DNA from: Cyanobacteriota bacterium
GTDB taxonomy: Bacteria; Acidobacteriota; Vicinamibacteria; Vicinamibacterales; UBA2999
Length of the DNA: 64,000 bases
Direction: 5' to 3'
Assembly: GCA_019752015.1 (NCBI GenBank)
Contig: JAIEMQ010000002.1
Span: forward strand, 31,869-95,868
Under the pieces are notes generated by a model. That model made no database searches and was not told the DNA's origin. It worked only from the letters and a program-made list of their open reading frames with translations. Below are positions 1-64,000 of the stretch, in pieces. The translations under genes were made by a program, and so were the position numbers. Every line of letters starts with the position of its first letter. Position 1 is the stretch's first letter.

Positions 1-39
1 GGCCTTGTACAATTGAGCTCTCCGTAGCTCACTCCGTGC

Positions 40-1077
40 ATGGCCGATATCGAACGCTTCACTCCTGACGATCGACGAGGCATCGAGCAGCTTCACCGGC
101 GCACGCTCGGCAACGAAGCCGCCGAGCGTCTGCGGCTGCATTGGGACTGGGCGCGGCGAAATCCCGCCAACGGCGTCGAGCCTCCGTATTGGGTGGTGCG
201 CGAAGGCCCGACGGTGATCGCCGCGTCGCCGCTGACTCCCGTCAAAGTCAACATTGCCGGCACCGAAGTCGCGGGCACGTGGAGTTCGGATCCGCTCGTC
301 GTCGCGGAGCGCCAACGACAGGGCCTCGGCGGATCGCTCCTTCGCGCGTGGGATCGCGGCACCGGCGTCGCGCTCGGCGCGGCGCTGTCGGCGGCGACGC
401 GCGGCCGGCTCGATGAAATGCGCTGGCCGAAGTCGCAGCCGCTGCCGTGCCTGGTGAAGCCGATCAGCCGCCGCGCCTTCCGGATTCCGACCTGGCCGGT
501 GGCGATCAATCGCCTCGTCTCCGCGATCGCGCTGCCGCTCGTGCGCGTGGTCTCGCGGACGCAGCCGCTGAAGGAAGAAGTCGAAGTCGTGCGGCGGTTC
601 GACGCGCGCGTCGATCGCCTCTGGAAGCGGCTGGCGAGCCGCTTCATATTGTCGGTGCGCCGCGATGCGCGATACCTGAATTGGAAGTACGCTGAGCCGC
701 CACACGTTCGATACGCGATGGCGCTGCTGCGCCGCGGCGAGGACGTCGAAGGCTACGTGGTCTACCGGCACTTGCGCGAACCGCAGGGACGCGTTACGCA
801 GATCGTCGACCTGATGGCCGATCCGTCGGATGAGCGCGGCATCAAGACGCTGGCGCGGTGGGTCGATCGCGAAGCACGCATGGACGACTCGGACAAGATT
901 CGCTGTTACGCCACGAACGCGGCGTTCAGGCGCGTGTTGCGCCGCTCGGGATACTTCGTCGTGAAGTCGGGAATCGATCTGACCGTGAAGGTCAACGCGG
1001 TGCCGGTCCCGAAGGGCTTTTATGATTCGGCCGATGAGTGGCATTTCACTCTCGGAGACGGAGAGTTGGATCACTGA
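40..1077 (+). CDS. GNAT-family N-acetyltransferase
   Basis: 345-aa ORF with acetyl-CoA-binding motif ERQRQGLG; size fits a two-domain GNAT. Confidence 0.7.
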   Translation: MADIERFTPDDRRGIEQLHRRTLGNEAAERLRLHWDWARRNPANGVEPPYWVVREGPTVIAASPLTPVKVNIAGTEVAGTWSSDPLVVAERQRQGLGGSLLRAWDRGTGVALGAALSAATRGRLDEMRWPKSQPLPCLVKPISRRAFRIPTWPVAINRLVSAIALPLVRVVSRTQPLKEEVEVVRRFDARVDRLWKRLASRFILSVRRDARYLNWKYAEPPHVRYAMALLRRGEDVEGYVVYRHLREPQGRVTQIVDLMADPSDERGIKTLARWVDREARMDDSDKIRCYATNAAFRRVLRRSGYFVVKSGIDLTVKVNAVPVPKGFYDSADEWHFTLGDGELDH

Positions 1078-1078
1078 T

Positions 1079-1525
1079 ATGTCACTAGAGCAATCACTCG
1101 GCGCCGACATCGTCACCGCGATGAAGGCGAAGGATCAAACGAAGTTGACGGCGCTCAGGATGTTGAAGACGGCGCTGACCAACAAGAGCATCGAGAAAGG
1201 CCGCGCGCTCGAAGGCGCCGAGGAGCTCGCCGTGGTGTCGATGCTCGTCAAACAGCGCCGCGATTCGATCGAGCAGTTCACCAGGGGCGGCCGCGCGGAC
1301 CTGGCCGATAAGGAACAAGCGGAGATCGCGATCCTGAATGCCTACCTGCCGGCGTCCGCGTCGGACGACGAGATCGCGGCGGCGGTCACCGCGGCGATTG
1401 CCGAGACGGGTGCGACCGGCGCGAAGGACATGGGCAAGGTGATGAAGGCGGCGATGGCGGGCCTGGCCGGGAAAACCGTTGACGGGAAGAAGGTCAGCGA
1501 AACTGCGAAGGCGAAACTCGGCTGA
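1079..1525 (+). CDS. GatB/YqeY domain protein
   Basis: AMKAKD..LTALRM, KQRRDSIEQF, DMGKVM motifs; ATG at 1079 just after the upstream stop. Confidence 0.9.
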   Translation: MSLEQSLGADIVTAMKAKDQTKLTALRMLKTALTNKSIEKGRALEGAEELAVVSMLVKQRRDSIEQFTRGGRADLADKEQAEIAILNAYLPASASDDEIAAAVTAAIAETGATGAKDMGKVMKAAMAGLAGKTVDGKKVSETAKAKLG

Positions 1526-1635
1526 GTTTCGTCCCAGGCCTTTTCACAACCTTTACAAACCCCAGGCAAACATTTTTGCCTGACGGCCCGTCTATTACTT
1601 TGAAAGGCCTAGTCAGCCTCTCACCATCCTCCTTG

Positions 1636-1670
1636 GGGCTCCGGCCGAACGGCCTGAGCCCTGATTTTTT
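1636..1670 (+). terminator. Intrinsic terminator-like hairpin with U-tract
   Basis: GGGCTC-CGGCC-GAAC-GGCC-TGAGCCC followed by TGATTTTTT. Confidence 0.6.
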
Positions 1671-1708
1671 CCCCCGAACGGGTCATCTCATTACACGGGC
1701 GTAATCCC

Positions 1709-1742
1709 GCTTGTCCGCCGTAGCCCTTGGGCGAAGGCGGAT
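1709..1742 (-). repeat. Palindromic repeat family A (consensus ~GTCCGCCTTCGCCAAGGCTACGGCGAGACAGGC)
   Basis: Reverse-complement copy of the element also seen at 10400, 21294, 42591 and 43481. Confidence 0.75.
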
Positions 1743-1811
1743 CTGTTCGTCTCCGGGACGACGTTCCAGAGGCGGGCAGAGAGGGACTCTCTGTTACGCT
1801 TCTTGCCATTG

Positions 1812-3404
1812 ATGGCCGATAACCAACCACGCCTGGCCCGGTCTGCCGGGGTTTTCGGGCTGGCGACCATCACGAGCCGTATCCTCGGCCTCGTTCGCGA
1901 CCAGGTCGTGGCGTTCTACTTCGGCGCCGGGGACGCCAACGACGCGTTCCGCGTCGCGAGCCGCATTCCCAACCTCGTCCGCGATCTCTTCGCCGAAGGG
2001 GCGATGAGCGCGGCGTTTGTGCCGACGTTCACAAGGCAGCTGACGCTGCACGGCCGCGAGCAATCGTGGCGCCTGGCCAGCTCGGTGATCAACGCGCTGC
2101 TGATCGTCACCGGCGTGATCGTCGTGCTCGGCATCGTGTTCGCGGCGCCGCTGGTGCGCCTGTTCGCGTCGGAGTTCAGCGACGTCCCCGGCAAGATCGA
2201 GCTGACGATCTACCTCACGCGCATCGTCTTCCCGTTCCTGACGCTGGTCGCGGTCGCGGCGGTGTTGATGGGGATGCTGAATTCGCTCGGCCACTTCTTC
2301 ATTCCGGCGCTGTCGCCCGCGATGTTCAACGTGGCCGTGGTAGTGATCTCGCTGACGTTGATCCCGTTCTCATCATCGATCGGCGTGCAGCCGATCACGA
2401 TCGTGGCGATCGCGACGCTGGTCGGCGGATTCGGACAGTTGATCATCCAGTGGCCGCCGCTGCGCAAGGAGGGCTTTCGCTATCAGCCGGTACTCGATCT
2501 GAAGGACGAAGGCCTGCTGCGCGTGCTGCTGTTGATGGGCCCCGGCACGATCGGCATGGCGGCGACGCAGATCAACGTGTTCGTCAACACGGTGCTGGCG
2601 ACCGGCGAAGGCACCGGTGCGGTATCGTGGCTCGATTTCGCGTTCCGGCTGATGTATCTGCCGATCGGGCTGTTCGGCGTCTCGATCGCCACGGCGGCAA
2701 CGCCGGCGATCTCGCGCATGGTGGCCGAACAGGACTTCGAGCGCATTCGATCGACGCTGGCCAACGCGCTCGGCCTGATGCTGTTCCTCAACCTGCCCGC
2801 GACCATCGGCCTGATCGTGCTGGCGCGCCCGATTGTCGCGATGATCTTCGAGCACGGCAACTTCACCGCGGCGGATACGATCGCGACGGCCGCGGCATTA
2901 CAGCTGTACGCCATCGGACTGGTCGGCTATTCGATCGTGCGCATCATCTCGCCGACGTTCTATGCCGTCGGCAGAAGCCGCATTCCGGTGATGGTCTCGG
3001 CGGGATCGGTGCTCGTGAACATCGCGCTGAACATCACGCTGGTTCGCGTGCTCGGCTATCGCGGGCTGGCGCTCGGCACCTCGATCACCGCAATCATCAA
3101 CGCCAGCGTTCAGCTGTTCCTGTTGCGGCGCGAGATTCACGGCATGCACGGCTCGCGCATCGCCGCATCGTTCATGAAAGTGATCGTCGCGTCAGCGGTG
3201 ATGGGCGGCGTCACGTGGATCGTTCACGAAACGATGATCTCGTGGTTGCCCGGCGACTCGCTGGCCTCGCAGATGTTGCGGCTGCTCGTCACTATTGCAC
3301 TTTCCCTCGCGGCGCTCGTGGGCGCCGCGCAAGTGTTGCGCATCCAGGAATATGCGGAGGCGCGTGATCTGATCGTCGGCCGTTTCAGAAGGATGGTCGG
3401 TTGA
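1812..3404 (+). CDS. murJ: Lipid II flippase MurJ (MviN)
   Basis: SRILGLVRD, RIPNLVRDLFAEGAMSAAFVP and RLMYLPIGLFG motifs; many TM segments. Confidence 0.95.
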   Translation: MADNQPRLARSAGVFGLATITSRILGLVRDQVVAFYFGAGDANDAFRVASRIPNLVRDLFAEGAMSAAFVPTFTRQLTLHGREQSWRLASSVINALLIVTGVIVVLGIVFAAPLVRLFASEFSDVPGKIELTIYLTRIVFPFLTLVAVAAVLMGMLNSLGHFFIPALSPAMFNVAVVVISLTLIPFSSSIGVQPITIVAIATLVGGFGQLIIQWPPLRKEGFRYQPVLDLKDEGLLRVLLLMGPGTIGMAATQINVFVNTVLATGEGTGAVSWLDFAFRLMYLPIGLFGVSIATAATPAISRMVAEQDFERIRSTLANALGLMLFLNLPATIGLIVLARPIVAMIFEHGNFTAADTIATAAALQLYAIGLVGYSIVRIISPTFYAVGRSRIPVMVSAGSVLVNIALNITLVRVLGYRGLALGTSITAIINASVQLFLLRREIHGMHGSRIAASFMKVIVASAVMGGVTWIVHETMISWLPGDSLASQMLRLLVTIALSLAALVGAAQVLRIQEYAEARDLIVGRFRRMVG

Positions 3405-4585
3405 AGGAACGGGGCTGGCTCGGCCTGCACAAGTCGATCTGGAAGGTGGCGTCCACGCACGTGGCCGTCGACGCCTACAACAACATGTACGCGCCGATGC
3501 TGCCGCTGTTGATTCCGCATCTCGGCCTGTCGCTGTCGGCGGCCGGCGTGCTGGCGATGTGTTTCCAGATGGCCAACTCGGTATCGCAGCTCGGCTTCGG
3601 CGCGCTCGCCGATCGCTGGAAGCCGCGGGTGCTGGTCATCGGCGGGCCGCTGCTGGCGGTCATCGTCATGAGCATGATCGGCCTCGCCGTCTCGCCGCTG
3701 ACGCTCGGCATCATTCTCGTCATTGGCGGACTCGGCGGCGCGGCCTTCCATCCACCCGCGGCGGCGCTCGTCTACAAACTTGCCGATCATCGCAAGGGGC
3801 TGGCGATGTCGACGCATCTGTCCGGCGGCTCGCTCGGCTTCGCTGCGGCGCCGGTGCTGTTCGCGCCGTTCATTGCCAGGGTGGGGCTGCAGTGGTCGCC
3901 GGTGGTGATGATTCCCGGGCTGATCGCGCTCTCGTGGACGCTGCGGCAGGTGCCGGCCATGCAATCGCCGCACGCGCACGAGCGATCGACGCTCGCGTCG
4001 CTGCGGCCCGCGGCCGTCCCGTTGACGCTGCTCTATTTCACGATCGTGCTGCGAACCGCGGCGACGTATGGGTTCATGACGTTCACGCCGACGTTGCTGA
4101 CACGGCAGGGCTGGACGATCGCCGAAGCGAGCACGGCCGTTTCGCTCTATCTCTTCGCGAGCGGAGTCGGCGGTTTCCTGGGCGGACCCGCCGCGGATCG
4201 CGTCGGCGCCAAACGCGTCATCGTCTGGACGCTGATCGCCGCCGTACCGTTCATGGCGCTCGCTCCGCACCTGCCGCCACTCGGATTCACCGCAATGCTG
4301 GCGATCGGCGGCCTGTTGCTGCAATCGACGCTGCCGATCAGCGTGACGTTCGCGCAGAGCTTCGTCAAGGGAGGCGCCGCCACCGTCTCGTCATTGATGA
4401 TGGGCTTTGCGTGGGGCATGGGCAGCCTCACGGTGCCGCTAATCGGGATGGGCGCGGACCGCTACGGTATCCGCGAAACGCTCGCCGTGGTGGCGTTCAT
4501 CCCTTTACTGGCCGCGGTCCTCGCGTGGCGGCTTCCCGATCGCGGCGCGCACCATGTTGAGCCCGAGGTAGATCCGCTGCCGTAA
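3401..4585 (+). CDS. MFS transporter (Fsr-like)
   Basis: About 12 hydrophobic segments; GALADRW and GPAADRVG MFS loops; GAAFHP. Confidence 0.85.
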   Translation: MKERGWLGLHKSIWKVASTHVAVDAYNNMYAPMLPLLIPHLGLSLSAAGVLAMCFQMANSVSQLGFGALADRWKPRVLVIGGPLLAVIVMSMIGLAVSPLTLGIILVIGGLGGAAFHPPAAALVYKLADHRKGLAMSTHLSGGSLGFAAAPVLFAPFIARVGLQWSPVVMIPGLIALSWTLRQVPAMQSPHAHERSTLASLRPAAVPLTLLYFTIVLRTAATYGFMTFTPTLLTRQGWTIAEASTAVSLYLFASGVGGFLGGPAADRVGAKRVIVWTLIAAVPFMALAPHLPPLGFTAMLAIGGLLLQSTLPISVTFAQSFVKGGAATVSSLMMGFAWGMGSLTVPLIGMGADRYGIRETLAVVAFIPLLAAVLAWRLPDRGAHHVEPEVDPLP

Positions 4586-4586
4586 T

Positions 4587-4619
4587 TTCCGGTTCCCGGC
4601 TCCCGGCTCCCGGTTCCCG
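4587..4619 (+). repeat. Heptamer tandem repeat (CCCGGYT)n
   Basis: ttccggttcccggctcccggctcccggttcccg directly after the MFS stop; the same unit recurs at ~44352. Confidence 0.85.
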
Positions 4620-4635
4620 TATTACGATTCAGCTG

Positions 4636-5400
4636 GTGGCAAGGTACCCCTCTTCCGGCGTCGGTTACCAGTTCGGACCGGGCGGCATCACGCCGGCCGT
4701 CAAGATCCTGATCATCGCGAACGTCGTGGTGTTCGCGCTGAACCTGATCGTCGGCCAGGCAATGACGCTGCGGCTGGCGCTGACGCCGGTGGCCGTCTTC
4801 CAGGGACTCGCCTTGTGGCAGCCGTTCACGTACATGTTCCTGCACAGCACGGGCGGCTTCGGGCACATTCTCTTCAACATGCTCGCGTTGTGGATGATCG
4901 GCACCGAGCTCGAGCGCACGTGGGGCACGCGGTTTTTCGTCAAGTACTACCTCGTGACCGGCGTTGGCGCGGCGGCGACGACGCTCGTGATCGCGCTCTT
5001 CAGCAGCACGATTTACTACACGCCGACGGTCGGCGCGTCGGGCGCCATCTACGGACTGCTGCTCGCGTACGGAATGTACTTCCCGCACCGGATGCTGATC
5101 CTGTTCATCTTTCCGGTGCCCGCGCGGATCGCGGTGTTCATCCTCGGCGCGATCGCGCTGTTGTCGTCGGCCGGCGGCGTCGGCGGCGGCGTCGCGCACT
5201 TCGCGCACCTCGGCGGCCTGGTCGTCGGCTACCTGTATTTGAAGACGCTGCGCACGCGGCCGATGGACGAACTGAAGTACCGCTACCTGAAATGGAAGAT
5301 GGGCCGCGCCCGCAGCAAGTTCGACGTCTACTCAGGCGGACGATCGTCCGACGACATTGACGAGGAATGGAAGACGGAGTGGAAGAAGCACATTCACTAA
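4636..5400 (+). CDS. Rhomboid-family intramembrane serine protease
   Basis: HILFNM, catalytic GASG and AHFAHLGG motifs. Confidence 0.92.
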   Translation: MARYPSSGVGYQFGPGGITPAVKILIIANVVVFALNLIVGQAMTLRLALTPVAVFQGLALWQPFTYMFLHSTGGFGHILFNMLALWMIGTELERTWGTRFFVKYYLVTGVGAAATTLVIALFSSTIYYTPTVGASGAIYGLLLAYGMYFPHRMLILFIFPVPARIAVFILGAIALLSSAGGVGGGVAHFAHLGGLVVGYLYLKTLRTRPMDELKYRYLKWKMGRARSKFDVYSGGRSSDDIDEEWKTEWKKHIH

Positions 5401-5429
5401 TTAAAAATTAAAAGTGAAAAGTTAAAAAT
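5399..5429 (+). repeat. AT-rich heptamer array, left arm of an inverted pair
   Basis: AATTAAAAATTAAAAGTGAAAAGTTAAAAAT matches the reverse complement of 5677-5707 at 29/31 positions. Confidence 0.85.
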
Positions 5430-5670
5430 GGCGCGCCGGCTTCAAGCCCGCTAACATCGCGACAACGTTCGCGGGAAACTCTTCGAGCGCGTCGTTGTAC
5501 AGCTTGACGTGCTTGTTGTAGACGGCCGTGATCGCGTCGTTCGCCTGATCGGCCTCGAGCTTTTTCCACGCCAGCTTCACTTGGTCGCGTAACCCGACAA
5601 GCCGCCGATAGACCGTCAGCAACCACGCTGCCGCAACGAGAAGCACGCCGACCGTGAACAGCACATTCAC
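5422..5670 (-). CDS. Small LemA-like membrane protein (internally shortened)
   Basis: N-terminal TM helix plus YRRLVGLRDQVKLAW, joined to a LemA-type C-terminus YN..V..YN..LEEFPANVVA; only 82 aa. Confidence 0.6.
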   Translation of the reverse strand: MNVLFTVGVLLVAAAWLLTVYRRLVGLRDQVKLAWKKLEADQANDAITAVYNKHVKLYNDALEEFPANVVAMLAGLKPARHF

Positions 5671-5676
5671 GTCTTT

Positions 5677-5716
5677 ATTTTTAACTTTTAATTTTTAATT
5701 TTTAATTTTTAGTTTT
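5677..5716 (-). repeat. AT-rich heptamer array (TTTTTAA)n, right arm of the inverted pair
   Basis: atttttaacttttaatttttaatttttaatttttagtttt. Confidence 0.85.
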
Positions 5717-5717
5717 T

Positions 5718-6095
5718 TCACTTCTCGGTCGGCTTGTCGTGAAAGTACTTGTCGCTGCCGTCGAGCCAGTCGTGGCGGATCGGGCTGAAGATGTCCATCT
5801 CGAACGTGTCGTCGATGGCCTCGGCCTGGTGCGGCACCCACGACGGGATGTGCAGCACTTCGCCTTCGCGCACCGTGATCTCCTCGCCGTTGATCAGGAA
5901 GCGCAGGCCGCCCTGCAGCACGTAGGTCATCTGCTCGCTCTCGTGCGAGTGCATCGGCACGATCGCGCCGCGCTTCAAATAGATCTGCGTCACCATTTCG
6001 CGCTCGCCGGTGATGATCTTGCGCGAGATCATTTCGGTGACTTTTTCGAGCGCGATTTCGTCCCAGCGGTAGAGGCGTACCGGTCGTGAACTCAT
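5718..6095 (-). CDS. Cupin-domain protein
   Basis: PMHSHESEQ and IPSWVPH cupin motifs; DIFSPIR. Confidence 0.9.
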   Translation of the reverse strand: MSSRPVRLYRWDEIALEKVTEMISRKIITGEREMVTQIYLKRGAIVPMHSHESEQMTYVLQGGLRFLINGEEITVREGEVLHIPSWVPHQAEAIDDTFEMDIFSPIRHDWLDGSDKYFHDKPTEK

Positions 6096-6121
6096 TGGTT
6101 TTTCCGTGTGGTTTCGCGCGG

Positions 6122-6149
6122 ATTATAGCATCGGGCCGGATGGTATAAT
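6122..6149. promoter_or_regulatory. Back-to-back extended -10 promoters
   Basis: TGCTATAAT on the minus strand (6130-6122) facing the cupin gene; TGGTATAAT on the plus strand (6141-6149) 9 nt before the E1 ATG. Confidence 0.65.
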
Positions 6150-6158
6150 TTTGCTCAC

Positions 6159-8300
6159 ATGAAGGCTTCGACGCTCGCATCCAGGCCCGACGCGCACAGC
6201 GAGACCAGCGCGCGTTGGGAAGGCCTTTCCGGCGACGAGTTGCTGCGGGCGTATCGGACGATGCTCCTGTCGCGGCGCATCGACGACAAAGAGATACAAC
6301 TCAAGAACCAGAGCCTGATCTTTTTCCAGATCAGCGGCGCGGGCCACGAAGCGGTGTTGACCGCCGCCGGCATGCACCTGCGGCCGGGCTACGACTGGTT
6401 CTATCCCTACTATCGCGATCGCGCGCTGTGCCTGACGCTCGGCATGACGTCGCTCGAAATGCTCCTCGCCGCCGTCGGCGCCAAGGACGATCCGAATTCC
6501 GGCGGCCGCCAGATGCCGTCGCACTGGGGACACAAGCGGCTCAACATCCCCTCGCAGGGCAGCCCGACCGGCACGCAGTGCCTGCATGCCGTCGGCGCCG
6601 GCGAGGCCGGCATGATCTACGAGCGCGTCACGGCGATCGCCGATCGCGAAGAGCGCTTTCACTCCGACGAGATCACGTATTTATCGATCGGCGAAGGCGC
6701 GACGAGCGAAGGCGAGTTCTGGGAATCGCTGAACACCGCCTGCACACGCTGCGTCCCGGTGCTGTACCTCGTCGAAGACAACGGTTACGCAATCTCGGTG
6801 CCCGTCGAAGTGCAGACACCGGGCGGCGACGTATCGCGGCTGGTCGAATCGTTCCCCAACCTGCGCGTCTCGCGCTGCGACGGCACCGACTTCATCGAGA
6901 GCTATCGCACCATCGGCGAGGCCGCGGCCTACGTCCGCCGCGAGCGCAAGCCGGCATTCGTGCACGCCAAGGTGATTCGGCCGTACTCGCACTCGCTGTC
7001 GGACGACGAGCGGCTCTATAAGACGCCGGACGAGCGCAAGGGCGAAGCGCTGCGCGATCCGCTGACGAAAATGCGCGCGTTCCTGCTCAAGGAACAGATC
7101 GCGACCGACGCCGATCTCGAATCGATCCTGCAGTCGGTCGATCGCGAGATTGCCGAATCCACGGAAGCGGCGCTGAAGGCGCCGAAGCCGTCGGTCGATT
7201 CAGCGGCGTCATTCGTGTTTTCACCGACGGTCGATCCTGCGTCGAAGCAGTTCCTGACGTCGGCGCAGCCCGAAGGCAAGCCCGACACGATGGTCGGCGC
7301 GATTAATCGCACGCTCAAAGACGAAATGGCGAAGAACCCGCGCATTGTCGTGTTCGGCGAAGACGTCGCCGATGCGAGCAAGGCGTCGGCGCTGCCGCAC
7401 GTGCCCGGCAAGGGCGGCGTCTTCAAGGTCACGCACGGACTGCAGAAGGCCTACGGCGCCGATCGCGTGTTCAACTCGCCGCTCGCCGAAGCCAACATTG
7501 TCGGCCGCGCCGTCGGCATGGCGACGCGCGGCTTGAAGCCGGTCGTCGAGATCCAGTTCTTCGACTACATCTGGCCGGCGATGATGCAGCTCAAGGACGA
7601 AATGTCGATGCTGCGCTACCGCTCGGGCAACAACTGGTCGTGCCCGATGGTGATCCGCGTGCCGATCGGCGGCTACCTGCGCGGCGGCGCGCCGTATCAC
7701 AGCCAGTCGGGCGTCAGCATCTTCGCGCACTGCCCGGGCGTGCGCATCGCGTTCCCGAGCAATGCGATCGACGCCGCGGGACTGCTGCGCACCGCCATCC
7801 GGTGCGACGATCCCGTGCTGTATCTCGAGCACAAGCATCTCTATCGCCAGACCTACAACAAGGGCATCTATCCGGGCGCGGACTACATGGTTCCGTTCGG
7901 CAAGGGATCGCTCCGCCGCGAAGGCACCGACATGGTGGTGCTGACGTGGGGCGCGCTGGTGCAGCGCTCATTGCTCGCCGCGCAGCAGGCGGAGAAGGAC
8001 GGCATCAGCGTGGCGGTGTTCGATCTGCGCACGATCATCCCGTACGACTGGGACGGCATCGCGTCACTCGTGCGGAGCACGAGCAAAGTCATAGTCGCTC
8101 ATGAAGACACGTTGACCTGCGGCTTCGGCGCCGAGATCGCCGCGCGCATCGGCGAAGAGCTGTTCGAGTACCTCGATGCGCCGGTCAAGCGCGTCGCCGC
8201 GCTCGACTGCCCGGTCGCGTATTGCCCGGATCTTGAAGAGCGGATCCTGCCTCAATCGTCCGACGTCCTCGCCGCCATCAAAAAACTCGCGGCCTATTGA
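6159..8300 (+). CDS. 2-oxoacid dehydrogenase E1, fused alpha/beta subunits (branched-chain type likely)
   Basis: TPP-binding GEGATSEG...[37 protein letters not shown]. Confidence 0.92.
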
Positions 8301-8390
8301 AAGTAAAAAGGAAGAAGGAAGAACGAAAAAGTGAAAGCGGCGCTTCTCGCTCTTACTTTTTCATTTTTCGTTTTTCCTTTTGACTTTCAA
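8297..8390. repeat. 43-bp imperfect inverted repeat built from purine-rich heptamers
   Basis: 8297-8339 versus the reverse complement of 8348-8390: 36/43 identical, 8-nt loop. Confidence 0.8.
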
Positions 8391-9338
8391 CCTGGCCGGG
8401 TCGAGGTTTTGAAGTCGACGGCCGGTCTACCGCCCCATGTCGTTGGCCTCTTCCGCGATCCAATCGGCTTCAAGCAAATCGCCAACGGCGACTACTACGT
8501 CTTCGACCGACGCGGGCACACCGTCTACCGCGTCGATCCGTCGGGCGCCAACGCCACGAAGCTGGTGCAAATCGGCGCCGAAGAAGGGCGCCTGATCGAG
8601 CCGAGCGCGTTTGACGTGGCGAACAACGGGACCTTTGCCGTGGCGGATGGTCCGAACGGCCGCGAGCGCATTTCGATCTTCAGTCCCGCCGGCGGATGGA
8701 CCACGGGGTTTTTTCTGCCGGGCCGCGGCGTCTCGCGCGTCGTACTGGGATCGTTGACGCTGAGCGGTGTCGGCACGCTGTCCTACAACGGCCGATCGCT
8801 GCTGATGAGTCATCCTGAAACGGGCTGGCTGATCACGGAGTACGGATCGGCCGGCACGCCGATTCGATCGATCGGCCAGCTTCGCAAGACCGGCCACGAG
8901 CCCGATCGCGATCTGCATCTCGCCTGGAACGCCGGGATTCCGATCGCGGCGGCTGACGGCGGATTCTTCTTCGTCTTCATGGCCGGCGCGCCGGCGTTTC
9001 GCAAGTACGACGGCAAGGGCGAGTTGATCTACGAGCGGATCATCCAGGGCCGCGAGATCGATCCGCTCGTCGCGGCCATTCCAGATCGCTGGCCGCGCCG
9101 AGCCGCGGGCGAGCTGCCGATGGTGTCGCCGCTGGTCCGGACCGCGGCCGTAGATCGATCCGGCAGGCTCTGGGTTTCATTCGTCATTCCGTATTCTTAT
9201 GTGTTTGACCCGGCCGGCGAAAAAATCCGGACGGTCCAGTTCAGGGGTGCTGGAATCGTTGCGCCGTCGAGCCTGTCGTTCAACGACAACGGCCGTGTGC
9301 TGGTCACACCCGGGTGTTATGAGTTCGCGGCGCAATGA
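8331..9338 (+). CDS. Secreted beta-propeller (6-bladed/NHL-like) protein, function unknown
   Basis: Hydrophobic N-terminus; repeats such as EPSAFDVANNGTFAVAD and AAVDRSGRLWV. Confidence 0.6.
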   Translation: MKAALLALTFSFFVFPFDFQPGRVEVLKSTAGLPPHVVGLFRDPIGFKQIANGDYYVFDRRGHTVYRVDPSGANATKLVQIGAEEGRLIEPSAFDVANNGTFAVADGPNGRERISIFSPAGGWTTGFFLPGRGVSRVVLGSLTLSGVGTLSYNGRSLLMSHPETGWLITEYGSAGTPIRSIGQLRKTGHEPDRDLHLAWNAGIPIAAADGGFFFVFMAGAPAFRKYDGKGELIYERIIQGREIDPLVAAIPDRWPRRAAGELPMVSPLVRTAAVDRSGRLWVSFVIPYSYVFDPAGEKIRTVQFRGAGIVAPSSLSFNDNGRVLVTPGCYEFAAQ

Positions 9339-9377
9339 CGATAAGAAGGCGTACGGTAAGATCGTCATTTCATATCT

Positions 9378-10394
9378 ATGCATTTTGTGAAGTATCGGGC
9401 AGTCGGCGCCGCGGTGGTTCTCACGGTGACGCTCGGCGCCGCTTGTAGTTCGCCGACCACCCCGACACCGCCACCACCGCCACCACCGCCGCCGCCCGCG
9501 GCGGCGCCGTCCTTGTCGTGCGTCGAAGGCATTTCCCGCGCGACGGTGAGCGCGGCCGGCATGGCGATCAGTTTCGACGCTCCCGCGGTCACCGGCGGTC
9601 AGGGCTCCGTCACCGTATCGTGCTCGCCTGATTCGGGATCGACGTTCCCAATCGGCACGACGGCGGTGACGTGCAAGGCGACCGACACGCTCAATCGCGC
9701 CGCCGAGTGTTCGTTCAACGTCACGGTCGCGAAGCTGGCGACGTTGTCCAAGACCACGTACCTCGCGTTCGGTGACAGCATCACCGCCGGCGAGGTGACG
9801 TTCCCGGTCGGCTCGTTGTCGGGCGCCGGCATGGCGCTCATCTCCAAACAGGTCGTCGTGCCGTCCGCGGCGTATCCGACGGTTCTCCTCAAGACGCTCC
9901 AAGGACGCTACCCGTCACAGGCCGATGCGATGATCGTCGCCAACTACGGTCTCGGCGGCGAAAAGGCGATCAATGCGCGCGACCGATTCTTCGCGGCGTT
10001 GAACACCGTCAGGCCGGAAGTGGTGCTGCTGTGGCTCGGCCACAACGACATTCCCGGTGGCCTTGATGGCGCCGCCAGTGGCGCCGCCAGCGAAATGCGC
10101 ATCATGGCGTCCGAGGCGCGCCTGCGCGGTATGCGCGTCTTCATCGCGACGGTGCTGCCGCCGCGTCCGGGCGGCAACCGCACGATCGGCCAGGTCTACA
10201 TCGACGACTACAACAACCGCATGCGGGCGCTCGCCGCCAGTGAAGGCGCGGTGCTGGTCGACATTTACGCCGCGTTGCTGCCGGAGGTGAACCGCTGGAT
10301 CGGCGTCGACGGCCTGCACCCCAACGAAGCGGGCTACACCAAGATCGCCGACGTGTTCTTCCAGGCCATTCAAGCCAACTTCGAAGTGCGATAG
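9378..10394 (+). CDS. Lipoprotein: Pro linker, HYR domain, SGNH/GDSL hydrolase
   Basis: Lipobox LGAAC; poly-Pro; HYR motif SGSTFPIGTTAVTCKATD; GDSIT, GHND and DGLHPN blocks. Confidence 0.88.
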   Translation: MHFVKYRAVGAAVVLTVTLGAACSSPTTPTPPPPPPPPPPAAAPSLSCVEGISRATVSAAGMAISFDAPAVTGGQGSVTVSCSPDSGSTFPIGTTAVTCKATDTLNRAAECSFNVTVAKLATLSKTTYLAFGDSITAGEVTFPVGSLSGAGMALISKQVVVPSAAYPTVLLKTLQGRYPSQADAMIVANYGLGGEKAINARDRFFAALNTVRPEVVLLWLGHNDIPGGLDGAASGAASEMRIMASEARLRGMRVFIATVLPPRPGGNRTIGQVYIDDYNNRMRALAASEGAVLVDIYAALLPEVNRWIGVDGLHPNEAGYTKIADVFFQAIQANFEVR

Positions 10395-10399
10395 CCTTC

Positions 10400-10433
10400 A
10401 TCCGCCTCCGCCAAGGCGACGGCGAGACAGGCT
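10400..10433 (+). repeat. Palindromic repeat family A
   Basis: atccgcctccgccaaggcgacggcgagacaggct, ending 3 nt before the ATG at 10437. Confidence 0.85.
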
Positions 10434-10436
10434 CTG

Positions 10437-11285
10437 ATGGTTATTGCCGAACACCTCACTCGCACATTCGATGGCCGCGTCGCGGTGCGCGATGTGTCGC
10501 TGTCGGTCCATGCCGGCGAGATCGTCGCGCTGCTCGGTCCGAACGGCGCCGGCAAGACGACCACCATGCGGATGCTCGCGGGGTTGATCCTGCCCGACGC
10601 CGGCCGCGTCTCGATCGACGGCGTCGAGGTGAACGAGGCGACCGCCGCGCGCGCGCGCGGCAGCGTCGGGCTGCTCACGGAAGCACCGGGACTGTGGGAG
10701 CGGCTGCCGGTGCATCTCAACCTGCTGACGTACGCCCGCCTGCAGGGCGTTGCCGATCCGGTGGCGAGCGTCGACGAGGCGCTCAGCCATGTCGAGTTGT
10801 CCGACCGCGCCACCGAGATCGCGGGCAAGCTGTCGAAGGGCCTTAAACAGCGTGTCGCGATCGCGCGCGCGCTGATTCACAAGCCGCGGGTGCTGCTGCT
10901 CGACGAGCCGACCTCGGGCCTCGATCCCGCGACCGCGCGTCACATTCGCGATCTGATTCTCGGATTGCGATCCGAAGGCCGCGCCATCCTGGTGTCCACG
11001 CACAACCTCGGCGAGGCGGAGGAGCTGGCCGATCGCGTTGCCGTATTGAAGACGGAGCTGCTGGCGCTCGATACACCGGCGGCGCTGCGCCAGTCGCGCA
11101 GCGGTGGCCGTGTGGTGATCGAGCTCGCCGGCGGCGAGCGGCGTGAGCTCGAGATCGCCAACACCGGCGAAATCCCCGCCATTGTTGCGCGGCTCGTCGG
11201 TGAAGGGGCGCGCATTGTGCGCGTCACGCCGGATCAACGATCACTCGAGGACGTGTATCTCGATCTCGTGGGGGCCGGGCGATGA
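10437..11285 (+). CDS. ABC transporter ATP-binding protein
   Basis: Walker A GPNGAGKTT, signature LSKGLKQR, Walker B LLLDEPT, STH. Confidence 0.95.
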   Translation: MVIAEHLTRTFDGRVAVRDVSLSVHAGEIVALLGPNGAGKTTTMRMLAGLILPDAGRVSIDGVEVNEATAARARGSVGLLTEAPGLWERLPVHLNLLTYARLQGVADPVASVDEALSHVELSDRATEIAGKLSKGLKQRVAIARALIHKPRVLLLDEPTSGLDPATARHIRDLILGLRSEGRAILVSTHNLGEAEELADRVAVLKTELLALDTPAALRQSRSGGRVVIELAGGERRELEIANTGEIPAIVARLVGEGARIVRVTPDQRSLEDVYLDLVGAGR

Positions 11286-12124
11286 CCCTTCGACTTCGCT
11301 CAGGGCAAGCCTTCTCCTGGACCCGCGTGGCCGCGCTCGCGCGCAAGGACGCGCGAGAGTTGATGCGCAATCCCGGCGCGGTCATTCCGGCAATCCTGAT
11401 GGTGTTCGGCTCGCTGTTCCCCATGTTCCTGGTCGTGTTCCTGGTGCCGATGATCATGGGCCAGACGCTCGAGCAGTCCGGCGAGTTCGCCGAAGAGGCG
11501 GCCAACGCGGTCGGACGAATTCCCGAGCTCGCCGGGTTATCCGGCAATGCATTGATCCAGACGTTCCTGTTTCACCAGTTCTCGCTGCTGCTGCTCCTGG
11601 TGCCGATCGTGTCCGGCACCGCGCTCGCGACCCACGCGGTGATCGGCGAGAAGCAATCAAAGGCCCTGGAGCCGCTCCTCGCCACTCCGATCTCGACGAT
11701 CGAGCTGTTGGCGGCGAAAACGCTGACGCCGTTCCTGTTTGCGCTCGGCCTGACCTGGGCTGCGGTTTCCGTCGCGCTGGTGGGCGCGATCACGGTCGGC
11801 GAGCCGGGCGTATGGCGATCGATCGTCGGCCCTCGATTGTTCCTGCTGTTCGGCCTGCTCGGCCCGCTGGTCGAGCTCGCCTCGCTGCAGGTGTCGGTGA
11901 TCGTGTCGTCGCGCACGAGCGATCCCCGTTCCGCGCAGCAGCTCACTGCCCTGCTGATCCTGCCGGTGACGATCGCGTTCGTCGCGCAGTTGATGGGCCT
12001 GATGATCGTCGGGCCGCGCGCGATCCTGCTGGGGGCGGCAGGCTGCGTCATCCTGAATGCGATCCTGGCGTGGCTTGGCGTGCAGGTCTTCCAGCGCGAA
12101 TCGATCCTGACGCGGTGGACGTAA
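11282..12124 (+). CDS. ABC-2 type permease
   Basis: Multiple TM helices; GEKQSKALEPLLATPIS motif; ATGA-coupled to the ATPase. Confidence 0.88.
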   Translation: MTLRLRSGQAFSWTRVAALARKDARELMRNPGAVIPAILMVFGSLFPMFLVVFLVPMIMGQTLEQSGEFAEEAANAVGRIPELAGLSGNALIQTFLFHQFSLLLLLVPIVSGTALATHAVIGEKQSKALEPLLATPISTIELLAAKTLTPFLFALGLTWAAVSVALVGAITVGEPGVWRSIVGPRLFLLFGLLGPLVELASLQVSVIVSSRTSDPRSAQQLTALLILPVTIAFVAQLMGLMIVGPRAILLGAAGCVILNAILAWLGVQVFQRESILTRWT

Positions 12125-13627
12125 TCAGCTGGCGTGCGCCAGCGGCGTGCTGCGCCGGCTGGCCAGGTCGCTGTACGCCTGGCGATACCCTTCGGCGAAT
12201 GTCTGCTCGCTGAAATGCTGCAACGCGCGCGACAACGCGGCCTGGCCGAGGCTGTGCCGCTTGTCGGCCGAATGCAGCAGCGACAGGATGCCGTTGGCGA
12301 GCTCGCGAGGCTGCCGCGGCGGAACGAGCACACCGGTATCGGCAAGCGCTTCGCGGACGCCGCCGACGTCGGTGGCGACGATCGCCGCTCCGGTCAGCAT
12401 CGCCTCGATGATCGAGTAGGGAAACGCCTCGGACACCGAGGCCATTGCCACGACGTCCGCGGCGCGGAGCGCTTCCCATGGCGTCGAAGTCTGCCCCGCG
12501 AACGTTACGGTGTTCTCGAGCCCGCGCTCGGCAACGCTGCGCCGGCAGGTATCGAAATACTCCTGGTCGCTCGGCGCACCGTAGAGGCGGAATTCGACGT
12601 CTGGAATCTGATCGCGGACGAGCGCGGCCGCGGCGATCATGTCGAGCTGACCCTTCAGCGGATAAATCAGTCCGATGGTGCAGACCACCGGGCGGCTCGA
12701 TTTATTGGCCGGCCCCGGGCTGAACGTCTTCGGATCGGCGCCGTTGAAGATTACGCGAATGCGGTGAGGCGGGACACCCCACCATTCTTCCCAGCGCGCG
12801 TTATACGCGCAGACCGGCGCCACCAGATCCGCATAGCGATAGTTGAGCGTCGCGATCAGGTTGACCAGCTTCGACATGAACTGGCGCACGAACGGCGACG
12901 AAATCGAGCGCCGCAACGCGAGGTACTGCTCGCGAATGTAGACGCCGTGTTCGGTCAACAAGTACGGCACGCCGTACTTCAGCTTGGCAACGATGCATGG
13001 CAGCCCGCAGAACGCCGCCGCGCTCGAGTGCGCCACATCGAAGCGGCCGAGCGGCAACGCCAGCGGCTGGAGCAGGTGATACAGCAGGCGCAGCGCGCCG
13101 ACGAGCTCGCCGACCGCCGGCAGCGGCGGCGGCGTGGCGTCGCCGCGCGGACCGGCCGGTGACAACACCCGCAGGACGCTGTCCCAGGCTTGCTCCGATC
13201 GCATGCTGGTGTCGTAGTCGAATTCCTGGCAGTACTCGTGAAGCGAGACCACGGCGGCGGCAACGGCTTCGATCGACGTATTCTTGTCGGAGATGCCCTT
13301 CAGCAGGGTTTCAAAGGCAGGCGCAAAACTCGCGGCGATGACCTCGCCGGTCGTGCGCCATCGGCGATCGAGGTGCGTCGAGAACGCGCTCTCATAGCGG
13401 AATTCCGCCGGCTGTTCGATGCCCCACAGCGGCACCGTCACCAGCTCCTTCACATTCGGATGGAGCGTGTATGACGGCATCAGGTACGGATGCATGGCCA
13501 GCGACAGCAGCGTGAAGTCGACTTCACCCAGCTGCCGGGTCAGCGCATCGCACCACGTGCTCACGCCGCCCTTGTGGTAGGGATAGGTCCCCTCCGTCGT
13601 GAGCAGCACCGACAGCGCGCTCATCAC
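12125..13627 (-). CDS. pelF: PelF-like GT4 glycosyltransferase (DUF3492 N-terminus)
   Basis: TEGTYPY..GGVSTW, LLTEHGVYIRE and GT4 motif SEAFPYSIIEAM...ATDVGG. Confidence 0.88.
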   Translation of the reverse strand: MMSALSVLLTTEGTYPYHKGGVSTWCDALTRQLGEVDFTLLSLAMHPYLMPSYTLHPNVKELVTVPLWGIEQPAEFRYESAFSTHLDRRWRTTGEVIAASFAPAFETLLKGISDKNTSIEAVAAAVVSLHEYCQEFDYDTSMRSEQAWDSVLRVLSPAGPRGDATPPPLPAVGELVGALRLLYHLLQPLALPLGRFDVAHSSAAAFCGLPCIVAKLKYGVPYLLTEHGVYIREQYLALRRSISSPFVRQFMSKLVNLIATLNYRYADLVAPVCAYNARWEEWWGVPPHRIRVIFNGADPKTFSPGPANKSSRPVVCTIGLIYPLKGQLDMIAAAALVRDQIPDVEFRLYGAPSDQEYFDTCRRSVAERGLENTVTFAGQTSTPWEALRAADVVAMASVSEAFPYSIIEAMLTGAAIVATDVGGVREALADTGVLVPPRQPRELANGILSLLHSADKRHSLGQAALSRALQHFSEQTFAEGYRQAYSDLASRRSTPLAHAS

Positions 13628-13628
13628 A

Positions 13629-14984
13629 TCACCGGAAGATGACTTGCGCGCGCTGGCCCGTCAGCAGGTGCCCTGACGCGTTCGCGAATTCCACCTCGAC
13701 GGTGTGCGTCATGTTCGGCGCCGGGATCGGGTTGATCGACGCGATGCGCCCTTCAACCTGTTCGGCAGGCATGGTCGGCAGCGTGATCGTCACGGGCTCA
13801 CCGACTTTGAGGATGTTGACTAGCTTCGGGGAGATCGGGACCTCCACGAGCAGCTCGTTCAGTTTCGCAATCGTGACAATCGGCGCGCCCGAAGTCAGGC
13901 GGCTGCCGACATCAACGGTGACGTCCACGACCACGCCGGCGGTGGAGGCCCGTAATACCGTGTCCGCAATGGCCCGCTCTGCCGCATCGACACGCTGCTG
14001 CGCCTGCAGCGCACGCGTCTGTGCCTGCGCGAGCCGCGCCACATAGTCGGCGCGCATCTGCTGGAAATCGGCGCGGCTGCGCGCAATCTGCTGCTGCGCC
14101 TGATCCTGCTGCGCGCGTTGCAATTCGGCCGAGGCCGTCTGCCATCGCCGCGCATTCTCGAGATCGTTCTGCGCAATTCGGACCGCGGTCATCTGCTCGT
14201 CGAGCTGCTCATCGGAGAGCAGCTTCTGCGCGTGAAGCTTCTGCATGCGCTGCAGTTTCGTCGACTCGTAATCGAAGGCCGCTTGCGCCCGCTCGGGCGA
14301 ATCGCGGAACTGGCGCGCCGGCACCTGCTCCGCCTGGCGCTGCGCGACCGACAACGCGCCGATTGATTGCGCGAAGGCGGTGTTGATGTCGCGAATCGAT
14401 TGGTCGAGATTGGCGATGCTGCGCTGCCAGTGCGCCGCTTCCGTCGAGGCGGCTTGATAGTCGAGGCGCGCGCTGTCGAGCGTCGCGCGCGCAGCCGGAT
14501 CGTCGATCTCAATGAGCGGCTGGCCCGCCGTCACATTGTCGCCGACCGCGACGAGAACTTTCTGAACCGTGCCGCCCGGCGTGCTGGTCAGCGTGGCTCG
14601 CTGGCTCGGCTTGATGGTGCCGGTGAACTCCGCGCCGTTCAGCGATGCCGCTGAATCGGCGGACGCGGTTCGATTCGAGGCGCCCAGGCCCCACGTGCTG
14701 AGCAAGACCACGGCGCCGAGCGCCACTCCCATCCATCGCCGATTGTTGTTCGCGATCGGCGGCGGTTCGCTGACGTGGACGACGACCTTGGCGTCGGCAA
14801 GCCGGCGAAGGCCGTCGAAATCACGCTCGAGCTCGGCGACAAGCCGTCCGGCGAGCTGCGTCTCTTCCACAACGCCGCAAAGCGCGTGTCGAGTTTCGCC
14901 GACATCTCGTCCAGCTTCGGATCTGATTGGTCTGTACGAAGCGTCGTCGGACGCTCGTCGTCGGAGTGGGTGGGAGTCACTCAT
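13629..14984 (-). CDS. HlyD/RND-type membrane fusion (periplasmic adaptor) protein
   Basis: One TM helix; biotinyl-lipoyl halves PGGTVQKVLVAVGDNVTAGQPL and LRASTAGVV around a long coiled coil; C-terminal beta-barrel. Confidence 0.85.
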   Translation of the reverse strand: MSDSHPLRRRASDDASYRPIRSEAGRDVGETRHALCGVVEETQLAGRLVAELERDFDGLRRLADAKVVVHVSEPPPIANNNRRWMGVALGAVVLLSTWGLGASNRTASADSAASLNGAEFTGTIKPSQRATLTSTPGGTVQKVLVAVGDNVTAGQPLIEIDDPAARATLDSARLDYQAASTEAAHWQRSIANLDQSIRDINTAFAQSIGALSVAQRQAEQVPARQFRDSPERAQAAFDYESTKLQRMQKLHAQKLLSDEQLDEQMTAVRIAQNDLENARRWQTASAELQRAQQDQAQQQIARSRADFQQMRADYVARLAQAQTRALQAQQRVDAAERAIADTVLRASTAGVVVDVTVDVGSRLTSGAPIVTIAKLNELLVEVPISPKLVNILKVGEPVTITLPTMPAEQVEGRIASINPIPAPNMTHTVEVEFANASGHLLTGQRAQVIFR

Positions 14985-15262
14985 GATATCCCGTTACAGC
15001 AATAGCGCTGCCAGCGGCAATGCCGCCCTTACGACCCTTAACGCGGGCGTTGTCGCACGTAGTACTTTGAAAGGTCGGTTGACTGGAGAACGAAGTCGCC
15101 TGAGCAGGGTACTTCGCTCCAGAAAATGCGCCGCTTTCGGACGCCTTACTGAAACGTAAATGCGTTGTCGTATTTGAAACTCAGGTTTTTTCGCAAATGC
15201 GGCCTCGTGGCATGGCCGATGCACAACGGCAGCGCAGGTGTTTGTTTAACGAGGGTGCACAC

Positions 15263-17146
15263 ATGAGTTTCCTCTCCCGCTCCTGCCGCCACTTCACAGT
15301 CCTGCTGTTTTTTGGGTGGCTTGTCTATTCCAACGGCCCGGCCGGATCACAGGTCGCGCTCGCGCGCGCAGCGAATGGTCTGCCATGTCCGGTCAACATG
15401 CGGTTGCTCGTGATCAGCGCGAACGGCGGTGAAACCGTTCTGCCTGCAATCCGCGAGACGCTCGACTATCTCGGCACTCCGTACGATCTGCATATCGCGT
15501 CGGGGCCGAGCGTGTTGACGGCCGCGACGCTGGAGAGCGCCCCCTGCCAGGGCCGCTACCAGGGCATCATCCTGACCACGGGTGAGCTTGGCTATTTCAA
15601 CAGCGAAGGCGCCTGGGGCAGCGCGCTGACGGCTGATGAATGGACCGCGCTTCGGCAATACGAAGCCACTTACAAGGTCCGTCAGGCAACTTGGTACACC
15701 TATCCGACGCCGCAGTTCGGCTACAACATCGGCTACGCGGTCGACACCGGTCTGACGCCGATCACCGCCGCCTTCACCGCCGAAGGCGCGAAAGTGTTTT
15801 CCTACCTGAACACCACGACGCCGGTGACGATTGCCAACGCGTATACGTATCTGGCCACGCCGCTCGGCTTTGGCACCACACCGTTGCTGGTGACGGCCGA
15901 CGGCCATGCGCTGGTACTCGTCAACACCGCGACCGACGGCCGCGAGGAATTGTCGATGACCTTTGACGGCAACCAATATCTGCTGCACAGCATTTCGCTG
16001 GGCTATGGGTTGGTGCGCTGGGTAACGCGCGGCGTATTCCTCGGCGAACGCCACGCCTACATGAGCCCGCAAGTAGACGATCTGTTCATCGGCAACGACC
16101 AGTGGGTCGCGGCCACGCCATGCGGAACGCCCGTCGACATGACCGGCTATTCGCAGCGCTCGACCGCGAGCGATCTGAAGGCGGTGCTGGACTGGCAGAC
16201 CACGACGCGCCTGCAGCCGGTCACCCGCAACCTCAAACTGACGATGGCGTTCAATGCGTATGGCGCCACGAACGGCGCCTACACGCCGGACGATCTGACG
16301 CCGTTCCTGACGCAGCCGGCCGTCAAATCACAGTTCCATTGGGTGAGCCACACGTTCACGCATTTGGACCTCGATGCGGCGAATGCGGCGACGACGAGAT
16401 ATGAGCTCAACAACAACATTTCGACGGCCCGGACCCTGGCCTTGCCGGGATTTACTGCGAGCACACTCGTCACTCCGAACATTTCAGGGCTCACCAATGC
16501 GACGTTCCTGCGTGTCGCGCAGAACATCGGGGTCAGGTACCTGGTCAGCGACACATCGCGGGCGGGCTACAGCAACCCCTCGCCCAACACCGGCATCCCC
16601 AACCCGCTGCGTCCGGGGATCTTCATGATCCCGCGCTATCCGAACAACCTGTTCTTCAACGTCGCCGCGCCTGCGGATTGGGCCGCTGAATACAACTGCA
16701 TGTATCGCGGCTTCTGGGGCCGCGACCTGACCTATGCTGAAATCCTCGACATCGAGAGTCAGCGCCTGCTGACGTATCTCCTCAAGGGCGACATGAATCC
16801 GTGGATGTTTCATCAGCCCAATCTCGATGTCTACAACGGCAACAACACACTGCTGACCGATCTCCTCGGCGCGACGATCAACAAGTACCGGGCGATTACC
16901 AACCTGCCGATTCTGAGCCCGCCAATGCAGGACATCGGCGAGCTGATGAAGGCGCGGGCGACTTACAACAATTCGGGCGTCACCGCGACGTGGCAGCCGG
17001 ACGGCTCCGTCAAGATCAGCGTCACGCAGCGCGCCGTCATTCCGATCACTGGCCTGGCGGCGACCGGCGCCGAGCAGTACGGCGACCAGAAGATCGCGCA
17101 CATTACCGTTACGCCGCGCGCACCCGTCACCGTCAAGGTGCCGTAG
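15263..17146 (+). CDS. Secreted Agd3-like polysaccharide deacetylase (CE18-like)
   Basis: Signal-like N-terminus; QVDDLF, WVSHTFTH, PRYPNN and WMFHQPNL resemble the metal-binding motifs of Aspergillus Agd3. Confidence 0.72.
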   Translation: MSFLSRSCRHFTVLLFFGWLVYSNGPAGSQVALARAANGLPCPVNMRLLVISANGGETVLPAIRETLDYLGTPYDLHIASGPSVLTAATLESAPCQGRYQGIILTTGELGYFNSEGAWGSALTADEWTALRQYEATYKVRQATWYTYPTPQFGYNIGYAVDTGLTPITAAFTAEGAKVFSYLNTTTPVTIANAYTYLATPLGFGTTPLLVTADGHALVLVNTATDGREELSMTFDGNQYLLHSISLGYGLVRWVTRGVFLGERHAYMSPQVDDLFIGNDQWVAATPCGTPVDMTGYSQRSTASDLKAVLDWQTTTRLQPVTRNLKLTMAFNAYGATNGAYTPDDLTPFLTQPAVKSQFHWVSHTFTHLDLDAANAATTRYELNNNISTARTLALPGFTASTLVTPNISGLTNATFLRVAQNIGVRYLVSDTSRAGYSNPSPNTGIPNPLRPGIFMIPRYPNNLFFNVAAPADWAAEYNCMYRGFWGRDLTYAEILDIESQRLLTYLLKGDMNPWMFHQPNLDVYNGNNTLLTDLLGATINKYRAITNLPILSPPMQDIGELMKARATYNNSGVTATWQPDGSVKISVTQRAVIPITGLAATGAEQYGDQKIAHITVTPRAPVTVKVP

Positions 17147-18666
17147 TGAGCGCAGCGCTCCAGAGCCTGATCGGCTCGGTCAGGCGCAGCGCGCCTGACC
17201 TCGTCGACGAATGGGAAGCGACGGCGTGGGTGGAATCGTTCGGATGGACCGACGAGCGCATCCGCCACGCCTTCGGTCTCAACGACACTCGTGCGCTCGG
17301 CCGTCACATCTTCGAGCTGCGCGATCGCCGAAAGACGATGCGCCAGGAAGCGCGTGCATTCGTGCGGCGCGCCTGGCGCATGCCGCTGCTCGCCGGCGCC
17401 TACTCGCGAACGCTTGTTTACGCGCTGCCGTGGCTGGTGATGTTTGCGATCGAGGCGGTGTGGCCCGATGCATTCGGGACGCGGCCGGAGATGGCGGGAC
17501 CGATCAGCGTCGCCGTCATGATCAGCCTGATTTCAACCGGCGGCTACGTGCAGGCGATCGCGCGCAAGGGCAGCTTCTATCTGGGCATGAACCAGATCGT
17601 GCTGGCGCGGCACGTCGGACTGCTGCTCTGCCGCGGCGGCGTCATCACCACCATGATTCTCGCACTCTCCGGTTTTGCGGCCGGCGAGTACTTCGACGTG
17701 TTTGGATCGACCGCCGCGCGGCTGGTCGCGACGGCGTACTTCGTGATGCTCAGCATGTTGTGGCTGGCGTGCGCGATGGTCTCGCTCGTTCAGCCGCGCT
17801 GGCGCGTGCCGGTCATCTACCTCGGCGGCGGCGCGGTGTTCCTGGTGGCGCGAGCGGTGTTTCACAGCTCCACGCTGACGGCTCATACGCTGGCGCTGAT
17901 CGGATCGGTGGTGATTGCCGCCGTCGTGACCGTGGAGGCGTTTCGCGGCTCGCGGCAGCGGGACACTCGAACGGAGCGGGTCGTGCTGCCCCGCACGCCG
18001 GTCCTGCTGCACTCGCTGCTGCCGCATTTCGTGTACGGCATCGCGTATTTCACGTTCCTGTTCGCCGATCGACTGTCCGCCGGATCGGCGCTGCCGCTGG
18101 TCTCCGGTTTGCCGTTCGGCATCACGCCCGACTACAAGCGCGGCATCGATCTCGCGTTCCTGGTCTTCCTGCTGGTCGCGGGCGGCGTCGAGTGCTGCAA
18201 CCTCGCCATCATGCGGGCGTGGCGGCGGGACGCCAAGACCGCGGTCGCCGGCGCCGCGGTCTTCGTCGATCGACTGAACCATCGCCGCCGGCTCTCGCTC
18301 GCCATCATCGTCGGCCTGTTCGTCGTGTTGTCCGTCACGGCCGCCGTGATTGCCGGGCGCGTCTCGTTCCTTATTCCCGGATCGAGCATCACGTTTGCCG
18401 CGGGTTGCTTTGGTTACGCATTGTTTGCGATCGGACTGCTCGACGCGCTGCTGCTCTTCAGCGTCAATCGTCCGGGCGAAGTGCTGCGCGCGCTGCTGCC
18501 GGCACTGCTGCTGAACCTGGCCGGAGGATATGCGTTCAGTCATATCGCCGGCGCCAACTACGCCGTCGCCGGCCTGGTCTTCGGCGCGGCGCTGTTTGCG
18601 GTTCGTGCGAGGCAGGGCGTCACGTCCGCGCTGCGCCGGCCCGACTTCGCCTACGCGTGGGCATGA
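17146..18666 (+). CDS. PelG-like multi-TM polysaccharide export protein
   Basis: GTG overlaps the upstream stop; about 12 TM segments; YGIAYFTFLFADRL resembles the PelG motif; genomic context. Confidence 0.55.
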   Translation: MSAALQSLIGSVRRSAPDLVDEWEATAWVESFGWTDERIRHAFGLNDTRALGRHIFELRDRRKTMRQEARAFVRRAWRMPLLAGAYSRTLVYALPWLVMFAIEAVWPDAFGTRPEMAGPISVAVMISLISTGGYVQAIARKGSFYLGMNQIVLARHVGLLLCRGGVITTMILALSGFAAGEYFDVFGSTAARLVATAYFVMLSMLWLACAMVSLVQPRWRVPVIYLGGGAVFLVARAVFHSSTLTAHTLALIGSVVIAAVVTVEAFRGSRQRDTRTERVVLPRTPVLLHSLLPHFVYGIAYFTFLFADRLSAGSALPLVSGLPFGITPDYKRGIDLAFLVFLLVAGGVECCNLAIMRAWRRDAKTAVAGAAVFVDRLNHRRRLSLAIIVGLFVVLSVTAAVIAGRVSFLIPGSSITFAAGCFGYALFAIGLLDALLLFSVNRPGEVLRALLPALLLNLAGGYAFSHIAGANYAVAGLVFGAALFAVRARQGVTSALRRPDFAYAWA

Positions 18667-20180
18667 TGGCGTTCCTCCTCGATCTCGCTCGCGTTGTCTG
18701 GATCGTGACGTTGATCGCGGTGATCGTCTGGGCGCCGGCGGCGTTGCTGACGCGCCGATGGCTGCCGCCGCTGGCCGCGATCCTCGAACAGCTGGTCGTC
18801 ACCCTTGCGATCGTGACCGTGGCGATCTCGCTGCTGAGCCCGGCGCACCTGCTCAATCCGTTCATGCTCGGCGCCGCCTACCTCGCGTGGCCGGCCCGCG
18901 GGCTGGTCTTCATGCATCGCCGGACGCTGACGGCCGACGCGATCGCGCTGTCGCGCCGCCTGACGCTTGCCACTGCCGTCAAGCTCGAACGCGCCGGCAC
19001 CCTCACGACGACATTGCGATCGCTGCCTCCCGCCCCGCAATCAATCGAGGCGCAACGCGCGTCGTTGATGCGTGCCATGACGTCTCCGGGCGCGCTGGTG
19101 GTGATCATGTCGGTGGTCGTGCTCGTCGTTCCCAAACTGGCGGCGACGCTCGCGTTCGTGCGGCTCGCGACACCAGCCGCCTACGCGGAACTGCTGACCG
19201 CGCAGCGCCTGTTCGTGGGCGATCTCGGCTGGCACCGCCCCGACGTGGCCGCTGACATCACGACGGCGCTGTCCGTTGTGAGCTCGATCTCTGCCGCGCA
19301 CCTGGTCCGGCTGCTGACACCGCTCGCACCGGCGATCGTGTTGCTGGTGATGGCCGCGGTATTGAGGTTGATGACGGCGTCGAGAGGACCCGCTGTGGCC
19401 GCAGCCCTTGTTGCGGCGGTCATCGGCGCCGGATCGGTCCCGACGCTTGCCGGCGCGACGGCGGCGCTCTTGCTGATGTTGACGACCTTCTTCCTGCATC
19501 AGGCGATTCGCCGGCGGGAGCGCATTGGCGTCGCGGCTACCGCGGGAATTCTGTTCGCGTTGACGGCGCCGATGCTGACGACGGCCGGGAACGCGCCGTT
19601 CGGCGTGGCGTTGATCGTCGCCGGCGTGGTATGGATCGCCGAGCGGCGATTCCAGTTCGCCCGGCCGCCGGTGAGGACGGCGTCTGCGACCGCGGTCGCG
19701 CTGCTCGCGCTCGCGGTGGTGGTGCCGCGATCGGCATCGGCGAGCTACGTCGAGTACGACGCGGCTGCGCGTCAGGTGCTGCGCATTGCCGGCGAATTCC
19801 CGAAGTTCAAGTGGATGGTCGCCGCGCCGGTCGAAGAATGGGTGTTGTCGTACGGACGCGGCTGGCACCTGAACCTGCATCAGTTCGTGGAAGAGGTCGG
19901 TCCGCGGACCAACGACCCGGGCTTCCGGCTGCCGTATCACGTCGACGAGTTGTTCGTGTTCGTCGAAACGCGGCCGTTCGCGACCTACGCGACGGAACCC
20001 GCCGATGTGCCCTTCAAGACGCTGATCGATCCGGTGTATCGCCATTACCGATCGCCGGCCGGACGCGCGAGCCTGCAATTTGCCGCCTACAAGATTTCCG
20101 AGCAGCTGCTCAGGCAGACGCCGTCGAGCGTGTATTACGAAGACGGGCGCCTGAAGATCTATCGGTTCCAGTTGCGGTGA
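18663..20180 (+). CDS. Multi-TM membrane protein with soluble C-terminal domain (possibly GT-C-like)
   Basis: ATGA-coupled; many TM helices followed by a soluble domain ending YYEDGRLKIYRF. Confidence 0.5.
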   Translation: MMAFLLDLARVVWIVTLIAVIVWAPAALLTRRWLPPLAAILEQLVVTLAIVTVAISLLSPAHLLNPFMLGAAYLAWPARGLVFMHRRTLTADAIALSRRLTLATAVKLERAGTLTTTLRSLPPAPQSIEAQRASLMRAMTSPGALVVIMSVVVLVVPKLAATLAFVRLATPAAYAELLTAQRLFVGDLGWHRPDVAADITTALSVVSSISAAHLVRLLTPLAPAIVLLVMAAVLRLMTASRGPAVAAALVAAVIGAGSVPTLAGATAALLLMLTTFFLHQAIRRRERIGVAATAGILFALTAPMLTTAGNAPFGVALIVAGVVWIAERRFQFARPPVRTASATAVALLALAVVVPRSASASYVEYDAAARQVLRIAGEFPKFKWMVAAPVEEWVLSYGRGWHLNLHQFVEEVGPRTNDPGFRLPYHVDELFVFVETRPFATYATEPADVPFKTLIDPVYRHYRSPAGRASLQFAAYKISEQLLRQTPSSVYYEDGRLKIYRFQLR

Positions 20181-20190
20181 TGCGTTGCAT

Positions 20191-21234
20191 ATGAAACGAG
20201 CGATTGCGATGTTGATGTTGATGTTGAGTGCCACCGCGCTGTGCAATGCCGCGGTCCCGATCGGCGCGTCCGCTCCGGCCGCGCCACTGGCGCCGGCGCG
20301 GCTCGCGATCTACTACGGCTATCCGAGCCTCGTAAACGGGGCATCGGGCGACGTCGCGCGCGCCGCGGCAACTTTTGCCGATTACGACGTCGTGGTCTTC
20401 GGCGACGGCCTCGAATTCGCGGACGTCAATCCGCGGCGCACGCCGGCGGGTGCCGGACCCGACGAGCATCGGCGAACGGCGGCGATCGTCGACAAGCTGC
20501 GGCAGCAATCAGTCGACGTCTACGGCTACATCGATCTGGGTAATTCGCAGAAGCTCCCGCTGCCCGAGTTGCTGCAGCGCATCAAGCTGTGGGCGGCGAT
20601 GAAAGTGTCGGGCATCTTTTTCGACGAAGCCGGCTACGACTACGGCGTGACACGTGAGCGTCAGAACGCCGTGGTCGACGCCACCCACGCCCTCGGGCTG
20701 GGGGCCTTCGTGAACGCCTTCAATCCGGACGACGTGTTCGGGGCGGCGCGGGTCCCGATCAACAGTGCCGGAGGCGGCAATCCAGGCGGTACCGCCAGTC
20801 AACTCGGGGCAAACGACACCTACCTGCTCGAGTCTTTCCAGGTGCGGTTGGGCGAAGCCGAGAATTGGTCGTCGTGGGCCATGCGCACGCGCGCCGCGGT
20901 GGCGCATCGCGCGAATCACGGCTCGAAGATTTTTGCCGTCACCACGACGACCGCGCCGACCGAGCGCAACGCAACGAGCCTGTACCCGTATGCATGGTGG
21001 AGCGCGGCGGTCTGGGGCCTCGACGGCTTCGGGTGGGGCGAGCCTGACTTCAGCGGCGCAACCAGCAAGCTTCCCGCGCGTCACCTGCTGATCAATCCGA
21101 CGGCGCTGGCCGGCACCCAGTTCGTGAGCGACGTCATCGAGACGGCCGACGGCATCGAGCGGCGCACCGACGCGGGTCGCATCGTGTTGTCCCGCGCCGG
21201 GCGCAGCGGCCGGTTCATTCCAGGCCAGCCGTAG
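20191..21234 (+). CDS. Secreted TIM-barrel glycoside hydrolase, spherulin-4/Sph3 (GH135)-like
   Basis: Signal peptide; LAIYYG, VYGYIDLG, GIFFDE and YLLESF motifs. Confidence 0.58.
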   Translation: MKRAIAMLMLMLSATALCNAAVPIGASAPAAPLAPARLAIYYGYPSLVNGASGDVARAAATFADYDVVVFGDGLEFADVNPRRTPAGAGPDEHRRTAAIVDKLRQQSVDVYGYIDLGNSQKLPLPELLQRIKLWAAMKVSGIFFDEAGYDYGVTRERQNAVVDATHALGLGAFVNAFNPDDVFGAARVPINSAGGGNPGGTASQLGANDTYLLESFQVRLGEAENWSSWAMRTRAAVAHRANHGSKIFAVTTTTAPTERNATSLYPYAWWSAAVWGLDGFGWGEPDFSGATSKLPARHLLINPTALAGTQFVSDVIETADGIERRTDAGRIVLSRAGRSGRFIPGQP

Positions 21235-21241
21235 GGCGGAT

Positions 21242-21270
21242 TTGACAGCATCGCGTTGCCGCGCAACAAT
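21242..21270 (+). promoter_or_regulatory. Sigma70-type promoter of the fad operon
   Basis: TTGACA (21242-47), 17-nt spacer, AACAAT (21265-70). Confidence 0.65.
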
Positions 21271-21287
21271 GAATGAATGTTCATTCA
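21270..21287. promoter_or_regulatory. FadR(YsiA)-type operator palindrome
   Basis: TGAATGAA-TG-TTCATTCA with perfect 8-bp arms; resembles the Bacillus FadR box TGAATGANTANTCATTCA. Confidence 0.85.
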
Positions 21288-21293
21288 GTTGGC

Positions 21294-21327
21294 GTCCGCC
21301 TTCGCCAAGGCTACGGCGAGACAGGCT
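21294..21327 (+). repeat. Palindromic repeat family A
   Basis: gtccgccttcgccaaggctacggcgagacaggct in the 5' leader of the TetR gene. Confidence 0.88.
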
Positions 21328-21332
21328 GTGTA

Positions 21333-21959
21333 ATGCGAAGTTCCTCGGCGGGCAAGCTGTCGTTCGTCAAACATCCTGCAGGGAACGTCGATAAACGCGA
21401 CGCGATCCTTCGCGCCGCCACCAAGGTGTTCGCGCACAGCGGCTTCTTCCAGTCGCAGGTCGCCGACGTCGCGCGCGTCGCGGGGGTCGCGGCCGGCACC
21501 GTCTATCTGTATTTTCAAAGCAAGGACGACCTGCTCGTGTCGATCTTCGAGCGGTCGATGAACGAGGTGCTCGCCGAAGGCCGCGCCGCGATGGCCGAAG
21601 TCCCGGACCCGGCCGCGCGCCTCGCGGAGCTGGCGCACCTGCATCTCGAACGCCTCGGCCGCGACAAGGATCTCGCCGTCGTGTTCCAGGTCGAGCTGCG
21701 CCAGTCGGTGAAGTTCATGGAGCGCTTCTCGGAGTCGTTCCTGCAGGATTACTTCAAGCTGATTCGCCAGGCGATTGCCGACGGACAGCAGAGCGGCGCG
21801 TTCCGCAAGGACATCAGCGCCACCACCGCCACCAAGATTTTTTTCGGCGCCCTCGATGAAATGGCCACCAACTGGGTGTTGAGCCGGCGCAAGTACGACC
21901 TCAATGCGGAGGCCGATGCGGTCGTGGACCTGTTCATCAACGGAGTGAAGCGCCAGTGA
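21333..21959 (+). CDS. fadR: TetR-family fatty acid degradation repressor (FadR/YsiA-like)
   Basis: HTH VADVARVAGVAAGTVYLYFQSKDDL; DLAVVFQVELRQS and FGALDEMATNW match the YsiA C-terminal domain. Confidence 0.85.
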   Translation: MRSSSAGKLSFVKHPAGNVDKRDAILRAATKVFAHSGFFQSQVADVARVAGVAAGTVYLYFQSKDDLLVSIFERSMNEVLAEGRAAMAEVPDPAARLAELAHLHLERLGRDKDLAVVFQVELRQSVKFMERFSESFLQDYFKLIRQAIADGQQSGAFRKDISATTATKIFFGALDEMATNWVLSRRKYDLNAEADAVVDLFINGVKRQ

Positions 21960-21977
21960 GCCACAGATTGGGCACAG

Positions 21978-24284
21978 ATGTCACAGATTAACTCAGTCAC
22001 GGTGCTGGGCGCCGGCACGATGGGCGCGCAGATTGCGCTGCACTGCGCGAACGCCGGCATCCCGGCGCTGCTGCTCGACCTGACCGCCGACGCCGCGAAG
22101 CAGGGCCTCGACAAGGCGCGCAGGCTCAAGCCCGATCCGCAATTCACGCCCGAGGCGTTCAGGCTGGTCACGACCGGCGGCTTCGACACGCATCTCGACC
22201 TGATCGCGAAGACCGACTGGATCATGGAGGCGGTGGTCGAGCGCCTCGACATCAAGCAGCAGCTGCTCGCCAAGGTCGATGACAAGCGGCGTCCCGGATC
22301 GATCGTCAGCTCGAACACCTCCGGCATTCCGATCGCGGCGATCGCGGAGGGCCGCTCCGACGATTTCCGGAAGCACTGGCTCGGCACGCACTTCTTCAAT
22401 CCACCGCGCTACCTGCGATTGCTCGAGCTCATCCCGACGGCCGAAACGGATCCGGCCGTGCTTGCCGCCATGGTGCACTTCGGCGATCACGTCCTCGGCA
22501 AGGGCGTCGTCATCGCCAAAGACACGCCGAACTTCATCGCCAATCACGTCGGCCTTTACGGCGTGGCGCGCACACTCGACGCCCTGGCGAGCGGCAAATA
22601 CACGATCGAAGAGATCGATGCGATCACCGGCCCCGCGCTCGGCCGTCCGGGAAGCGCGACGTTCCGGACGATGGACATCGCCGGCATCGACGTGCTCGCG
22701 CACGTGCTGCGAAATCTGAGCGAGCACCTCACGACCGAATCGGATCGCAAGGCGTTCGCGGTCGCGCCGCTGGTCGAGAAGCTGATTGCCAACGGCGCGC
22801 TCGGCGAAAAGACCGGCAAGGGCTTCTACGAGCGGCGCAAGAGCGCGGCCGGCGAGACCGAGATCTGGACGCTCGATCCGGTGACGCTGCAGTACCGCCA
22901 GAAGCAGTCGGCACGAATCGGGTCGATCGAAGCCGGCAAGTCGATCGATGACGTCGGCGAGCGCGTGCGGATGCTCTTCAACAGCAAGGACAAGGCCGGC
23001 GAATTCCTGCGCGAGACGCTGGCCCCGACGCTGGTCTACACCGCGCGCGTCACGCCGCAGATCTCGCATTCGATCGACGATGTCGATCGCGCCATGCGAT
23101 GGGGCTTCGGCTGGGACCTCGGGCCGTTCGAGCTGATCGACGCGATCGGCGCCAAAGAAGTAGTGGCCGCAGCGCAAGGCACGCATTCGATGGAAGGCGG
23201 CGTGCCGCCGCTCATCGCCAGCCTGCTCGAAGCGGGCACGCCGAAGTTCCGCGAGGGACTCGTCAAGCCCGCCGCGGGCGACCTGCAAATCCTTCGCACG
23301 GCGAAAGAACAAAACCGCGTCATCAAGAAGAACGCCGGTGCGAGCCTGGTCGATATCGGCGACGGCGTGATCGCCATCGAGTTCCATTCGAAGATGAACG
23401 CGATCGGCGGCGACACCGTGCAGATGCTGCAGGCCGGCGTCAAGGAAGCTGCGAAGAGCGGACAGGCGCTGGTGATCGGCAACGACGCGCCGAACTTCTC
23501 CGCCGGCGCCAACCTGATGCTGGTGCTGCTCGAAGCGCAGGAAGGCAACTGGGACGAGATCGACTTGATGATCCGCGCGTTCCAGGGCGCGACCATGGCG
23601 CTTCGATACAGCCCGGTGCCGGTGGTTGCCGCACCGGCGGGCCTCGCCCTCGGCGGCGGTACCGAGATTCCGCTCCATTGCGATCGCGTGCAGGCGGCCG
23701 CGGAAACCTACATGGGCCTCGTCGAAGTCGGCGTCGGCCTGATTCCCGGCGGCGGCGGCACCAAGGAAATGCTGGTGCGCGCGATGTCGCAGCTGCCCAC
23801 GCCGTCGAGCGATCCGCTGCCGTATGTGTCGAAGGCGTTCGAGACCGTCGCGCTGGCGAAAGTTTCTGCGAGCGGTCCCGATGCGCTCCGGCTCGGCTAC
23901 TTGCAGCCCACGGATTCGTTCACGATGAATCGCGAGCGGCTGATGGCGGATGCCAAGGCGAGGGCGCTCGAGCGCGTCCGCGAGGGGTATCACGTGCCGC
24001 CGCCGCGCACCGCGATTCCGGTCGGCGGCGAATCGGTGACGGCGGCGCTCAATCTCGGCGTGCACCTGATGTGGCGGGCCGGCCGCGCCAGCGACCACGA
24101 CAAGCTGATCGGCCAGAAGCTCGCGCACATTTTCGGCGGCGGCAACGTGCCGCATGCGACGACGGTCACCGAGCAGTACTTGCTCGATCTCGAGCGCGAG
24201 GCTTTCATGAGTCTGCTGGGTCAGCGCAAGACGCTCGAACGCATTCAGCACACGCTGAAGACCGGGAAGCCGTTGAGGAACTGA
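21978..24284 (+). CDS. fadN: 3-hydroxyacyl-CoA dehydrogenase/enoyl-CoA hydratase
   Basis: GAGTMG, EAVVERLDIK, SSNTSG, THFFNPPRY; C-terminal crotonase domain with FSAGANL and ALGGGTE. Confidence 0.92.
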   Translation: MSQINSVTVLGAGTMGAQIALHCANAGIPALLLDLTADAAKQGLDKARRLKPDPQFTPEAFRLVTTGGFDTHLDLIAKTDWIMEAVVERLDIKQQLLAKVDDKRRPGSIVSSNTSGIPIAAIAEGRSDDFRKHWLGTHFFNPPRYLRLLELIPTAETDPAVLAAMVHFGDHVLGKGVVIAKDTPNFIANHVGLYGVARTLDALASGKYTIEEIDAITGPALGRPGSATFRTMDIAGIDVLAHVLRNLSEHLTTESDRKAFAVAPLVEKLIANGALGEKTGKGFYERRKSAAGETEIWTLDPVTLQYRQKQSARIGSIEAGKSIDDVGERVRMLFNSKDKAGEFLRETLAPTLVYTARVTPQISHSIDDVDRAMRWGFGWDLGPFELIDAIGAKEVVAAAQGTHSMEGGVPPLIASLLEAGTPKFREGLVKPAAGDLQILRTAKEQNRVIKKNAGASLVDIGDGVIAIEFHSKMNAIGGDTVQMLQAGVKEAAKSGQALVIGNDAPNFSAGANLMLVLLEAQEGNWDEIDLMIRAFQGATMALRYSPVPVVAAPAGLALGGGTEIPLHCDRVQAAAETYMGLVEVGVGLIPGGGGTKEMLVRAMSQLPTPSSDPLPYVSKAFETVALAKVSASGPDALRLGYLQPTDSFTMNRERLMADAKARALERVREGYHVPPPRTAIPVGGESVTAALNLGVHLMWRAGRASDHDKLIGQKLAHIFGGGNVPHATTVTEQYLLDLEREAFMSLLGQRKTLERIQHTLKTGKPLRN

Positions 24285-24370
24285 TGACGGCCGGGTGGAC
24301 GGAAATCAGCCGGGGTGACGGACCTCAGCCGGGGGTTCAGCCGGGGCGACGGAAGTCCACGGGGAAATAC

Positions 24371-25153
24371 ATGGTTGATCGAGGGACTGGAGTTCCAATC
24401 GTTTTGATCCCAGGGCTGCAGGGCCGCTGGGAGTGGATGCGTCCGACCGTCGAGGCTCTCGCGGAGCATCATCGTGTCATCACGTTTTCGCTGTGCGATG
24501 AGCGCTCCAGCCCGTTTCCGTGCGAACCGAAACGCGCGTTCGAAAATTACATCTCACAAGTGGAGCTGGCGCTCGATCGCGCCGGCGTCGATCGAGCGGT
24601 GATTGCCGGCGTGTCGTACGGCGGCCTGATCGCGTCTGAGTTTGCGGCGCGCCGGCCGGGCCGGGTCGGCGCCCTGGTGCTCGCGTCGGCGCTGCACTCG
24701 TCGTGGGAGCCCGATCAGCGTCAGCAGAGCTACCTGGACGCGCCGATTCTTCGCAGCCCGATGTTCGTGGCCACCGCGCCCCGTCGCATACGGCCGGAAC
24801 TGGTGGCGGCATTGCCGTCGATGATCGAACGCTTGCGATTCGGAGCCGCGCATGGCGCGCGACTGGTATTGTCGCCAACCACGCCAAGCCGCATGGCGCG
24901 GCGCATTCTCTGGGCGAAGTCGCATCATTTTGCCGATCCGCGGCGCGTCAAGGCGCCGGCACTGCTCATCACCGGCGAGCCGGAGCTCGACCGCGTCGTG
25001 CCGGTCGACGTATCGCGCCGCTATCTCAATGATCTCGAGCGCGCCGAACACGTCGTCTTGAAACGCACGGGCCACCTCGGTCTCGTGACACGCCCGGGCG
25101 AATTCGCCGGCGTGCTCGAAAGGTTTGTGAATGGCGTCAGACTTTCTGCGTGA
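24371..25153 (+). CDS. Alpha/beta hydrolase
   Basis: GVSYGG nucleophile elbow, LDRVVP, TGHLG; alternative coupled start at 24284. Confidence 0.8.
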   Translation: MVDRGTGVPIVLIPGLQGRWEWMRPTVEALAEHHRVITFSLCDERSSPFPCEPKRAFENYISQVELALDRAGVDRAVIAGVSYGGLIASEFAARRPGRVGALVLASALHSSWEPDQRQQSYLDAPILRSPMFVATAPRRIRPELVAALPSMIERLRFGAAHGARLVLSPTTPSRMARRILWAKSHHFADPRRVKAPALLITGEPELDRVVPVDVSRRYLNDLERAEHVVLKRTGHLGLVTRPGEFAGVLERFVNGVRLSA

Positions 25154-25772
25154 GATCGCCGGCCCGGCCGGCGTGCTCGAGGCGCTGCTCGACGAGCCGG
25201 CGGCAGCGCCGCGCGCCGTCGCCGTGTTCGGGCATCCGCATCCGCTGCACGGCGGCACGATGCACACGAAAGCGTTGTATCAGGCGGCCAAGGCCATGCC
25301 GGGCATAGGCGTGGCGGCGCTGCGTTTCAATTTCCGGGGCGTCGGCCGCAGCGCCGGCACCTTTGACGCGGGTCCCGGTGAGAAGGCGGATTTCAAGGCG
25401 GCGATTGATTTCGTCGCCGACCGCTTCCCCGACACGCCGATCTGGGCCGCCGGCATGTCGTTCGGATCGTGGATCGCGATGACGGCCGGCGCCGACGATG
25501 CGCGCGTCTCGCTGCTGCTCGCGATCGCGCCGCCGGTCGATCGCTACGATTTCGATGCGCTGAAAACGTGCACGCTGCCGAAGTTCATCATTCACGGCGA
25601 GGAAGATGAACTGATCTCGATCAAGGAGATCCGCAAGTTCTACGCGCAGCTGCCGGAGCCGAAGGAGCTCGTCACGATCGAGTACGCGAATCACCTGTTC
25701 GAGGGCAAGACACCGCTGGTCGGAGAGGCCGTCGAAGATTTGCTGGCTGATTTCAACACGGTAAGGACATAA
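25131..25772 (+). CDS. Alpha/beta hydrolase (COG2945-like)
   Basis: HPHPLHGGTM, LRFNFRGVG, GMSFGS, HGEEDE, ANHLF. Confidence 0.88.
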   Translation: MASDFLREIAGPAGVLEALLDEPAAAPRAVAVFGHPHPLHGGTMHTKALYQAAKAMPGIGVAALRFNFRGVGRSAGTFDAGPGEKADFKAAIDFVADRFPDTPIWAAGMSFGSWIAMTAGADDARVSLLLAIAPPVDRYDFDALKTCTLPKFIIHGEEDELISIKEIRKFYAQLPEPKELVTIEYANHLFEGKTPLVGEAVEDLLADFNTVRT

Positions 25773-25775
25773 ATC

Positions 25776-26990
25776 ATGCAAGACGCAGTCATCGTTTCAG
25801 CTGTTCGGACCGCGGTCGGCAAGGCGCCGAAGGGCACCCTCAGCGTGATGCGCCCCGACGAGCTCGGCGCGATCGCGATCAAAGGCGCGCTCGACAAGAT
25901 CCCGCAGTTCGATCCGACGCTCGTGGACGACGTCATCATCGGGTGCGCCATGCCCGAAGGCGAACAGGGCATGAACGTCGCGCGCATCTCGGGCCTGCGC
26001 GCCGGCATCCCGGTCGAGGCCTCGGCCGTCACCGTCAACCGCTTCTGTTCTTCCGGCCTGCAGGCCATTGCCTACGGCGCCGAGCGCATCATGCTCGGCC
26101 AGGGACGCGCCGCGGTGGCCGGCGGCACCGAGTCGATGAGCATGGTGCCGATGGGCGGCAACAAGATCTCGCCGAACCCGGCGCTGGTCTCTTCGTATCC
26201 GGATGTTTATTTGAGCACCGGCCTGGTCGCTGAAAATCACGCGCGCGAGTCGACGGTGTCGCGCGCGGAGCAGGACGAGTTCGCGCTGCGCAGTCACCAG
26301 CGCGCCGTCAGCGCGATCGAGAAAGGCCACTTCAAGAACGAGATCGTTCCATTAACCGTGAAGGTCGTGAATCCGCCTAAAAGTGGACACTACCCGTCCG
26401 GACAGGTGGTGTCCGGCTTTAGCCGGATAGATGTTAAGGAAATTATTTTTGATACGGACGAGGGTCCGCGCCGTGACACCTCGCTCGAAGCGCTGGCGAA
26501 GTTGAAGCCGGCGTTCCACGTCAGCGGCACCGTCACCGCGGGCAATTCATCGCAGACGAGCGACGGCGGCGCCGCGGTCATCATCACTTCAGCGGAGCTC
26601 GCCAAGGAGCGCGGCCTCACGCCGCTGGCGCGCTTCGTCGGCTACGCGACCGCGGGCGTCAAGCCGGAGCTGTTTGGCATCGGGCCGGTGCCGGCGATCC
26701 GCAAGGTCCTCAAGCAGACCGGCCTGACACTCGATCAGATCGACCTGATCGAGCTGAACGAAGCGTTCGCCGCGCAGGCGCTCGCCTGCATGAAGGAGCT
26801 CGGCCTCGACCCCGAGAAAGTGAACGTCAACGGCGGCGCCATCGCGCTCGGGCATCCGCTCGGCTGCACCGGCGCGAAGCTCACGGCAACGATCATCAAC
26901 GAGATGCACCGCCGCAAGGCGCGCTACGGAATGGTCACGATGTGTGTCGGCGGCGGTATGGGTGCTGCTGGGGTTTTTGAACGGATGTAG
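25776..26990 (+). CDS. fadA: Acetyl-CoA C-acyltransferase (thiolase)
   Basis: [30 protein letters not shown]. Confidence 0.95.
26371..26428. repeat. Palindromic repeat family B (GTRGTGTCCGGCTTTAGCCGGA), head-to-head pair inside fadA
   Basis: 26371-26394 versus the reverse complement of 26405-26428: 19/24 identical; translates as [20 protein letters not shown]. Confidence 0.75.
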
Positions 26991-27046
26991 AAGGCAGAAG
27001 GCAGAAGGCAAAAGGGAAGGTAGAAGGTAGAAGGTAGAAGGTAAAA
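26987..27046 (+). repeat. Heptamer tandem repeat (GYAGAAG)n
   Basis: About 8 units starting at the fadA stop codon and ending in TAAAAT before fadE. Confidence 0.88.
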
Positions 27047-27057
27047 TGCGAGGACAT

Positions 27058-28890
27058 ATGGCGACGGCAACGAGCGAAACGGTCAAGGGCGGCGCATGGC
27101 TGGTGGGAGAAACCGATCCGGCGACCGTGTTCACGCCGGAACAGCTCAGTGACGAGCACAAGCTGATTCGTCAGACCGCCCAGGAATTCATGAAGGGCGA
27201 AGTGCTGCCGGTCGTCGAGCGGCTCGAGAAGAAGGAGTGGTCGCTCAATCGCGAGCTGCTCAGGAAGTGCGGCGGCCTCGGCCTGCTCGGCACCAACATC
27301 CCGGAGGAATACGGCGGCGTCGATCTCGACAAGATCGCGACGATGATCGTCTCCGAGTGCATCGCGATGCAGGCGTCGTTCGCGACGACGTTCGGCGCGC
27401 AGGCTAACCTGACGATCCTGCCGATCTACATGTTCGGCACCGAAGCGCAGAAGAAGAAGTACCTGCCGGGCCTGGTCTCGGGTGAAATGGCCGGCGCCTA
27501 CGGCCTCAGCGAATCAGGCTCCGGCTCGGATGCGCTCGGCGCCAAGACGCGCGCCATGAAGCAGGCCGACGGCAGCTTCATCATGTCCGGTGAAAAGATG
27601 TGGATTAGCAATGGAGGCTTCGCCGACGTCTTCATTATCTTTGCGCAGGTAATTGACGGCGACCCTTCGACAAGCTCAGGGTCGGCCCGAGCGGAGTCGA
27701 GGGCCGAACACTTCACCGCCTTCATCGTCGAACGCAAGTGGCCGGGCGTCTCGAGCGGGAAGGAAGAGCACAAGCTCGGGCTCCACGGCTCGTCGACGAC
27801 GCCGATCATCCTGCAGGATGTGAAAGTGCCGGCCGATGCGGTGCTGGGCGAGATCGGCAAAGGCCACAAGGTCGCCTTCAACGTGCTGAACTTCGGCCGC
27901 TTCAAGCTGGGCGCGATGTGCTCCGGCGGCGTGAAGATCAACATCGAAGAGGCCGCCAAGTACGCGGCATCACGAAAACAGTTCAACACGCCGATCGCCA
28001 CGTTCGGCGCGATTAAGCACAAGCTCGGCGAGATGACGACTCGACAGTACGCGCTCGAGAGCATGATGTATCGCACCGCCGGGCTGATCGAGCAGCGGAT
28101 TGCCGCGACGCCGGACAAGAAGGCCAACGACGGCACGCCGATGCTGCTGGCCCTCGAGGAGTTCGCCGTCGAGGCGTCGATCGCCAAGGTGCTCGGCAGC
28201 GAGACCGTCGATTACACCATCGACGAGAACCTGCAGATCCACGGCGGCAACGGCTTCGTGCACGACTATCCGCCCGAGGGCCATTACCGCGATGCGCGCG
28301 TCAACCGCATCTTCGAAGGCACCAACGAGATCAACCGCCTGTTGATCCCGGGCATGCTGATGAAGAAGGCGATGAAGGGCGATGTGCCGTTGATGCAGGC
28401 CGCCAAGGCGCTGCAGGACGAGATCATGAACCCGTCGATGAGCATGCCCGACGACAGCGACGGCGTGCTGTCAGCCGAAGCGCGCGCGTGCGGCGCGTTC
28501 AAGAAAGTCGTGCTGATGGTCGCCGGCACCGCGATGCAGCGCTACGGCACCAAGCTCGAACAGGAGCAGGAAGTCCTGAGCTTCCTTGCGGACATCCTGA
28601 TTGACACGTATTCGGCTGAGAGCGCGGTGCTGCGCGCCCAGGCTGCGGCCGGCAGCAAGCTGTCGAATGCCGACCTGCACCAGGATGCCGCGAGGGTGGC
28701 GGTCAACGAGTCGGCAGGCCGGATTGAATTGTCGGCGCGCAACGCGCTCGCCGCGATGGCCGATGGCGACGTGCTCCGTACGCAACTGGCGGCACTGCGC
28801 CGGTTGTTGAAGGTGACGCCGTCGAATACCGTCGAGATGCGCCGGCGCCTGGCTGATGCGACGGTCGTGAAGGGCAGCTACATCTTCTAG
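27058..28890 (+). CDS. fadE: Acyl-CoA dehydrogenase
   Basis: RBS GAGGA; YGLSESGSGSD, GEKMWISNG, QIHGGNG, RIFEGTNEI. Confidence 0.93.
   Translation: MATATSETVKGGAWLVGETDPATVFTPEQLSDEHKLIRQTAQEFMKGEVLPVVERLEKKEWSLNRELLRKCGGLGLLGTNIPEEYGGVDLDKIATMIVSECIAMQASFATTFGAQANLTILPIYMFGTEAQKKKYLPGLVSGEMAGAYGLSESGSGSDALGAKTRAMKQADGSFIMSGEKMWISNGGFADVFIIFAQVIDGDPSTSSGSARAESRAEHFTAFIVERKWPGVSSGKEEHKLGLHGSSTTPIILQDVKVPADAVLGEIGKGHKVAFNVLNFGRFKLGAMCSGGVKINIEEAAKYAASRKQFNTPIATFGAIKHKLGEMTTRQYALESMMYRTAGLIEQRIAATPDKKANDGTPMLLALEEFAVEASIAKVLGSETVDYTIDENLQIHGGNGFVHDYPPEGHYRDARVNRIFEGTNEINRLLIPGMLMKKAMKGDVPLMQAAKALQDEIMNPSMSMPDDSDGVLSAEARACGAFKKVVLMVAGTAMQRYGTKLEQEQEVLSFLADILIDTYSAESAVLRAQAAAGSKLSNADLHQDAARVAVNESAGRIELSARNALAAMADGDVLRTQLAALRRLLKVTPSNTVEMRRRLADATVVKGSYIF
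27661..27705 (+). repeat. Palindromic repeat family C (CCCTTCGACAAGCTCAGGG...) inside fadE
   Basis: gacccttcgacaagctcagggtcggcccgagcggagtcgagggcc; related starts at 11284 and 54903. Confidence 0.75.
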
Positions 28891-28930
28891 GACGACGGCT
28901 TCGTGGTCAGTCCTAGGCGATGTTTCTAAC

Positions 28931-28957
28931 GGACGGACGGCGGTATGCCGTCCGTCC
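28931..28957. terminator. Hairpin between convergent genes
   Basis: GGACGGACGGC-GGTAT-GCCGTCCGTCC, a perfect 11-bp stem; no strong U-tract. Confidence 0.55.
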
Positions 28958-28993
28958 AAGTCAGTCGCGTCTGCAGCCCGAATCGTAAACCCG

Positions 28994-31900
28994 TTACGGA
29001 TTTATCGTCCCAGTTGTAATCACCCAAACGTCGTACGTGACATTAGAGGCGTTCAAGGCGCTACCGACGGTGATCTTGTCGGTCCCGAGAGCGGTAATTG
29101 AATTCGACACAGCATTACCCGTATCGGTACGCCGTCCGGTCGTGTCCCCATTAACGCGGTACACTTTCGCCACTGCAGTTGTCGGGACTACCAGTGCAAA
29201 CTCAGGCGTCGAACCGCTCAGACTTAATGCTATGTCCCGTGACGAAGTGCCGTCTCCCACATACGAAGTCACCGCCATCAGTCTCGTGGATGAAACACCG
29301 TCGCTCACTCTGCCTGCCCAAAACGCGTGATCGCCGCTACCGTGACCGATTAGAGTTCCAAACTGTACCGTGCCTGCGCCAAGGGCTTGGATGCGGTCAG
29401 CATCTGAAGCCTGCGCGACTCCGAGCTTCGCCGTGAGATCACCGGTGTGACCGGGACCCCGATAGAGACTCGCCTTGGTCGAATCCGCACTGTTGCCAAA
29501 CGCCGCGCCACCGAAAATGAAATCTGGTGTGAAGTTCGAGAGCAAAGCACCACTCTGGGGATCCCTGAGTTTATGAGTGTAGTTGTCTTCTGCCAGCGGC
29601 TTCGACACAGCAAATGGAACCACGTAACGACCGGTTGGATCGAAAAGGGCAATGGCAACGTAGTCCACGCCGCTCACGTTGAACGAGCGCGACGCCCCAT
29701 CCACGACGTGCATCTTGCCTCTCTGGGGCCATATCCTCGAGAAGTTCGTCAGAGATGACGACATCCCCGCGGCACCTTGCCGTGACTCCCACCACCACAT
29801 TGGTTCGACGGCGGTTGAGGCATTCAGCGCCATGACGAGTACCGCGGTCGGGACTAGGTTGTTGCCAAAGTCAATCGTTTGGGCTGTCCCATTACCCGTG
29901 TAAGGCCGCTTGATCACTTGGGTCGTTCTGTCAGTGAACGGTTCGGGCTCCGGAGAGTCGTGTTCGACGATTAGGGCAACAGAAAAGAGCGAATTGGTAG
30001 CATTAACGCCATTAGTGACTCCAACTTCGACCACATCCGTCGTCGACCATCCAGACGTAGCCACTCGATACCAACGTGTGTCATTGCTGGCGAGAGTAAA
30101 GTCAGTCAAAGTGGTGTCCACACCGTTACGTCGGATGAACGCTTTGGTGGCCGCCGAGGCGGCTTGCATGCGCACCCCGACAAGCACGCTACCGATTTGA
30201 CCGCTGATGCCGCGCGACGCCATCGATTCCATACGATAGGAAATCTTCTCGCCTAGGACGCTGCTGCTTACTGAGAGAGGGAACGTGCCGTCTCCCGCAA
30301 TAATCGACCGCGCTCGCCAGTCTGGTCTTCCACCCGTCCACGCTGAGTAGGTCCCCGCATCGGCCGCCTGGAGGAGCGTAGAGCGCCAATTCGTCTCATA
30401 GGTTTCCATTGGATCCCCATGACTCTGCGCGCCTAAGAGCGCGGCCTTCCAGACATTCATCAATAATCCGTTCGTTGCTGCTGGAGATTTCAGTGAAGTG
30501 AACACTAGTGATGTTGTTCCACTCGCGACGTCTAGCCCCTTCGGGGTCGTTTCGCCACTTTGCCAAACACCGCCTGGGATGGCGCCGTACGTCACCACGG
30601 TCGCACCATCAAAGATCACTTGAGCCCAACTCGTCATGTTCTCCCAATCTGGATTCGGACTTGGGTGCACAGACTCTGAGTTATGTTCGAATCGCAATTG
30701 AAGGCTGTGCGGAGTGTTGAGTCCAAGGGCGGAGGACGTCCACAAAACTTGAGGCGTAGTCCGGCCTCCATCGTGCTTCACCACCAATTGACCGCTGGTC
30801 GTGATGTACGCCCTGATCGCGTTGGGGCCGCCAGCGCTCGTCTCGGTGCCTAAAAACTCTGCGTCAGCAATAGTCGGGTATCGCTCCACTTCAAACTCGA
30901 GAAATATGCCGCCTTGTTTCGGTTGATTAGGATTATTTCCAATAAAACTCGGTCCGTTCGTAAAACTGTCGACAGTGCCAGCACTTGCCTTCACGCCGAG
31001 TCGAAGACCCGTCGATGGCATGTCCGGATGAATCCACTTCCGTGCGGCCGCAGTCGCGCCAGTTTGGATGATGGTCGCACTTCCCGAGCCAGTGGGAACC
31101 TCCCAGCTCGTCGCTACCTTATGCGAGGTCGTCGTCACAGGATCTGGCGAGAGCAAGGACAGCGTCAGAGTTATCTCTCCGACGTTACTACCATCGGGGT
31201 CAACAATCACCTTGTAGGTACCTGTGACTGGCAATCTCACTTCAATCAGAGCTTTCATACCGACCCACGTGCCGGCAAGAAATGACCCATCAGGATTGCG
31301 GATATCGATTCGTCCCCAAGTGAAAGTGCCACCTGCGGCTTCCAGACGCGCTCTGTCGCCTGCTTTGCCATAGAACTTCAGTGTGTCGAAGCTATTTGTG
31401 ACTGTGATTTCGGCTGTCTTCGTTTTCGGCGCTTCGCGCCAGTTGCTAAAGAGCTTGCCCGATACACATCCGTCGGGATGGTACACGAGATATTCCCAAC
31501 CAGTTTGGTAGACGGCCGACCCCACATCATCTGTGTTAACCACGTATGGAAGGCCACCCGGATCGCAATCGCCCATGCCATCGATTCCGGAAGTGGCTCC
31601 TCCGACGTTGTTAGCATAAACATTGCCCCCTTCAATTCCGTCGATGACCATATTGGTCACCGTGTTGTAGACCACATTGCCGTAGACGTTGCCCACGTTA
31701 TGCGCTGTCCACTGAGGCTCCGTTTTCCACGGATGAGTGCCTAGAAGAAGGCCTATCGCAAGTTTATCGGGGACGAGCGTATAGATAGTGTTGTCGCGAA
31801 ATTCCGAGTTGGTATGTTCGCCGGGGGTAGCCGGCGGTTCGCTCGGTGAATTCCCGGGATTGAGTCCTGCGAACCCATACTTCCCTGTGTTGACAATAAT

Positions 31901-32842
31901 ATTGCCGGCTACAGTGCACGTATTAGATCCGAATATCGCGATTCCAATATCCGTATTGTCGACGAGTAGATTATTGGTGATGAAGCCGTTGTGGCACCAA
32001 AGCGCCGTTATGCCGTCAGACCATGGTGTCTCACCGTTGTCATGTTCGGTATAAACATCTCGCCCATTGCGAGCGATGTAATTGTTATCGACGTTGAAAT
32101 GCCCAAACAACCCGAGCCCGGAGCCGCAGAGTGCCTCAACGGAATGGTTGTAGGCGAAGATAAGTGGCGTACCGCCGGCAATGTAGTTGGGTCCTTGCAG
32201 GAGCAGATTTCCTGGATGACCATCGGCCCCGTCGTCGGAACAATCATCAATGACATCGGGCACCGTTCCTTTTCGGACACGCCAAGCCAAATTCGTGAGA
32301 TCGCCTGATTCTTGCGGCAAGTAATTCTGGCAGTCGCTCAACGAAGGGTTCGGGTCTGTCGCGTCCGTCTCCCCACATACTTGGTCCACCATTCCGTTAA
32401 ACTCGATGTAACGAATCACTACGTTTGGTGTCGGAATGTGCTCCTCCGTGCGCAGGATTCTGGCGAACAAATGCCGACCGGCGAGAATGCGCGCTCGAGC
32501 GTTCTCCGAGCCCCCGGCCGCCGTTAGTGTAGTGTTCGCCTTGATGTACAACCCCTTCAGATGGTCGTTGGGGTTTTGGTCAGTGGTATTTAGATCCGTA
32601 CCGTCAACGATGTATCCAGGAAAGGCGATTGTGAGGGAAATAGTGCCATTGTTCGCAGTTGCCCAGTCCAAACACGCCTGCAGCGCGGAATCATCTGGTT
32701 GCCAATCGGTCGGATCGCCGCAGGAAAGTGGTTGGGCAAACGCCGATTGCGCGAACATGGAAAGTATGGCGGCCAAGAGAAACGCCCGTGATATCGACAG
32801 ACGAAGTAATACTACTGCCGCATGACGTGTTGTTTGGAACAT
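28994..32842 (-). CDS. Large secreted protein: right-handed beta-helix, PPC-like domain, unknown C-terminal modules
   Basis: 1282-aa ORF; signal peptide ending AFA; Asn-ladder repeats (FITNNLLVDNTDIGIAI); RLPVTGTYKVIVD; lower-GC codon usage. Confidence 0.7.
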   Translation of the reverse strand: MFQTTRHAAVVLLRLSISRAFLLAAILSMFAQSAFAQPLSCGDPTDWQPDDSALQACLDWATANNGTISLTIAFPGYIVDGTDLNTTDQNPNDHLKGLYIKANTTLTAAGGSENARARILAGRHLFARILRTEEHIPTPNVVIRYIEFNGMVDQVCGETDATDPNPSLSDCQNYLPQESGDLTNLAWRVRKGTVPDVIDDCSDDGADGHPGNLLLQGPNYIAGGTPLIFAYNHSVEALCGSGLGLFGHFNVDNNYIARNGRDVYTEHDNGETPWSDGITALWCHNGFITNNLLVDNTDIGIAIFGSNTCTVAGNIIVNTGKYGFAGLNPGNSPSEPPATPGEHTNSEFRDNTIYTLVPDKLAIGLLLGTHPWKTEPQWTAHNVGNVYGNVVYNTVTNMVIDGIEGGNVYANNVGGATSGIDGMGDCDPGGLPYVVNTDDVGSAVYQTGWEYLVYHPDGCVSGKLFSNWREAPKTKTAEITVTNSFDTLKFYGKAGDRARLEAAGGTFTWGRIDIRNPDGSFLAGTWVGMKALIEVRLPVTGTYKVIVDPDGSNVGEITLTLSLLSPDPVTTTSHKVATSWEVPTGSGSATIIQTGATAAARKWIHPDMPSTGLRLGVKASAGTVDSFTNGPSFIGNNPNQPKQGGIFLEFEVERYPTIADAEFLGTETSAGGPNAIRAYITTSGQLVVKHDGGRTTPQVLWTSSALGLNTPHSLQLRFEHNSESVHPSPNPDWENMTSWAQVIFDGATVVTYGAIPGGVWQSGETTPKGLDVASGTTSLVFTSLKSPAATNGLLMNVWKAALLGAQSHGDPMETYETNWRSTLLQAADAGTYSAWTGGRPDWRARSIIAGDGTFPLSVSSSVLGEKISYRMESMASRGISGQIGSVLVGVRMQAASAATKAFIRRNGVDTTLTDFTLASNDTRWYRVATSGWSTTDVVEVGVTNGVNATNSLFSVALIVEHDSPEPEPFTDRTTQVIKRPYTGNGTAQTIDFGNNLVPTAVLVMALNASTAVEPMWWWESRQGAAGMSSSLTNFSRIWPQRGKMHVVDGASRSFNVSGVDYVAIALFDPTGRYVVPFAVSKPLAEDNYTHKLRDPQSGALLSNFTPDFIFGGAAFGNSADSTKASLYRGPGHTGDLTAKLGVAQASDADRIQALGAGTVQFGTLIGHGSGDHAFWAGRVSDGVSSTRLMAVTSYVGDGTSSRDIALSLSGSTPEFALVVPTTAVAKVYRVNGDTTGRRTDTGNAVSNSITALGTDKITVGSALNASNVTYDVWVITTGTINP

Positions 32843-33129
32843 GAGGGGCCTCCTTGCTGAACATCAGCATATCAATAGACGACCTGCCTCTCGAAAACTC
32901 TCAGCCAACGGCCACGACTTGAATTGGACGATCGCCCAAACGTGTTGATGCAGAATCAGGGCGTTATTGCGGCGGCTGCGATCCGCTCAAGGGCCTCGTC
33001 GCTCGCAAAGACTGGATGCGAGTTCTCGTATTGCGCTCATGAATTTAACGACCGCTGCTGAATTCGCATCGGTATGCCGCATCGATCCAGTATCCTGCCG
33101 GAGTGCTGGCGCATACCCGGGAAGGTTCG

Positions 33130-34743
33130 ATGATTCGTGGGTTTTCGGTGGCGGTGATCGGATTCATAGCCGCAACCGTGATTCTCACATATCCACAAGC
33201 CGTCGCTCTCACGACGTCTGTGGGTCCGCACTATGATGCGCTGTTCAGCATCTGGCGGCTTGCGTGGATCGCCCACCAACTTCCGAATCATCCGCTCGAT
33301 TTATTCAACGCCAACATCTTCTACCCTGAGCAGCTCACACTCGCCTACTCTGACGCGCTGCTTTTGCAGGGCTTGATAGCCGCTCCGTTTCTGTGGATCG
33401 GGTTCAGCGCGGTGCTCGTCCATAACGTCATGCTGCTCGCGACGTTTGTGTTAAGCGGCGCGGCGATGTTTTGGCTGGTGCGTGAACTCACCAAATCTGA
33501 ATCGGCGGGTTTCGTCGCCGGGATGATTTTCGCGTTTCAACCGTATCGATTCGGACACTACACGCAACTTGAGCTCCTAAGCGGGTGGTGGATTCCAATC
33601 GCGTTCTGGTTATTCGAGCGCGCGATTGTGAGCGCATCGGTCGCGCGCTGGTCGTGGCTTGGCGCAATTATTGCGCTGCAAACACTGTCGAGCATTTACT
33701 ACGGAGTCTTCCTGGTGACCGCTCTTGGCATCCTGACCGTCGTGCGGCTGCCGCGAAGCGGGATCATGCCGTCAGCGGCAATGGCGAAGGCGGTGCTCAG
33801 CGGGGTATTAGTCGCGGCCGTGATGGTGATTCCGTACATGATTCCCTACCTGAGCACGCGGCACATTGTCGGCGAGCGCTCAATCGGGGAGGTCACCAAC
33901 TGGAGCCCTCATCTCAGCACCTATCTCGTGACGACGCGTGAGCACTGGCTTTACGGCGCCCGGCTCGGCGACCTCGCGCATCCCGAAGGAATTTTGTTTC
34001 CTGGTTTGACAGCAGTGACGCTCGCGTTGATGGGAGCGGTGCCACCAAGCAATCGGCTGCGAATCGCTTACGTTGTCCTCTTATTGCTCGCGTTCGACTT
34101 GTCCCTCGGTTTCAACGGACTCACATACCCACTCTTATATGAGGTGGCATTACCGTACCGAGGCCTGCGCGCTCCCGGCCGATTGTTCGTTATCGTTTCG
34201 GCGGCACTCAGCGTCTTGGCGGGCTGGGGTTTCGTTCGGATCGCGGAGTCCTGCCGCAGTCGCTTGCAACGCGTGTTAGTCGCGGCGGTTGCAGTGACGC
34301 TAATTGCGGCCGAAAGCGCCACGATGCCGATGAGTCTCGTACCGGTGCCCACTCCCGACCCGGTCTATCGCTGGTTGGCGCAGCAACCGCCGAGCGTTGT
34401 ATTGGAATGGCCCTTCCCCAACACGAGCCGCCTAGGATTCACATTTGATCCGAACTACATGTATTTCTCAACGGGCCATTGGCACCGGCTGGTCAATGGC
34501 TACAGCGGGTTCCATCCGCCCTCGTACATCAAACTGCTGGATGGACTGACGCCGTTTCCGACCTCGACAGGCATAGAAGCCCTGCGCAAGCTTGGCGTTG
34601 AGTACCTGATCCTCCATAACGTGGAACCCGGTGAGTGGAACCGAGTCAACCAGGCCCTCCAACAGAGTCCCTCCGTGCGTCTCGTGCTGACTGATTCCGC
34701 GATGGAAGCCAACGTCGCGGTTTATCAAATCGTCGGCCGTTAA
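33130..34743 (+). CDS. Multi-TM GT-C/YfhO-like membrane protein
   Basis: LFNANIFYPEQLTLAYSD, FAFQPYRF, GLRAPGR, HWHRLVNGYSG; about 12 TM segments. Confidence 0.65.
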   Translation: MIRGFSVAVIGFIAATVILTYPQAVALTTSVGPHYDALFSIWRLAWIAHQLPNHPLDLFNANIFYPEQLTLAYSDALLLQGLIAAPFLWIGFSAVLVHNVMLLATFVLSGAAMFWLVRELTKSESAGFVAGMIFAFQPYRFGHYTQLELLSGWWIPIAFWLFERAIVSASVARWSWLGAIIALQTLSSIYYGVFLVTALGILTVVRLPRSGIMPSAAMAKAVLSGVLVAAVMVIPYMIPYLSTRHIVGERSIGEVTNWSPHLSTYLVTTREHWLYGARLGDLAHPEGILFPGLTAVTLALMGAVPPSNRLRIAYVVLLLLAFDLSLGFNGLTYPLLYEVALPYRGLRAPGRLFVIVSAALSVLAGWGFVRIAESCRSRLQRVLVAAVAVTLIAAESATMPMSLVPVPTPDPVYRWLAQQPPSVVLEWPFPNTSRLGFTFDPNYMYFSTGHWHRLVNGYSGFHPPSYIKLLDGLTPFPTSTGIEALRKLGVEYLILHNVEPGEWNRVNQALQQSPSVRLVLTDSAMEANVAVYQIVGR

Positions 34744-34750
34744 CCATCAG

Positions 34751-35065
34751 CTAACGCTGCAACAGGTAGGTCGCTTTCACTACGAACTGACGATCCTTCC
34801 TGCCGAAGATGTCCGCGGGCAGGCCGGTCTGCGACAGGTCGTTATAGACGATGTAGATGTCGCTGCCGGGGCGGTAGATGAAGTTGAAGCGCACGTTGTT
34901 CGAGACCTCGTGCGTCGAGGTGTTGTACTGCGTCAGGCTGCGGATCGTTGCGCGCGGCCCGGACTCGTGTTCAGCGTGAAGTACCACTCGTTCATCGAGT
35001 AGGCGCCGACCGGGACCGTCACGTTCGGGCGAATGCGGAACGGCACATCCAGCACATCGGAGCGT
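34751..35065 (-). pseudogene. Remnant of an outer-membrane DUF5916-type protein
   Basis: Two out-of-frame fragments, DVLDVPFRIRPNVTVPVGAYSMNEWYF and the C-terminal SLTQYN..NVRFNFIYRPGSDIYIVYND..FVVKATYL; no plausible 5' end. Confidence 0.6.
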
Positions 35066-35100
35066 GTTCTTCGCTGCGTCCTGTGTTACGATATTGTCTG

Positions 35101-35313
35101 ATGAGTCACACATTGACAATCCGTCTGGACCGGACGCTGGCCGACTGGCTCGAGCGCGAAGCGGCGCGCACCGGCGTTCCACAAGGAAGGATTATTCGCA
35201 ACGAGCTCGAGCGCGCCAGAAAGGCACGCGGCGCCCGTCCGTTCATGCGGCTGGCCGGGACTGTCGACCGGGCGAAAGACCTGTCGGCGCGCAAAGGCTT
35301 CTCACGCGGATGA
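35101..35313 (+). CDS. RHH/CopG-type antitoxin
   Basis: 70 aa; HTLTIRLD beta strand followed by helices; ATGA-coupled to a PIN toxin. Confidence 0.8.
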   Translation: MSHTLTIRLDRTLADWLEREAARTGVPQGRIIRNELERARKARGARPFMRLAGTVDRAKDLSARKGFSRG

Positions 35314-35717
35314 CCGGGATCGCCGATACCGGTTTTCTGGTGGCGTTCGCCAATCGCGGCGATCTTCACCACCGGTGGTCGGTGGAGGTCGCCGCACAGA
35401 TCGACGAGCCCCTGCTGACCTGCGAAGCCGTGCTCGCCGAAGCGGCCTTTCACCTGCAGAGCGTGCCGATTGTCCTGGCGATGATTGCCGAGGGGCTCGT
35501 CACCTTGTCATTCGCCGCTAACGATCACCTTCCCCAGCTGGCGGTGTTGGCGAAACGCTATCAGGATCGATCGCCTGACCTCGCGGACCTATGCATCATT
35601 CGGATGAGCGAGCTATACCCGCGGCATCCGGTTATTACGGTCGACCGCGAGGACTTCCGCGTCTACCGCCGCAACAAACGCGAAATGATTCCGCTGGTGT
35701 GTCCGCCGGCGCTGTGA
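35310..35717 (+). CDS. PIN-domain toxin (VapC-like)
   Basis: ADTGFLVA, VLAE, DLADL, TVDREDF acidic PIN motifs. Confidence 0.85.
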   Translation: MTGIADTGFLVAFANRGDLHHRWSVEVAAQIDEPLLTCEAVLAEAAFHLQSVPIVLAMIAEGLVTLSFAANDHLPQLAVLAKRYQDRSPDLADLCIIRMSELYPRHPVITVDREDFRVYRRNKREMIPLVCPPAL

Positions 35718-35722
35718 AAAGG

Positions 35723-37909
35723 CTACTGTCCGGGACGCCGCTGCAATCCTTGCAGCCGGGCTTCGGCGAGATCCTTCACCGGCAAACCGTCTTCCGTCTC
35801 GAGCGCGTTGCTGGCCGCGGCCGTCCTGAACGCGGTTTCCGCTTCGGCCGCGTTGCCCATGCGCTCCGCGGCGAGGCCGAGCAGATAGTGCACCGTGCCC
35901 GGGCCGACGCCGGGACCCTCGTTCAGTTTCACGCGCTGCAGCTCGAGGCGCGCTTCCGACCAGTTCCCCGCCCGCGCCAGGGCGACCGCGAGATTCAAGC
36001 GGATCACCGAATCCGTGACGGGATCGGCCTGACTCTGCAATCGATTCCGCAAGTCGACGAGGATCTTGTTGACCATCAGCGACTGATCGTTGAGACCAAT
36101 CAGGCGTGGCGTCATGTAGATGTTTGTATCAGCCTTCTTCGCAACACCGGCGCGGTCCTTCAAATCGAGCGTCAGCGCTTCATCGGCCTTGCGGCCGGCG
36201 AGCAGGTTGCCGAGCGCCGCGGCGTCCGGCACCGGCTGCGAATTCGCCTTCAGCACGACATCGCCCGGTTGAATGCCGGACTTCGCCGCGGGACCATTTG
36301 GATCGACCGCGACGACGACCGGGCCTTCGAGATCGGTTACGTCAACCGCGGTGATGCCGAGCGAGGGCTTGAAGAACGATAGACCGCGATCGATGCGGCC
36401 CACGGCGAGTGACGTCGCATCCGGGCTGTCGAGATCGAGCTCGATCACGTCAGGATCGGAGCTGCCGGCGGCGAGCAGCGAGACGACCAGGCGGTTGCGG
36501 GTCGCGGCCGACGGCACGGTGACCGACGCAATGCCCTGCGAATCGAACTGCCGCGACAGGCGCTGGGAAAGATCGCCGCGCATCACCGCGGCCACTTCGG
36601 CGGATGCGCCGATCGGACGCTTGTTGGAATCAAACGCAAGCCAATCGGCCGGCAGCTTCTCGGCGGCCAGCGTCTTCGCCGTCTCATCCGACGGCGGCGC
36701 GAACAGCGTCACCGACTGCGACGACTGAAACTGCTTCTCGATCGTCAGCCGCAAGTCGGTGTTGAGCGCGGCCGGCCCGCTCGCCGACACGATCGCGAAC
36801 GCGGGCCGCAGCGTGCCCGAGATGTTGATCTTGCCGCCGGTGCGCGCGTCGACGCGCTGGAAGTAACGGCCCGACTGCGATTTCAATTCGACGACGTGCG
36901 CGCCTTCGCAGACGTCGTGGATCGTCATCGGCGCGACGCCGCGCTGCAGGCCGTCGATCAACACCAGCGTGCCGGGCTGATTCGACGTCACCGATACACT
37001 CGCGACCGCCGGCTCGAGCTTCACCGGATCGAGGACGAAGTCGTCGAGCTGCTCGACGGTCTGGCGGCGCTCGGCGCGGACGAAGCAGTCCTTCTTGAAT
37101 TCGATGCGATGCGCGCCGATCGGCAGGTCCATCACCGTCAGCACCGCCGACAGTTCCGACGCGGGCACACCGGAGCGTGCGGCGCGTTCGGCGTATTCCG
37201 CCGGTGGCGGTCCGGGCCTGGTGATGCCGTGAGAGATGCCGTCGATCACCACTTCCACGCCGGCCGGCGCGGTGACGAACTTGAACACCGACGCCGTTCG
37301 TTCGAGCACCAGCGAATCAACCACCGTTGCGGCGCCGGCGGCGGCGGTGAACGGCTGCGTGACCTGGCGGAACCCGATGCGCGACACGCTCAACGTGTGA
37401 TCGCCGACCGCGATCGGGACCGTGCCATTGGCCGGCACTCGAGCGCCATCGAGCAGCACTTCCGAATCGGCGGGCAGGATCGTCAATCGCAGCTCGGTGA
37501 CGTTGTTCTTCACGACGTCGTCATAGACGGCGAGAATCTTCGGCGAGACCTGGCCGGACAGCAGATACCCGGGCTCGACCTTCACCAGCGACACGAAATC
37601 CGCGGCCGCTTCCTTGTCCTTGCCGAGGCCGAACAGCGCGCGGGCGCGCATGTCGTAGGCCTGCGGCAGCAGGCGCCTGGCTTCCGGCGTCGGGCGCGCC
37701 TCGATGGCGCCGATCGCGGAATCGAGCGCCTTGATGGTGTTCTCGTAGTCGAGCGAATCAAACGCGGTCCGCGCCTGATCGACCAGGCCTTTGACATTCG
37801 ACAAATCCACCTGCGCCAGTGCAGGTGAAGCACCAATTACCAGGGCGACACTGAGAATTAGCACCTTGGGCACCACCGGCACCCCAGGCACTGCAGGCAC
37901 CTTCATCAT
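35723..37909 (-). CDS. Secreted TPR + PEGA + PDZ + TPR protein
   Basis: Signal peptide; PEGA repeats (SNQPGTLVLIDG); PDZ motif GPAAKSGIQPGDVVLKAN; TPR helices at both ends. Confidence 0.8.
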   Translation of the reverse strand: MMKVPAVPGVPVVPKVLILSVALVIGASPALAQVDLSNVKGLVDQARTAFDSLDYENTIKALDSAIGAIEARPTPEARRLLPQAYDMRARALFGLGKDKEAAADFVSLVKVEPGYLLSGQVSPKILAVYDDVVKNNVTELRLTILPADSEVLLDGARVPANGTVPIAVGDHTLSVSRIGFRQVTQPFTAAAGAATVVDSLVLERTASVFKFVTAPAGVEVVIDGISHGITRPGPPPAEYAERAARSGVPASELSAVLTVMDLPIGAHRIEFKKDCFVRAERRQTVEQLDDFVLDPVKLEPAVASVSVTSNQPGTLVLIDGLQRGVAPMTIHDVCEGAHVVELKSQSGRYFQRVDARTGGKINISGTLRPAFAIVSASGPAALNTDLRLTIEKQFQSSQSVTLFAPPSDETAKTLAAEKLPADWLAFDSNKRPIGASAEVAAVMRGDLSQRLSRQFDSQGIASVTVPSAATRNRLVVSLLAAGSSDPDVIELDLDSPDATSLAVGRIDRGLSFFKPSLGITAVDVTDLEGPVVVAVDPNGPAAKSGIQPGDVVLKANSQPVPDAAALGNLLAGRKADEALTLDLKDRAGVAKKADTNIYMTPRLIGLNDQSLMVNKILVDLRNRLQSQADPVTDSVIRLNLAVALARAGNWSEARLELQRVKLNEGPGVGPGTVHYLLGLAAERMGNAAEAETAFRTAAASNALETEDGLPVKDLAEARLQGLQRRPGQ

Positions 37910-39405
37910 TGGTAGACTCCAATCCGCTTGGCCTTCTCATCGAAGATGTAGAGGCGCCCCGCCCCGTCGACGCCGATGGCGCGCGCGCGAGTAAACGCGC
38001 CGGGCGCCTTCTCCTCGAGCGTAAACGACGTGATCAACCGGTTGCGCGGACCGAACACGAACACCGATTCACGGCCGCGATCCAGGACGTAGAGATAGCC
38101 AAGCCGATCGAACGCGAGGTCGACCGGCTCATCGAGCTGGTAGTTCGCGCCCTTGGTCATGATCTTCGAGAGCGGCTTGCCGTCGCGATCGAGGATCGAG
38201 ATCGCCTTCGCATCCTTGTCGATCAACGCGATGTCGTCGAGGACGTTGATCGCCATGCGCTCGGTATTGATCGCCGCGGTGAACGGCCCGAGGTACTGCC
38301 CGCGCGCGTCGTAGCGGACGACGGTCTTGTCCTTCTTGTTGACGACCAGTCGATGGCCCGTCGCCATCATCACCGCGGACGGAACCTCCTCGACCGGCCG
38401 CGGCGGTTTGTTCGGTTCCGTCGGCGGCAGCATGATCGGCATCGAGGCCGCCCGCTCGGTGTGCAGCGCGCCGTCGCGCGCGAAGACGACGCGATTGAGC
38501 TCGTCGACGAAAAACGTCGACGGATCCTGGGCGGTGACGGTGCTGGCCGGCGCGCCTTTCAGGTCGAACACCGCGATGCCCTTGTTGTAGCCGAGCAGGA
38601 TGCGGTGCAGCGGATCGATCTTCACGCCGACCACGTCATCGAAGTTCGATTTCTCGGGCCCGATATAACGGCCGCTGAACGCGAACGCCGACGCTTTCGG
38701 CGCGCGCACGTGCAGCCGGTAGAGAATAGAATTGATGTTGAGCGCGGTCTCGGATTCGAGCGACGCCGGCATCATCTGCCGCACGCGCTGCACTTCGGGC
38801 AGCGCCGCCGTGGCGCGATCGACTTGCGCGAGGCAATAGCCCGCCGCGAGATTCGCGCGCGCCGCCCATGGCGAGTTCGGATACGACGCGGTCACACGGC
38901 GATAGCGCGCCAGCGCCTCCTCGTTCCGCCGCACCAGCCGCAGCGCTTCGCCCGCATAGAACCCCGCGGCCGGAACGGCATCGTTGCCGGGGAACAGCCG
39001 CTCGACACGCTCGAAGCTCGCCACCGCCGAATCAACGTCGCCCGGCGCGCGGCCCTTGGCCATCGAGACGCGGCCGCCGACGACGTAGGCCATCGGCGCC
39101 GAGTCGGTCTCGGGATAGGTCTTCAACAACTGATCGACGGCGGATTGCGCCGAGCCGAGATCCTTCGCGATGTCGATCTGATACAGCACCATCTGCAACA
39201 GCGCGTTGTCGGCAACCTGGCTCCGCGGGAAGGAATCGATGATCGCCTGGAAGTCCTTCATCGCTTCGGCGTAACGCTGGCCCTTGAAAAACGCCAGGCC
39301 GCTCTCGTACTGGCGGCGCGGCAAATCCTCGTTCGACTGCGTCGATACTGCGGCCGTCGCGAAAATGATGGCCAGTGCAGCGACGATGGGGAGTGTCGGC
39401 TTCAT
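37906..39405 (-). CDS. Secreted TPR (BamD/CpoB-like) + NHL beta-propeller protein
   Basis: FQAIIDSFPRSQVADNALL TPR; EPVDLAFDRLGYLYVLD NHL repeats. Confidence 0.8.
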   Translation of the reverse strand: MKPTLPIVAALAIIFATAAVSTQSNEDLPRRQYESGLAFFKGQRYAEAMKDFQAIIDSFPRSQVADNALLQMVLYQIDIAKDLGSAQSAVDQLLKTYPETDSAPMAYVVGGRVSMAKGRAPGDVDSAVASFERVERLFPGNDAVPAAGFYAGEALRLVRRNEEALARYRRVTASYPNSPWAARANLAAGYCLAQVDRATAALPEVQRVRQMMPASLESETALNINSILYRLHVRAPKASAFAFSGRYIGPEKSNFDDVVGVKIDPLHRILLGYNKGIAVFDLKGAPASTVTAQDPSTFFVDELNRVVFARDGALHTERAASMPIMLPPTEPNKPPRPVEEVPSAVMMATGHRLVVNKKDKTVVRYDARGQYLGPFTAAINTERMAINVLDDIALIDKDAKAISILDRDGKPLSKIMTKGANYQLDEPVDLAFDRLGYLYVLDRGRESVFVFGPRNRLITSFTLEEKAPGAFTRARAIGVDGAGRLYIFDEKAKRIGVYQ

Positions 39406-39415
39406 GGGGGTGGTT

Positions 39416-41173
39416 TTATTTCGCCGTGAAGTTGGCGCGGATCTCCCGGCCCTGCGTCACGGTGACGCGATTCAACGGGTTCTGGCCGTCAGGGCACACC
39501 AGATCGACCTGGTGCTCGCCGGCAGCCGCGGGAATCGGCTGCCACGGTCCATAACCGAGGTCCTTCTTGCCGATCATCGCCTTGCAGTCGCCGCGCGCGG
39601 CGCGAATCACGATCCTGCCGAGACCGGGCGCGGTGTAATCGAACCGGTTTTCGGCGCCGCCATCGACACGCACCGGTTGATCGAGGAACACGCTCTCGGC
39701 GCGCACGCGCAGGGTCTTCCCGTTCGCCTGCAATGGCAGCTCGTGGGATGTCGCCGATGCCGAGATCACGCGATTGCCATCCAGCACTTCGAACTCGTAG
39801 GCCGCCGACATCGTCACGGCAACCGTGGCTCGCGACGACGGCGCTGGCGCCGGCGCGGGGACATTCGCCGCCGGCGCTGCGGCCGCCGGAATCGGCGTCT
39901 TCTTCGCAGGCAATTTCTCGGCCGGTGAGCCGGTCGTGCCCGAGCCGTTCGTGTTCGCCGAGGCCAGTTTCTCGACCGGCTTCACCGGAGGATTCGCGGC
40001 GCTGCTTGGCCCGTTCGGCTGCAGGTTGGCCGGTTGCTGCGGCGGCGGTTGAACCGGCTGCGTCACCGGCGTGGTCTGAATCGTGTTCGTGGCCGGTCCC
40101 GGCGCCGGCCTCGTCATGACGTAGCCGCCGGCGACACCGATCATCGCCACGGCAATGCCGGCGGCGATCATCCAGGTCTTCGATCCGCCTCCCGCCGCGG
40201 CAGGCGGTGGAGAAACAGCCTGCTGCAGCGTCTTGTTGACCGCCGCGCCGGCTTCCTTCTGTCGATCGTCGTGCAGCGCCTTGAGCACGTTCGTGCTGGC
40301 GAAGCGCGTGGCATCCATCGGCGGCGGCGCGTTCAGCTGATGCGTCTTGCGAATCAGCTGCAGCTCGCGGCCCAGCTCCTCGGCCGTCTGGTAGCGGCGA
40401 TCGCGATCCTTCTCGAGCGCCTTCGACACGCAATCGAGCAGCTGCTTCGGCAATCCGGGCACGTACTGCTCGACCGATGGCGGCTGCTCACGCAGGATGC
40501 CGGCGATCACCGTCGTCAGGCCGTCGCCGTCGAAGGGTTTCCGGCCGGTGAGCAATTCATAGAGCAGCACGCCGGTGGACCACACGTCGGATCGGCCGTC
40601 GAGATCCTGCGCGCCGGCAATCTGCTCGGGCGACATGTACGGCGCGCTGCCGACGACATCGCCCTGCCGCGTCAGCGTTGACGTGGCAAGCTTGGCAATG
40701 CCGAAGTCGAGCAGCTTGACGGTGCCGTCCTGCAGGACGAACACGTTGGCCGGCTTGACGTCGCGGTGAACGATGCCTTCCTTGTGCGCGTAGCCAAGGC
40801 CGCTGCACAACTGCGTGACGATATCGAGCTTGTCGTCGAGCGTCAGCGGCGGCTGTTCTTCCATCCGCGAGCTGAGCGGCGCGCCGCGCAGGAACTCCAT
40901 GACGATGTGCGGCTGGTTGTTCTCCTCGGCGAATTCGAACACCGTGACGATGTTGCGATGCTGCAGCTTCGCGGCCGACCTGGCTTCGCGATAGAAGCGC
41001 GGCCGCATCTGCTCGGTGTCTTCGCTGAAATCGGCGAGCATCACCTTGACCGCGACTTCGCGATCGAGCACCGGGTCGTGGCCGCGATAGAGCACGCCCA
41101 TGCCGCCCTTGCCGACGCGCTCGAGAATCTGATAGCGCCCGATCTTGTCGGGCATCGTCACCTTCGTCGTCAT
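39416..41173 (-). CDS. Membrane-anchored Hanks-type Ser/Thr protein kinase
   Basis: GKGGMG, VAVK, HRDVKPAN, DFG, YMSPE; TM helix WMIAAGIAVAMIGV; Pro-rich extracytoplasmic region. Confidence 0.95.
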   Translation of the reverse strand: MTTKVTMPDKIGRYQILERVGKGGMGVLYRGHDPVLDREVAVKVMLADFSEDTEQMRPRFYREARSAAKLQHRNIVTVFEFAEENNQPHIVMEFLRGAPLSSRMEEQPPLTLDDKLDIVTQLCSGLGYAHKEGIVHRDVKPANVFVLQDGTVKLLDFGIAKLATSTLTRQGDVVGSAPYMSPEQIAGAQDLDGRSDVWSTGVLLYELLTGRKPFDGDGLTTVIAGILREQPPSVEQYVPGLPKQLLDCVSKALEKDRDRRYQTAEELGRELQLIRKTHQLNAPPPMDATRFASTNVLKALHDDRQKEAGAAVNKTLQQAVSPPPAAAGGGSKTWMIAAGIAVAMIGVAGGYVMTRPAPGPATNTIQTTPVTQPVQPPPQQPANLQPNGPSSAANPPVKPVEKLASANTNGSGTTGSPAEKLPAKKTPIPAAAAPAANVPAPAPAPSSRATVAVTMSAAYEFEVLDGNRVISASATSHELPLQANGKTLRVRAESVFLDQPVRVDGGAENRFDYTAPGLGRIVIRAARGDCKAMIGKKDLGYGPWQPIPAAAGEHQVDLVCPDGQNPLNRVTVTQGREIRANFTAK

Positions 41174-41562
41174 ATCGAAAGTTTCTTCGTCGCCACGTCA
41201 TTCGAGAGGACGGTCGGCGCATCGAGAATCCGTGTCGCCTCGGCGTCCGGCCCGGGCACGTCGGTGAACGGACCAACTTCGTCCACGTATTTGACCTGCA
41301 GGTGCCCGATCTGCACGACGTCGCCGTGACTGAGGCGCGCCTCTTTGGTCTTGGCGCCGTTCACGAGGATGCCGTTGCGGCTTTCGAGATCGCGCACCGT
41401 CGCCGAACCGTTGCCGGCGCTGAAGGCGGCATGACGGCGCGACAGCAAGGGATCGTTCGTCTCGGTGATGTCGCAGGCCGGATCGCGGCCGACGATCAGC
41501 GTATCGACGAGGACCATCTCACGCGGCCGGCTGCCGCCGGTGATGATCAGGCGGCGGCTCAT
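41170..41562 (-). CDS. FHA-domain protein
   Basis: VGRDP, LSRRHA, DLESRNG, HGDVVQIG. Confidence 0.92.
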   Translation of the reverse strand: MSRRLIITGGSRPREMVLVDTLIVGRDPACDITETNDPLLSRRHAAFSAGNGSATVRDLESRNGILVNGAKTKEARLSHGDVVQIGHLQVKYVDEVGPFTDVPGPDAEATRILDAPTVLSNDVATKKLSI

Positions 41563-42569
41563 CGGTGACGCACCCCGCTGGCGGCCTTCAGCACGGCGAT
41601 TTCAGCGGCGACGTCGTTGTGAAACATCTGCAGCTCCGTCAGCGCTTCGTTGGCTCTCGCGGGATCGATGTCGCCGACGTTGTTGATGTCGAGGCCGGCG
41701 CGCGCGAACTCGGGGAAGCCGGCGGCGAGCTGCGCGAGCTTCGCGTCGCACTCGCCTTCAATGCTGGCCATGCCGAGACGCCGGCCGAGCGCGCGCCGCT
41801 GCCCGAGCAGACTCTCGATGTCGCGATACCGATCGAAGGCGGCGATCAGGATCCGCTGGCGATCGCCCTGGCGGCTGGAACGCACCTGATCGATCTCCGC
41901 GCGAAGGTGATTGATGCTGGCCTGCCGTCGCGCCGGCTCGGCTTCGACCCCTTTGAGGATCGCGCGGCTCAAGCCCTCGGGCGCCTGTTTGGGCATCAGC
42001 GACGGAGGGTGAGGACCGCGGCCGGTCAGCATGAAATGAAAGACCGCGGCCGCCGAATAGATGTCGGACCTGGAGTCTGCCGGCACGCCGGCCGATTGTT
42101 CGGGCGACGTGAAGACATGGCCGCGGCCATCGCCGCCGAAATCAATAATCTTGACCGCGCCGGTCGTCTCCACGAACACGTGACCCGGCTTCAGTCCGCC
42201 GTGTACGACACCGCAATCGTGCGCGGCCTGCAGGCCGTCGCAGATCTGGTGCATTGCGGTGAGACGGTCTTCGACGGTTGCGAACGTGGCGTGCAGCAGC
42301 GACGGTCCCTCGAGCAGCTCCATCACCGTGAACGGACTGCCGTTGTCCTCGCCGAGGTCCAGCACGGACACGACGTTCGGGTGCGCCACTTGTCCGGTTG
42401 CCCTGGCTTGTTGATGCACGCGCGGATCTCCCGCTCTCCCCACCCGTATCGCCACGCGCCTGCCCATCGCATCGTCGACGCCGGAATACACGGAACCCAA
42501 TGCGCCCGTGCCGACACACTCGACGATCGAATAACGCCCGACTCGCGACGGATGACTGCCGTTGTTCAA
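41559..42569 (-). CDS. Ser/Thr kinase-like protein, probable pseudokinase (start uncertain)
   Basis: Kinase fold with VAIR (not VAIK), HGGLKPGH (not HRDxKPxN), DFG, SPEQ, SDIYS. Confidence 0.8.
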   Translation of the reverse strand: MNNGSHPSRVGRYSIVECVGTGALGSVYSGVDDAMGRRVAIRVGRAGDPRVHQQARATGQVAHPNVVSVLDLGEDNGSPFTVMELLEGPSLLHATFATVEDRLTAMHQICDGLQAAHDCGVVHGGLKPGHVFVETTGAVKIIDFGGDGRGHVFTSPEQSAGVPADSRSDIYSAAAVFHFMLTGRGPHPPSLMPKQAPEGLSRAILKGVEAEPARRQASINHLRAEIDQVRSSRQGDRQRILIAAFDRYRDIESLLGQRRALGRRLGMASIEGECDAKLAQLAAGFPEFARAGLDINNVGDIDPARANEALTELQMFHNDVAAEIAVLKAASGVRHR

Positions 42570-42590
42570 AGGATCGGCAACGCCTTGTAA

Positions 42591-42624
42591 GTCCGCCTCC
42601 GCTAGGGCTTCGGCGAGACAGGCT
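42591..42624 (+). repeat. Palindromic repeat family A
   Basis: gtccgcctccgctagggcttcggcgagacaggct. Confidence 0.85.
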
Positions 42625-42717
42625 TTACCGGGCAAAAGTATAGTCCGGTCGGGGCGCGGTGGACGTCCCCTGAGCGGTGCAAACGTGAGTAAAAGCGGGG
42701 GATCGTCGGAGGGAAAT

Positions 42718-43143
42718 CTACAGCCGGGCTGCAATCTGCTGCGCCAGTTGCAGGGCGTCCGCATCGACCACCGGCGCGAGCGTCCAGTCGTGCAGCCACA
42801 CCGCTTTCCGGCGCAAATCGGGATCTTCCGACGTGTGCCGCGGGATGACGTGCGCGTGCAGCGCCGGTTCGACGTTGCCGAGGATCTCGTAGTTGATGCG
42901 CTCGGCGCCGGTCGCCTCGAGGACCGCGTCGCCGAGCGCGGTCATGTCGTCGAGAAACTGCTGCCGCGCATCGCCGACGAGCGCGTTGAGATCGGTCACG
43001 ACCGGATCGGGCAGCAGCAGGCAATAACCGCGCGTGGTCTGCGGATCGCCCAGCACCGCCCATCCTGAGAGCATGCGCGCGATCACGCGCTCGAGCTCGC
43101 CGCGGCGCGCGGCTTCGACTTGACGATGAATCGCCGTCATCAT
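42718..43143 (-). CDS. HIT-family nucleotide hydrolase
   Basis: RINYEILGNVEPALHAHVIPR HIT-like motif. Confidence 0.8.
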   Translation of the reverse strand: MMTAIHRQVEAARRGELERVIARMLSGWAVLGDPQTTRGYCLLLPDPVVTDLNALVGDARQQFLDDMTALGDAVLEATGAERINYEILGNVEPALHAHVIPRHTSEDPDLRRKAVWLHDWTLAPVVDADALQLAQQIAARL

Positions 43144-43763
43144 GCGGCGGGATGCTCTGGATCTTCGAGCGGCACACCCGCGGCGCAGAGCGGGCACTCG
43201 GGCTGACGCCACGTATCAAAAGCGGCGCGGCCGGTGGTCTCGACGCGCAGCCCGCGCTCCTTGAAGAAATCCGCGCCGATCGTGCCAAGCACGTAGAGTG
43301 CGCCGGCAACAACCGGGATCCCGCCGTGCGCTTCGATGGCGATCATCGTGGCGCGCAACGACGACCCGGCGCTCATCACATCGTCCACGAGCGCAACGCG
43401 CTTGCCGAGGACGCGGTCGCCCGCGCCCGACGGCAGCTCGTACCGCGCAGCGAACGTGCCGTCGTTGGCCTTCGCCGCCGGCCTGCCCCCGGTAGCCTTA
43501 GCGGAGGAGGGCACGCTGAAGAAGAATTCGCTGCCGAGCAGACGCGCGACCAGTTGCGCGAGGAAGGCGCCGCCGGTGAGCGGGCCGCAGACCGCCTCGA
43601 CGTCATAGCGCCGCAGCGCCTGCGCGAGCTTGGTGACGAACGGATCGAGCGCGGCCTGATCGACGAACGCCGCATCGAGATCGAACCACAGGCCGCAGTG
43701 CAGACCGGATTCCATCTTGAAGTGGCCCCGGCGCGCGCGCGCCAGGTCGAGGAAGGTCGCCAT
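43140..43763 (-). CDS. Orotate phosphoribosyltransferase-like type I PRTase
   Basis: GHFKMESGLH; PRPP loop VALVDDVMSAGSS; C-terminal CPLC. Confidence 0.8.
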   Translation of the reverse strand: MATFLDLARARRGHFKMESGLHCGLWFDLDAAFVDQAALDPFVTKLAQALRRYDVEAVCGPLTGGAFLAQLVARLLGSEFFFSVPSSAKATGGRPAAKANDGTFAARYELPSGAGDRVLGKRVALVDDVMSAGSSLRATMIAIEAHGGIPVVAGALYVLGTIGADFFKERGLRVETTGRAAFDTWRQPECPLCAAGVPLEDPEHPAA

Positions 43764-43871
43764 CCGGCGACATCTTATGCCGGCGCCTGTCCGACCGCGC
43801 GCACTTCAACCGGAAAGTTGAGCGGCTTGCCGCCGGGGCCGGGGCACGACGACACGCGCGCCGCCCCGGGA

Positions 43872-44387
43872 TCACGGCTTCGAATTCAGGATCATCGCCA
43901 ACAAGGCGTAATACCCGCAAATTGCGATGGCGTCGATGGTCCCCTGCTCTCCAAGCACCGCCTGCGTTTGATGGCGAAGCGTGGGCGAGACGCCCCGCTC
44001 GCGGTGCAAGGTGATGCAAAGGTCGTAAAGCACCTGCTGCCCGGCATCGAGATGTGGCGGCGGAGTGTGTGCCCAGATCGCGTCGATGACCGCTTGCGGC
44101 ACGCCGGCCTTCGCGGCAATCGGCGCGTGAATGTCCCATTCGAATTGCTGACGCCAGTGCGCTGCCGTGATCAGGATCGCGAATTCACTCAGGCGCGGCG
44201 GCAGCGCGCTGCGATAACGCAGGTACTCGCCGAGCGCGCCAACGCGATTCATCAACTCGGGACTGGCGAGCAGATCGAGGAAAGGACCGAAAGGCTCGAC
44301 GCCGCGAAGAGCCTTGAACTCTTCGACGGCGCGTTGCTGTTCGGGTGTCAGTCCGGCTCCCGGCTCCCGGCTCCCGGAATCCGTCAT
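43872..44387 (-). CDS. Carboxymuconolactone decarboxylase-family protein
   Basis: GPF..LLASPEL, GEYLRYRSALPPRLSEFAIL, FEWDIH, GYYALLAM; TAATG overlap with the upstream gene. Confidence 0.85.
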   Translation of the reverse strand: MTDSGSREPGAGLTPEQQRAVEEFKALRGVEPFGPFLDLLASPELMNRVGALGEYLRYRSALPPRLSEFAILITAAHWRQQFEWDIHAPIAAKAGVPQAVIDAIWAHTPPPHLDAGQQVLYDLCITLHRERGVSPTLRHQTQAVLGEQGTIDAIAICGYYALLAMILNSKP

Positions 44388-45676
44388 TAGGCGGTTGCGG
44401 GCAGTCCGTTCTTCAGCAGATCTTCCATCGCCGCCACGAACGTATCGATCTCCTCGAGCGGCGTGTAGATGTTCGGCGTCACGCGGATGCCGTTGTATTC
44501 CGGACGATTGATCGCGGTCGTGATGATCCGGTACTTGTCCCACATGAACGCGTTGATGCGCGCCGCCGGGATGTCCTTGATGCCGACGCACGCGACGCCG
44601 TAGACCTGATCGAGCCCGGTGTGGATGAGCACGCGCGGATTCGACTTCAGCTTGTTCGCCCAGCGCAACGTCAGGTAACGGAGACGCGCCGCAACACGGT
44701 CGGTGCCGATCGCCTGGTGGAACGCGAGTGCTTCGTTGATCGCGGCCTTGGTCGCCGCGGGCGACGTGCCGATCTCCTCGAACTTTCTGATGTCGTTGTC
44801 GGCGCGCTCGGGGGCCGCCTGCATCGGCCACGTCTTCGCGATGCGATCGCGACGGACGTAGAGGAAGCCGGTGCCGGTCGGCGCCAGCAGCCACTTGTGC
44901 AGGCTGGTGCCGTAGTAGTCCATTTCGAGGTCGCGCAGCTTGAACGGGAAGTGCGCCGCCGCGTGCGCGCCGTCGACAATGGTGATGATGCCGCGCGAGC
45001 GGGCCATGCGCGCGAGATTCTGCACCGGGAAGATCTGGCCGGTGAGATTCGTAATGTGGCAGAAGTGCAGCACCTTCGTGCGCGGACTGATCGCGCCTTC
45101 GAGAATGCCATAGAGGTTCTCGCCCGTCGTCGGCACCGGGAAGTTGACCTTCTTGATCGTGATCTTGTTGCGGCGCGCGCGCTGATCCCACGTGGTCAGC
45201 ATGCGGCCGTAGTCCTGCTCGGTCGTGACCACCTCGTCGCCCGGCTCGAGATCGAGTCCGTTTTGCGCGATCTGCAGCGACTCGCTCGAATTGCGCGTGA
45301 TCGCCATTTCTTCGGGATCGCAGCCGAATTGATCCGCGAGGCGGCGCCGGACCACCTCGATGTTCCGCTCGATCAAGCCGCGGTGATACACCGGCGCTTG
45401 ATTCGAGTAGTCGAGATAGCGCTTGTAGGCCTCGTGCACGACCGTCGGGCTCGGGCAGCTGTTGCCGTTGTTGAGATTGATCAGCGATCGATCGAGCGTG
45501 AACGCATTCTGGATGTCGCGCCAGTAGCTCTCATCGGCGGCGACGTCGTCCGGCGTCCGGTTGCCGAGGGCGCGGGAGGCCTGCGCCACCAGCTCGATGC
45601 TGTTGTCGTTGAGAGCGAACGCCGCGGCGCCCGCGGCGCCGGTGATGCGTAAAAAGGAGCGGCGGTTGGTTTTCAT
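44387..45676 (-). CDS. Tat-exported class V PLP enzyme (isopenicillin N epimerase/C-S lyase-like)
   Basis: NRRSFL twin-arginine signal; VDGAH; SLHKWL PLP lysine. Confidence 0.88.
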   Translation of the reverse strand: MKTNRRSFLRITGAAGAAAFALNDNSIELVAQASRALGNRTPDDVAADESYWRDIQNAFTLDRSLINLNNGNSCPSPTVVHEAYKRYLDYSNQAPVYHRGLIERNIEVVRRRLADQFGCDPEEMAITRNSSESLQIAQNGLDLEPGDEVVTTEQDYGRMLTTWDQRARRNKITIKKVNFPVPTTGENLYGILEGAISPRTKVLHFCHITNLTGQIFPVQNLARMARSRGIITIVDGAHAAAHFPFKLRDLEMDYYGTSLHKWLLAPTGTGFLYVRRDRIAKTWPMQAAPERADNDIRKFEEIGTSPAATKAAINEALAFHQAIGTDRVAARLRYLTLRWANKLKSNPRVLIHTGLDQVYGVACVGIKDIPAARINAFMWDKYRIITTAINRPEYNGIRVTPNIYTPLEEIDTFVAAMEDLLKNGLPATA

Positions 45677-45709
45677 GGACGAATACTACTCCTTTCGCTG
45701 TATACGCAC

Positions 45710-45754
45710 GCACCCGACGCACCCGATGCACCCGATGCACCCGATGCACCCGAT
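45710..45754 (+). repeat. Nonamer tandem repeat (GCACCCGAT)x5
   Basis: Lies in the divergent intergenic region between the PLP enzyme and the peptidase. Confidence 0.9.
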
Positions 45755-45782
45755 GCCCCGGCCATAGGAGTAGAATCCGCGC

Positions 45783-47255
45783 ATGAGAAACACCGCCATC
45801 GCCCTCGTCATCGCTGCGTTGTGCCTGACGACCATTGGTTCCGCGCAGGACCGTGTCGACTTCAGCGTGCTCGAGAAGATCCGCGCCGAAGGGATGGAGC
45901 GCTCGAAGATCCTCGAGACTTTCGACTACCTCGTCACCGCCATCGGGCCGCGCCTCACCAACTCGCCGGCGCATCGGCGCGCGGTCGAGTGGACCGCGCA
46001 GCAGATGAAGACGATGGGCCTGGCCGATGTGCACACCGAGCCGTTCCAGTTCGGCCGCGGCTGGACGTTGAACAAGGTGTCGATCGAAATGGTCGAGCCG
46101 CGCTACATGCCGTTGATCGGATATCCGCAGGGCTGGTCGCCCTCAACGCCCGGCCGCGTGGTCGCAACGCCGGTGTGGGTGCCCGGTCTCGACGATGCGG
46201 CGATGAAGGCGCAGGCGGGAAAACTGAAAGGCGCGATCCTGTTCACGAGCCCGATCCAGCAGTACGCGATTCGCGCCGACCGCCCGGCGGCGAGCGGCGA
46301 TCTGAAACCGCCCGATCCGCGTCCGGCCGGACCGCCGCAGCTGAACGCCGAGCGCCTGGCGATGCTGAAGGCCGAAGGCATTGCGGTCGCGATCCAGCCG
46401 AACATCGGTGAGCACGGCACGCTGTTCGTCACCGGCCGCGATGGCGGCGCCAACGCGGTGCCGACCATCATCCTCGCGTCGGAACATTACAACCTCGTCG
46501 CGCGCATGCTGCAGGCGAAGATGGCGGTCAAGCTCGCCGTCGAGATCCAGGCGACCTACCACGAAGAGGATCGCAACGCGCTGAACGTGATCGCCGAAAT
46601 TCCCGGCACCGACAATGCGATCAAGGACGAGATCGTGATGGTCGGCGCGCATCTCGATTCGTGGCACACCGCCACGGGCGCGACCGACAACGCCGATGGC
46701 AGCGCCACGGTGCTCGAAGCCATGCGCATTCTTAAGGCGCTCAACATCCGCCCGCGCCGCACGATCCGCGCCGCGTTGTGGGCGGGCGAAGAACAGGGCC
46801 TGCTGGGATCAAAGGCCTACGTCACGCAGCACCTGGCCGGCGACAAGAACAAAGCGGCGCGCGACAAGTTCTCCGTCTACTTCAATCTCGACAACGGCTA
46901 TCCGCCGATCAGCGGCTTCTACATGGAGAACAACGATCCGGCGCGGCTGATCATGGCCGAGTGGCTGAAGCCGATGGCGAACATCGGCGCGATCATGCCG
47001 GCGCCCGGCCACATCGGCGCCACCGATCACCTGTCGTTCCTCGATGCCGGCGTGCCCGGCTTCCAGGCGGTGCAGGAATACATCAACTACGACGTGCGCA
47101 CGCATCACACCAACGTCGATACCGCGGAACGGATCGATCCGAACGCGCTGAAGCAGGCCGCCACGGTCATGGCCGCGGTGCTGTATCAGGCATCGATGCG
47201 CGAGGGGACGTTCCCGAAGCCGGCGCCGACGAAGCCGGCCGCGACGAAGCAGTAA
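45783..47255 (+). CDS. Secreted M28-family metallopeptidase (carboxypeptidase Q-like)
   Basis: Signal peptide; GPRLTNSP, GAHLDSW, ATDNADG, GEEQGLLGS. Confidence 0.9.
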   Translation: MRNTAIALVIAALCLTTIGSAQDRVDFSVLEKIRAEGMERSKILETFDYLVTAIGPRLTNSPAHRRAVEWTAQQMKTMGLADVHTEPFQFGRGWTLNKVSIEMVEPRYMPLIGYPQGWSPSTPGRVVATPVWVPGLDDAAMKAQAGKLKGAILFTSPIQQYAIRADRPAASGDLKPPDPRPAGPPQLNAERLAMLKAEGIAVAIQPNIGEHGTLFVTGRDGGANAVPTIILASEHYNLVARMLQAKMAVKLAVEIQATYHEEDRNALNVIAEIPGTDNAIKDEIVMVGAHLDSWHTATGATDNADGSATVLEAMRILKALNIRPRRTIRAALWAGEEQGLLGSKAYVTQHLAGDKNKAARDKFSVYFNLDNGYPPISGFYMENNDPARLIMAEWLKPMANIGAIMPAPGHIGATDHLSFLDAGVPGFQAVQEYINYDVRTHHTNVDTAERIDPNALKQAATVMAAVLYQASMREGTFPKPAPTKPAATKQ

Positions 47256-47258
47256 CGC

Positions 47259-47370
47259 CAAACACGAAGGACACGAGGGGCACGAAGAAACTCTTTTCAC
47301 AATGCCGGGGCCGCTCAGCAGCACTTGTCTTTTGAACAAGTATTCTTCGTACCTTCGTACCTTCGTGTTG
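47259..47370. repeat. Inverted pair of CACGAAGG-type arrays around a ~53-nt spacer
   Basis: Left arm aacacgaaggacacgaggggcacgaagaa; reverse complement of the right arm aacacgaaggtacgaaggtacgaagaa. Confidence 0.75.
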
Positions 47371-48567
47371 ATCTTTTTGGCGGCGGTGCCGCTCGTCGCG
47401 CAGGACTGGCCGCAGATCCTCGGACCGAATCGCAACGGCATCTACACCGGCCCCGAGATCGTTGCATCGTTTCCGCGCAGCGGCCCGGCGTCACTGTGGC
47501 AGCGCGAGGCCGGCGCCGGATTCGCCGGTCCCGCGGTCGTGGGCGATCGGCTGGTCCTCTTCCATCGCGTCAACAACCGCGAGACCGTCGAAGCAATGGA
47601 CGCGAATACCGGCAAGACGATCTGGACGTTCGACTACCCCACTTCCTATCGCGACGATTTCGGCTTCGATGAAGGACCGCGCGCCGTGCCGGTGATCGCC
47701 GGCGGCCGCGTCTTCACGCACGGCGCCGACGGCTGGCTGCACGGCATTGATTTCAAGACCGGCAAGATGCTGTGGAGCAGCGACACGCGCAAGGTCTTCG
47801 ATGCACCGAAAGGTTATTTCGGCGTGGCGTCATCGCCGGTCGTCGACCGCGATCGCGTGCTCGTGAACGTCGGCGGCCGCAAGGGCGGTATCGTTGCCTT
47901 TGATGCCGCCAGCGGCAAGACGATCTGGACCGCGACATCCGATGAGCCAGGCTACTCCGCGCCGGTGATTGCGGACATCAACGGCCAGCACACCGGCGTG
48001 TTCTTCACGCGCACCGGTCTCGTGGCCGTCGATCCGGCCAGCGGCAAGGTCCTCTATCAACATCGCTGGCGCGCGCGGATGGCGGCGTCGGTCAACGCGG
48101 CGACGCCGATCGTCATCGGCGATCGTATTTTTCTCTCGGCGCAGTACGGCACCGGCGCCGTGTTGCTGCACGTGGCCAACAACGCCGTCAAGCCGATCTG
48201 GTCCGGCGACGAGTCGATGTCCAATCACTACTCGACGAGCGTGTTGAAGGACGGCTACCTGTACGGCTTCGACGGCCGCCAGGAGTTCGGACAAACATTG
48301 CGCTGCGTGGAGCTCGCCACCGGCAAGGTGATGTGGAACGTCGACGGCTTCGGCGCCGGCACGCTGTTGATTGCGGGCGAGACGCTCGTCATCATGCGCG
48401 AGTCGGGTGAACTGGCGCTCGCGCCGGCATCACCAAAAGCATTCCGATTCAACGCACGCGCGCAGTTGATTAAAGGCGTGGTGCGCGCCTATCCTGCACT
48501 CGCCAACGGCCACTACTACGTCCGCAACGAACGGCAATTGGCCGCGTTCGATCTGACGAGGCGATAA
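47302..48567 (+). CDS. PQQ-like (BamB-type) beta-propeller protein (start uncertain)
   Basis: DWPQILGPNRNG; repeated D..TGK..W tryptophan-docking motifs. Confidence 0.85.
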   Translation: MPGPLSSTCLLNKYSSYLRTFVLIFLAAVPLVAQDWPQILGPNRNGIYTGPEIVASFPRSGPASLWQREAGAGFAGPAVVGDRLVLFHRVNNRETVEAMDANTGKTIWTFDYPTSYRDDFGFDEGPRAVPVIAGGRVFTHGADGWLHGIDFKTGKMLWSSDTRKVFDAPKGYFGVASSPVVDRDRVLVNVGGRKGGIVAFDAASGKTIWTATSDEPGYSAPVIADINGQHTGVFFTRTGLVAVDPASGKVLYQHRWRARMAASVNAATPIVIGDRIFLSAQYGTGAVLLHVANNAVKPIWSGDESMSNHYSTSVLKDGYLYGFDGRQEFGQTLRCVELATGKVMWNVDGFGAGTLLIAGETLVIMRESGELALAPASPKAFRFNARAQLIKGVVRAYPALANGHYYVRNERQLAAFDLTRR

Positions 48568-48570
48568 ACG

Positions 48571-49695
48571 ATGCGTTTGATGATCCGGCTCATTACGATC
48601 GCGCTCGCCGCCAGAATTCTTGCGCCGGCAATGGGCGCGCAGACTGCCGTCGCCGTCGTCGACGGACCAATCGGTCCAAGTCCGTACGACGTCGTGCGCG
48701 GATGGCACAAACCGTTTGCGGCGCCGGGCTTTGCGTTCGGCGGCAACTCGGGTGTCTTCGCCGAGTCGCCCGATCGCATTTTTGTGGCGCAGCGGGGTGA
48801 GTTCAGGCTGCCGGCACCCGTGCCGCCGGAGTACGGCGGCTTCGCGGGATCCGTGAAGATGAACGTGCTGACCCTGGCCGATCGCCGCGTCTGGCACAAC
48901 TGCCTCTACACACTCGATCGCAACGGCATGGTAAAAGAGCGCTGGACGCAGTGGGATCATCTCTGCGAAGGCTCCACCGGCCCGGGCCCGCACCGCCTCC
49001 GCATCAGCCCGTACGATCCGGAACACCGCGTGTGGGTGATCAACGAAACGTTCAACACCATCTATGTGTTCTCGAACGACGGCAAGCGCCTGCTGAAGAC
49101 GCTCGGCGAAAAGAACGTTGCCGGCGCCGATCGCGCGCACTTCGCAAAGCCACAGGACGTGGCGTTTCTCCCTGACGGCCGCATCCTGATCGCCGACGGC
49201 CTCGACAATCACCGCGTCATCATTCTCGACAAGGCGATGAACTATCTCGGCGAGTTCGGCGGCAACGGCAAGGGACCGGGACAGTTCAGCGGCGTGCACG
49301 CGGTCGCCGCCGGCCCGAACGGATTGATCTTCGCGCTCGACCGATCCGGCGGACGCATCAACGTTTTCAAGACGACAGCGGATCCCGCGAAGGTGGATTA
49401 CGTGGATGCGTTCACGGGTTTCTCGCTGCCGCTCGATCTGATCGTCAACGACGACAGCCTGTGGATGACCGACCTCAAGCCGCTGCGATTCGTGAAGCTC
49501 GATTTCAAGGGCAACCGGCTTTACACCTGGATGGTGCCGCCGGATCTGCCGGACGGCTTCCTCGAGGTCCACACGTTCTCGGTCGATTCAGAGGGAAATC
49601 TGTACGGCGGGGACAATCAGTACGGACGCACGCAGAAGTTCGTGCCGAAGAAGGGCGCGGACCCGAAACTGCTGATCCGCGCTCCCTGGCGGTAG
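48571..49695 (+). CDS. Secreted NHL-repeat protein, PAL (peptidyl-hydroxyglycine lyase)-like
   Basis: GPH, FAKPQDVAF, ADGLDNHRV, FSGVH, ALDRSGGRI, EVHTFSVD. Confidence 0.72.
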   Translation: MRLMIRLITIALAARILAPAMGAQTAVAVVDGPIGPSPYDVVRGWHKPFAAPGFAFGGNSGVFAESPDRIFVAQRGEFRLPAPVPPEYGGFAGSVKMNVLTLADRRVWHNCLYTLDRNGMVKERWTQWDHLCEGSTGPGPHRLRISPYDPEHRVWVINETFNTIYVFSNDGKRLLKTLGEKNVAGADRAHFAKPQDVAFLPDGRILIADGLDNHRVIILDKAMNYLGEFGGNGKGPGQFSGVHAVAAGPNGLIFALDRSGGRINVFKTTADPAKVDYVDAFTGFSLPLDLIVNDDSLWMTDLKPLRFVKLDFKGNRLYTWMVPPDLPDGFLEVHTFSVDSEGNLYGGDNQYGRTQKFVPKKGADPKLLIRAPWR

Positions 49696-49718
49696 CTCCG
49701 GCTGAAGCCGGGGCCTAC
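49692..49718. repeat. GTAG-type REP palindrome between convergent genes
   Basis: GTAGCTCCGGCTGAAGCCGGGGCCTAC. Confidence 0.7.
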
Positions 49719-50725
49719 CTAACATTTACAACGACGTCTTTGTAGGTGTTGAGCGCGCCATCCGATGCCATGCAGCGGATCGTGTACTGCCCCGGATCCT
49801 TGAACGTCACGTTGACCTGATACTTGCCGTCGGCGGGGACCGCCGGCGCCATCCACCGCGGCGCCCACGGCGAGTTCGCGCCCGCGCGCGTGTCTTCCCA
49901 CACCTTGGCCTGGCGCGGCGTGAACTCGACGCGGCCCGCGCCGCGATACACGAAACACGAATGACGCAGCCCGGTCTGGCTGCCGACGGTGATCGCCGAC
50001 GGCGGACGCTGCGCGGCCGGATCGAACGTCATGGTGCCGCGCGCCGCCGGCGCAGGGGGCGTGGTGTTGGTCGCGCGCGCGCGAGCCGCGGCCGCACGCT
50101 CGGCCTCGCGCGAATCCGGACCAAAGCGCGGACGCGGCACGCCGTCATCCTTCGCAACGGCGATCAGCGTCAACGGCTGCCCAATCTGCGCGCGGCGCTC
50201 GCCGGTATCGATGGTGATCTCCGGAGCAACGTTGGCGCGAATCGCGGGACTGCTGACGCCGGCGCCAAGCGCGCCCTGCTCCGACGCCTGGACGATGTTG
50301 TCGACGAGCGAGTCTTCGCGCAACGACGCAAAAGCCTTCTCCGTCTTACCCTTCGTCGTCAGCGTCCAGACCAGCTCCTTCCTGCCCCAGTCGGCGGGGA
50401 CGCGCACCTTGAAGACGAAGCGGTTGCGGCGCGGCTGGAAGTGCGTCGGCTGTCCCTGATCGGGCACGCCGGGCGAAATGTTGTTGTCGGGCCCGATCGG
50501 CACGTCAACTTCTTCCTCCCAGTTGCGGTTCATGTAGCCGAACATCATGTTGAACGACCCATCGTCGTTCCGTTCCCAGCCTTCGAAGGCCGGTGAGACG
50601 TTCTGCCCGCGCGAGTAGGAGAGCATCTGGGTGCTCGCGGTCTGATACGCGAGCGTGAACGTCAAAAGAAAAAAGGAAAAAGGAAAAACAACTCGATGCA
50701 TTCTTTTCAGGCCCTTACTTTTCAC
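49715..50725 (-). CDS. Secreted hypothetical protein with C-terminal Ig/PKD-like domain
   Basis: YSRGQNVSPAFEGWERN..FGYMNRNWEE; VTFKDPGQYTIRCMASDG; start may be the ATG 8 codons downstream. Confidence 0.7.
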   Translation of the reverse strand: MKSKGLKRMHRVVFPFSFFLLTFTLAYQTASTQMLSYSRGQNVSPAFEGWERNDDGSFNMMFGYMNRNWEEEVDVPIGPDNNISPGVPDQGQPTHFQPRRNRFVFKVRVPADWGRKELVWTLTTKGKTEKAFASLREDSLVDNIVQASEQGALGAGVSSPAIRANVAPEITIDTGERRAQIGQPLTLIAVAKDDGVPRPRFGPDSREAERAAAARARATNTTPPAPAARGTMTFDPAAQRPPSAITVGSQTGLRHSCFVYRGAGRVEFTPRQAKVWEDTRAGANSPWAPRWMAPAVPADGKYQVNVTFKDPGQYTIRCMASDGALNTYKDVVVNVR

Positions 50726-50747
50726 CTTCTACTTTTTTGTTTTCACT

Positions 50748-52223
50748 TTATTGCTGTTGTCCCGTGGGTTTGGCCGTCGTGGCCGGCGGCGGAGTGACGT
50801 TGCACAACGGGCAGCCGATGATCACGTCCGGGCGATTGGGTCCGAGCGCCTCGCGTCGTTTGGCCATCTCGTCCTGGAACTCCTGATCGGTCAGCGGCAT
50901 GATCTGCCCGAGATCGATGAACATGTTCGCGATCGATCGGTTGCCCGAGCCCTGCCAGTTGCGCGGATCGGGAATGTTCTTGTTGTTCGGCGTGTTGTCC
51001 ATGTAGCCGATGATGTGGAGGATGGTGCCGCGCGGCAGGATCGGCGCGTAGTTGTCCTCGTATTCGTACTGGCGCACCCAGTTGTGATCGTAGCCGGCGC
51101 AGGTCAGCGTCTGGATGTTGTAGCCCCAGATCGCTTCGAGGCACATGCGCTGTCCCGGCGCGTGCAGATGCGGCTCGAAGGTCACGACTTTCGCCGGCTG
51201 CGACAGCACTTCATACGCGTGCAGCTGCTGGTTCGCCTCGTTCGGCTTGATGTCGATGTCGAGCGCGTTGGCGAGGTTGTGCAGCGAGGTCTGCTTCTTC
51301 GGCTTGTAGCCGGCCGGATGGAAACGGAAACCGAACAACAGCTTGGACTTCACCTCCGAGCCGCCGGAGTGCAGGTGCGCCGACTGATAGACGATGCTCG
51401 AGCCCGCCTTCAGGAGGCGGCCGGCATTCTCGTCGAACACGTCGGCGTTGCGGCCCACTTCGTGAACGGGCCACCCCACCGCGCCCTGGGTCACCGACGC
51501 GTCGAGCGGATCGCCGCTCTCGTCGACAGGCGCCGTCGCCCAAATCAAGTGGTGCCACACGTAGCGCTGACCCACGGTCTGGCGCCCCGACTCGTTGCTG
51601 AAGTTGTTGACTTCGCGAATCTCGACCGACTTCACGTAGCGGTCTTCCTTGATCGGCAGCAGCGTCGGCGGGAACTCGCCCCACCAGTCCGGCGCGTTCG
51701 CCTTCACGGTGATCTCCGGGCTCTCGACGATCAGATCCGGCTCGCCGGCGTGCCACGCGGCGCCGTCCTGGAACACGCGCGGCGCAGGCGCATCGGCGGG
51801 ATTGCCGCGCGGCGCGCCGGTGTCGGCCCACCTCGCGATCTTCGCGACCTCTTCATCGCTCAGCGACGGATCGTTCTTGTAGTGCTGAATGCCGATGTTC
51901 TTCTCGATGTACCAGGGCGGCATGGCGCCGGCCTTGTCGCGGATCGCGGTGCGCGCCTTCATCGAGCGCGCCCACGGTCTCGCCTCCTCATACGTCAGGA
52001 GCGACATCGGGGCCACCTGACCCGGACGATGGCAGTTCTGGCAGCTGCGCTGCAGGATCGGCAGGATGTCCTTGTGGAAGGTCACCTCGGGTTGCGCGGC
52101 CGCCGGCGCCGCCGCCTGCTTGTCCGCCGTAGCGCCTGGCGCGGAGGTGGACGCGGTCACCGCCGAACCGAATACCGCCACGGACGCAAGCAACGCCAGC
52201 GCGAAGTAATTACGAACTGCCAT
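50748..52223 (-). CDS. Cytochrome c fused to a copper type II (PHM/DBH-like) monooxygenase-like domain
   Basis: Signal peptide; CQNCH...MPPW; VWHHLIW; EPHLHAPG; YDHNW; ANMF. Confidence 0.72.
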   Translation of the reverse strand: MAVRNYFALALLASVAVFGSAVTASTSAPGATADKQAAAPAAAQPEVTFHKDILPILQRSCQNCHRPGQVAPMSLLTYEEARPWARSMKARTAIRDKAGAMPPWYIEKNIGIQHYKNDPSLSDEEVAKIARWADTGAPRGNPADAPAPRVFQDGAAWHAGEPDLIVESPEITVKANAPDWWGEFPPTLLPIKEDRYVKSVEIREVNNFSNESGRQTVGQRYVWHHLIWATAPVDESGDPLDASVTQGAVGWPVHEVGRNADVFDENAGRLLKAGSSIVYQSAHLHSGGSEVKSKLLFGFRFHPAGYKPKKQTSLHNLANALDIDIKPNEANQQLHAYEVLSQPAKVVTFEPHLHAPGQRMCLEAIWGYNIQTLTCAGYDHNWVRQYEYEDNYAPILPRGTILHIIGYMDNTPNNKNIPDPRNWQGSGNRSIANMFIDLGQIMPLTDQEFQDEMAKRREALGPNRPDVIIGCPLCNVTPPPATTAKPTGQQQ

Positions 52224-52255
52224 GAATATCTCCTTGTAGCCGTCTATTTTACCCT

Positions 52256-53668
52256 TTACGGCCTGAGCAGCGCCGTTGCGTTCCGCTTCGGAACCTGCCC
52301 TACTGGTATACGAGCAACTTCCTTCAAAGTTGCAGTGTTCACGACACTTACGGCGTTATCCCCGGCCGCAGCCACGTAGGCGAACGTGCCGTCCGGCGTC
52401 AGCGTGACCCACTCGGGATGCTGGCCGACGTGCACATGGCCCACGGGTTTGAGGTCGGGCAACGAATAGGCATACATCGTGCTGTAGACCTTGCTCGTCG
52501 CCAGCAGCAGCTTGCCGTCAGGCGTGATCGCGAAGCCGTGCATCGGCGCGGCCTGCAGTCCTTCGGTGTGCTTGTGCTCGCCGGGAATCGCCGGCGTCTC
52601 GAAGCGCGAGACTTCCTTGCGCTGCTTGAAGTCGACGACCGCGATGCCGTGGTAATCGGAGAGTTGCACAAAGATTCGCGACGTCGATCCATCCGCGGCC
52701 TTCTCGAAGGCCATCGGCCGGATGCCGGCCGACATCGGAATCTCGAACGCGATCTCTTCGGTCGCCTGATCGATCACCGTGATCATGCGGCCCGGGATCG
52801 ATCCCGACACGACGTGCTTGCCGTCGGGCGTGACGTAGACATTGTGGATCGCGCCCTTCACCGCGATCGACTTGGCGCGCGTCAGCGTGGCGGTGTCGAT
52901 CACGTCGACGGCGCCCGGCGCCTGCGCAATGCCGGCGTAGACGCGCTTGCCGTCATTCGAGATCGCGATGTTGTTCGGCCGGCCGCTGAGCGGCACGCGG
53001 GCGATCACCGCGTAGGTCTGCGCGTCGACGGCGTCGACGGTGTGCATCGCCTCGTTGGTGAAATAGAGACGCGTGCCGTCGGGCGCCGAGGTGACACCGT
53101 GCGGCACTTCGATGTCGTTGATCACGCCGACCACTTTGTTCGTCGCCGGATCGATCACGTGAATGTTGTCGCCCGCCGCATTCGTCTGGATGATCCGCGC
53201 AACGCGGGCGGTGCTCGCGTGCGGCGAGGCGAGCGTGGCGCCGTTCACCCACGCTTCGAGCACCTTCCAGTCCGGGTCGCTCTTCGTCGTCCAGTGCTGG
53301 CCGCCGCCGTGGAATACGTCGCCGCCCGCATCGCGCGACAGCGGGTGGCGCAGCAGCCGGCTCGCGCCCGGACTGCCGGGGACAACCAGGGCCTTCACGC
53401 CCTCGAAGTTCTTGCGCGTGTCTTCCTCCGACCAGTTGGTCGCGCCTTCGGGGAGCCGCTGCAGGCGCAGCGTGGCGCTGCCCGCATGGCAGGTCACGCA
53501 GCGCGCGTGGCCTTCGCGTTTCTCCAGAAAGAGCGGCTGGACGCGGGCCTTGTAGTAGTCGTAATCCAGCGAGGGTGCGCCGGCGGGTGCAGCCGGCTGT
53601 TCTTTCTGAGCCGTCTGCGCCATCGGTGGCTGTTGTCCAAGCAGTGCAGCAAGAAGCAGTTCCAGCAT
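52256..53668 (-). CDS. Cytochrome c fused to a YncE/YVTN beta-propeller
   Basis: CVTCH and FHGGG; repeats PHGVTSAPDGTRLYFTN and PEWVTLTPDG. Confidence 0.8.
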   Translation of the reverse strand: MLELLLAALLGQQPPMAQTAQKEQPAAPAGAPSLDYDYYKARVQPLFLEKREGHARCVTCHAGSATLRLQRLPEGATNWSEEDTRKNFEGVKALVVPGSPGASRLLRHPLSRDAGGDVFHGGGQHWTTKSDPDWKVLEAWVNGATLASPHASTARVARIIQTNAAGDNIHVIDPATNKVVGVINDIEVPHGVTSAPDGTRLYFTNEAMHTVDAVDAQTYAVIARVPLSGRPNNIAISNDGKRVYAGIAQAPGAVDVIDTATLTRAKSIAVKGAIHNVYVTPDGKHVVSGSIPGRMITVIDQATEEIAFEIPMSAGIRPMAFEKAADGSTSRIFVQLSDYHGIAVVDFKQRKEVSRFETPAIPGEHKHTEGLQAAPMHGFAITPDGKLLLATSKVYSTMYAYSLPDLKPVGHVHVGQHPEWVTLTPDGTFAYVAAAGDNAVSVVNTATLKEVARIPVGQVPKRNATALLRP

Positions 53669-53848
53669 AGGACCCTCCGTCCCGTCTCACGTCCCCACGA
53701 ATATCCCGACCTTACCCCACGGGATTTTCATCGGGGATTCTACTGCCAGCGTTGCTTTTGCCGCACGCCGTGCGGCGACTGGGATACGATTACCGTTTTC
53801 CGGGCCCCCACCGCGCGGACGTTGCGACGCGGGGCCTAAGGCGGACCC

Positions 53849-54889
53849 GTGCATCCTGACCTCATCGAAGCAATCGCCTTCCACGAAGCCATCATCGCGG
53901 AAGGCGGCAAGGCCCTCGTCGGTTACGCGCAACCCAAGATCCTGGCCAATCTCGTCCTGCTGTCGGAAATCCCGACAACCTACGACAAGAAGGAACAGCG
54001 CCAGGTCAACTCCGGCAACCTGCTGCTCCGCGGCGTGCCGGGCGTCGGCAAGACGTTCTTCGGCGTCATCCTGGCCGCGATCAGCGACGCCAAGTTCGCG
54101 CGCATCCAGGGACGCGCCGACCTGCAGCCGACCGAAGTCGTCGGCTTCCAGATGATCAATCCGGCGACCGGCGAGCTGACCACCGAGATCGGCCCGCTCG
54201 CCGAAGCGGAAGTGATCCTGCTGGACGAGATCAACCGCATCCCGCTGAAGTCGCAGAGCGCGTTCCTCGAAGGCCTGCAGGATCGCACCGTGACCGTCGG
54301 CAAGACGACCTACGAGCTGCCGGCGTTCAACTTCGCGATCGCGACGATGAATCCGGTCGAGCTCGGCCAGGGCACGTTCCCGCTGTCGGAAGCGGCAACG
54401 GATCGCTTCGCGATCATGGTGAACATCGGCTACCTGCCGCCCGAAGAGGAGCGCAAGCTGGTGAACTTCGACTTCAAGCAGGTGCGCCTCGGCAACCTGA
54501 TGAAGAAGGAGCGCATCATCCAGCTGCGCGCCGCCATCACCGAGCACGTGTTCCTGCACGAGCGCCTCGGCGATTACATCCAGCGCCTGGTCGCGAACAC
54601 CCGGCCGTACAACCCCGATACCGACTGGCTGCGCCACTCGGCGTCGGAGCTGGTCGAGACCGGCGTCGATCTCGGCGCGTCGCCGCGCGCGATCATCGTG
54701 TGGGGCCGTCTCGCCAAGGTGTGGGCGCTGCTGGTGCGCCGCCGCGACGAGGTCTATCCGGAAGACATCCAGGATCTCGCGCCGTATGTGCTGAGCCATC
54801 GTCTCTGGCTCGGCCCTCACGCCGCGAGTCACGGTCTGACGCCCGAGACCGTGATCAAGGACATCATCGACAAGACGCCGATTCCATGA
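53849..54889 (+). CDS. moxR: MoxR-family AAA+ ATPase (MxaR-like)
   Basis: GVPGVGKT, ADLQP, LLDEINR, ATMNPVE..GTFPLSEA..DRF, GASPRA. Confidence 0.92.
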   Translation: MHPDLIEAIAFHEAIIAEGGKALVGYAQPKILANLVLLSEIPTTYDKKEQRQVNSGNLLLRGVPGVGKTFFGVILAAISDAKFARIQGRADLQPTEVVGFQMINPATGELTTEIGPLAEAEVILLDEINRIPLKSQSAFLEGLQDRTVTVGKTTYELPAFNFAIATMNPVELGQGTFPLSEAATDRFAIMVNIGYLPPEEERKLVNFDFKQVRLGNLMKKERIIQLRAAITEHVFLHERLGDYIQRLVANTRPYNPDTDWLRHSASELVETGVDLGASPRAIIVWGRLAKVWALLVRRRDEVYPEDIQDLAPYVLSHRLWLGPHAASHGLTPETVIKDIIDKTPIP

Positions 54890-54952
54890 CCCTCGATCGC
54901 GTCCTTCGACTCGTATGCGTCCGGCTGCGCCGGACGCACACTCGCTCAGGAT
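54889..54952 (+). repeat. Family C repeat with a nested perfect hairpin
   Basis: ccttcgactc...ctcgctcagg enclosing TGCGTCCGGC-TGC-GCCGGACGCA (54916-54938). Confidence 0.65.
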
Positions 54953-54959
54953 TGCTCAC

Positions 54960-55901
54960 GTGAGGACACGTGAGCAAGAGGTCGAGCCGCTCATCAACCT
55001 TTCGGAGATTACCGAGGTCGAGCTGCTGATTCTCAAGCGGATGCGGGAATTCACGATCGGCGAACACTCGAGCATGTTCCACGGCACGGGCTTCGACTTC
55101 GTCGGGCTGCGCGACTGGCAGGCGGGCGATCGCTTCGAGAACATCGACTGGCCGCAGTCGTCGCTGACCAACTTCAGCCCGATGGTGGTGCGCGAGTTCG
55201 AGCAGCCGACGACGTCGAGCGTGATCATGGTGGCGGATCGATCGGCGTCGACGCGCTGCGGCGCGACCGGCAAGTCGAACGATCGCGGCGCGCAGATCGC
55301 GACGCTGATCGCGCGCGCGATTGCCACCGTCGGCATGTCGGCGGTGTTCTTCCAGGATTCGATCGGCCTGATCACGTTCGGCGAAGGCTTTCACGAGCTC
55401 GGCGCCGTGCGGCCGCGCATCGGCAAGGGCCAGGTCATTCATTGCCTCGAGGCCTACCAGCAGGGCTTCGGCCTGCAGGACATCAAGAACATCGGCAGCC
55501 TCAGCGCGACGCTGACCGGCTTCTCTCGCAAGACGGCGATGATGCCGGTGATCTCGGACTTCCTGTTCGATGAGGCGCCGGATTTCCTGACCGAGCTGCG
55601 GCAGGTCAACAACGTGCACGATGTGTTCATCATGCTGGTCGATGCGTCGTTCGCGTTCGAGCTGCCGAAAGTCTCCGCGGGCTGGGTCGAGGTCTACGAC
55701 GTCGAGACCGGCCGCACGCGCATGATGTCGCGCCGCGAGCTGTCGCGGCAGAGCGAGCGCGTCAAGGCGTGGCAGAACGAAATCGCGCGGCAGGCCAAGG
55801 ACAACGATCTCGACGTCATCCGCCTGTCGCTGGATCAAGTGAAGTTTGATATCGCGCTGGTCGAATGGGTCGCGGAGAGACGGCTTCGCCGCAAGAAATG
55901 A
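54960..55901 (+). CDS. DUF58 protein (MxaS-like)
   Basis: GTGFDFVGLRDWQAGD..IDW, ADRSAS, ISDF. Confidence 0.9.
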   Translation: MRTREQEVEPLINLSEITEVELLILKRMREFTIGEHSSMFHGTGFDFVGLRDWQAGDRFENIDWPQSSLTNFSPMVVREFEQPTTSSVIMVADRSASTRCGATGKSNDRGAQIATLIARAIATVGMSAVFFQDSIGLITFGEGFHELGAVRPRIGKGQVIHCLEAYQQGFGLQDIKNIGSLSATLTGFSRKTAMMPVISDFLFDEAPDFLTELRQVNNVHDVFIMLVDASFAFELPKVSAGWVEVYDVETGRTRMMSRRELSRQSERVKAWQNEIARQAKDNDLDVIRLSLDQVKFDIALVEWVAERRLRRKK

Positions 55902-56019
55902 CGAAAAACGAAGAACGAAGAACGAAAAACGAAGAACGAAAAACGAAGAACGAAAAACGAAGAACGAAGAACGAAGAACGAAAAACGAAAAACGAAAAAC
56001 GAAGAACGAAAAACGAAAA
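55901..56019 (+). repeat. Heptamer tandem repeat (ACGAARA)x17
   Basis: 17 consecutive ACGAAAA/ACGAAGA units counted from the DUF58 stop codon. Confidence 0.95.
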
Positions 56020-56026
56020 ACAGACG

Positions 56027-57193
56027 ATGAGAATCCTCGTATTCGTGACGTTTTTGATGACAGGCAGTGCGGCATTCGCCCAAGCCCCAAGCCCCACGTC
56101 CCAGGCCCCTGTGGACATGGTCGAAGTCGAGCCGATCACCTGCTGGTGGCGGACCTCGACGAGCGCGGTGCGAATCGGCGAGTCGTTCGGACTGACGCTG
56201 ACGTGCTCGGTCGTCGAGACCGAGACCAACAAGGTCGTGCCCGACTTTTCGAAGCTCGACCCGACGGTCGTGCAGTTGCCGCCGTTCGAAGTCCTGGGTG
56301 GCGGCGCGCGCGCGGGCGATCTGGTGACGCCCGGCAAGCGGTTTTTCCAGTACGACTATCGCCTTCGGCTGATCGCGGAGGACGCGTTCGGCAACGACGT
56401 GCCGATTCCGCCGCTCGAGATTTCGTATCGCATCGAGAGCAAGGTGCAGGGCGGCGACACGACGCAGGGCCGCGACCAGTCGTATGCGCTGCCGCGCGCG
56501 TCGGTGCGGTTGATCTCGCTCGTGCCCGACGACACCAGCGACATCCGCGAAGCGCCGGCGGCAATGTTCACGGCGATCGAGAATCGCGAGTCGCGCGCCA
56601 ACATCATGCAGACGGTGGCCGGCGTGCTGTTCGGCCTGGCCGGCGTCATCGCGCTCGTGATGCTGATCGGCATGATTCGCCGCAAGACGCCGAAGTCGGC
56701 GGCGGCGGCCGCGCATCTTGGGCCGCGCACCATCCTTGGCGCCGTCTCGAAGGAGCTCGACGAAGTGCAGCGCGCCAGCCGCGGCGGCTGGACACCGGAG
56801 CTGGTCGGACGCGCGCTCGCGGCCTTGCGCATCGCGGGCGCCTACGCCACGCGCCGCTCCATTGGCCAGCGCCCGGCACTGCCAGGCGAGACGCCCCAGG
56901 AGGGCGTGATCGTCGTGCGCTCGTTCGGACGCGGCGAAGTGTTCGTCTCGGGAGCGGCGACGACGGAGACGGCGGCATTCGCGAATGCGCCGGGCGGATT
57001 GTCGGACGCACTGAAGACGCTGACGGTCGCGCGATACGGGCGCGCCGAAAAGTTCGACTCGATGGCGGACGAGGCCGTGCAGACGGCGATCCGCATCACC
57101 AGGGAACAGCAGTCCGCGCACTCGCTGATTCGCGAATGGGGATCGTCGTTCTCCGCATCGGTCGTCGATCTCAGAAAAAAAGTGTGGTCGTGA
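56027..57193 (+). CDS. MxaA/BatD-like membrane-anchored protein
   Basis: Signal peptide, beta-rich domain (VRIGESFGLTLTC), one TM helix, cytoplasmic helices; position in the operon. In-frame alternative ATG at 55898. Confidence 0.6.
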   Translation: MRILVFVTFLMTGSAAFAQAPSPTSQAPVDMVEVEPITCWWRTSTSAVRIGESFGLTLTCSVVETETNKVVPDFSKLDPTVVQLPPFEVLGGGARAGDLVTPGKRFFQYDYRLRLIAEDAFGNDVPIPPLEISYRIESKVQGGDTTQGRDQSYALPRASVRLISLVPDDTSDIREAPAAMFTAIENRESRANIMQTVAGVLFGLAGVIALVMLIGMIRRKTPKSAAAAAHLGPRTILGAVSKELDEVQRASRGGWTPELVGRALAALRIAGAYATRRSIGQRPALPGETPQEGVIVVRSFGRGEVFVSGAATTETAAFANAPGGLSDALKTLTVARYGRAEKFDSMADEAVQTAIRITREQQSAHSLIREWGSSFSASVVDLRKKVWS

Positions 57194-57213
57194 GGTCGTG
57201 AGGTCGTGAATTA

Positions 57214-58317
57214 ATGCAGTTCTTTCGTGATGTGATCGGGATCATCGAGGCCACGTGGGCCGAGTGGGGCGACATCCGCCTTGATCGGCTGCTCTATTCG
57301 GAGGTGACCACCGCGCGGCAGATCCTGATCGCGCTGATCGGTCTCGCGGCGATCTTCATGGTGATCCGCTCGTTCGGCAATCGCAACCCGGGCCATCACC
57401 GGATGGCGCTGCCGGCGCTCGTGAAGGGATCGGGTTGGTCGCGGGCGTCGCTGTCGCGACACGGCGCGTTGATGCTGGCGCTCGCGGGGCTGCCGTTCTT
57501 CATCATCGCGCTGGCGGATCCGCGAACCGCGCTGACGCGATCGGAAACGACGTTTCCCGGCCGCCGCATCGCGCTGCTGATCGACGCGTCATCGAGCATG
57601 CTGTCGGCGTTGCCGTCGACCACGCTCGCGAAGGGCGCGCCCAATAACGCGGCGTTCTTCACCACGGTCGGCGCGGCGCGATACTTCATCGAGCGCCGCA
57701 TGTCGGGCAAGTATCGCGACCTGATGGCGCTCGTCGAGTTCGGTGACGATGCCTATGTCATCACGCCGTTTACGACCGACTACGAAAACATCCTGCTCAG
57801 CACCGCGTTGATCGGCGACTGGAACGAATTCATGGCGTTCCCGGATCAAGGAACGGTGGTGGCCCGCGCGGTCGATCAAGCGGTCGGGTTGTTCAACGCC
57901 TTCGATTACCTCGACGCCTCCGGCAACCTGATGGTGATCTTCACCGACGGCGCCGACGCGGACGTGCTCGAGAACGGCAAGACGGTTGACGATGTGCTGG
58001 CCGAAGCGCAGAAGGCGAAGATCCCGGTCTACCTGATCAAGATCGGCGGCAACATCCAGAACAAGCGCAGCGTCGCCGACGAGTTGTGGATTGGGGCCGT
58101 CAAGAAGACCGGCGGCGAATTTTTCTCCGGCGGCGACGAGGCGACGATCATCAGGGCGATCCAGGCGATCGATCGGCGCGCCGCCGGCAAGATCGAGATG
58201 AAGCAATACAGCACCGAGCGGCCGCGCTACGCGCCGTTTGCCATGACGGCGGCGCTGCTGTGGTGCGCGGCGCTGTTGTTGCGTTTCACGATTCCGACGT
58301 TCCAGACGTTTCCGTGA
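57214..58317 (+). CDS. VWA-domain membrane protein (MxaC/BatA-like)
   Basis: ALADP, MIDAS motif DASSS, ITPFTTD, IFTDG. Confidence 0.85.
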   Translation: MQFFRDVIGIIEATWAEWGDIRLDRLLYSEVTTARQILIALIGLAAIFMVIRSFGNRNPGHHRMALPALVKGSGWSRASLSRHGALMLALAGLPFFIIALADPRTALTRSETTFPGRRIALLIDASSSMLSALPSTTLAKGAPNNAAFFTTVGAARYFIERRMSGKYRDLMALVEFGDDAYVITPFTTDYENILLSTALIGDWNEFMAFPDQGTVVARAVDQAVGLFNAFDYLDASGNLMVIFTDGADADVLENGKTVDDVLAEAQKAKIPVYLIKIGGNIQNKRSVADELWIGAVKKTGGEFFSGGDEATIIRAIQAIDRRAAGKIEMKQYSTERPRYAPFAMTAALLWCAALLLRFTIPTFQTFP

Positions 58318-58318
58318 G

Positions 58319-58369
58319 TGTAGAGGCGCCTGTAGAGGCGGTTGTAGAGGCGGGACTTTAGTCCCGCCT
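58319..58369 (+). repeat. GTAG-type REP with triplicated 5' end
   Basis: TGTAGAGGCG x3 at 12-nt period, then AGGCGGGAC-TTTA-GTCCCGCCT. Confidence 0.8.
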
Positions 58370-58380
58370 GGGATAACGAC

Positions 58381-59034
58381 ATGAAATCATCTACGTGGTT
58401 CGGACAGTTAATCATCGCGATTCTCCTCGTGGCCGCCGGCGCGATCCTGTGGCGGTCGTCGGAATATGAGCGGCGTCTCGCGGCGGCGGAGCGCGACCTC
58501 GTGACGCTGAAGTACGAGGACGCGGCGGAAGCGGCGGCGCAGCCGGCCGGACGCCTGGCCAACCTGATGCCGATGTCGCCTGCGGCCGCGGACGCGAAGG
58601 CGCTCGCATCGACCGCCGGCTACTGGCACGGCGATTACGACAAGGCGATCGAGAATCCCGACGCGAAGCTGCTCGCGGCGAACGCGCAGTTCCGCAAGAT
58701 TCGCGAGCAGGGCGGATCGTGGCAGGCGGTCGTCGGCCGCATGGATTCGCTCGTCAAGCAGTACGCGGAAATCCTCCGCGACGATCCGACCAACGCCGAA
58801 GCGGCGTTCAACTACGAATACATCGTCCGGCTGCGCGCGGTGTTCGCGGCGAGGAAGCTGCCGGTGCCGCCGTTCGACGCGAGAGGCAGCGGCCTGACCG
58901 TTCACGGCTTCGCCGGCGCGCCGCCGGAAGAGTCGGAAATGAAGAAGTTCAAGATGATCGTGCCGATGCGTCCCGACGAGCGTCTCGAAGCCGAGAAAGC
59001 GGGCAAGGGCACGACCAAGGTTCGTAAGGGATAA
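58381..59034 (+). CDS. MxaK-like TPR-type membrane protein
   Basis: N-terminal TM helix; YAEILRDDPTNAEAAFNYE resembles the MxaK/BatC motif; lies between two VWA genes. Confidence 0.6.
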   Translation: MKSSTWFGQLIIAILLVAAGAILWRSSEYERRLAAAERDLVTLKYEDAAEAAAQPAGRLANLMPMSPAAADAKALASTAGYWHGDYDKAIENPDAKLLAANAQFRKIREQGGSWQAVVGRMDSLVKQYAEILRDDPTNAEAAFNYEYIVRLRAVFAARKLPVPPFDARGSGLTVHGFAGAPPEESEMKKFKMIVPMRPDERLEAEKAGKGTTKVRKG

Positions 59035-59052
59035 CGGAATCTCTTGACCTGT

Positions 59053-59095
59053 TGATCTTGTGATCTTGTGATCTTGTGATCTGGTGATCTTGTGA
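59053..59095 (+). repeat. Octamer tandem repeat (TGATCTTG)x5
   Basis: The array runs into and supplies the GTG start at 59092. Confidence 0.88.
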
Positions 59096-60192
59096 GGTTC
59101 GGCGCTCCAGCGTTTTTGCCGTTGCTGGCGATTCCCGCCGCATTACTCCTGCTGTGGTGTTGGCAGTTGTGGCGCCGGCGCGCGGACGCGCGCGCGTTCA
59201 TGCGGCGCCGCCAGGTTCCGGTCGACGAGCGCATTCCGTTTTTCGGCGAGCTGCTGTTCTGGTTTTTCCTCGTCCTCGCGTCGGGAGCCGCGATCCTCGC
59301 GCTCGCCAAGCCGCAGGCCGTCACGAATCTGGTGCGGACCGCGGGGGTCGATCTCGTCATCCTGCAGGACGGCTCGGCGTCGATGCACGTCACCGACGTC
59401 AAGGGCGATCGCTGGCAGCGATCGATGAGGTTCCTGCGCACGCTCGGCGAAGCGCTGCGTTGGGAAAACGATCGCGTCGCCATGGCGCTGTTCGCGCACA
59501 TGGCGACGCCGCAGATCCGGTTGACCAAGGATCCCAACACCTATTTCTTCTTCCTCGATCACCTCGAGGACAAGTCGCCGTTCCGGCTCGAAGACGATGG
59601 CACGTGGGACACCAACATCGAGCGCGGCATCTACTGGGGCCTGCGGTTGATCGAGAAGGACGAGGAGATCCGCGGCAGCGCCGGCTTGTCGAAGAAGGGG
59701 CCGGTGCCGGACGCGGACAACTCGAAGGCGTTCGTGCTGATCTCCGACGGCCAGTCATGGAGCGGCGAGGTCGCGAAGTCGCTGGCGCTCGCCCAGGGCC
59801 GCGGCATTCCGTTGAGCGTGGTCGGCGTCGGCACGACCGCGGGCGGCATCATTCCGGATCCGAAGCGAGAGACCAATTCTCCGGTGGTGCGCTCGATCCT
59901 GAATCGCGCCGAGCTGACGCGCATCGCGACCGCCGGCGGCGGCCGCTATTACGAGCTCGATCGCGAAACCGATCGCGAGATCGCCAACCAGATCATCGAT
60001 CAGACACGCCGCCGCGCCGGCACCACCGGCATCCAGGAAGGCACGCGTGAGCTGTATTGGAATTTCCTGTTCGCCGCCGGCATCTTCCTCGCGCTCGGCG
60101 TCCTGTTCCTGCGCGACCGAGTCGCCCTCGCCCTGCAGCTCGCCGCCGCCGTTGCAGTGTTCCTGTTCGTGCAAGCGACTTTCACTCGATAG
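59092..60192 (+). CDS. VWA-domain membrane protein (MxaL/BatB-like)
   Basis: LALAKP, QDGSASM, LISDG, VGVGTTAGG, L..IATAGGGRY. Confidence 0.85.
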   Translation: MRFGAPAFLPLLAIPAALLLLWCWQLWRRRADARAFMRRRQVPVDERIPFFGELLFWFFLVLASGAAILALAKPQAVTNLVRTAGVDLVILQDGSASMHVTDVKGDRWQRSMRFLRTLGEALRWENDRVAMALFAHMATPQIRLTKDPNTYFFFLDHLEDKSPFRLEDDGTWDTNIERGIYWGLRLIEKDEEIRGSAGLSKKGPVPDADNSKAFVLISDGQSWSGEVAKSLALAQGRGIPLSVVGVGTTAGGIIPDPKRETNSPVVRSILNRAELTRIATAGGGRYYELDRETDREIANQIIDQTRRRAGTTGIQEGTRELYWNFLFAAGIFLALGVLFLRDRVALALQLAAAVAVFLFVQATFTR

Positions 60193-60194
60193 GG

Positions 60195-60780
60195 CCACGG
60201 AGACACGGAGGCACGGAGAGCATTTTTTGCTATCGCCCTCAGTGTCCTTAGACGCGAAATCTGCAAATTTGAAACGGTTGTTTGCGGCATTAGTGCGGGT
60301 TCTAGCCTCTAGCTCTAGCGCGGCACCATCCATGCTCCTAAGAAGACATGGATCACGAAGTTGACCTCACGGAGCAAATCATCGGCTGCGCGATTGAGGT
60401 GCATCGAGCACTTGGACCAGGCCTGCTCGAAAGCGCTTACAAGCGGGCGTTGTGCATTGAGTTGAAGCATCACCAGCTTCATTTTGAGCGTGAGAAACGC
60501 ATTCCGCTTCAGTACCGCGGCGCACGCTTGGGCGATTACTACGTCGACCTCATCGTCGCCAAACGCGTCGTCGTTGAAGTCAAGAGCGTGTTGCAGTGGG
60601 AACCGGTGTTCGAAGCGCAAATCCTGACGTATCTTCGAATCACGGGCGTCCGAGTCGGTCTGCTGATGAACTTCAACAAGAGCGTGTTGAAAGCCGGTAT
60701 GAAGCGGTTTGTCTTGTAGGCCGCGGCTAAGCGGCACTGGCGTTTAGAAGACAGGTCTCCGTGTCTCCGTGCCTCCGTGG
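60195..60780. mobile_element. Candidate element: GxxExxY gene bounded by inverted (CACGGAGR)x3 arrays
   Basis: 60195-60219 versus the reverse complement of 60756-60780: 23/25 identical; mobility is inferred only. Confidence 0.5.
60348..60719 (+). CDS. GxxExxY protein (PD-(D/E)XK nuclease superfamily)
   Basis: LGPGLLESAY, VDLIV...VVVEVKS, AQILTYL, GLLMNF. Confidence 0.93.
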   Translation: MDHEVDLTEQIIGCAIEVHRALGPGLLESAYKRALCIELKHHQLHFEREKRIPLQYRGARLGDYYVDLIVAKRVVVEVKSVLQWEPVFEAQILTYLRITGVRVGLLMNFNKSVLKAGMKRFVL

Positions 60781-60799
60781 TGCGTTTATACTGCGCGCC

Positions 60800-63217
60800 A
60801 TGGACGTTCTGTCTGACTTGAGGATCGCCGCGCGCGGGTTGATGCGCAGCAAAGGCTTTGCGATCGCCGGCGCAATCACGCTCGCGCTCGGCATCGCCGC
60901 CACCACCACAATCTTCAGCGTCGTCTACGGCGTGCTGCTGCGGCCGCTCCCCTATCGCGACGCCGACCGCCTGGTCGTGATCCAGGGCGAGAAGGCGTAT
61001 TCGACCGGCCCGCGCATCATGAATTTCTCCGCGCCGGAGCTGGAGCCATTTGTGGCGTCCGCGAAGGCATTTTCGTCGATCGCGTTCTCAGGCAGAAGTT
61101 TCCTCTCGCTACGTAACGACTCCGGTGTGCGCGGCGTGCCGGTGGCGACCGTATCCGGCGAGTTCTTCCAGACGCTTGGCACCAATCCGATAGTTGGCCG
61201 CGTCATCGGCGACGAGAAGGAGCCGGTCGTCGTAATCAGTGAGCGCTTTTGGCGGCAGGTCTTCGCATCTTCGCCAGACGTACTGGGACAATCCGTGACG
61301 CTCGCAGACGGTCCAACCATCGAGCGCACTTACACGATTGTCGGCGTGATGCCGGCGGAATTCCAGGTGCCGGATCCGAGGCTGGACGTCTGGCGGACGC
61401 TCGCATTTGCGCGCGCGACCGGTGATGGCCGGATCCGAGAGCTGGGTGTCGGCGGACATCAAATTTACGCGCGCCTCAAAGAGGGCGTCTCGCTCGAGGC
61501 CGCTCGCGCCGACGCCTCCGCGACCGTCGACCGCGTGCTCAAGCCGCACTTCACCAACAGCCGCATCGACATGTATGCGAAGACCACGCCTCTCAGCGAG
61601 TTCGTCCGCGGCACGATCGGGCCGGCGCTGTGGGTGCTGATGGGCGCGGTCACCCTGGTGCTGCTCGTCGCATGCGCGAATGTCGCCAACCTGATCCTCG
61701 CGAGACAAACGTCGCGCGCGAGGGAAATCTCGATGCGGCTCGCGCTGGGCGCTCCGCGCGGCCGTCTGATCGCCTGTCTGATGACTGAAGGCGCGATGCT
61801 CGCGGTCGCCGGTGCGGTCGCGGGCGTCGCGATGGCGTTCGGCGCGATCGCCCTGCTCCAATACATGGAGCCGTCCCAAGTCACGCGGCTTGATGCGGTG
61901 GCGGTCGATCTACCGGTAATCGTTTTCGCGAGCACCGTCACGATGGCGTCGGCGTTGCTGGCCTCGCTGTCGCCGGCAGTCCTGGCCACCAGAACCGATG
62001 CCGCATCGGCGCTTCGCGCCGGCACTCGCGGCGTTGCCGCGCCTGGCATGGTCCGGTGGCTGCGCTCAGCGCTCGTGGTCGCGGAAATCGCAACGTCGAT
62101 CATCTTGATCGTCGGCGCCGCGCTGCTGGCGCGAAGCCTGTCGGCGCTGCTCAATACCGATATCGGCGTCAACACTGAAAACGTCATTGCGGCGAATCTC
62201 GACATGGCACCGAGGCCGGGCCAGCCCTCCGATGAGGCTCGGCGGCGCCAGATTGCCAACGACCTGCAGGCGAGGCTCGCTGCGCTTCCGACGGTCTCCG
62301 CGGTTGGCATCGGTAGCGCGGTGCCGCCATCACTCGAGCAGATGCGGGTCAGCTTCATCCTCTCAAACGGCAAGTCGAGCGATTCGCACATGGTGACGAT
62401 GGTGCCGGCAAGCCCCGGCTATTTCACCGCATTGCAAATTCGCCTGGTCGCCGGCCGCCTGTTCGAGGATCGTGACGACGCGCTCGCCGAACCGGTGGTG
62501 ATCGTCAGCCGCGAGGCGGCCCGGCGGTTTTTCGGCAATGATGATCCCCTTGGCCGCACGCTGCCGTTGATGGGCAAGCAAGTGACGATCGTGGGTGTCG
62601 TCGACAACGTCAAGTACACGGGGATCGCCTCGGGCCCGGAGAGCGTCTTATATGCGCCGTACGCGCAACAACCGGTGATGATGTCGGTGCTGTTCGCGCG
62701 CACGACCGGGGATCCCGGCCAGACTGCCGCCGACATCCGCCGCCTGATCATGTCGTACGACTCGGCGATCGGCGTCCCCCGGTTATGGACGTTGAACCAA
62801 TGGATCGCAGACGCCACGGCTCAGCCAAGATTCCGAACGATTCTACTCAGCTCGATCGCGGTGATCACACTGTGCCTCGCCATCATCGGGCTCTACGGCG
62901 TGATCGCGTATGCGACGTCGCAGCGCACATCTGAGATTGGCCTGCGCATCGCGATCGGCGCGCAGCGCGGCGATGTCATCAGGCTGGTATTAAGTGAAGG
63001 CGCCAGGCTGGCGGGCGCGGGCATCATCCTCGGCCTCGCCGGGTCGTATTGGGCGACGCAGCTGTTGTCGTCATTTCTCTACGGCGTCACTGCCACCGAC
63101 CCGGCCGCGTTCGGCGCCGCCGCGATCACGTTATTCTTCGTCGCCCTCCTGGCGACATACCTCCCCGCCCGGCGAGCGGCGCGTATCGACCCGATGACCG
63201 CACTCAGAACCGAATAA
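60800..63217 (+). CDS. ADOP-type duplicated ABC permease (MacB/FtsX domains)
   Basis: LALGIAATTTIFS..LLRPLPY, LLVACANVANL, EIGLRIAIGA, ARRAARIDPMTALRTE. Confidence 0.92.
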   Translation: MDVLSDLRIAARGLMRSKGFAIAGAITLALGIAATTTIFSVVYGVLLRPLPYRDADRLVVIQGEKAYSTGPRIMNFSAPELEPFVASAKAFSSIAFSGRSFLSLRNDSGVRGVPVATVSGEFFQTLGTNPIVGRVIGDEKEPVVVISERFWRQVFASSPDVLGQSVTLADGPTIERTYTIVGVMPAEFQVPDPRLDVWRTLAFARATGDGRIRELGVGGHQIYARLKEGVSLEAARADASATVDRVLKPHFTNSRIDMYAKTTPLSEFVRGTIGPALWVLMGAVTLVLLVACANVANLILARQTSRAREISMRLALGAPRGRLIACLMTEGAMLAVAGAVAGVAMAFGAIALLQYMEPSQVTRLDAVAVDLPVIVFASTVTMASALLASLSPAVLATRTDAASALRAGTRGVAAPGMVRWLRSALVVAEIATSIILIVGAALLARSLSALLNTDIGVNTENVIAANLDMAPRPGQPSDEARRRQIANDLQARLAALPTVSAVGIGSAVPPSLEQMRVSFILSNGKSSDSHMVTMVPASPGYFTALQIRLVAGRLFEDRDDALAEPVVIVSREAARRFFGNDDPLGRTLPLMGKQVTIVGVVDNVKYTGIASGPESVLYAPYAQQPVMMSVLFARTTGDPGQTAADIRRLIMSYDSAIGVPRLWTLNQWIADATAQPRFRTILLSSIAVITLCLAIIGLYGVIAYATSQRTSEIGLRIAIGAQRGDVIRLVLSEGARLAGAGIILGLAGSYWATQLLSSFLYGVTATDPAAFGAAAITLFFVALLATYLPARRAARIDPMTALRTE

Positions 63218-63249
63218 AAATAGTGCTCCGTCCACGCTATATTTAGAGT

Positions 63250-63858
63250 GTGCGTCGCTTCCTGATCGTCGCGGGTGTGTTCTTGAGCGCGTGCGGCTCG
63301 CAGCCGAAGGAAGAAGACTACATCGCGAAGATTTCCGCGATTCGCGCCGCCAAGGACGAGAGCTTCAAGACCGATCCGGATTCGCCGATTCCCGCCGACA
63401 AGAAGTCGACGCTGCTGCCGCTCGCGTACTATCCGATTGATGAACGCTACGCGGTGCCGGCGTCGCTCGAACCGTCGGCCGACCGCTCGCGCATCGAGGT
63501 GCCGACATCGATCGGAAAAATCCGGCAGCTCGAACGGATCGGCGCGCTCAAGTTCTCGCTGAAGGGGCAACCACTGCGATTGACGGCGTTCCGGGACCTG
63601 GAATCGCAGGGTGTCAATCGGCTGTTCGTGCCGTTCGCCGATCAAACCAGCGGCACTGAAACGTATCAAGCCGGCCGATACATGGAGCTCGATCCCACTC
63701 CAACCGGCATCTACGTCGTCGACTTCAATGTCGCTTACAACCCGTACTGCTACTACAGCCCCGAGTACGACTGCCCCTTCCCGCCCAAGGAGAACCGGCT
63801 CGAGGTGCCGATCCGCGCCGGCGAGAGGATGCAAAAGGCGGACATCAGCACTCCATGA
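63250..63858 (+). CDS. DUF1684 lipoprotein
   Basis: Lipobox LSAC; DQTSGTETYQAGRY; DFNVAYNPYC..CPFPP. Confidence 0.88.
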   Translation: MRRFLIVAGVFLSACGSQPKEEDYIAKISAIRAAKDESFKTDPDSPIPADKKSTLLPLAYYPIDERYAVPASLEPSADRSRIEVPTSIGKIRQLERIGALKFSLKGQPLRLTAFRDLESQGVNRLFVPFADQTSGTETYQAGRYMELDPTPTGIYVVDFNVAYNPYCYYSPEYDCPFPPKENRLEVPIRAGERMQKADISTP

Positions 63859-64000
63859 TCAGGGATCAGGGATCAGGGATCGGGGATCAGGGAAGAGCTG
63901 TCGCGGATCTCCATGCGATCGTGTTCGACTTCGACGGCGTGATCGCCGACAGCGAGCGCCTGCACCTGCGCTCCTACCAGGAGATCCTCGCGCCCGAAGG
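63855..64000 (+). CDS. HAD-family hydrolase, 5' part (runs off the window)
   Basis: ATGA overlap; translation reaches AIVFDFDGVIADSE (HAD motif I). Confidence 0.8.
   Translation, partial: MIRDQGSGIGDQGRAVADLHAIVFDFDGVIADSERLHLRSYQEILAPE
63857..63891 (+). repeat. Heptamer tandem repeat (GATCAGG)x5
   Basis: Starts at the ATGA junction and is read in frame into the HAD gene. Confidence 0.9.

Follow-up and report, generated by a model that had tools for sequence, protein, structure and literature searches.

A six-gene cassette predicted to encode a Pel/galactosaminogalactan-type exopolysaccharide system with an efflux-pump-style adaptor

In this study, we analysed a 64,000-nucleotide stretch of DNA (the window) and found that its positions 12125-21234 (~9 kb) hold two divergent operons with six genes in all, each of them intact, a block that is probably a self-contained, horizontally acquired cassette for the synthase-dependent production of an exopolysaccharide of the Pel/galactosaminogalactan (GAG) type. 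Polymers of this type are alpha-1,4-linked GalNAc chains made cationic and adhesive by partial de-N-acetylation. Most likely the encoded proteins together build a sticky surface polymer of the GalNAc type, carry it out of the cell, remove acetyl groups from it and trim it. The GalNAc/GalN chemistry is predicted from family membership only, and the route of export is likewise a prediction. The initial annotation stated that this architecture was not known from characterised systems, which does not hold for the general kind: bacterial Agd3 operons were catalogued computationally by Bamford et al. 2020 (Nat Commun 11:2450, PMC7229062), and compared with the operons described there, the cassette has two extra components, an orphan membrane protein and an adaptor of efflux-pump style.

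Layout, insertion and recurrence of the cassette

The minus-strand operon encodes a PelF-type cytoplasmic glycosyltransferase with DUF3492 and GT4 domains (12125..13627, 500 aa) and an HlyD/membrane-fusion-type periplasmic adaptor (13629..14984, 451 aa). The plus-strand operon encodes a putatively secreted Agd3-type polysaccharide de-N-acetylase with CBM87 and CE18 domains (15263..17146, 627 aa, or 649 aa from a start at 15197), two membrane proteins of ~505 aa, A (17143..18666, 507 aa) and B (18663..20180, 505 aa), and a putatively secreted (beta/alpha)8-barrel glycoside-hydrolase-like protein (20191..21234, 347 aa, alternative TTG start at 20185). Start and stop codons between the genes overlap or abut: the adaptor stop codon and the start of PelF are 1 nt apart, the protein A start overlaps the deacetylase stop, and the protein B start overlaps protein A (ATGA). 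The region between the operons (14985..15262) is presumed from its position alone to hold their promoters, and a sigma-70 consensus scan of it returned no site. A single 989-aa ORF at 17211-20180 in a mechanical ORF list was rejected because its Arg-rich 5' half is read in the wrong frame, the region in fact encoding proteins A and B. The divergent six-gene locus described in the initial annotation was thus recovered with every gene full-length, as were the motifs quoted there: EGTYPY..GGVSTW at the N-terminus of the glycosyltransferase, DD, HTFTH and FHQ in the deacetylase, and GIFFDE in the hydrolase.

In all eight congeners examined the same flanking genes are present, with only 67-726 bp between them where the cassette's 9.2 kb sits, and the block is therefore a 9.2-kb insertion, the extent of which matches that proposed in the initial annotation. 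The cassette was not found in 40 relatives searched. Close versions occur on many metagenome contigs, with Agd3 62-78% identical and with protein B and the hydrolase apparently on the same contigs, to judge from the identical lengths of these.

The genes co-occur elsewhere: all six families are found together in 5 of 77 related loci (L007, L009, L015, L018 and L032). Three gene orders other than that of the window occur among them, and the adaptor-PelF and A-B pairs are always kept. This recurrence in different orders goes beyond chance. The adaptor and protein B occur in the same seven of the 77 loci, the adaptor homolog being directly upstream of PelF in each and protein B directly after protein A. 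Six of the seven loci behind this pairing are from Acidobacteriota and so not independent, which weighs against the overall reading, as does the Agd3 tree, in which the loci do not form one clade and well-supported branches force at least three changes. Among the sister loci, three (L039, L052, L070) carry a GH114 gene and four (L015, L052, L063, L065) have an epimerase gene adjoining that for Agd3; related loci that add an NAD-epimerase or GH114 complete the fungal GAG gene set.

Predicted synthase core and secreted enzymes

The identification of the glycosyltransferase as a DUF3492-GT4 protein of PelF type, already made in the initial annotation, is well founded. It matches Pfam DUF3492 (6.9e-39) and Glycos_transf_1 (8.3e-31), and scores 146.2 bits against the NCBIfam PelF equivalog NF038011 (cut-off 100) over model positions 2-489 of 489. 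The PelF model has 19 matches in the genome, only one of which, the cassette protein, is above the cut-off. Its sequence also has an E-x7-E string, which we take to be the GT4 signature. In the predicted pathway, this enzyme would polymerise UDP-HexNAc in the cytoplasm. As judged by family membership the substrate is most likely UDP-GalNAc, which a GalE-type epimerase with its gene elsewhere would provide. The absence of an epimerase remarked on initially applies to the cassette and its flanks; GalE exceeded its cut-off at two genes only, on contigs 8 and 49.

Membrane protein A was one of two multi-TM proteins in the initial annotation, which was right about the presence of two membrane proteins but overlooked that one of them appears to be a PelG relative. 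The Pfam PelG model (PF16933) matched at 17491-18048 with 21.3 bits, below its cut-off of 29, and hmmscan of the protein itself gave no PelG hit. At the level of the family, PelG was matched by 14 of 52 members (best E 2.6e-10) and no other family recurred. An AF2 model (pLDDT 92.0) has the 12-helix MOP fold, and all 50 of the fold matches listed were MATE, Wzx (WzxE) or MurJ proteins. Based on its family profile and modelled fold, protein A is a divergent PelG of the MOP superfamily, whose own sequence remains under the PelG cut-off; it also has a conserved ~60-aa N-terminal cytoplasmic domain. Ten long relatives were present in the best 150, and in all eight that were scanned protein A is fused C-terminally to a DUF3492-GT4, as also in loci L030 and L063. 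These natural fusions indicate a partnership in which protein A would dock the glycosyltransferase and, as its predicted transport role implies, pass the chain across the inner membrane.

The deacetylase has the Agd3-like (CE18) character first proposed for it, together with a CBM87 domain: it scored 105.2 bits against Pfam Agd3_CE (PF25115) and, over N-terminal residues 66-220, 53.8 bits against CBM87_Agd3 (PF25116), both with cut-offs of 27.6, and its match in the PDB was Agd3 itself (6nwz). Assignment to CE4 was rejected based on these matches. In 649-aa numbering, D294, D295, H385, H389, R480, M537 and H539 align with Agd3 D377, D378, H510, H514, R613, M666 and H668, the residues that the passages on motifs CM1-CM4 in PMC7229062 give as the base (D377), the metal triad (D378/H510/H514), R613 and M666/H668. 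All seven are invariant in 22 homologs. The CE18 residues are therefore present, and the enzyme, translationally coupled to protein A, would strip N-acetyl groups outside the cytoplasm by Agd3's metal-dependent Asp/His mechanism.

For the hydrolase, an AF2 model with high confidence (pLDDT 92.6) has a (beta/alpha)8 barrel, so that the glycoside-hydrolase part of the initial Sph3-like claim stands, whereas the likeness to Sph3 is weak. Pfam Spherulin4 (PF12138) matched with 25.0 bits against a cut-off of 30.2, over profile positions 34-110 of 239 only, although 19 of 35 relatives matched it (E<=0.01, best E 3.7e-7) and no other Pfam family did. Among Foldseek matches, GH168 fucanases were at the top with a TM of only about 0.5, and the PelA hydrolase domain (5tcb) was at rank 5 (TM 0.42/0.55). 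Sph3 (5C5G) was not among the 50 matches listed, nor was it matched when the sequence and its profile were compared with the PDB, and none of the characterised galactosaminidase families was above threshold. The endo-alpha-1,4-galactosaminidases of GH114, 135, 166 and 191 share a (beta/alpha)8 barrel whose C-terminal face bears an Asp nucleophile and a Glu acid/base. In the cassette protein D145, E146 and E214 are invariant and terminate strands 4 and 6; the 69-residue spacing from D145 to E214 is, compared by spacing alone, that of TmGH191 (PMC12054363). The protein is a borderline outlier of the Spherulin4/GH135 family, and would trim or release the chain as Sph3 and the hydrolase domain of PelA do. 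The initial annotation had named three outcomes as contrary to its reading, and the opposite was found for each: the deacetylase is not a CE4 enzyme, the hydrolase has a GH-type fold, and the genes co-occur.

The adaptor, membrane protein B and the route of export

The adaptor matched Pfam HlyD_D23 (4.1e-20) and HlyD_3 (1.5e-16), and its best NCBIfam models were RND_mfp (TIGR01730, 124.3 bits versus a cut-off of 94.9), type_I_hlyD (88 bits) and EmrA. It has a long coiled-coil hairpin, typical of adaptors that dock to TolC. Protein B is an orphan: it had no match in Pfam or NCBIfam, none of 24 relatives matched any Pfam family below E 0.07, and a relationship to protein A was rejected with an hhalign probability of 0.4%. 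Hydropathy and the positive-inside rule give it ~10 TM helices and a conserved C-terminal domain of ~145 aa, which is probably periplasmic. A language-model comparison points to DUF6541, DUF6077 and AftA_C as look-alikes, which serve only as leads.

Proteins of the Pel outer-membrane and accessory apparatus were not seen. Pfam annotation of the cassette genes revealed no PelA, PelB, PelC or PelE, and when extended over 12 kb of upstream and 7.5 kb of downstream flank it showed no TPR, porin or lipoprotein genes either. PelD (PF16963) had no match in the genome, but its model also matched none of 14 control genomes, which makes this negative uninformative. The genome does have 26 OEP-domain matches, representing ~13 TolC-type genes, none of them on the window's contig. 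By analogy, then, export may proceed through a TolC-type channel in place of PelBC. We tentatively propose, as the least certain step of the pathway, that the adaptor, which is co-translated with the glycosyltransferase, and protein B replace PelB/C/D/E, the adaptor's hairpin enlisting a TolC-type channel, from among those that the genome encodes, to cross the outer membrane. That the two form a hitherto undescribed trans-envelope module linking the PelF/PelG-type synthase to such a channel is possible but doubtful.

There are precedents for such an arrangement in the passages of two reports. In Sinorhizobium, BgsA-BgsB-TolC has been shown experimentally to export a mixed-linkage beta-glucan (PMC13438883), and the cyanobacterial cellulose synthase has HlyD-like and TolC-like partners, while the alginate protein Alg44 has a periplasmic domain similar to MexA/HlyD and is a c-di-GMP-sensing partner of its synthase (PMC8892547). 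As described there, all three share with the cassette a membrane-fusion-type adaptor co-transcribed with the polymerising enzyme in an operon that has no outer-membrane gene. However, the synthases of those systems belong to GT2 and bring a membrane channel of their own, whereas in the cassette a soluble GT4 is accompanied by a separate MOP protein and, in addition, by orphan protein B. A dependence of the cassette on TolC is a prediction.

Possibly, though this too is rather unlikely, the adaptor and protein B are instead an inner-membrane scaffold or regulator, either acting as a co-polymerase in the manner of Alg44 or standing in for PelD/PelE, with the polymer remaining cell-bound or leaving by another exit. 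Alg44 itself is a model for that arrangement, none of the seven adaptor-bearing loci encodes an outer-membrane factor as far as the searches covered them, and protein B has no transporter family signature. Yet neither a PilZ match nor a conserved N-terminal domain was seen in the adaptor, its hairpin and best models are those of TolC-docking and efflux adaptors, and export of a synthase product by an adaptor and TolC has the experimental precedent of BgsA-BgsB-TolC.

Relation to known systems and alternative readings

The passages of Bamford et al. [quoted passage not shown] Their Gram-negative examples are Proteobacteria such as Burkholderia, Moritella and Stigmatella, having homologs of Pel outer-membrane components and, frequently, GH114. 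The cassette differs from these in having no GH114, with PF03537 unmatched anywhere in its genome (the model matched three control genomes), and no PelB/C-like gene in block or flanks, where it has the HlyD-type adaptor and orphan membrane protein instead. With the Pel systems of Pseudomonas aeruginosa (pelABCDEFG) and Bacillus cereus (pelDEA_DA FG) it shares a synthase core of PelF-type glycosyltransferase and PelG-type MOP protein, together with a three-domain esterase predicted to de-N-acetylate the polymer and a TIM-barrel hydrolase predicted to cut it. The deacetylase gene adjoins that of the PelG-type protein, consistent with the PelA_DA-PelG model as outlined in PMC13254593, but the enzyme is of CE18 and not of CE21 or PelA_DA type. 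With the Aspergillus fumigatus GAG cluster (uge3, gtb3, agd3, ega3, sph3) the cassette has in common the Agd3-type CE18+CBM87 enzyme and a Spherulin4-related hydrolase; it has neither Ega3/GH114 nor the epimerase Uge3, and its diderm host needs an outer-membrane step. Gtb3, a ~300 kDa transmembrane glycosyltransferase, is thought to unite GT4 and membrane domain as a synthase, according to the relevant passage of PMC9860509; this pairing is split in the cassette and fused elsewhere in bacteria.

An unlikely alternative is that the same machinery makes a different polymer, GlcNAc-based, mixed or of another hexosamine or heteropolymer composition, to which the CE18 enzyme and hydrolase are tuned. 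The match to Agd3 is distant and consists of short motif blocks (E 4.9e-23), bacterial Agd3 homologs have 20-28% BLASTP identity in the comparison given in PMC7229062, and with identity so low the substrate specificity of the deacetylase is not assured. The fucanase-like top folds of the hydrolase and the lack of a UDP-GlcNAc 4-epimerase in the cassette are also in keeping with another product. However, three independent components (the PelF equivalog, CE18 with CBM87, and the Spherulin4/PelA-H-like barrel) point to GalNAc systems, as do the GH114 galactosaminidase genes and epimerases of the sister loci. It is less probable still that the cassette is a recently acquired passenger, silent or non-functional in its host, despite its absence from the congeners examined and the relatives searched and the lack of a dedicated regulator within the block (an adjoining TetR gene belongs to the conserved flank). 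Its six reading frames are intact and full-length relative to homologs, catalytic residues are conserved, GC3 (0.77-0.84) matches that of host genes, and close versions recur on the metagenome contigs. Finally, the presence of two secreted enzymes, a deacetylase and a hydrolase, from families of the fungal-GAG type might suggest that the locus scavenges or remodels foreign (fungal) GAG instead of making a polymer. This is very improbable: a cytoplasmic polymerising glycosyltransferase is coupled to a MOP exporter, with which it is fused elsewhere, and the block has no sugar-uptake or catabolic genes.

If, as is possible but doubtful, the adaptor and protein B do form a trans-envelope module that replaces PelB, PelC, PelD and PelE altogether, the block would be a mobile set of six genes, independent of c-di-GMP, that produces a cationic GalNAc polymer and travels among bacteria of soil and water, and protein B would found a new family of polysaccharide-export accessory proteins.

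Composition and secreted enzymes of the cassette

The cassette at window 12125-21234 consists of six genes in two divergent operons, with starts and stops that overlap or abut throughout, an arrangement which fits translational coupling. On the minus strand, the gene for an HlyD-type adaptor (13629-14984) lies 1 nt upstream of that for a PelF-type glycosyltransferase (12125-13627), and the plus strand carries genes for a deacetylase (15263-17146, at longest from 15197), membrane protein A (17143-18666), membrane protein B (18663-20180) and a secreted hydrolase (20191-21234). Every motif quoted in the initial annotation was found in the translated proteins. A 989-residue ORF in the mechanical list was rejected, as its 5' half is an artefact, an Arg-rich translation that precedes the frame of protein A. 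Promoter and terminator scanning of the block returned counts at chance level.

The deacetylase passed the two Agd3-based Pfam models (Agd3_CE, 105.2 bits; CBM87, 53.8 bits) and matched the sequence of the Agd3 crystal structure with an E-value of 4.9e-23. The residues to which the text of PMC7229062 assigns roles in Agd3, namely the base D377, the metal triad D378/H510/H514, R613, M666 and the acid H668, are identical in the aligned deacetylase, and all seven are invariant in 22 homologues. These model matches, together with the retention of all functional residues, identify the deacetylase as CE18-type and not CE4, in keeping with its earlier description as Agd3-like. A search for Agd3 homologues yielded 593 at E<=1e-5.

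Two variations in the deacetylase complement were seen at related loci. A 17-kb locus of a Myxococcota MAG (L045) encodes six separate full-length Agd3-type sequences, which form one clade (support 100) and point to local tandem expansion of the deacetylase. In two Terriglobales cassettes, a stand-alone protein of ~285 residues with only CBM87 is encoded directly upstream of the full-length deacetylase (L007:7312-8169 and L015:9797-10648).

The hydrolase is predicted to fold as a (beta/alpha)8 barrel followed by a small beta domain at the C-terminus (pLDDT 92.6), and the invariant D145/E146 and E214 lie where strands 4 and 6 end. Its fold matches are glycoside hydrolases with TM-scores of ~0.5, led by GH168 fucanases and with the PelA hydrolase domain at rank 5. 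The glycoside-hydrolase barrel was borne out, but the description of this protein as Sph3-like has weak support: Sph3 was absent among the 50 fold matches listed and the sole Pfam relation was a sub-threshold one to Spherulin4, common to 19 of 35 relatives. Searches of PDB sequences with the single sequence and with a six-sequence profile matched nothing relevant. On this sequence and model evidence, we call the hydrolase a putative galactosaminidase-like outlier, not a member of GH135.

A putative split synthase and its linkage in related loci

The glycosyltransferase has DUF3492 and GT4 domains (Pfam) and matched the NCBI PelF equivalog model end to end (146.2 bits; cut-off 100), which upholds its assignment as PelF-type; the host genome has no second gene over that cut-off. 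The putative synthase is split between this protein (500 residues) and protein A (507 residues). Protein A had no hit by hmmscan and scored 21.3 bits against the PelG model in a whole-genome search, below the cut-off of 29. PelG was matched by 14 of 52 relatives of protein A (best 2.6e-10), with no other family recurring, and the predicted model (pLDDT 92.0) had fold matches exclusively to MOP-superfamily transporters (MATE, WzxE, MurJ). Judged by these relatives and its predicted fold, protein A is a divergent PelG; a true PelG turned up in none of the 151 genomes of the phylum that were sampled. The initial annotation had recorded A and B as two multi-TM proteins, missing the PelG-like character of A, while B, which matches no family, does appear from hydropathy to have about ten helices.

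The strongest evidence of linkage among the cassette genes, as read from sequence, is gene fusion. In a library of 1.8 billion proteins, 10 of the best 150 relatives of protein A are 1,060-1,220 residues long with A at the C-terminus, and DUF3492-GT4 precedes A in all eight of the long relatives scanned (P0262, P0265, P0268, P0272, P0279, P0285, P0320 and P0332). The same single chain is encoded at two related Agd3-bearing loci (L030:11637-14966 and L063:5202-8735). These bacterial PelF::PelG-like fusions are a counterpart to the transmembrane-glycosyltransferase layout proposed for fungal Gtb3.

Co-occurrence of the genes in relatives was also borne out. Alignment of Agd3 homologues led to 135 relatives in species-representative genomes, and 77 loci were kept and searched for partner genes by tblastn and HMMs. 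A high-scoring PelF type was found beside Agd3 at 19 of the 77 loci, protein A with 100 bits or more at 18, and protein B at seven, the identical seven that have the cassette-type adaptor. Five of those seven also have the hydrolase, and the complete six-gene set is present in two Terriglobales MAGs, a group-6 acidobacterial MAG, a Vicinamibacterales MAG and one alphaproteobacterial MAG. Three gene arrangements besides that of the window occur among the six-gene loci, with adjacency of adaptor to PelF and of A to B constant throughout. Further genes at sister loci are for an NAD-dependent epimerase (L015, L052, L063, L065) or GH114 (L039, L052, L070), so that the wider family spans the entire fungal galactosaminogalactan (GAG) gene set.

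According to Bamford et al. [quoted passage not shown] The cassette belongs to this putative operon kind, and its architecture, which the initial annotation did not know from characterised systems, thus has a precedent in kind. Our literature searches revealed no report of the adaptor-plus-B variant, of a PelG-like multi-TM partner with natural PelF fusions, or of a cassette of this type behaving as a discrete insertion; the figures or supplements of PMC7229062 could contain such loci. A single paper among those searched names both PelF and HlyD, and it does so in unrelated contexts.

Insertion of the cassette and its distribution

Of 41 genomes, made up of the window's own, 24 congeners and 16 from other families of the order, the window's own was the only one in which a search found the deacetylase. 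Eight congeners were examined, chosen for their long contigs among 25 that have an orthologue of the FadB-like gene, and all eight have MurJ, MFS, rhomboid, cupin and E1 dehydrogenase genes in the same flanking order, then TetR and FadB. In most of them NHL, GDSL and two ABC-2 genes lie between the E1 dehydrogenase and TetR, and in the six that have the ABC permease only 67-726 bp separate it from TetR. Nucleotide similarity to the congeners ends at window 12123/12124 and returns at ~21359-21390. The kept flanks lacking the block, together with this break in similarity, identify the six genes as a 9.2-kb insertion, and unique retention of all six in this genome is a less likely account of the same pattern. 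No convincing boundary repeats, att-like sites or inverted repeats were found at the edges, the annotated flanking genes include no integrase, transposase or other recombinase, and the GC content of the block resembles its surroundings, with no compositional anomaly.

Several other features of the window were recorded. The sole sigma-70-like site in the scanned stretch (21242-21270; TTGACA, 17 nt, AACAAT) shortly precedes the TetR gene that belongs to the conserved flank and lies within the ~120 bp at the right edge of the insertion that have no congener similarity. Elsewhere, the region 28994-34743 has a GC content of 0.55-0.60 versus ~0.64 and contains a minus-strand ORF of 1282 residues, whose sole Pfam match is a weak right-handed beta-helix, and an adjoining ORF of 546 residues (33103-34743) with no Pfam match; both ORFs fail the GC3 gene filter and may be foreign DNA. 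Unrelated to the cassette, the minus strand of 35723-41173 encodes a PEGA/PDZ/TPR protein, a TPR/YfiO-like protein and a Ser/Thr protein kinase.

In the Agd3 tree, the window grouped with metagenome sequences at a support of 100, and its association with the loci L018 and L032 was looser. Phyla are thoroughly mixed across the tree, which suggests frequent transfer. A single clade for the cassette type was rejected, as the placement of the seven adaptor-plus-B loci forces at least three changes. Among public DNA data, four runs (X1-X4) of one study, labelled drinking-water metagenome, contained 40-85% of the words sampled from the cassette (12125-21234) and may cover the sample of origin, and other runs contained smaller shares; no RNA run was listed among the runs with words of this 9.1-kb block.

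Proposed export route and significance

The cassette is real and coherent, and is probably functional as the predicted Pel/GAG-like system. Set beside the observed family memberships, the retained catalytic residues, the folds, the linkage and fusion of genes, and the insertion, a probable route is that PelF would polymerise UDP-GalNAc at the membrane and protein A would conduct the chain outward, where the Agd3-type enzyme, whose gene overlaps the start of A, would de-N-acetylate it and the barrel hydrolase would trim or release it. A comparable placement has been modelled for B. cereus PelA_DA, de-N-acetylating at the mouth of PelG (text of PMC13254593). As noted in the initial annotation, no epimerase is recognisable in the block; two GalE genes are present elsewhere in the genome.

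For the outer-membrane step, the adaptor is the cassette's only offering. This protein scores above the cut-off of the RND_mfp model, with a further resemblance to type-I HlyD and EmrA adaptors, and the genome has ~13 TolC-family genes, none on the window's contig. Systems of a synthase plus adaptor are known to need TolC for mixed-linkage glucan (text of PMC13438883) and are proposed to use it for a cyanobacterial cellulose (text of PMC8892547). On the strength of the lone adaptor, the TolC-family genes and these precedents, we tentatively propose that the polymer might exit by an adaptor- and TolC-mediated route with B as an accessory partner, a proposal to which we give less than even weight. 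A live rival is that the adaptor and B, which occur at the same seven loci, form an Alg44-like scaffold instead of an export conduit; the adaptor, however, has no Pfam match to the PilZ-like N-terminus of the Alg44 model, and the region is unconserved. A complex prediction for B with adaptor residues 80-451 (score 0.00, mark 0.32) counts neither way.

Protein B itself had no match in Pfam or NCBIfam, none of its 24 relatives gave one below E 0.07, and hhalign showed no relation to protein A. Its 22 word-indexed homologues are all unnamed, and its language-model neighbours DUF6077, DUF6541, DUF1616 and AftA_C, with 112-188 of 256 features in common, are leads at most. Hydropathy and charge predict ~ten helices with a cytoplasmic loop at residues 84-137, and suggest that the C-terminal domain, which is well conserved, is periplasmic. 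A search of 401 genomes of the phylum found protein B in 4.

Pel and galactosaminogalactan are among the major polymers that make biofilms adhesive, but understanding of their synthase cores is poor. In fungi, Gtb3 is a membrane protein of ~300 kDa, a size that has hampered its study (text of PMC9860509), and the hand-over of Pel from PelG to modifying enzymes is known from models only (text of PMC13254593). With its six genes and split synthase, the cassette is a minimal and mobile version of such a system, and relatives have natural fusions of both parts of ~1,100 residues, which together would offer a tractable system for structural and biochemical study of the synthase. Our results also suggest that diderm bacteria can export a Pel/GAG-type polymer without PelBC, via an efflux-type adaptor. 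If true, this would lengthen the list of known synthase-dependent secretion routes and would allow better annotation of many Agd3-bearing loci in soil metagenomes.

Follow-up and report, generated by a model that had tools for sequence, protein, structure and literature searches.

Inverted arrays of a tandem octamer around GxxExxY nuclease genes form a recurrent unit that looks like an undescribed selfish cassette

The window, the stretch of 64,000 nt of DNA analysed here, contains a small gene of the GxxExxY family that is bracketed by inverted arrays of a tandem octamer. Comparison with the rest of the genome, with congeners and with other phyla confirmed that the gene and its inverted arrays are a recurrent unit and not a product of chance. 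The termini of the cassette are conserved and the contexts of the genes are unrelated. Recurring around the GxxExxY family in many phyla, the gene-plus-repeat unit looks like a selfish cassette that has not been described before.

Anatomy of the locus and its protein

The cassette occupies 586 bp (60195-60780) and is located between two protein genes, not in a helix of 23S rRNA. The upstream gene in the ORF list encodes a VWA-domain protein of the BatA/BatB-like kind (59092-60192, + strand; PF00092 VWA, E 1.4e-10), and its TAG stop codon at 60190-60192 is followed by GG and then by the left arm, CCACGGAGACACGGAGGCACGGAGA (60195-60219, +). The left arm, starting 2 nt past the VWA stop, is composed of three tandem octamers CACGGAGN with a CC prefix. 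The right arm, TCTCCGTGTCTCCGTGCCTCCGTGG (60756-60780, +), is an inverted copy of the left one with complementarity at 23 of 25 positions, both differences being at the degenerate eighth base of the octamer. Tandem Repeats Finder reported a period of 8 and about three copies for each arm. Between the end of the right arm and the ATG at 60800 of the downstream gene there are 19 nt; this gene, for an ADOP-family duplicated permease (60800-63217, +; TIGR03434, E 6.7e-236), is missing from the VWA junction in most congeners. The sole family-matching ORF between the arms is the GxxExxY gene (60348-60719, +), preceded by a leader (60252-60347, +) that is conserved in the orthologous metagenomic loci described below. 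An inner stem lies inside the arms. Its left half (60220-60251, +) is diverged, ends in CCCTCAGTGTCCTTAG and pairs with 60727-60755 in the RNA fold; the same half was also assigned by comparison with the gene-less hairpins of relatives. The right half (GCTAAGCGGCACTGGCGTTTAGAAGACAGG; 60720-60755, +) forms with the right arm a repeat that is dispersed in the genus. Folding of the interval 60190-60790 as RNA shut the arms round the gene (z -5.3) in a predicted stem of about 25 bp, and both half-loops, which are kept in the window, paired in this fold. No sigma-70-like promoter was found within 59900-61000, the leader included, and no Rfam family matched across the same interval. An initial annotation, made from the letters of the window, had placed the left arm 2 nt past the VWA stop and its 23/25 inverted copy 19 nt before the next ATG, and these coordinates proved exact. 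It had also named GxxExxY as the only gene between the arms, in agreement with the single family-matching ORF, and had seen no target-site duplication; none was found at the 60195-60780 locus in the present analysis.

The encoded protein of 123 aa was matched by PF13366 (E 1.2e-41, 142.2 bits with a cut-off of 22) and by the GxxExxY model TIGR04256 (E 1.2e-42, 144.9 bits with a cut-off of 35, model positions 1-116 of 116). With these curated cut-offs passed along its full length, the protein is a member of the GxxExxY/PDDEXK_3 family. The Pfam and NCBIfam matches were restricted to these two models, and no HUH tyrosine transposase was recognised. An alignment of 30 sequences showed no variation at E28 (of GxxExxY), D67 and E77, and at least 90% conservation of K79. 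By this residue pattern and by the modelled fold the protein is a member of the PD-(D/E)XK nuclease superfamily, and catalysis is predicted. The AlphaFold2 model had a mean pLDDT of 92.6, and its structural neighbours were PD-(D/E)XK nucleases throughout, the top ranks of VIA-align being taken by Cas4 SSO0001 (Z 8.1), the CinB nuclease, SwaI, BpuSI, BglII and Hjc (Z 6.9). Foldseek returned nothing at E <= 0.001, its best match being again Cas4 SSO0001 at 2.1e-3. Comparison of the model thus confirms the predicted PD-(D/E)XK fold and nothing beyond it. A sequence search of the PDB gave no match under E 0.25, and no family of the PADLOC-DB or PHROGs profile libraries matched at E <= 0.01. The family itself is very large, with 7936 proteins at E <= 1e-10 among the 8000 scored, and where the 2012 survey of PD-(D/E)XK proteins treats GxxExxY/PDDEXK_3 its function is given as unknown (PMC3424549).

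Association of GxxExxY genes with inverted tandem arrays

The assembly to which the window belongs (5.92 Mb in 82 contigs) has seven GxxExxY genes, and all seven were found to lie between inverted tandem arrays, in which 21 to 33 bases match. The bracketing units were CACGGAGN, CACGAAGNN, CACAGAAN, CACAGATTn (at three genes) and GCAGAAGGC. As a control for chance, 3000 random segments of 345 nt from the same genome were treated identically. A flanking inverted repeat with at least 20 matches was seen in 13 of the 3000, 2 of these 13 had tandem arms, and a CACNRA arm was present in none of them. All seven genes are confined to arrays of the CACRRA type, and other array families in this genome are far more numerous. 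In a sample of 28 congener genomes with one locus each, from which G047 was left out, 27 loci could be tested; 20 were bracketed, one was ambiguous (L032) and six were without arms at the settings used. The copy number of GxxExxY genes in congeners is patchy, from 0 to 8. A wider scan with one genome per species yielded 80 loci, 78 of them testable, from Acidobacteriota, Chloroflexota, Verrucomicrobiota, Planctomycetota, Nitrospirota, Geobacterales, Leptospirales, Cloacimonadota and others. An inverted repeat with at least 16 matches was present in 58/78 of these, and CACNRAG arrays upstream on the gene strand with inverted arrays downstream in 53/78. When the right flank was shuffled, 16 matches were reached in 1 of 390 trials. 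When left flanks were combined with right flanks of other loci, 171 of 379 combinations scored as hits, which is not a null, because the arms resemble each other between loci.

The build of the cassette was assessed in the 58 bracketed cross-phylum loci, with the longest open frame taken as a rough ORF call. From arm to arm the cassettes measured 407-906 nt (median about 490). Where the upstream frame was co-directional, the arm started between -6 and +13 nt from the upstream stop codon in 26 of 42 cases. The gene had the direction of both its neighbours in 30 loci, of one neighbour in 21 and of neither in 1, with 6 undecided. Since the cassette sits right behind the stop codon of a co-directional host gene, its transcription probably comes from read-through. 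Among 52 other cassettes no target-site duplication was found; the best direct repeats abutting the arms, offsets allowed, were 0-3 nt long in 46 and 4-5 nt in 6.

The arms of the 58 loci are nearly all GCCACAGAGnCACAGAGnCACAGAG or close to it across the phyla, and an arm of 3 x CACRGAGN is also found upstream of relatives' genes in many phyla. Comparison of the paired arms of each locus showed disagreement in 21 of 1002 cells (about 2%) for the core columns (CAC.GAG). The degenerate columns mismatch in about 30%; their agreement between arms is 70% compared with 48% in shuffles, the 70% being somewhat inflated by the choice of the best register. The polarity of the arms (CACRGAG first, CTCYGTG second) was also considered as an argument on gene orientation and was dropped, because any inverted repeat reads alike on both strands, so that polarity is uninformative in this respect.

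To relate arm and protein, 28 cassettes (21 from congeners and 7 from the window genome) were sorted by unit class. Mean protein identity was 64% for pairs of the same unit class and 46% for pairs of different classes, a gap reached by none of 5000 label shuffles and to which the relatedness of the genomes contributes. Judging by these sequences, unit type or period co-varies with protein subfamily. The window protein is 43-53% identical to its six paralogues, and identities among the paralogue proteins are 32-61%; with proteins of other phyla that have the same arms, it shares 54-66%. As the window protein is nearer to the proteins of other phyla than to its own paralogues, the sequences point to horizontal spread, in which whole cassettes would have crossed between lineages.

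Orthologous sites and gene-less hairpins

An orthologous VWA gene (73-89% identity) was found in 23 congeners, and no GxxExxY gene follows it within 1.5 kb in any of the 23. In three of them (G022, G010 and G013) a gene-less hairpin is present directly past the VWA stop, sharing with the window cassette its CACGGAG arms and its right half-loop (GCGGCACTGGCGTTT..). In other congeners the VWA junction carries hairpins of other units, namely GGGCTTG, CAGAAGG and GAGGTCTT, with CACGAAG in G008, and in G015 there is no hairpin at this junction. The proteins of five metagenomic loci share 81-90% identity with the window protein; the same VWA gene is upstream in the three loci that extend far enough, and ADOP is downstream in two. 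These five loci are orthologues of the window locus. A complete hairpin, consisting of left arm, loop and right arm, stands behind the gene in 4 of the 6 orthologous gene-bearing loci, and an extra left arm stands before the gene in the three of these that extend upstream. The second left arm is missing in the window and in L076. Because of the complete hairpin in 4/6 orthologues, gene and hairpin may be separable modules. The first reading of the site, insertion of the gene at the apex of the hairpin with duplication of CTTAG, was weakened by the same four loci. Gain or loss of a segment between two direct copies of an arm would interconvert the forms, in either direction.

In a quick tree of the VWA gene, the gene-bearing G000, L074 and L076 formed a clade (SH-aLRT 96), and the three gene-less hairpins fell outside it, in an unresolved group of 15. 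A count of one gain versus three losses on this tree was considered, and it was weakened by the frequent losses in place at the C4 locus. A candidate for excision at the window locus was also rejected: among the contigs of four DNA runs, two join 60219 to 60756, and they represent hairpins without the gene from other sites or organisms, because their outer flanks are unlike those of the window.

The cassette on contig C4 of the window genome, with unit CACGAAGG, is located behind a gene of 862 aa, and its orthologous junction was read in 28 genomes, G047 being excluded. Here a series of decay was observed. The gene is intact in 9 genomes, between arms of the CACGAAG type (other repeats in G002); it lacks the N-terminal 15 residues in one (G016), is frameshifted and split over two frames in another (G004), and is truncated to 38 aa in a third (G001). 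Five genomes (G017, G022, G005, G041 and G009) have gene-less hairpins of the same unit, ten have another hairpin or none, and the 28th junction is cut by a contig end. Gene-less hairpins can therefore be the remnant after loss of the gene. The bearers of the C4 gene occupy both main clades and two basal lineages of the VWA tree, so the cassette is probably as old as the genus at this site and was lost many times. For a free-standing homing endonuclease gene one would expect presence in some genomes and absence in others at an orthologous site, the empty site being similar to the target. Gene-less hairpins occur at both of the loci studied, VWA and C4, and those at C4 are better explained by gene decay.

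Outside these junctions, the segment 60723-60781, comprising half-loop and right arm, has tens of matches in congeners at 80-89%. The matches are often overlapping +/- pairs, that is, palindromes of about 110 nt, and the recurrent part of the cassette is this half-loop plus arm of 60 nt only. Arrays were counted with the pattern (CACRGAGN)2CACRGAG, allowing at most one mismatch, and ranged from 0 to 92 per congener (92 in G008, 75 in G002, 46 in G004 and 45 in G049), with 4 in the window genome. Arrays numbered 20 in G010 (100% complete) and 24 in G022 (90% complete), and in neither genome was a GxxExxY match found at E <= 1e-10. Over 36 related genomes the number of arrays was weakly correlated with the number of genes (Spearman 0.33, p 0.046). 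A search of the genome and of 36 congeners gave no near-identical second copy of the cassette; the ORF was matched at 71% nucleotide identity at best, and thus there is no sign of recent movement.

Two other arrays of the CACRRA type, and just these two, are present in the window. A gene-less hairpin at 47260-47369 (arms 47260-47289 and 47344-47369, no strand assigned) has the sister unit CACGAAGG that brackets the C4 GxxExxY gene, and a solo array of GCCACAGATT.. (CACAGATT) at 21960-21989 (+), directly past a TGA stop, is of the unit type that brackets three other GxxExxY genes. The remaining arrays of the window belong to at least 10 other unit families, among them CCGGCTC, AATTAAA, GAAGGCA, ACGAAAA, GTGAGGTC and TGATCTTG. 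Such arrays of other families bracket four-helix-bundle genes (TIGR02436) in the window genome: 10 of 12 within 700 nt, and two fragmentary hits at a larger span. The initial annotation had suggested that the present cassette may be the autonomous source of the arrays across the window. This part of it was not borne out, because the other units differ and bracket four-helix-bundle genes. Its main proposal, a compact selfish element with ends of inverted short tandem repeats, gained from the recurrence of the unit, its conserved termini, the unrelated contexts, the patchy copy number and the presence or absence of the gene at orthologous sites; the lack of any sign of recent movement, with 71% as the best ORF match, counts against it. 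The inverted arrays that it had suggested looking for at other GxxExxY loci were indeed found in the genome, the congeners and other phyla, at frequencies far above that of the random segments. At the orthologous VWA junctions, where it had suggested a search for empty sites, gene-less hairpins with the same arms were seen in three congeners, and the gene was kept in the five metagenomic loci. Two outcomes had been named as unfavourable to a selfish element: synteny in relatives, which was observed in the nearest ones, and bracketing no commoner than elsewhere, which is the opposite of what was found.

Possible explanations and known systems

The explanation that we prefer, with a probability of about one half, is an old, promoter-less nuclease cassette bounded by inverted arrays, the arms of which are putative cognate sites and the gene-less hairpins of which are derivatives. 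In such a cassette the arms, each of three tandem CACRGAGN octamers, would be the recognition sites of the encoded nuclease, which may bind them in multimeric form and cleave at these sites or close by. Through this activity the cassette would spread, rarely, and gene-less hairpins of the form arm-loop-arm would be amplified. Expression would probably come by read-through from the upstream host gene, and the arms could close into a long stem round the gene. With time the gene would decay or be deleted, and the gene-less hairpin would stay at the site. In favour of this explanation are the association of gene and array and its specificity for the protein subfamily, the closeness of the window protein to those of other phyla, the conserved catalytic residues, the states of the orthologous sites, the compact build, the RNA fold and the dispersal of half-loop plus arm. 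Against it stand the lack of a near-identical second copy, the synteny in the closest relatives, the persistence of arrays in two genomes without a GxxExxY match, the weak correlation of array and gene numbers, the absence of a target-site duplication, and the possible separability of gene and hairpin.

The main rival, which we regard as rather unlikely, is a stationary and vertically inherited (domesticated) nuclease that, like the enzymes of REP/RAYT systems, acts in trans on gene-less array hairpins. Such a nuclease would disperse or maintain hairpins that may serve the host as terminators or as protectors of mRNA ends, and the arms flanking its gene would be merely the nearest members of the repeat family. 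A stationary enzyme fits the synteny of the gene in close relatives, the retention of the C4 gene in the two main clades of the genus and in its basal lineages, and the fact that half-loop plus arm is a dispersed repeat. Gene-less hairpins are also more numerous than genes, the extreme being G008 with 92 arrays and 4 genes, and several array families of the genome each have one bracketed small gene. However, the closeness of the proteins across phyla and the conserved termini favour the transfer of cassettes as wholes, two genomes without a GxxExxY gene still have arrays, and at C4 genes decay in place. Both of the other explanations considered are less likely. It is unlikely that the cassette is a device at the RNA level, comparable to the intervening sequences of 23S rRNA, in which the stem of the arms lets RNase III excise the cassette from a polycistronic transcript or, alternatively, stabilises or gates the nuclease mRNA, so that the protein need not contact the arrays. 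The cassettes are promoter-less, adjoin the upstream stop and have co-directional neighbours in 30 loci versus 1, the predicted fold shuts a stem of about 25 bp around the gene, and the four-helix-bundle genes of the genome are in the same kind of bracket, all as expected from such a device. A pure stem would drift in sequence, however, and the same core is found across phyla; CAC.GAG is kept (2% mismatch) beyond the needs of pairing, compared with about 30% in the degenerate columns. On the sense strand, the mismatches between arms had no G-U bias (50 G-U-compatible versus 60, p 0.39, and 64 transversions), and so the constraint appears to be on a DNA motif, which argues against a mere RNA stem.

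Quite improbable, in our estimate, is that the gene is a passenger, with slippage making arrays and hairpins at gene junctions and small genes surviving best in the loops, without any link of nuclease and array. The genome does have 1264 non-overlapping arrays of period 7 or 8 with 396 canonical units and about 109 inverted pairs of tandem arms with gaps under 200 nt, and hairpins of quite different units occupy the VWA junction in different congeners. This origin is hard to reconcile with the same unit being found with the same protein subfamily in Acidobacteriota, Chloroflexota, Verrucomicrobiota, Planctomycetota, Nitrospirota, Geobacterales and others, with the co-variation of protein and unit, or with seven out of seven GxxExxY genes being in CACRRA-type arrays despite commoner families.

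A broader reading, which is possible and is put forward tentatively, extends the preferred cassette to other families. GxxExxY nucleases and the four-helix-bundle 'intervening-sequence' proteins may be the partners of pan-bacterial hairpins made of short-unit tandem arrays, each subfamily recognising its own unit of 7-11 nt, riding host transcripts without a promoter, seeding gene-less hairpins and decaying. The class of hairpins would then include the 'global regulator sites' of Geobacter and perhaps the cyanobacterial and Xanthomonas heptamer arrays. If true, bacteria would have a new type of foldback element, driven by a nuclease, which would explain genomes crowded with arrays and offer a possible origin for intergenic repeats recorded in genome papers as putative regulator sites. 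GxxExxY/PDDEXK_3 is a very large orphan family, and a fixed motif partner, (CACRGAGN)3, makes its function directly and cheaply testable. The cassette would also be a compact natural pair of a putative sequence-specific nuclease and its site, with a specificity that seems to shift by subfamily (units of 8, 9 and 11 nt).

Among known systems, REP/REPIN repeats and their RAYTs (REP-associated tyrosine transposases) have an enzyme gene flanked by inverted copies of a scattered intergenic repeat; gene-less inverted doublets of the repeat form hairpins, enzyme and repeat are paired by family, and inheritance is mostly vertical. The present gene, too, stands between inverted copies of a repeat, and this repeat is scattered elsewhere as inverted doublets without a gene. 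The cassette differs in that its enzyme is a predicted PD-(D/E)XK nuclease of 123 aa, whereas a RAYT is an HUH/Y1 transposase like those of IS200/IS605, and in that its arms are three direct tandem octamers which are not self-complementary, whereas REPs are self-palindromic. Its genes are also several and diverged per genome (0-8) and common to many phyla. In the ORF-bearing intervening sequences of bacterial 23S rRNA (Leptospira, Coxiella) a small ORF lies within stem-forming inverted repeats, and it is from such ORFs that the four-helix-bundle family was first named. The likeness is that of a small ORF in an inverted-repeat stem, here a predicted one, of a long host transcript; unlike these sequences, the cassette is located between protein genes, encodes a nuclease and has arms of tandem octamers with a core shared across phyla. 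Foldback-type transposons (Galileo) and MITE/IS elements have terminal inverted repeats of short tandem units that provide multiple protein-binding sites. The cassette shares with them terminal inverted repeats of short tandem units, here putative protein-binding sites, and gene-less derivatives that outnumber the full copies, but it is without a transposase of known class and without target-site duplication, is shorter than 0.6 kb and has a bacterial host. Near-identical copies at several sites, as expected of an IS or MITE, were not seen for the cassette.

The G-rich heptamer repeats of Xanthomonas and Nostoc form hundreds of intergenic arrays of 7-mers, with 70-75 convergent pairs per Xanthomonas genome; they were read as quadruplex-forming DNA, and the passages dealing with them report no enclosed gene (Rehm et al. 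2015, PMC4692102). They resemble the present arrays in being many, intergenic and paired; their unit, as printed, is not that of the cassette. In the literature on GxxExxY, PDDEXK_3/PF13366 and TIGR04256/TIGR02436/PF05635 no description of such cassettes was found. The closest printed record found concerns Geobacter metallireducens, in which 21 paired sites were described, each of three tandem TCTCCGTS(Y) and placed on opposite strands at variable distance (Aklujkar et al. 2009, PMC2700814). The sites were read as IHF/HU or regulator sites, and the passages that treat them name no enclosed nuclease gene (PMC2700814). The unit printed there is the reverse complement of the window cassette unit, and at two Geobacterales loci of our scan (L151 and L158) GxxExxY genes are located inside such arms.

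Array families and gene-less elements in G000

Inverted repeats bracket 10 of the 12 four-helix-bundle (TIGR02436) genes in G000, the genome holding the window; on its contigs (C numbers) these are C38:24610-25609, C3:24207-25306, C23:17655-18233, C36:4511-5182, C36:57257-57574, C2:121114-121741, C9:98602-98922 (outside the window), C34:42692-43232, C17:109003-109320 and C15:27384-27704. The arms are tandem arrays at nine of the ten, and the unit differs at every one (CCGGGAG, GGTGCCTG, AAAGGAA, GATTTGG, GGTTCCAGG, TGATCTGT, AAAGAAC, AATTAAA and a 19-mer). The remaining two matches, which are fragmentary, are enclosed by AAGGCAG and GAGGTCTT arrays that stand farther apart. With this pair counted in, seven among the genome's eight most abundant period-7/8 families are represented in the bracketing units, and it looks as if each array family in G000 has one TIGR02436 gene.

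The same genome carries gene-less elements of about 190-230 nt, in which CACAGATT outer arms enclose a branched inner palindrome consisting of a long central stem with two small GC hairpins alongside. They were found at C10:117925-118133, C11:100900-101090, C12:64935-65161, C22:2527-2751, C27:28252-28464, C28:11458-11679, C3:30416-30648, C30:55924-56142, C6:175832-176026, C9:136568-136758 and C64:5793-5974. The stem sequence varies between copies, with self-complementarity kept in each. Palindromes like these were also found on either side of a GxxExxY gene at C13:70824-71681.

GxxExxY cassettes and the neighboring genes

Another GxxExxY cassette of G000, with CACGAAG-type arms, lies behind an 862-aa gene on contig C4 (L171, C4:19500-25500). 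The frame of this upstream gene remains open for about 34 codons further, running across both the left arm (CACGAAG) and the cassette leader (3137-3236 of the locus), whereas in the congener G013 the stop is found just before the arm. From this sequence comparison, the cassette may have changed the C-terminus of the neighboring gene product.

At the window cassette, the leader contains a small TCTAGC(C) repeat (60301-60319), and in one contig of X5, a DNA run compared with the window, 6 nt are missing from the leader at 60307. In several congeners (L002, L003, L008) the homologue of window ORF 63250-63858 comes immediately after the VWA gene, so the 2.4-kb ADOP permease gene (60800-63217) is also present or absent at the VWA junction. 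One metagenomic orthologue of the locus, L074, has ADOP reduced to its 3' end.

Arrays within the VWA/Bat-like gene row

Each intercistronic gap of the VWA/Bat-like row in the window holds a short tandem array with a different unit every time: GTGAGGTC (57182-57209), TGTAGAGGCGGC (58319-58353), TGATCTTG (59045-59095) and CACGGAGA (60195-60219). Some of these arrays overlap stop and start codons. Also in the window, a 442-aa ORF contains, towards its 5' end, an array of 17 ACGAAAA/ACGAAGA heptamer copies (55901-56021) that reads as a KNE-rich repeat (TKNEERR..).
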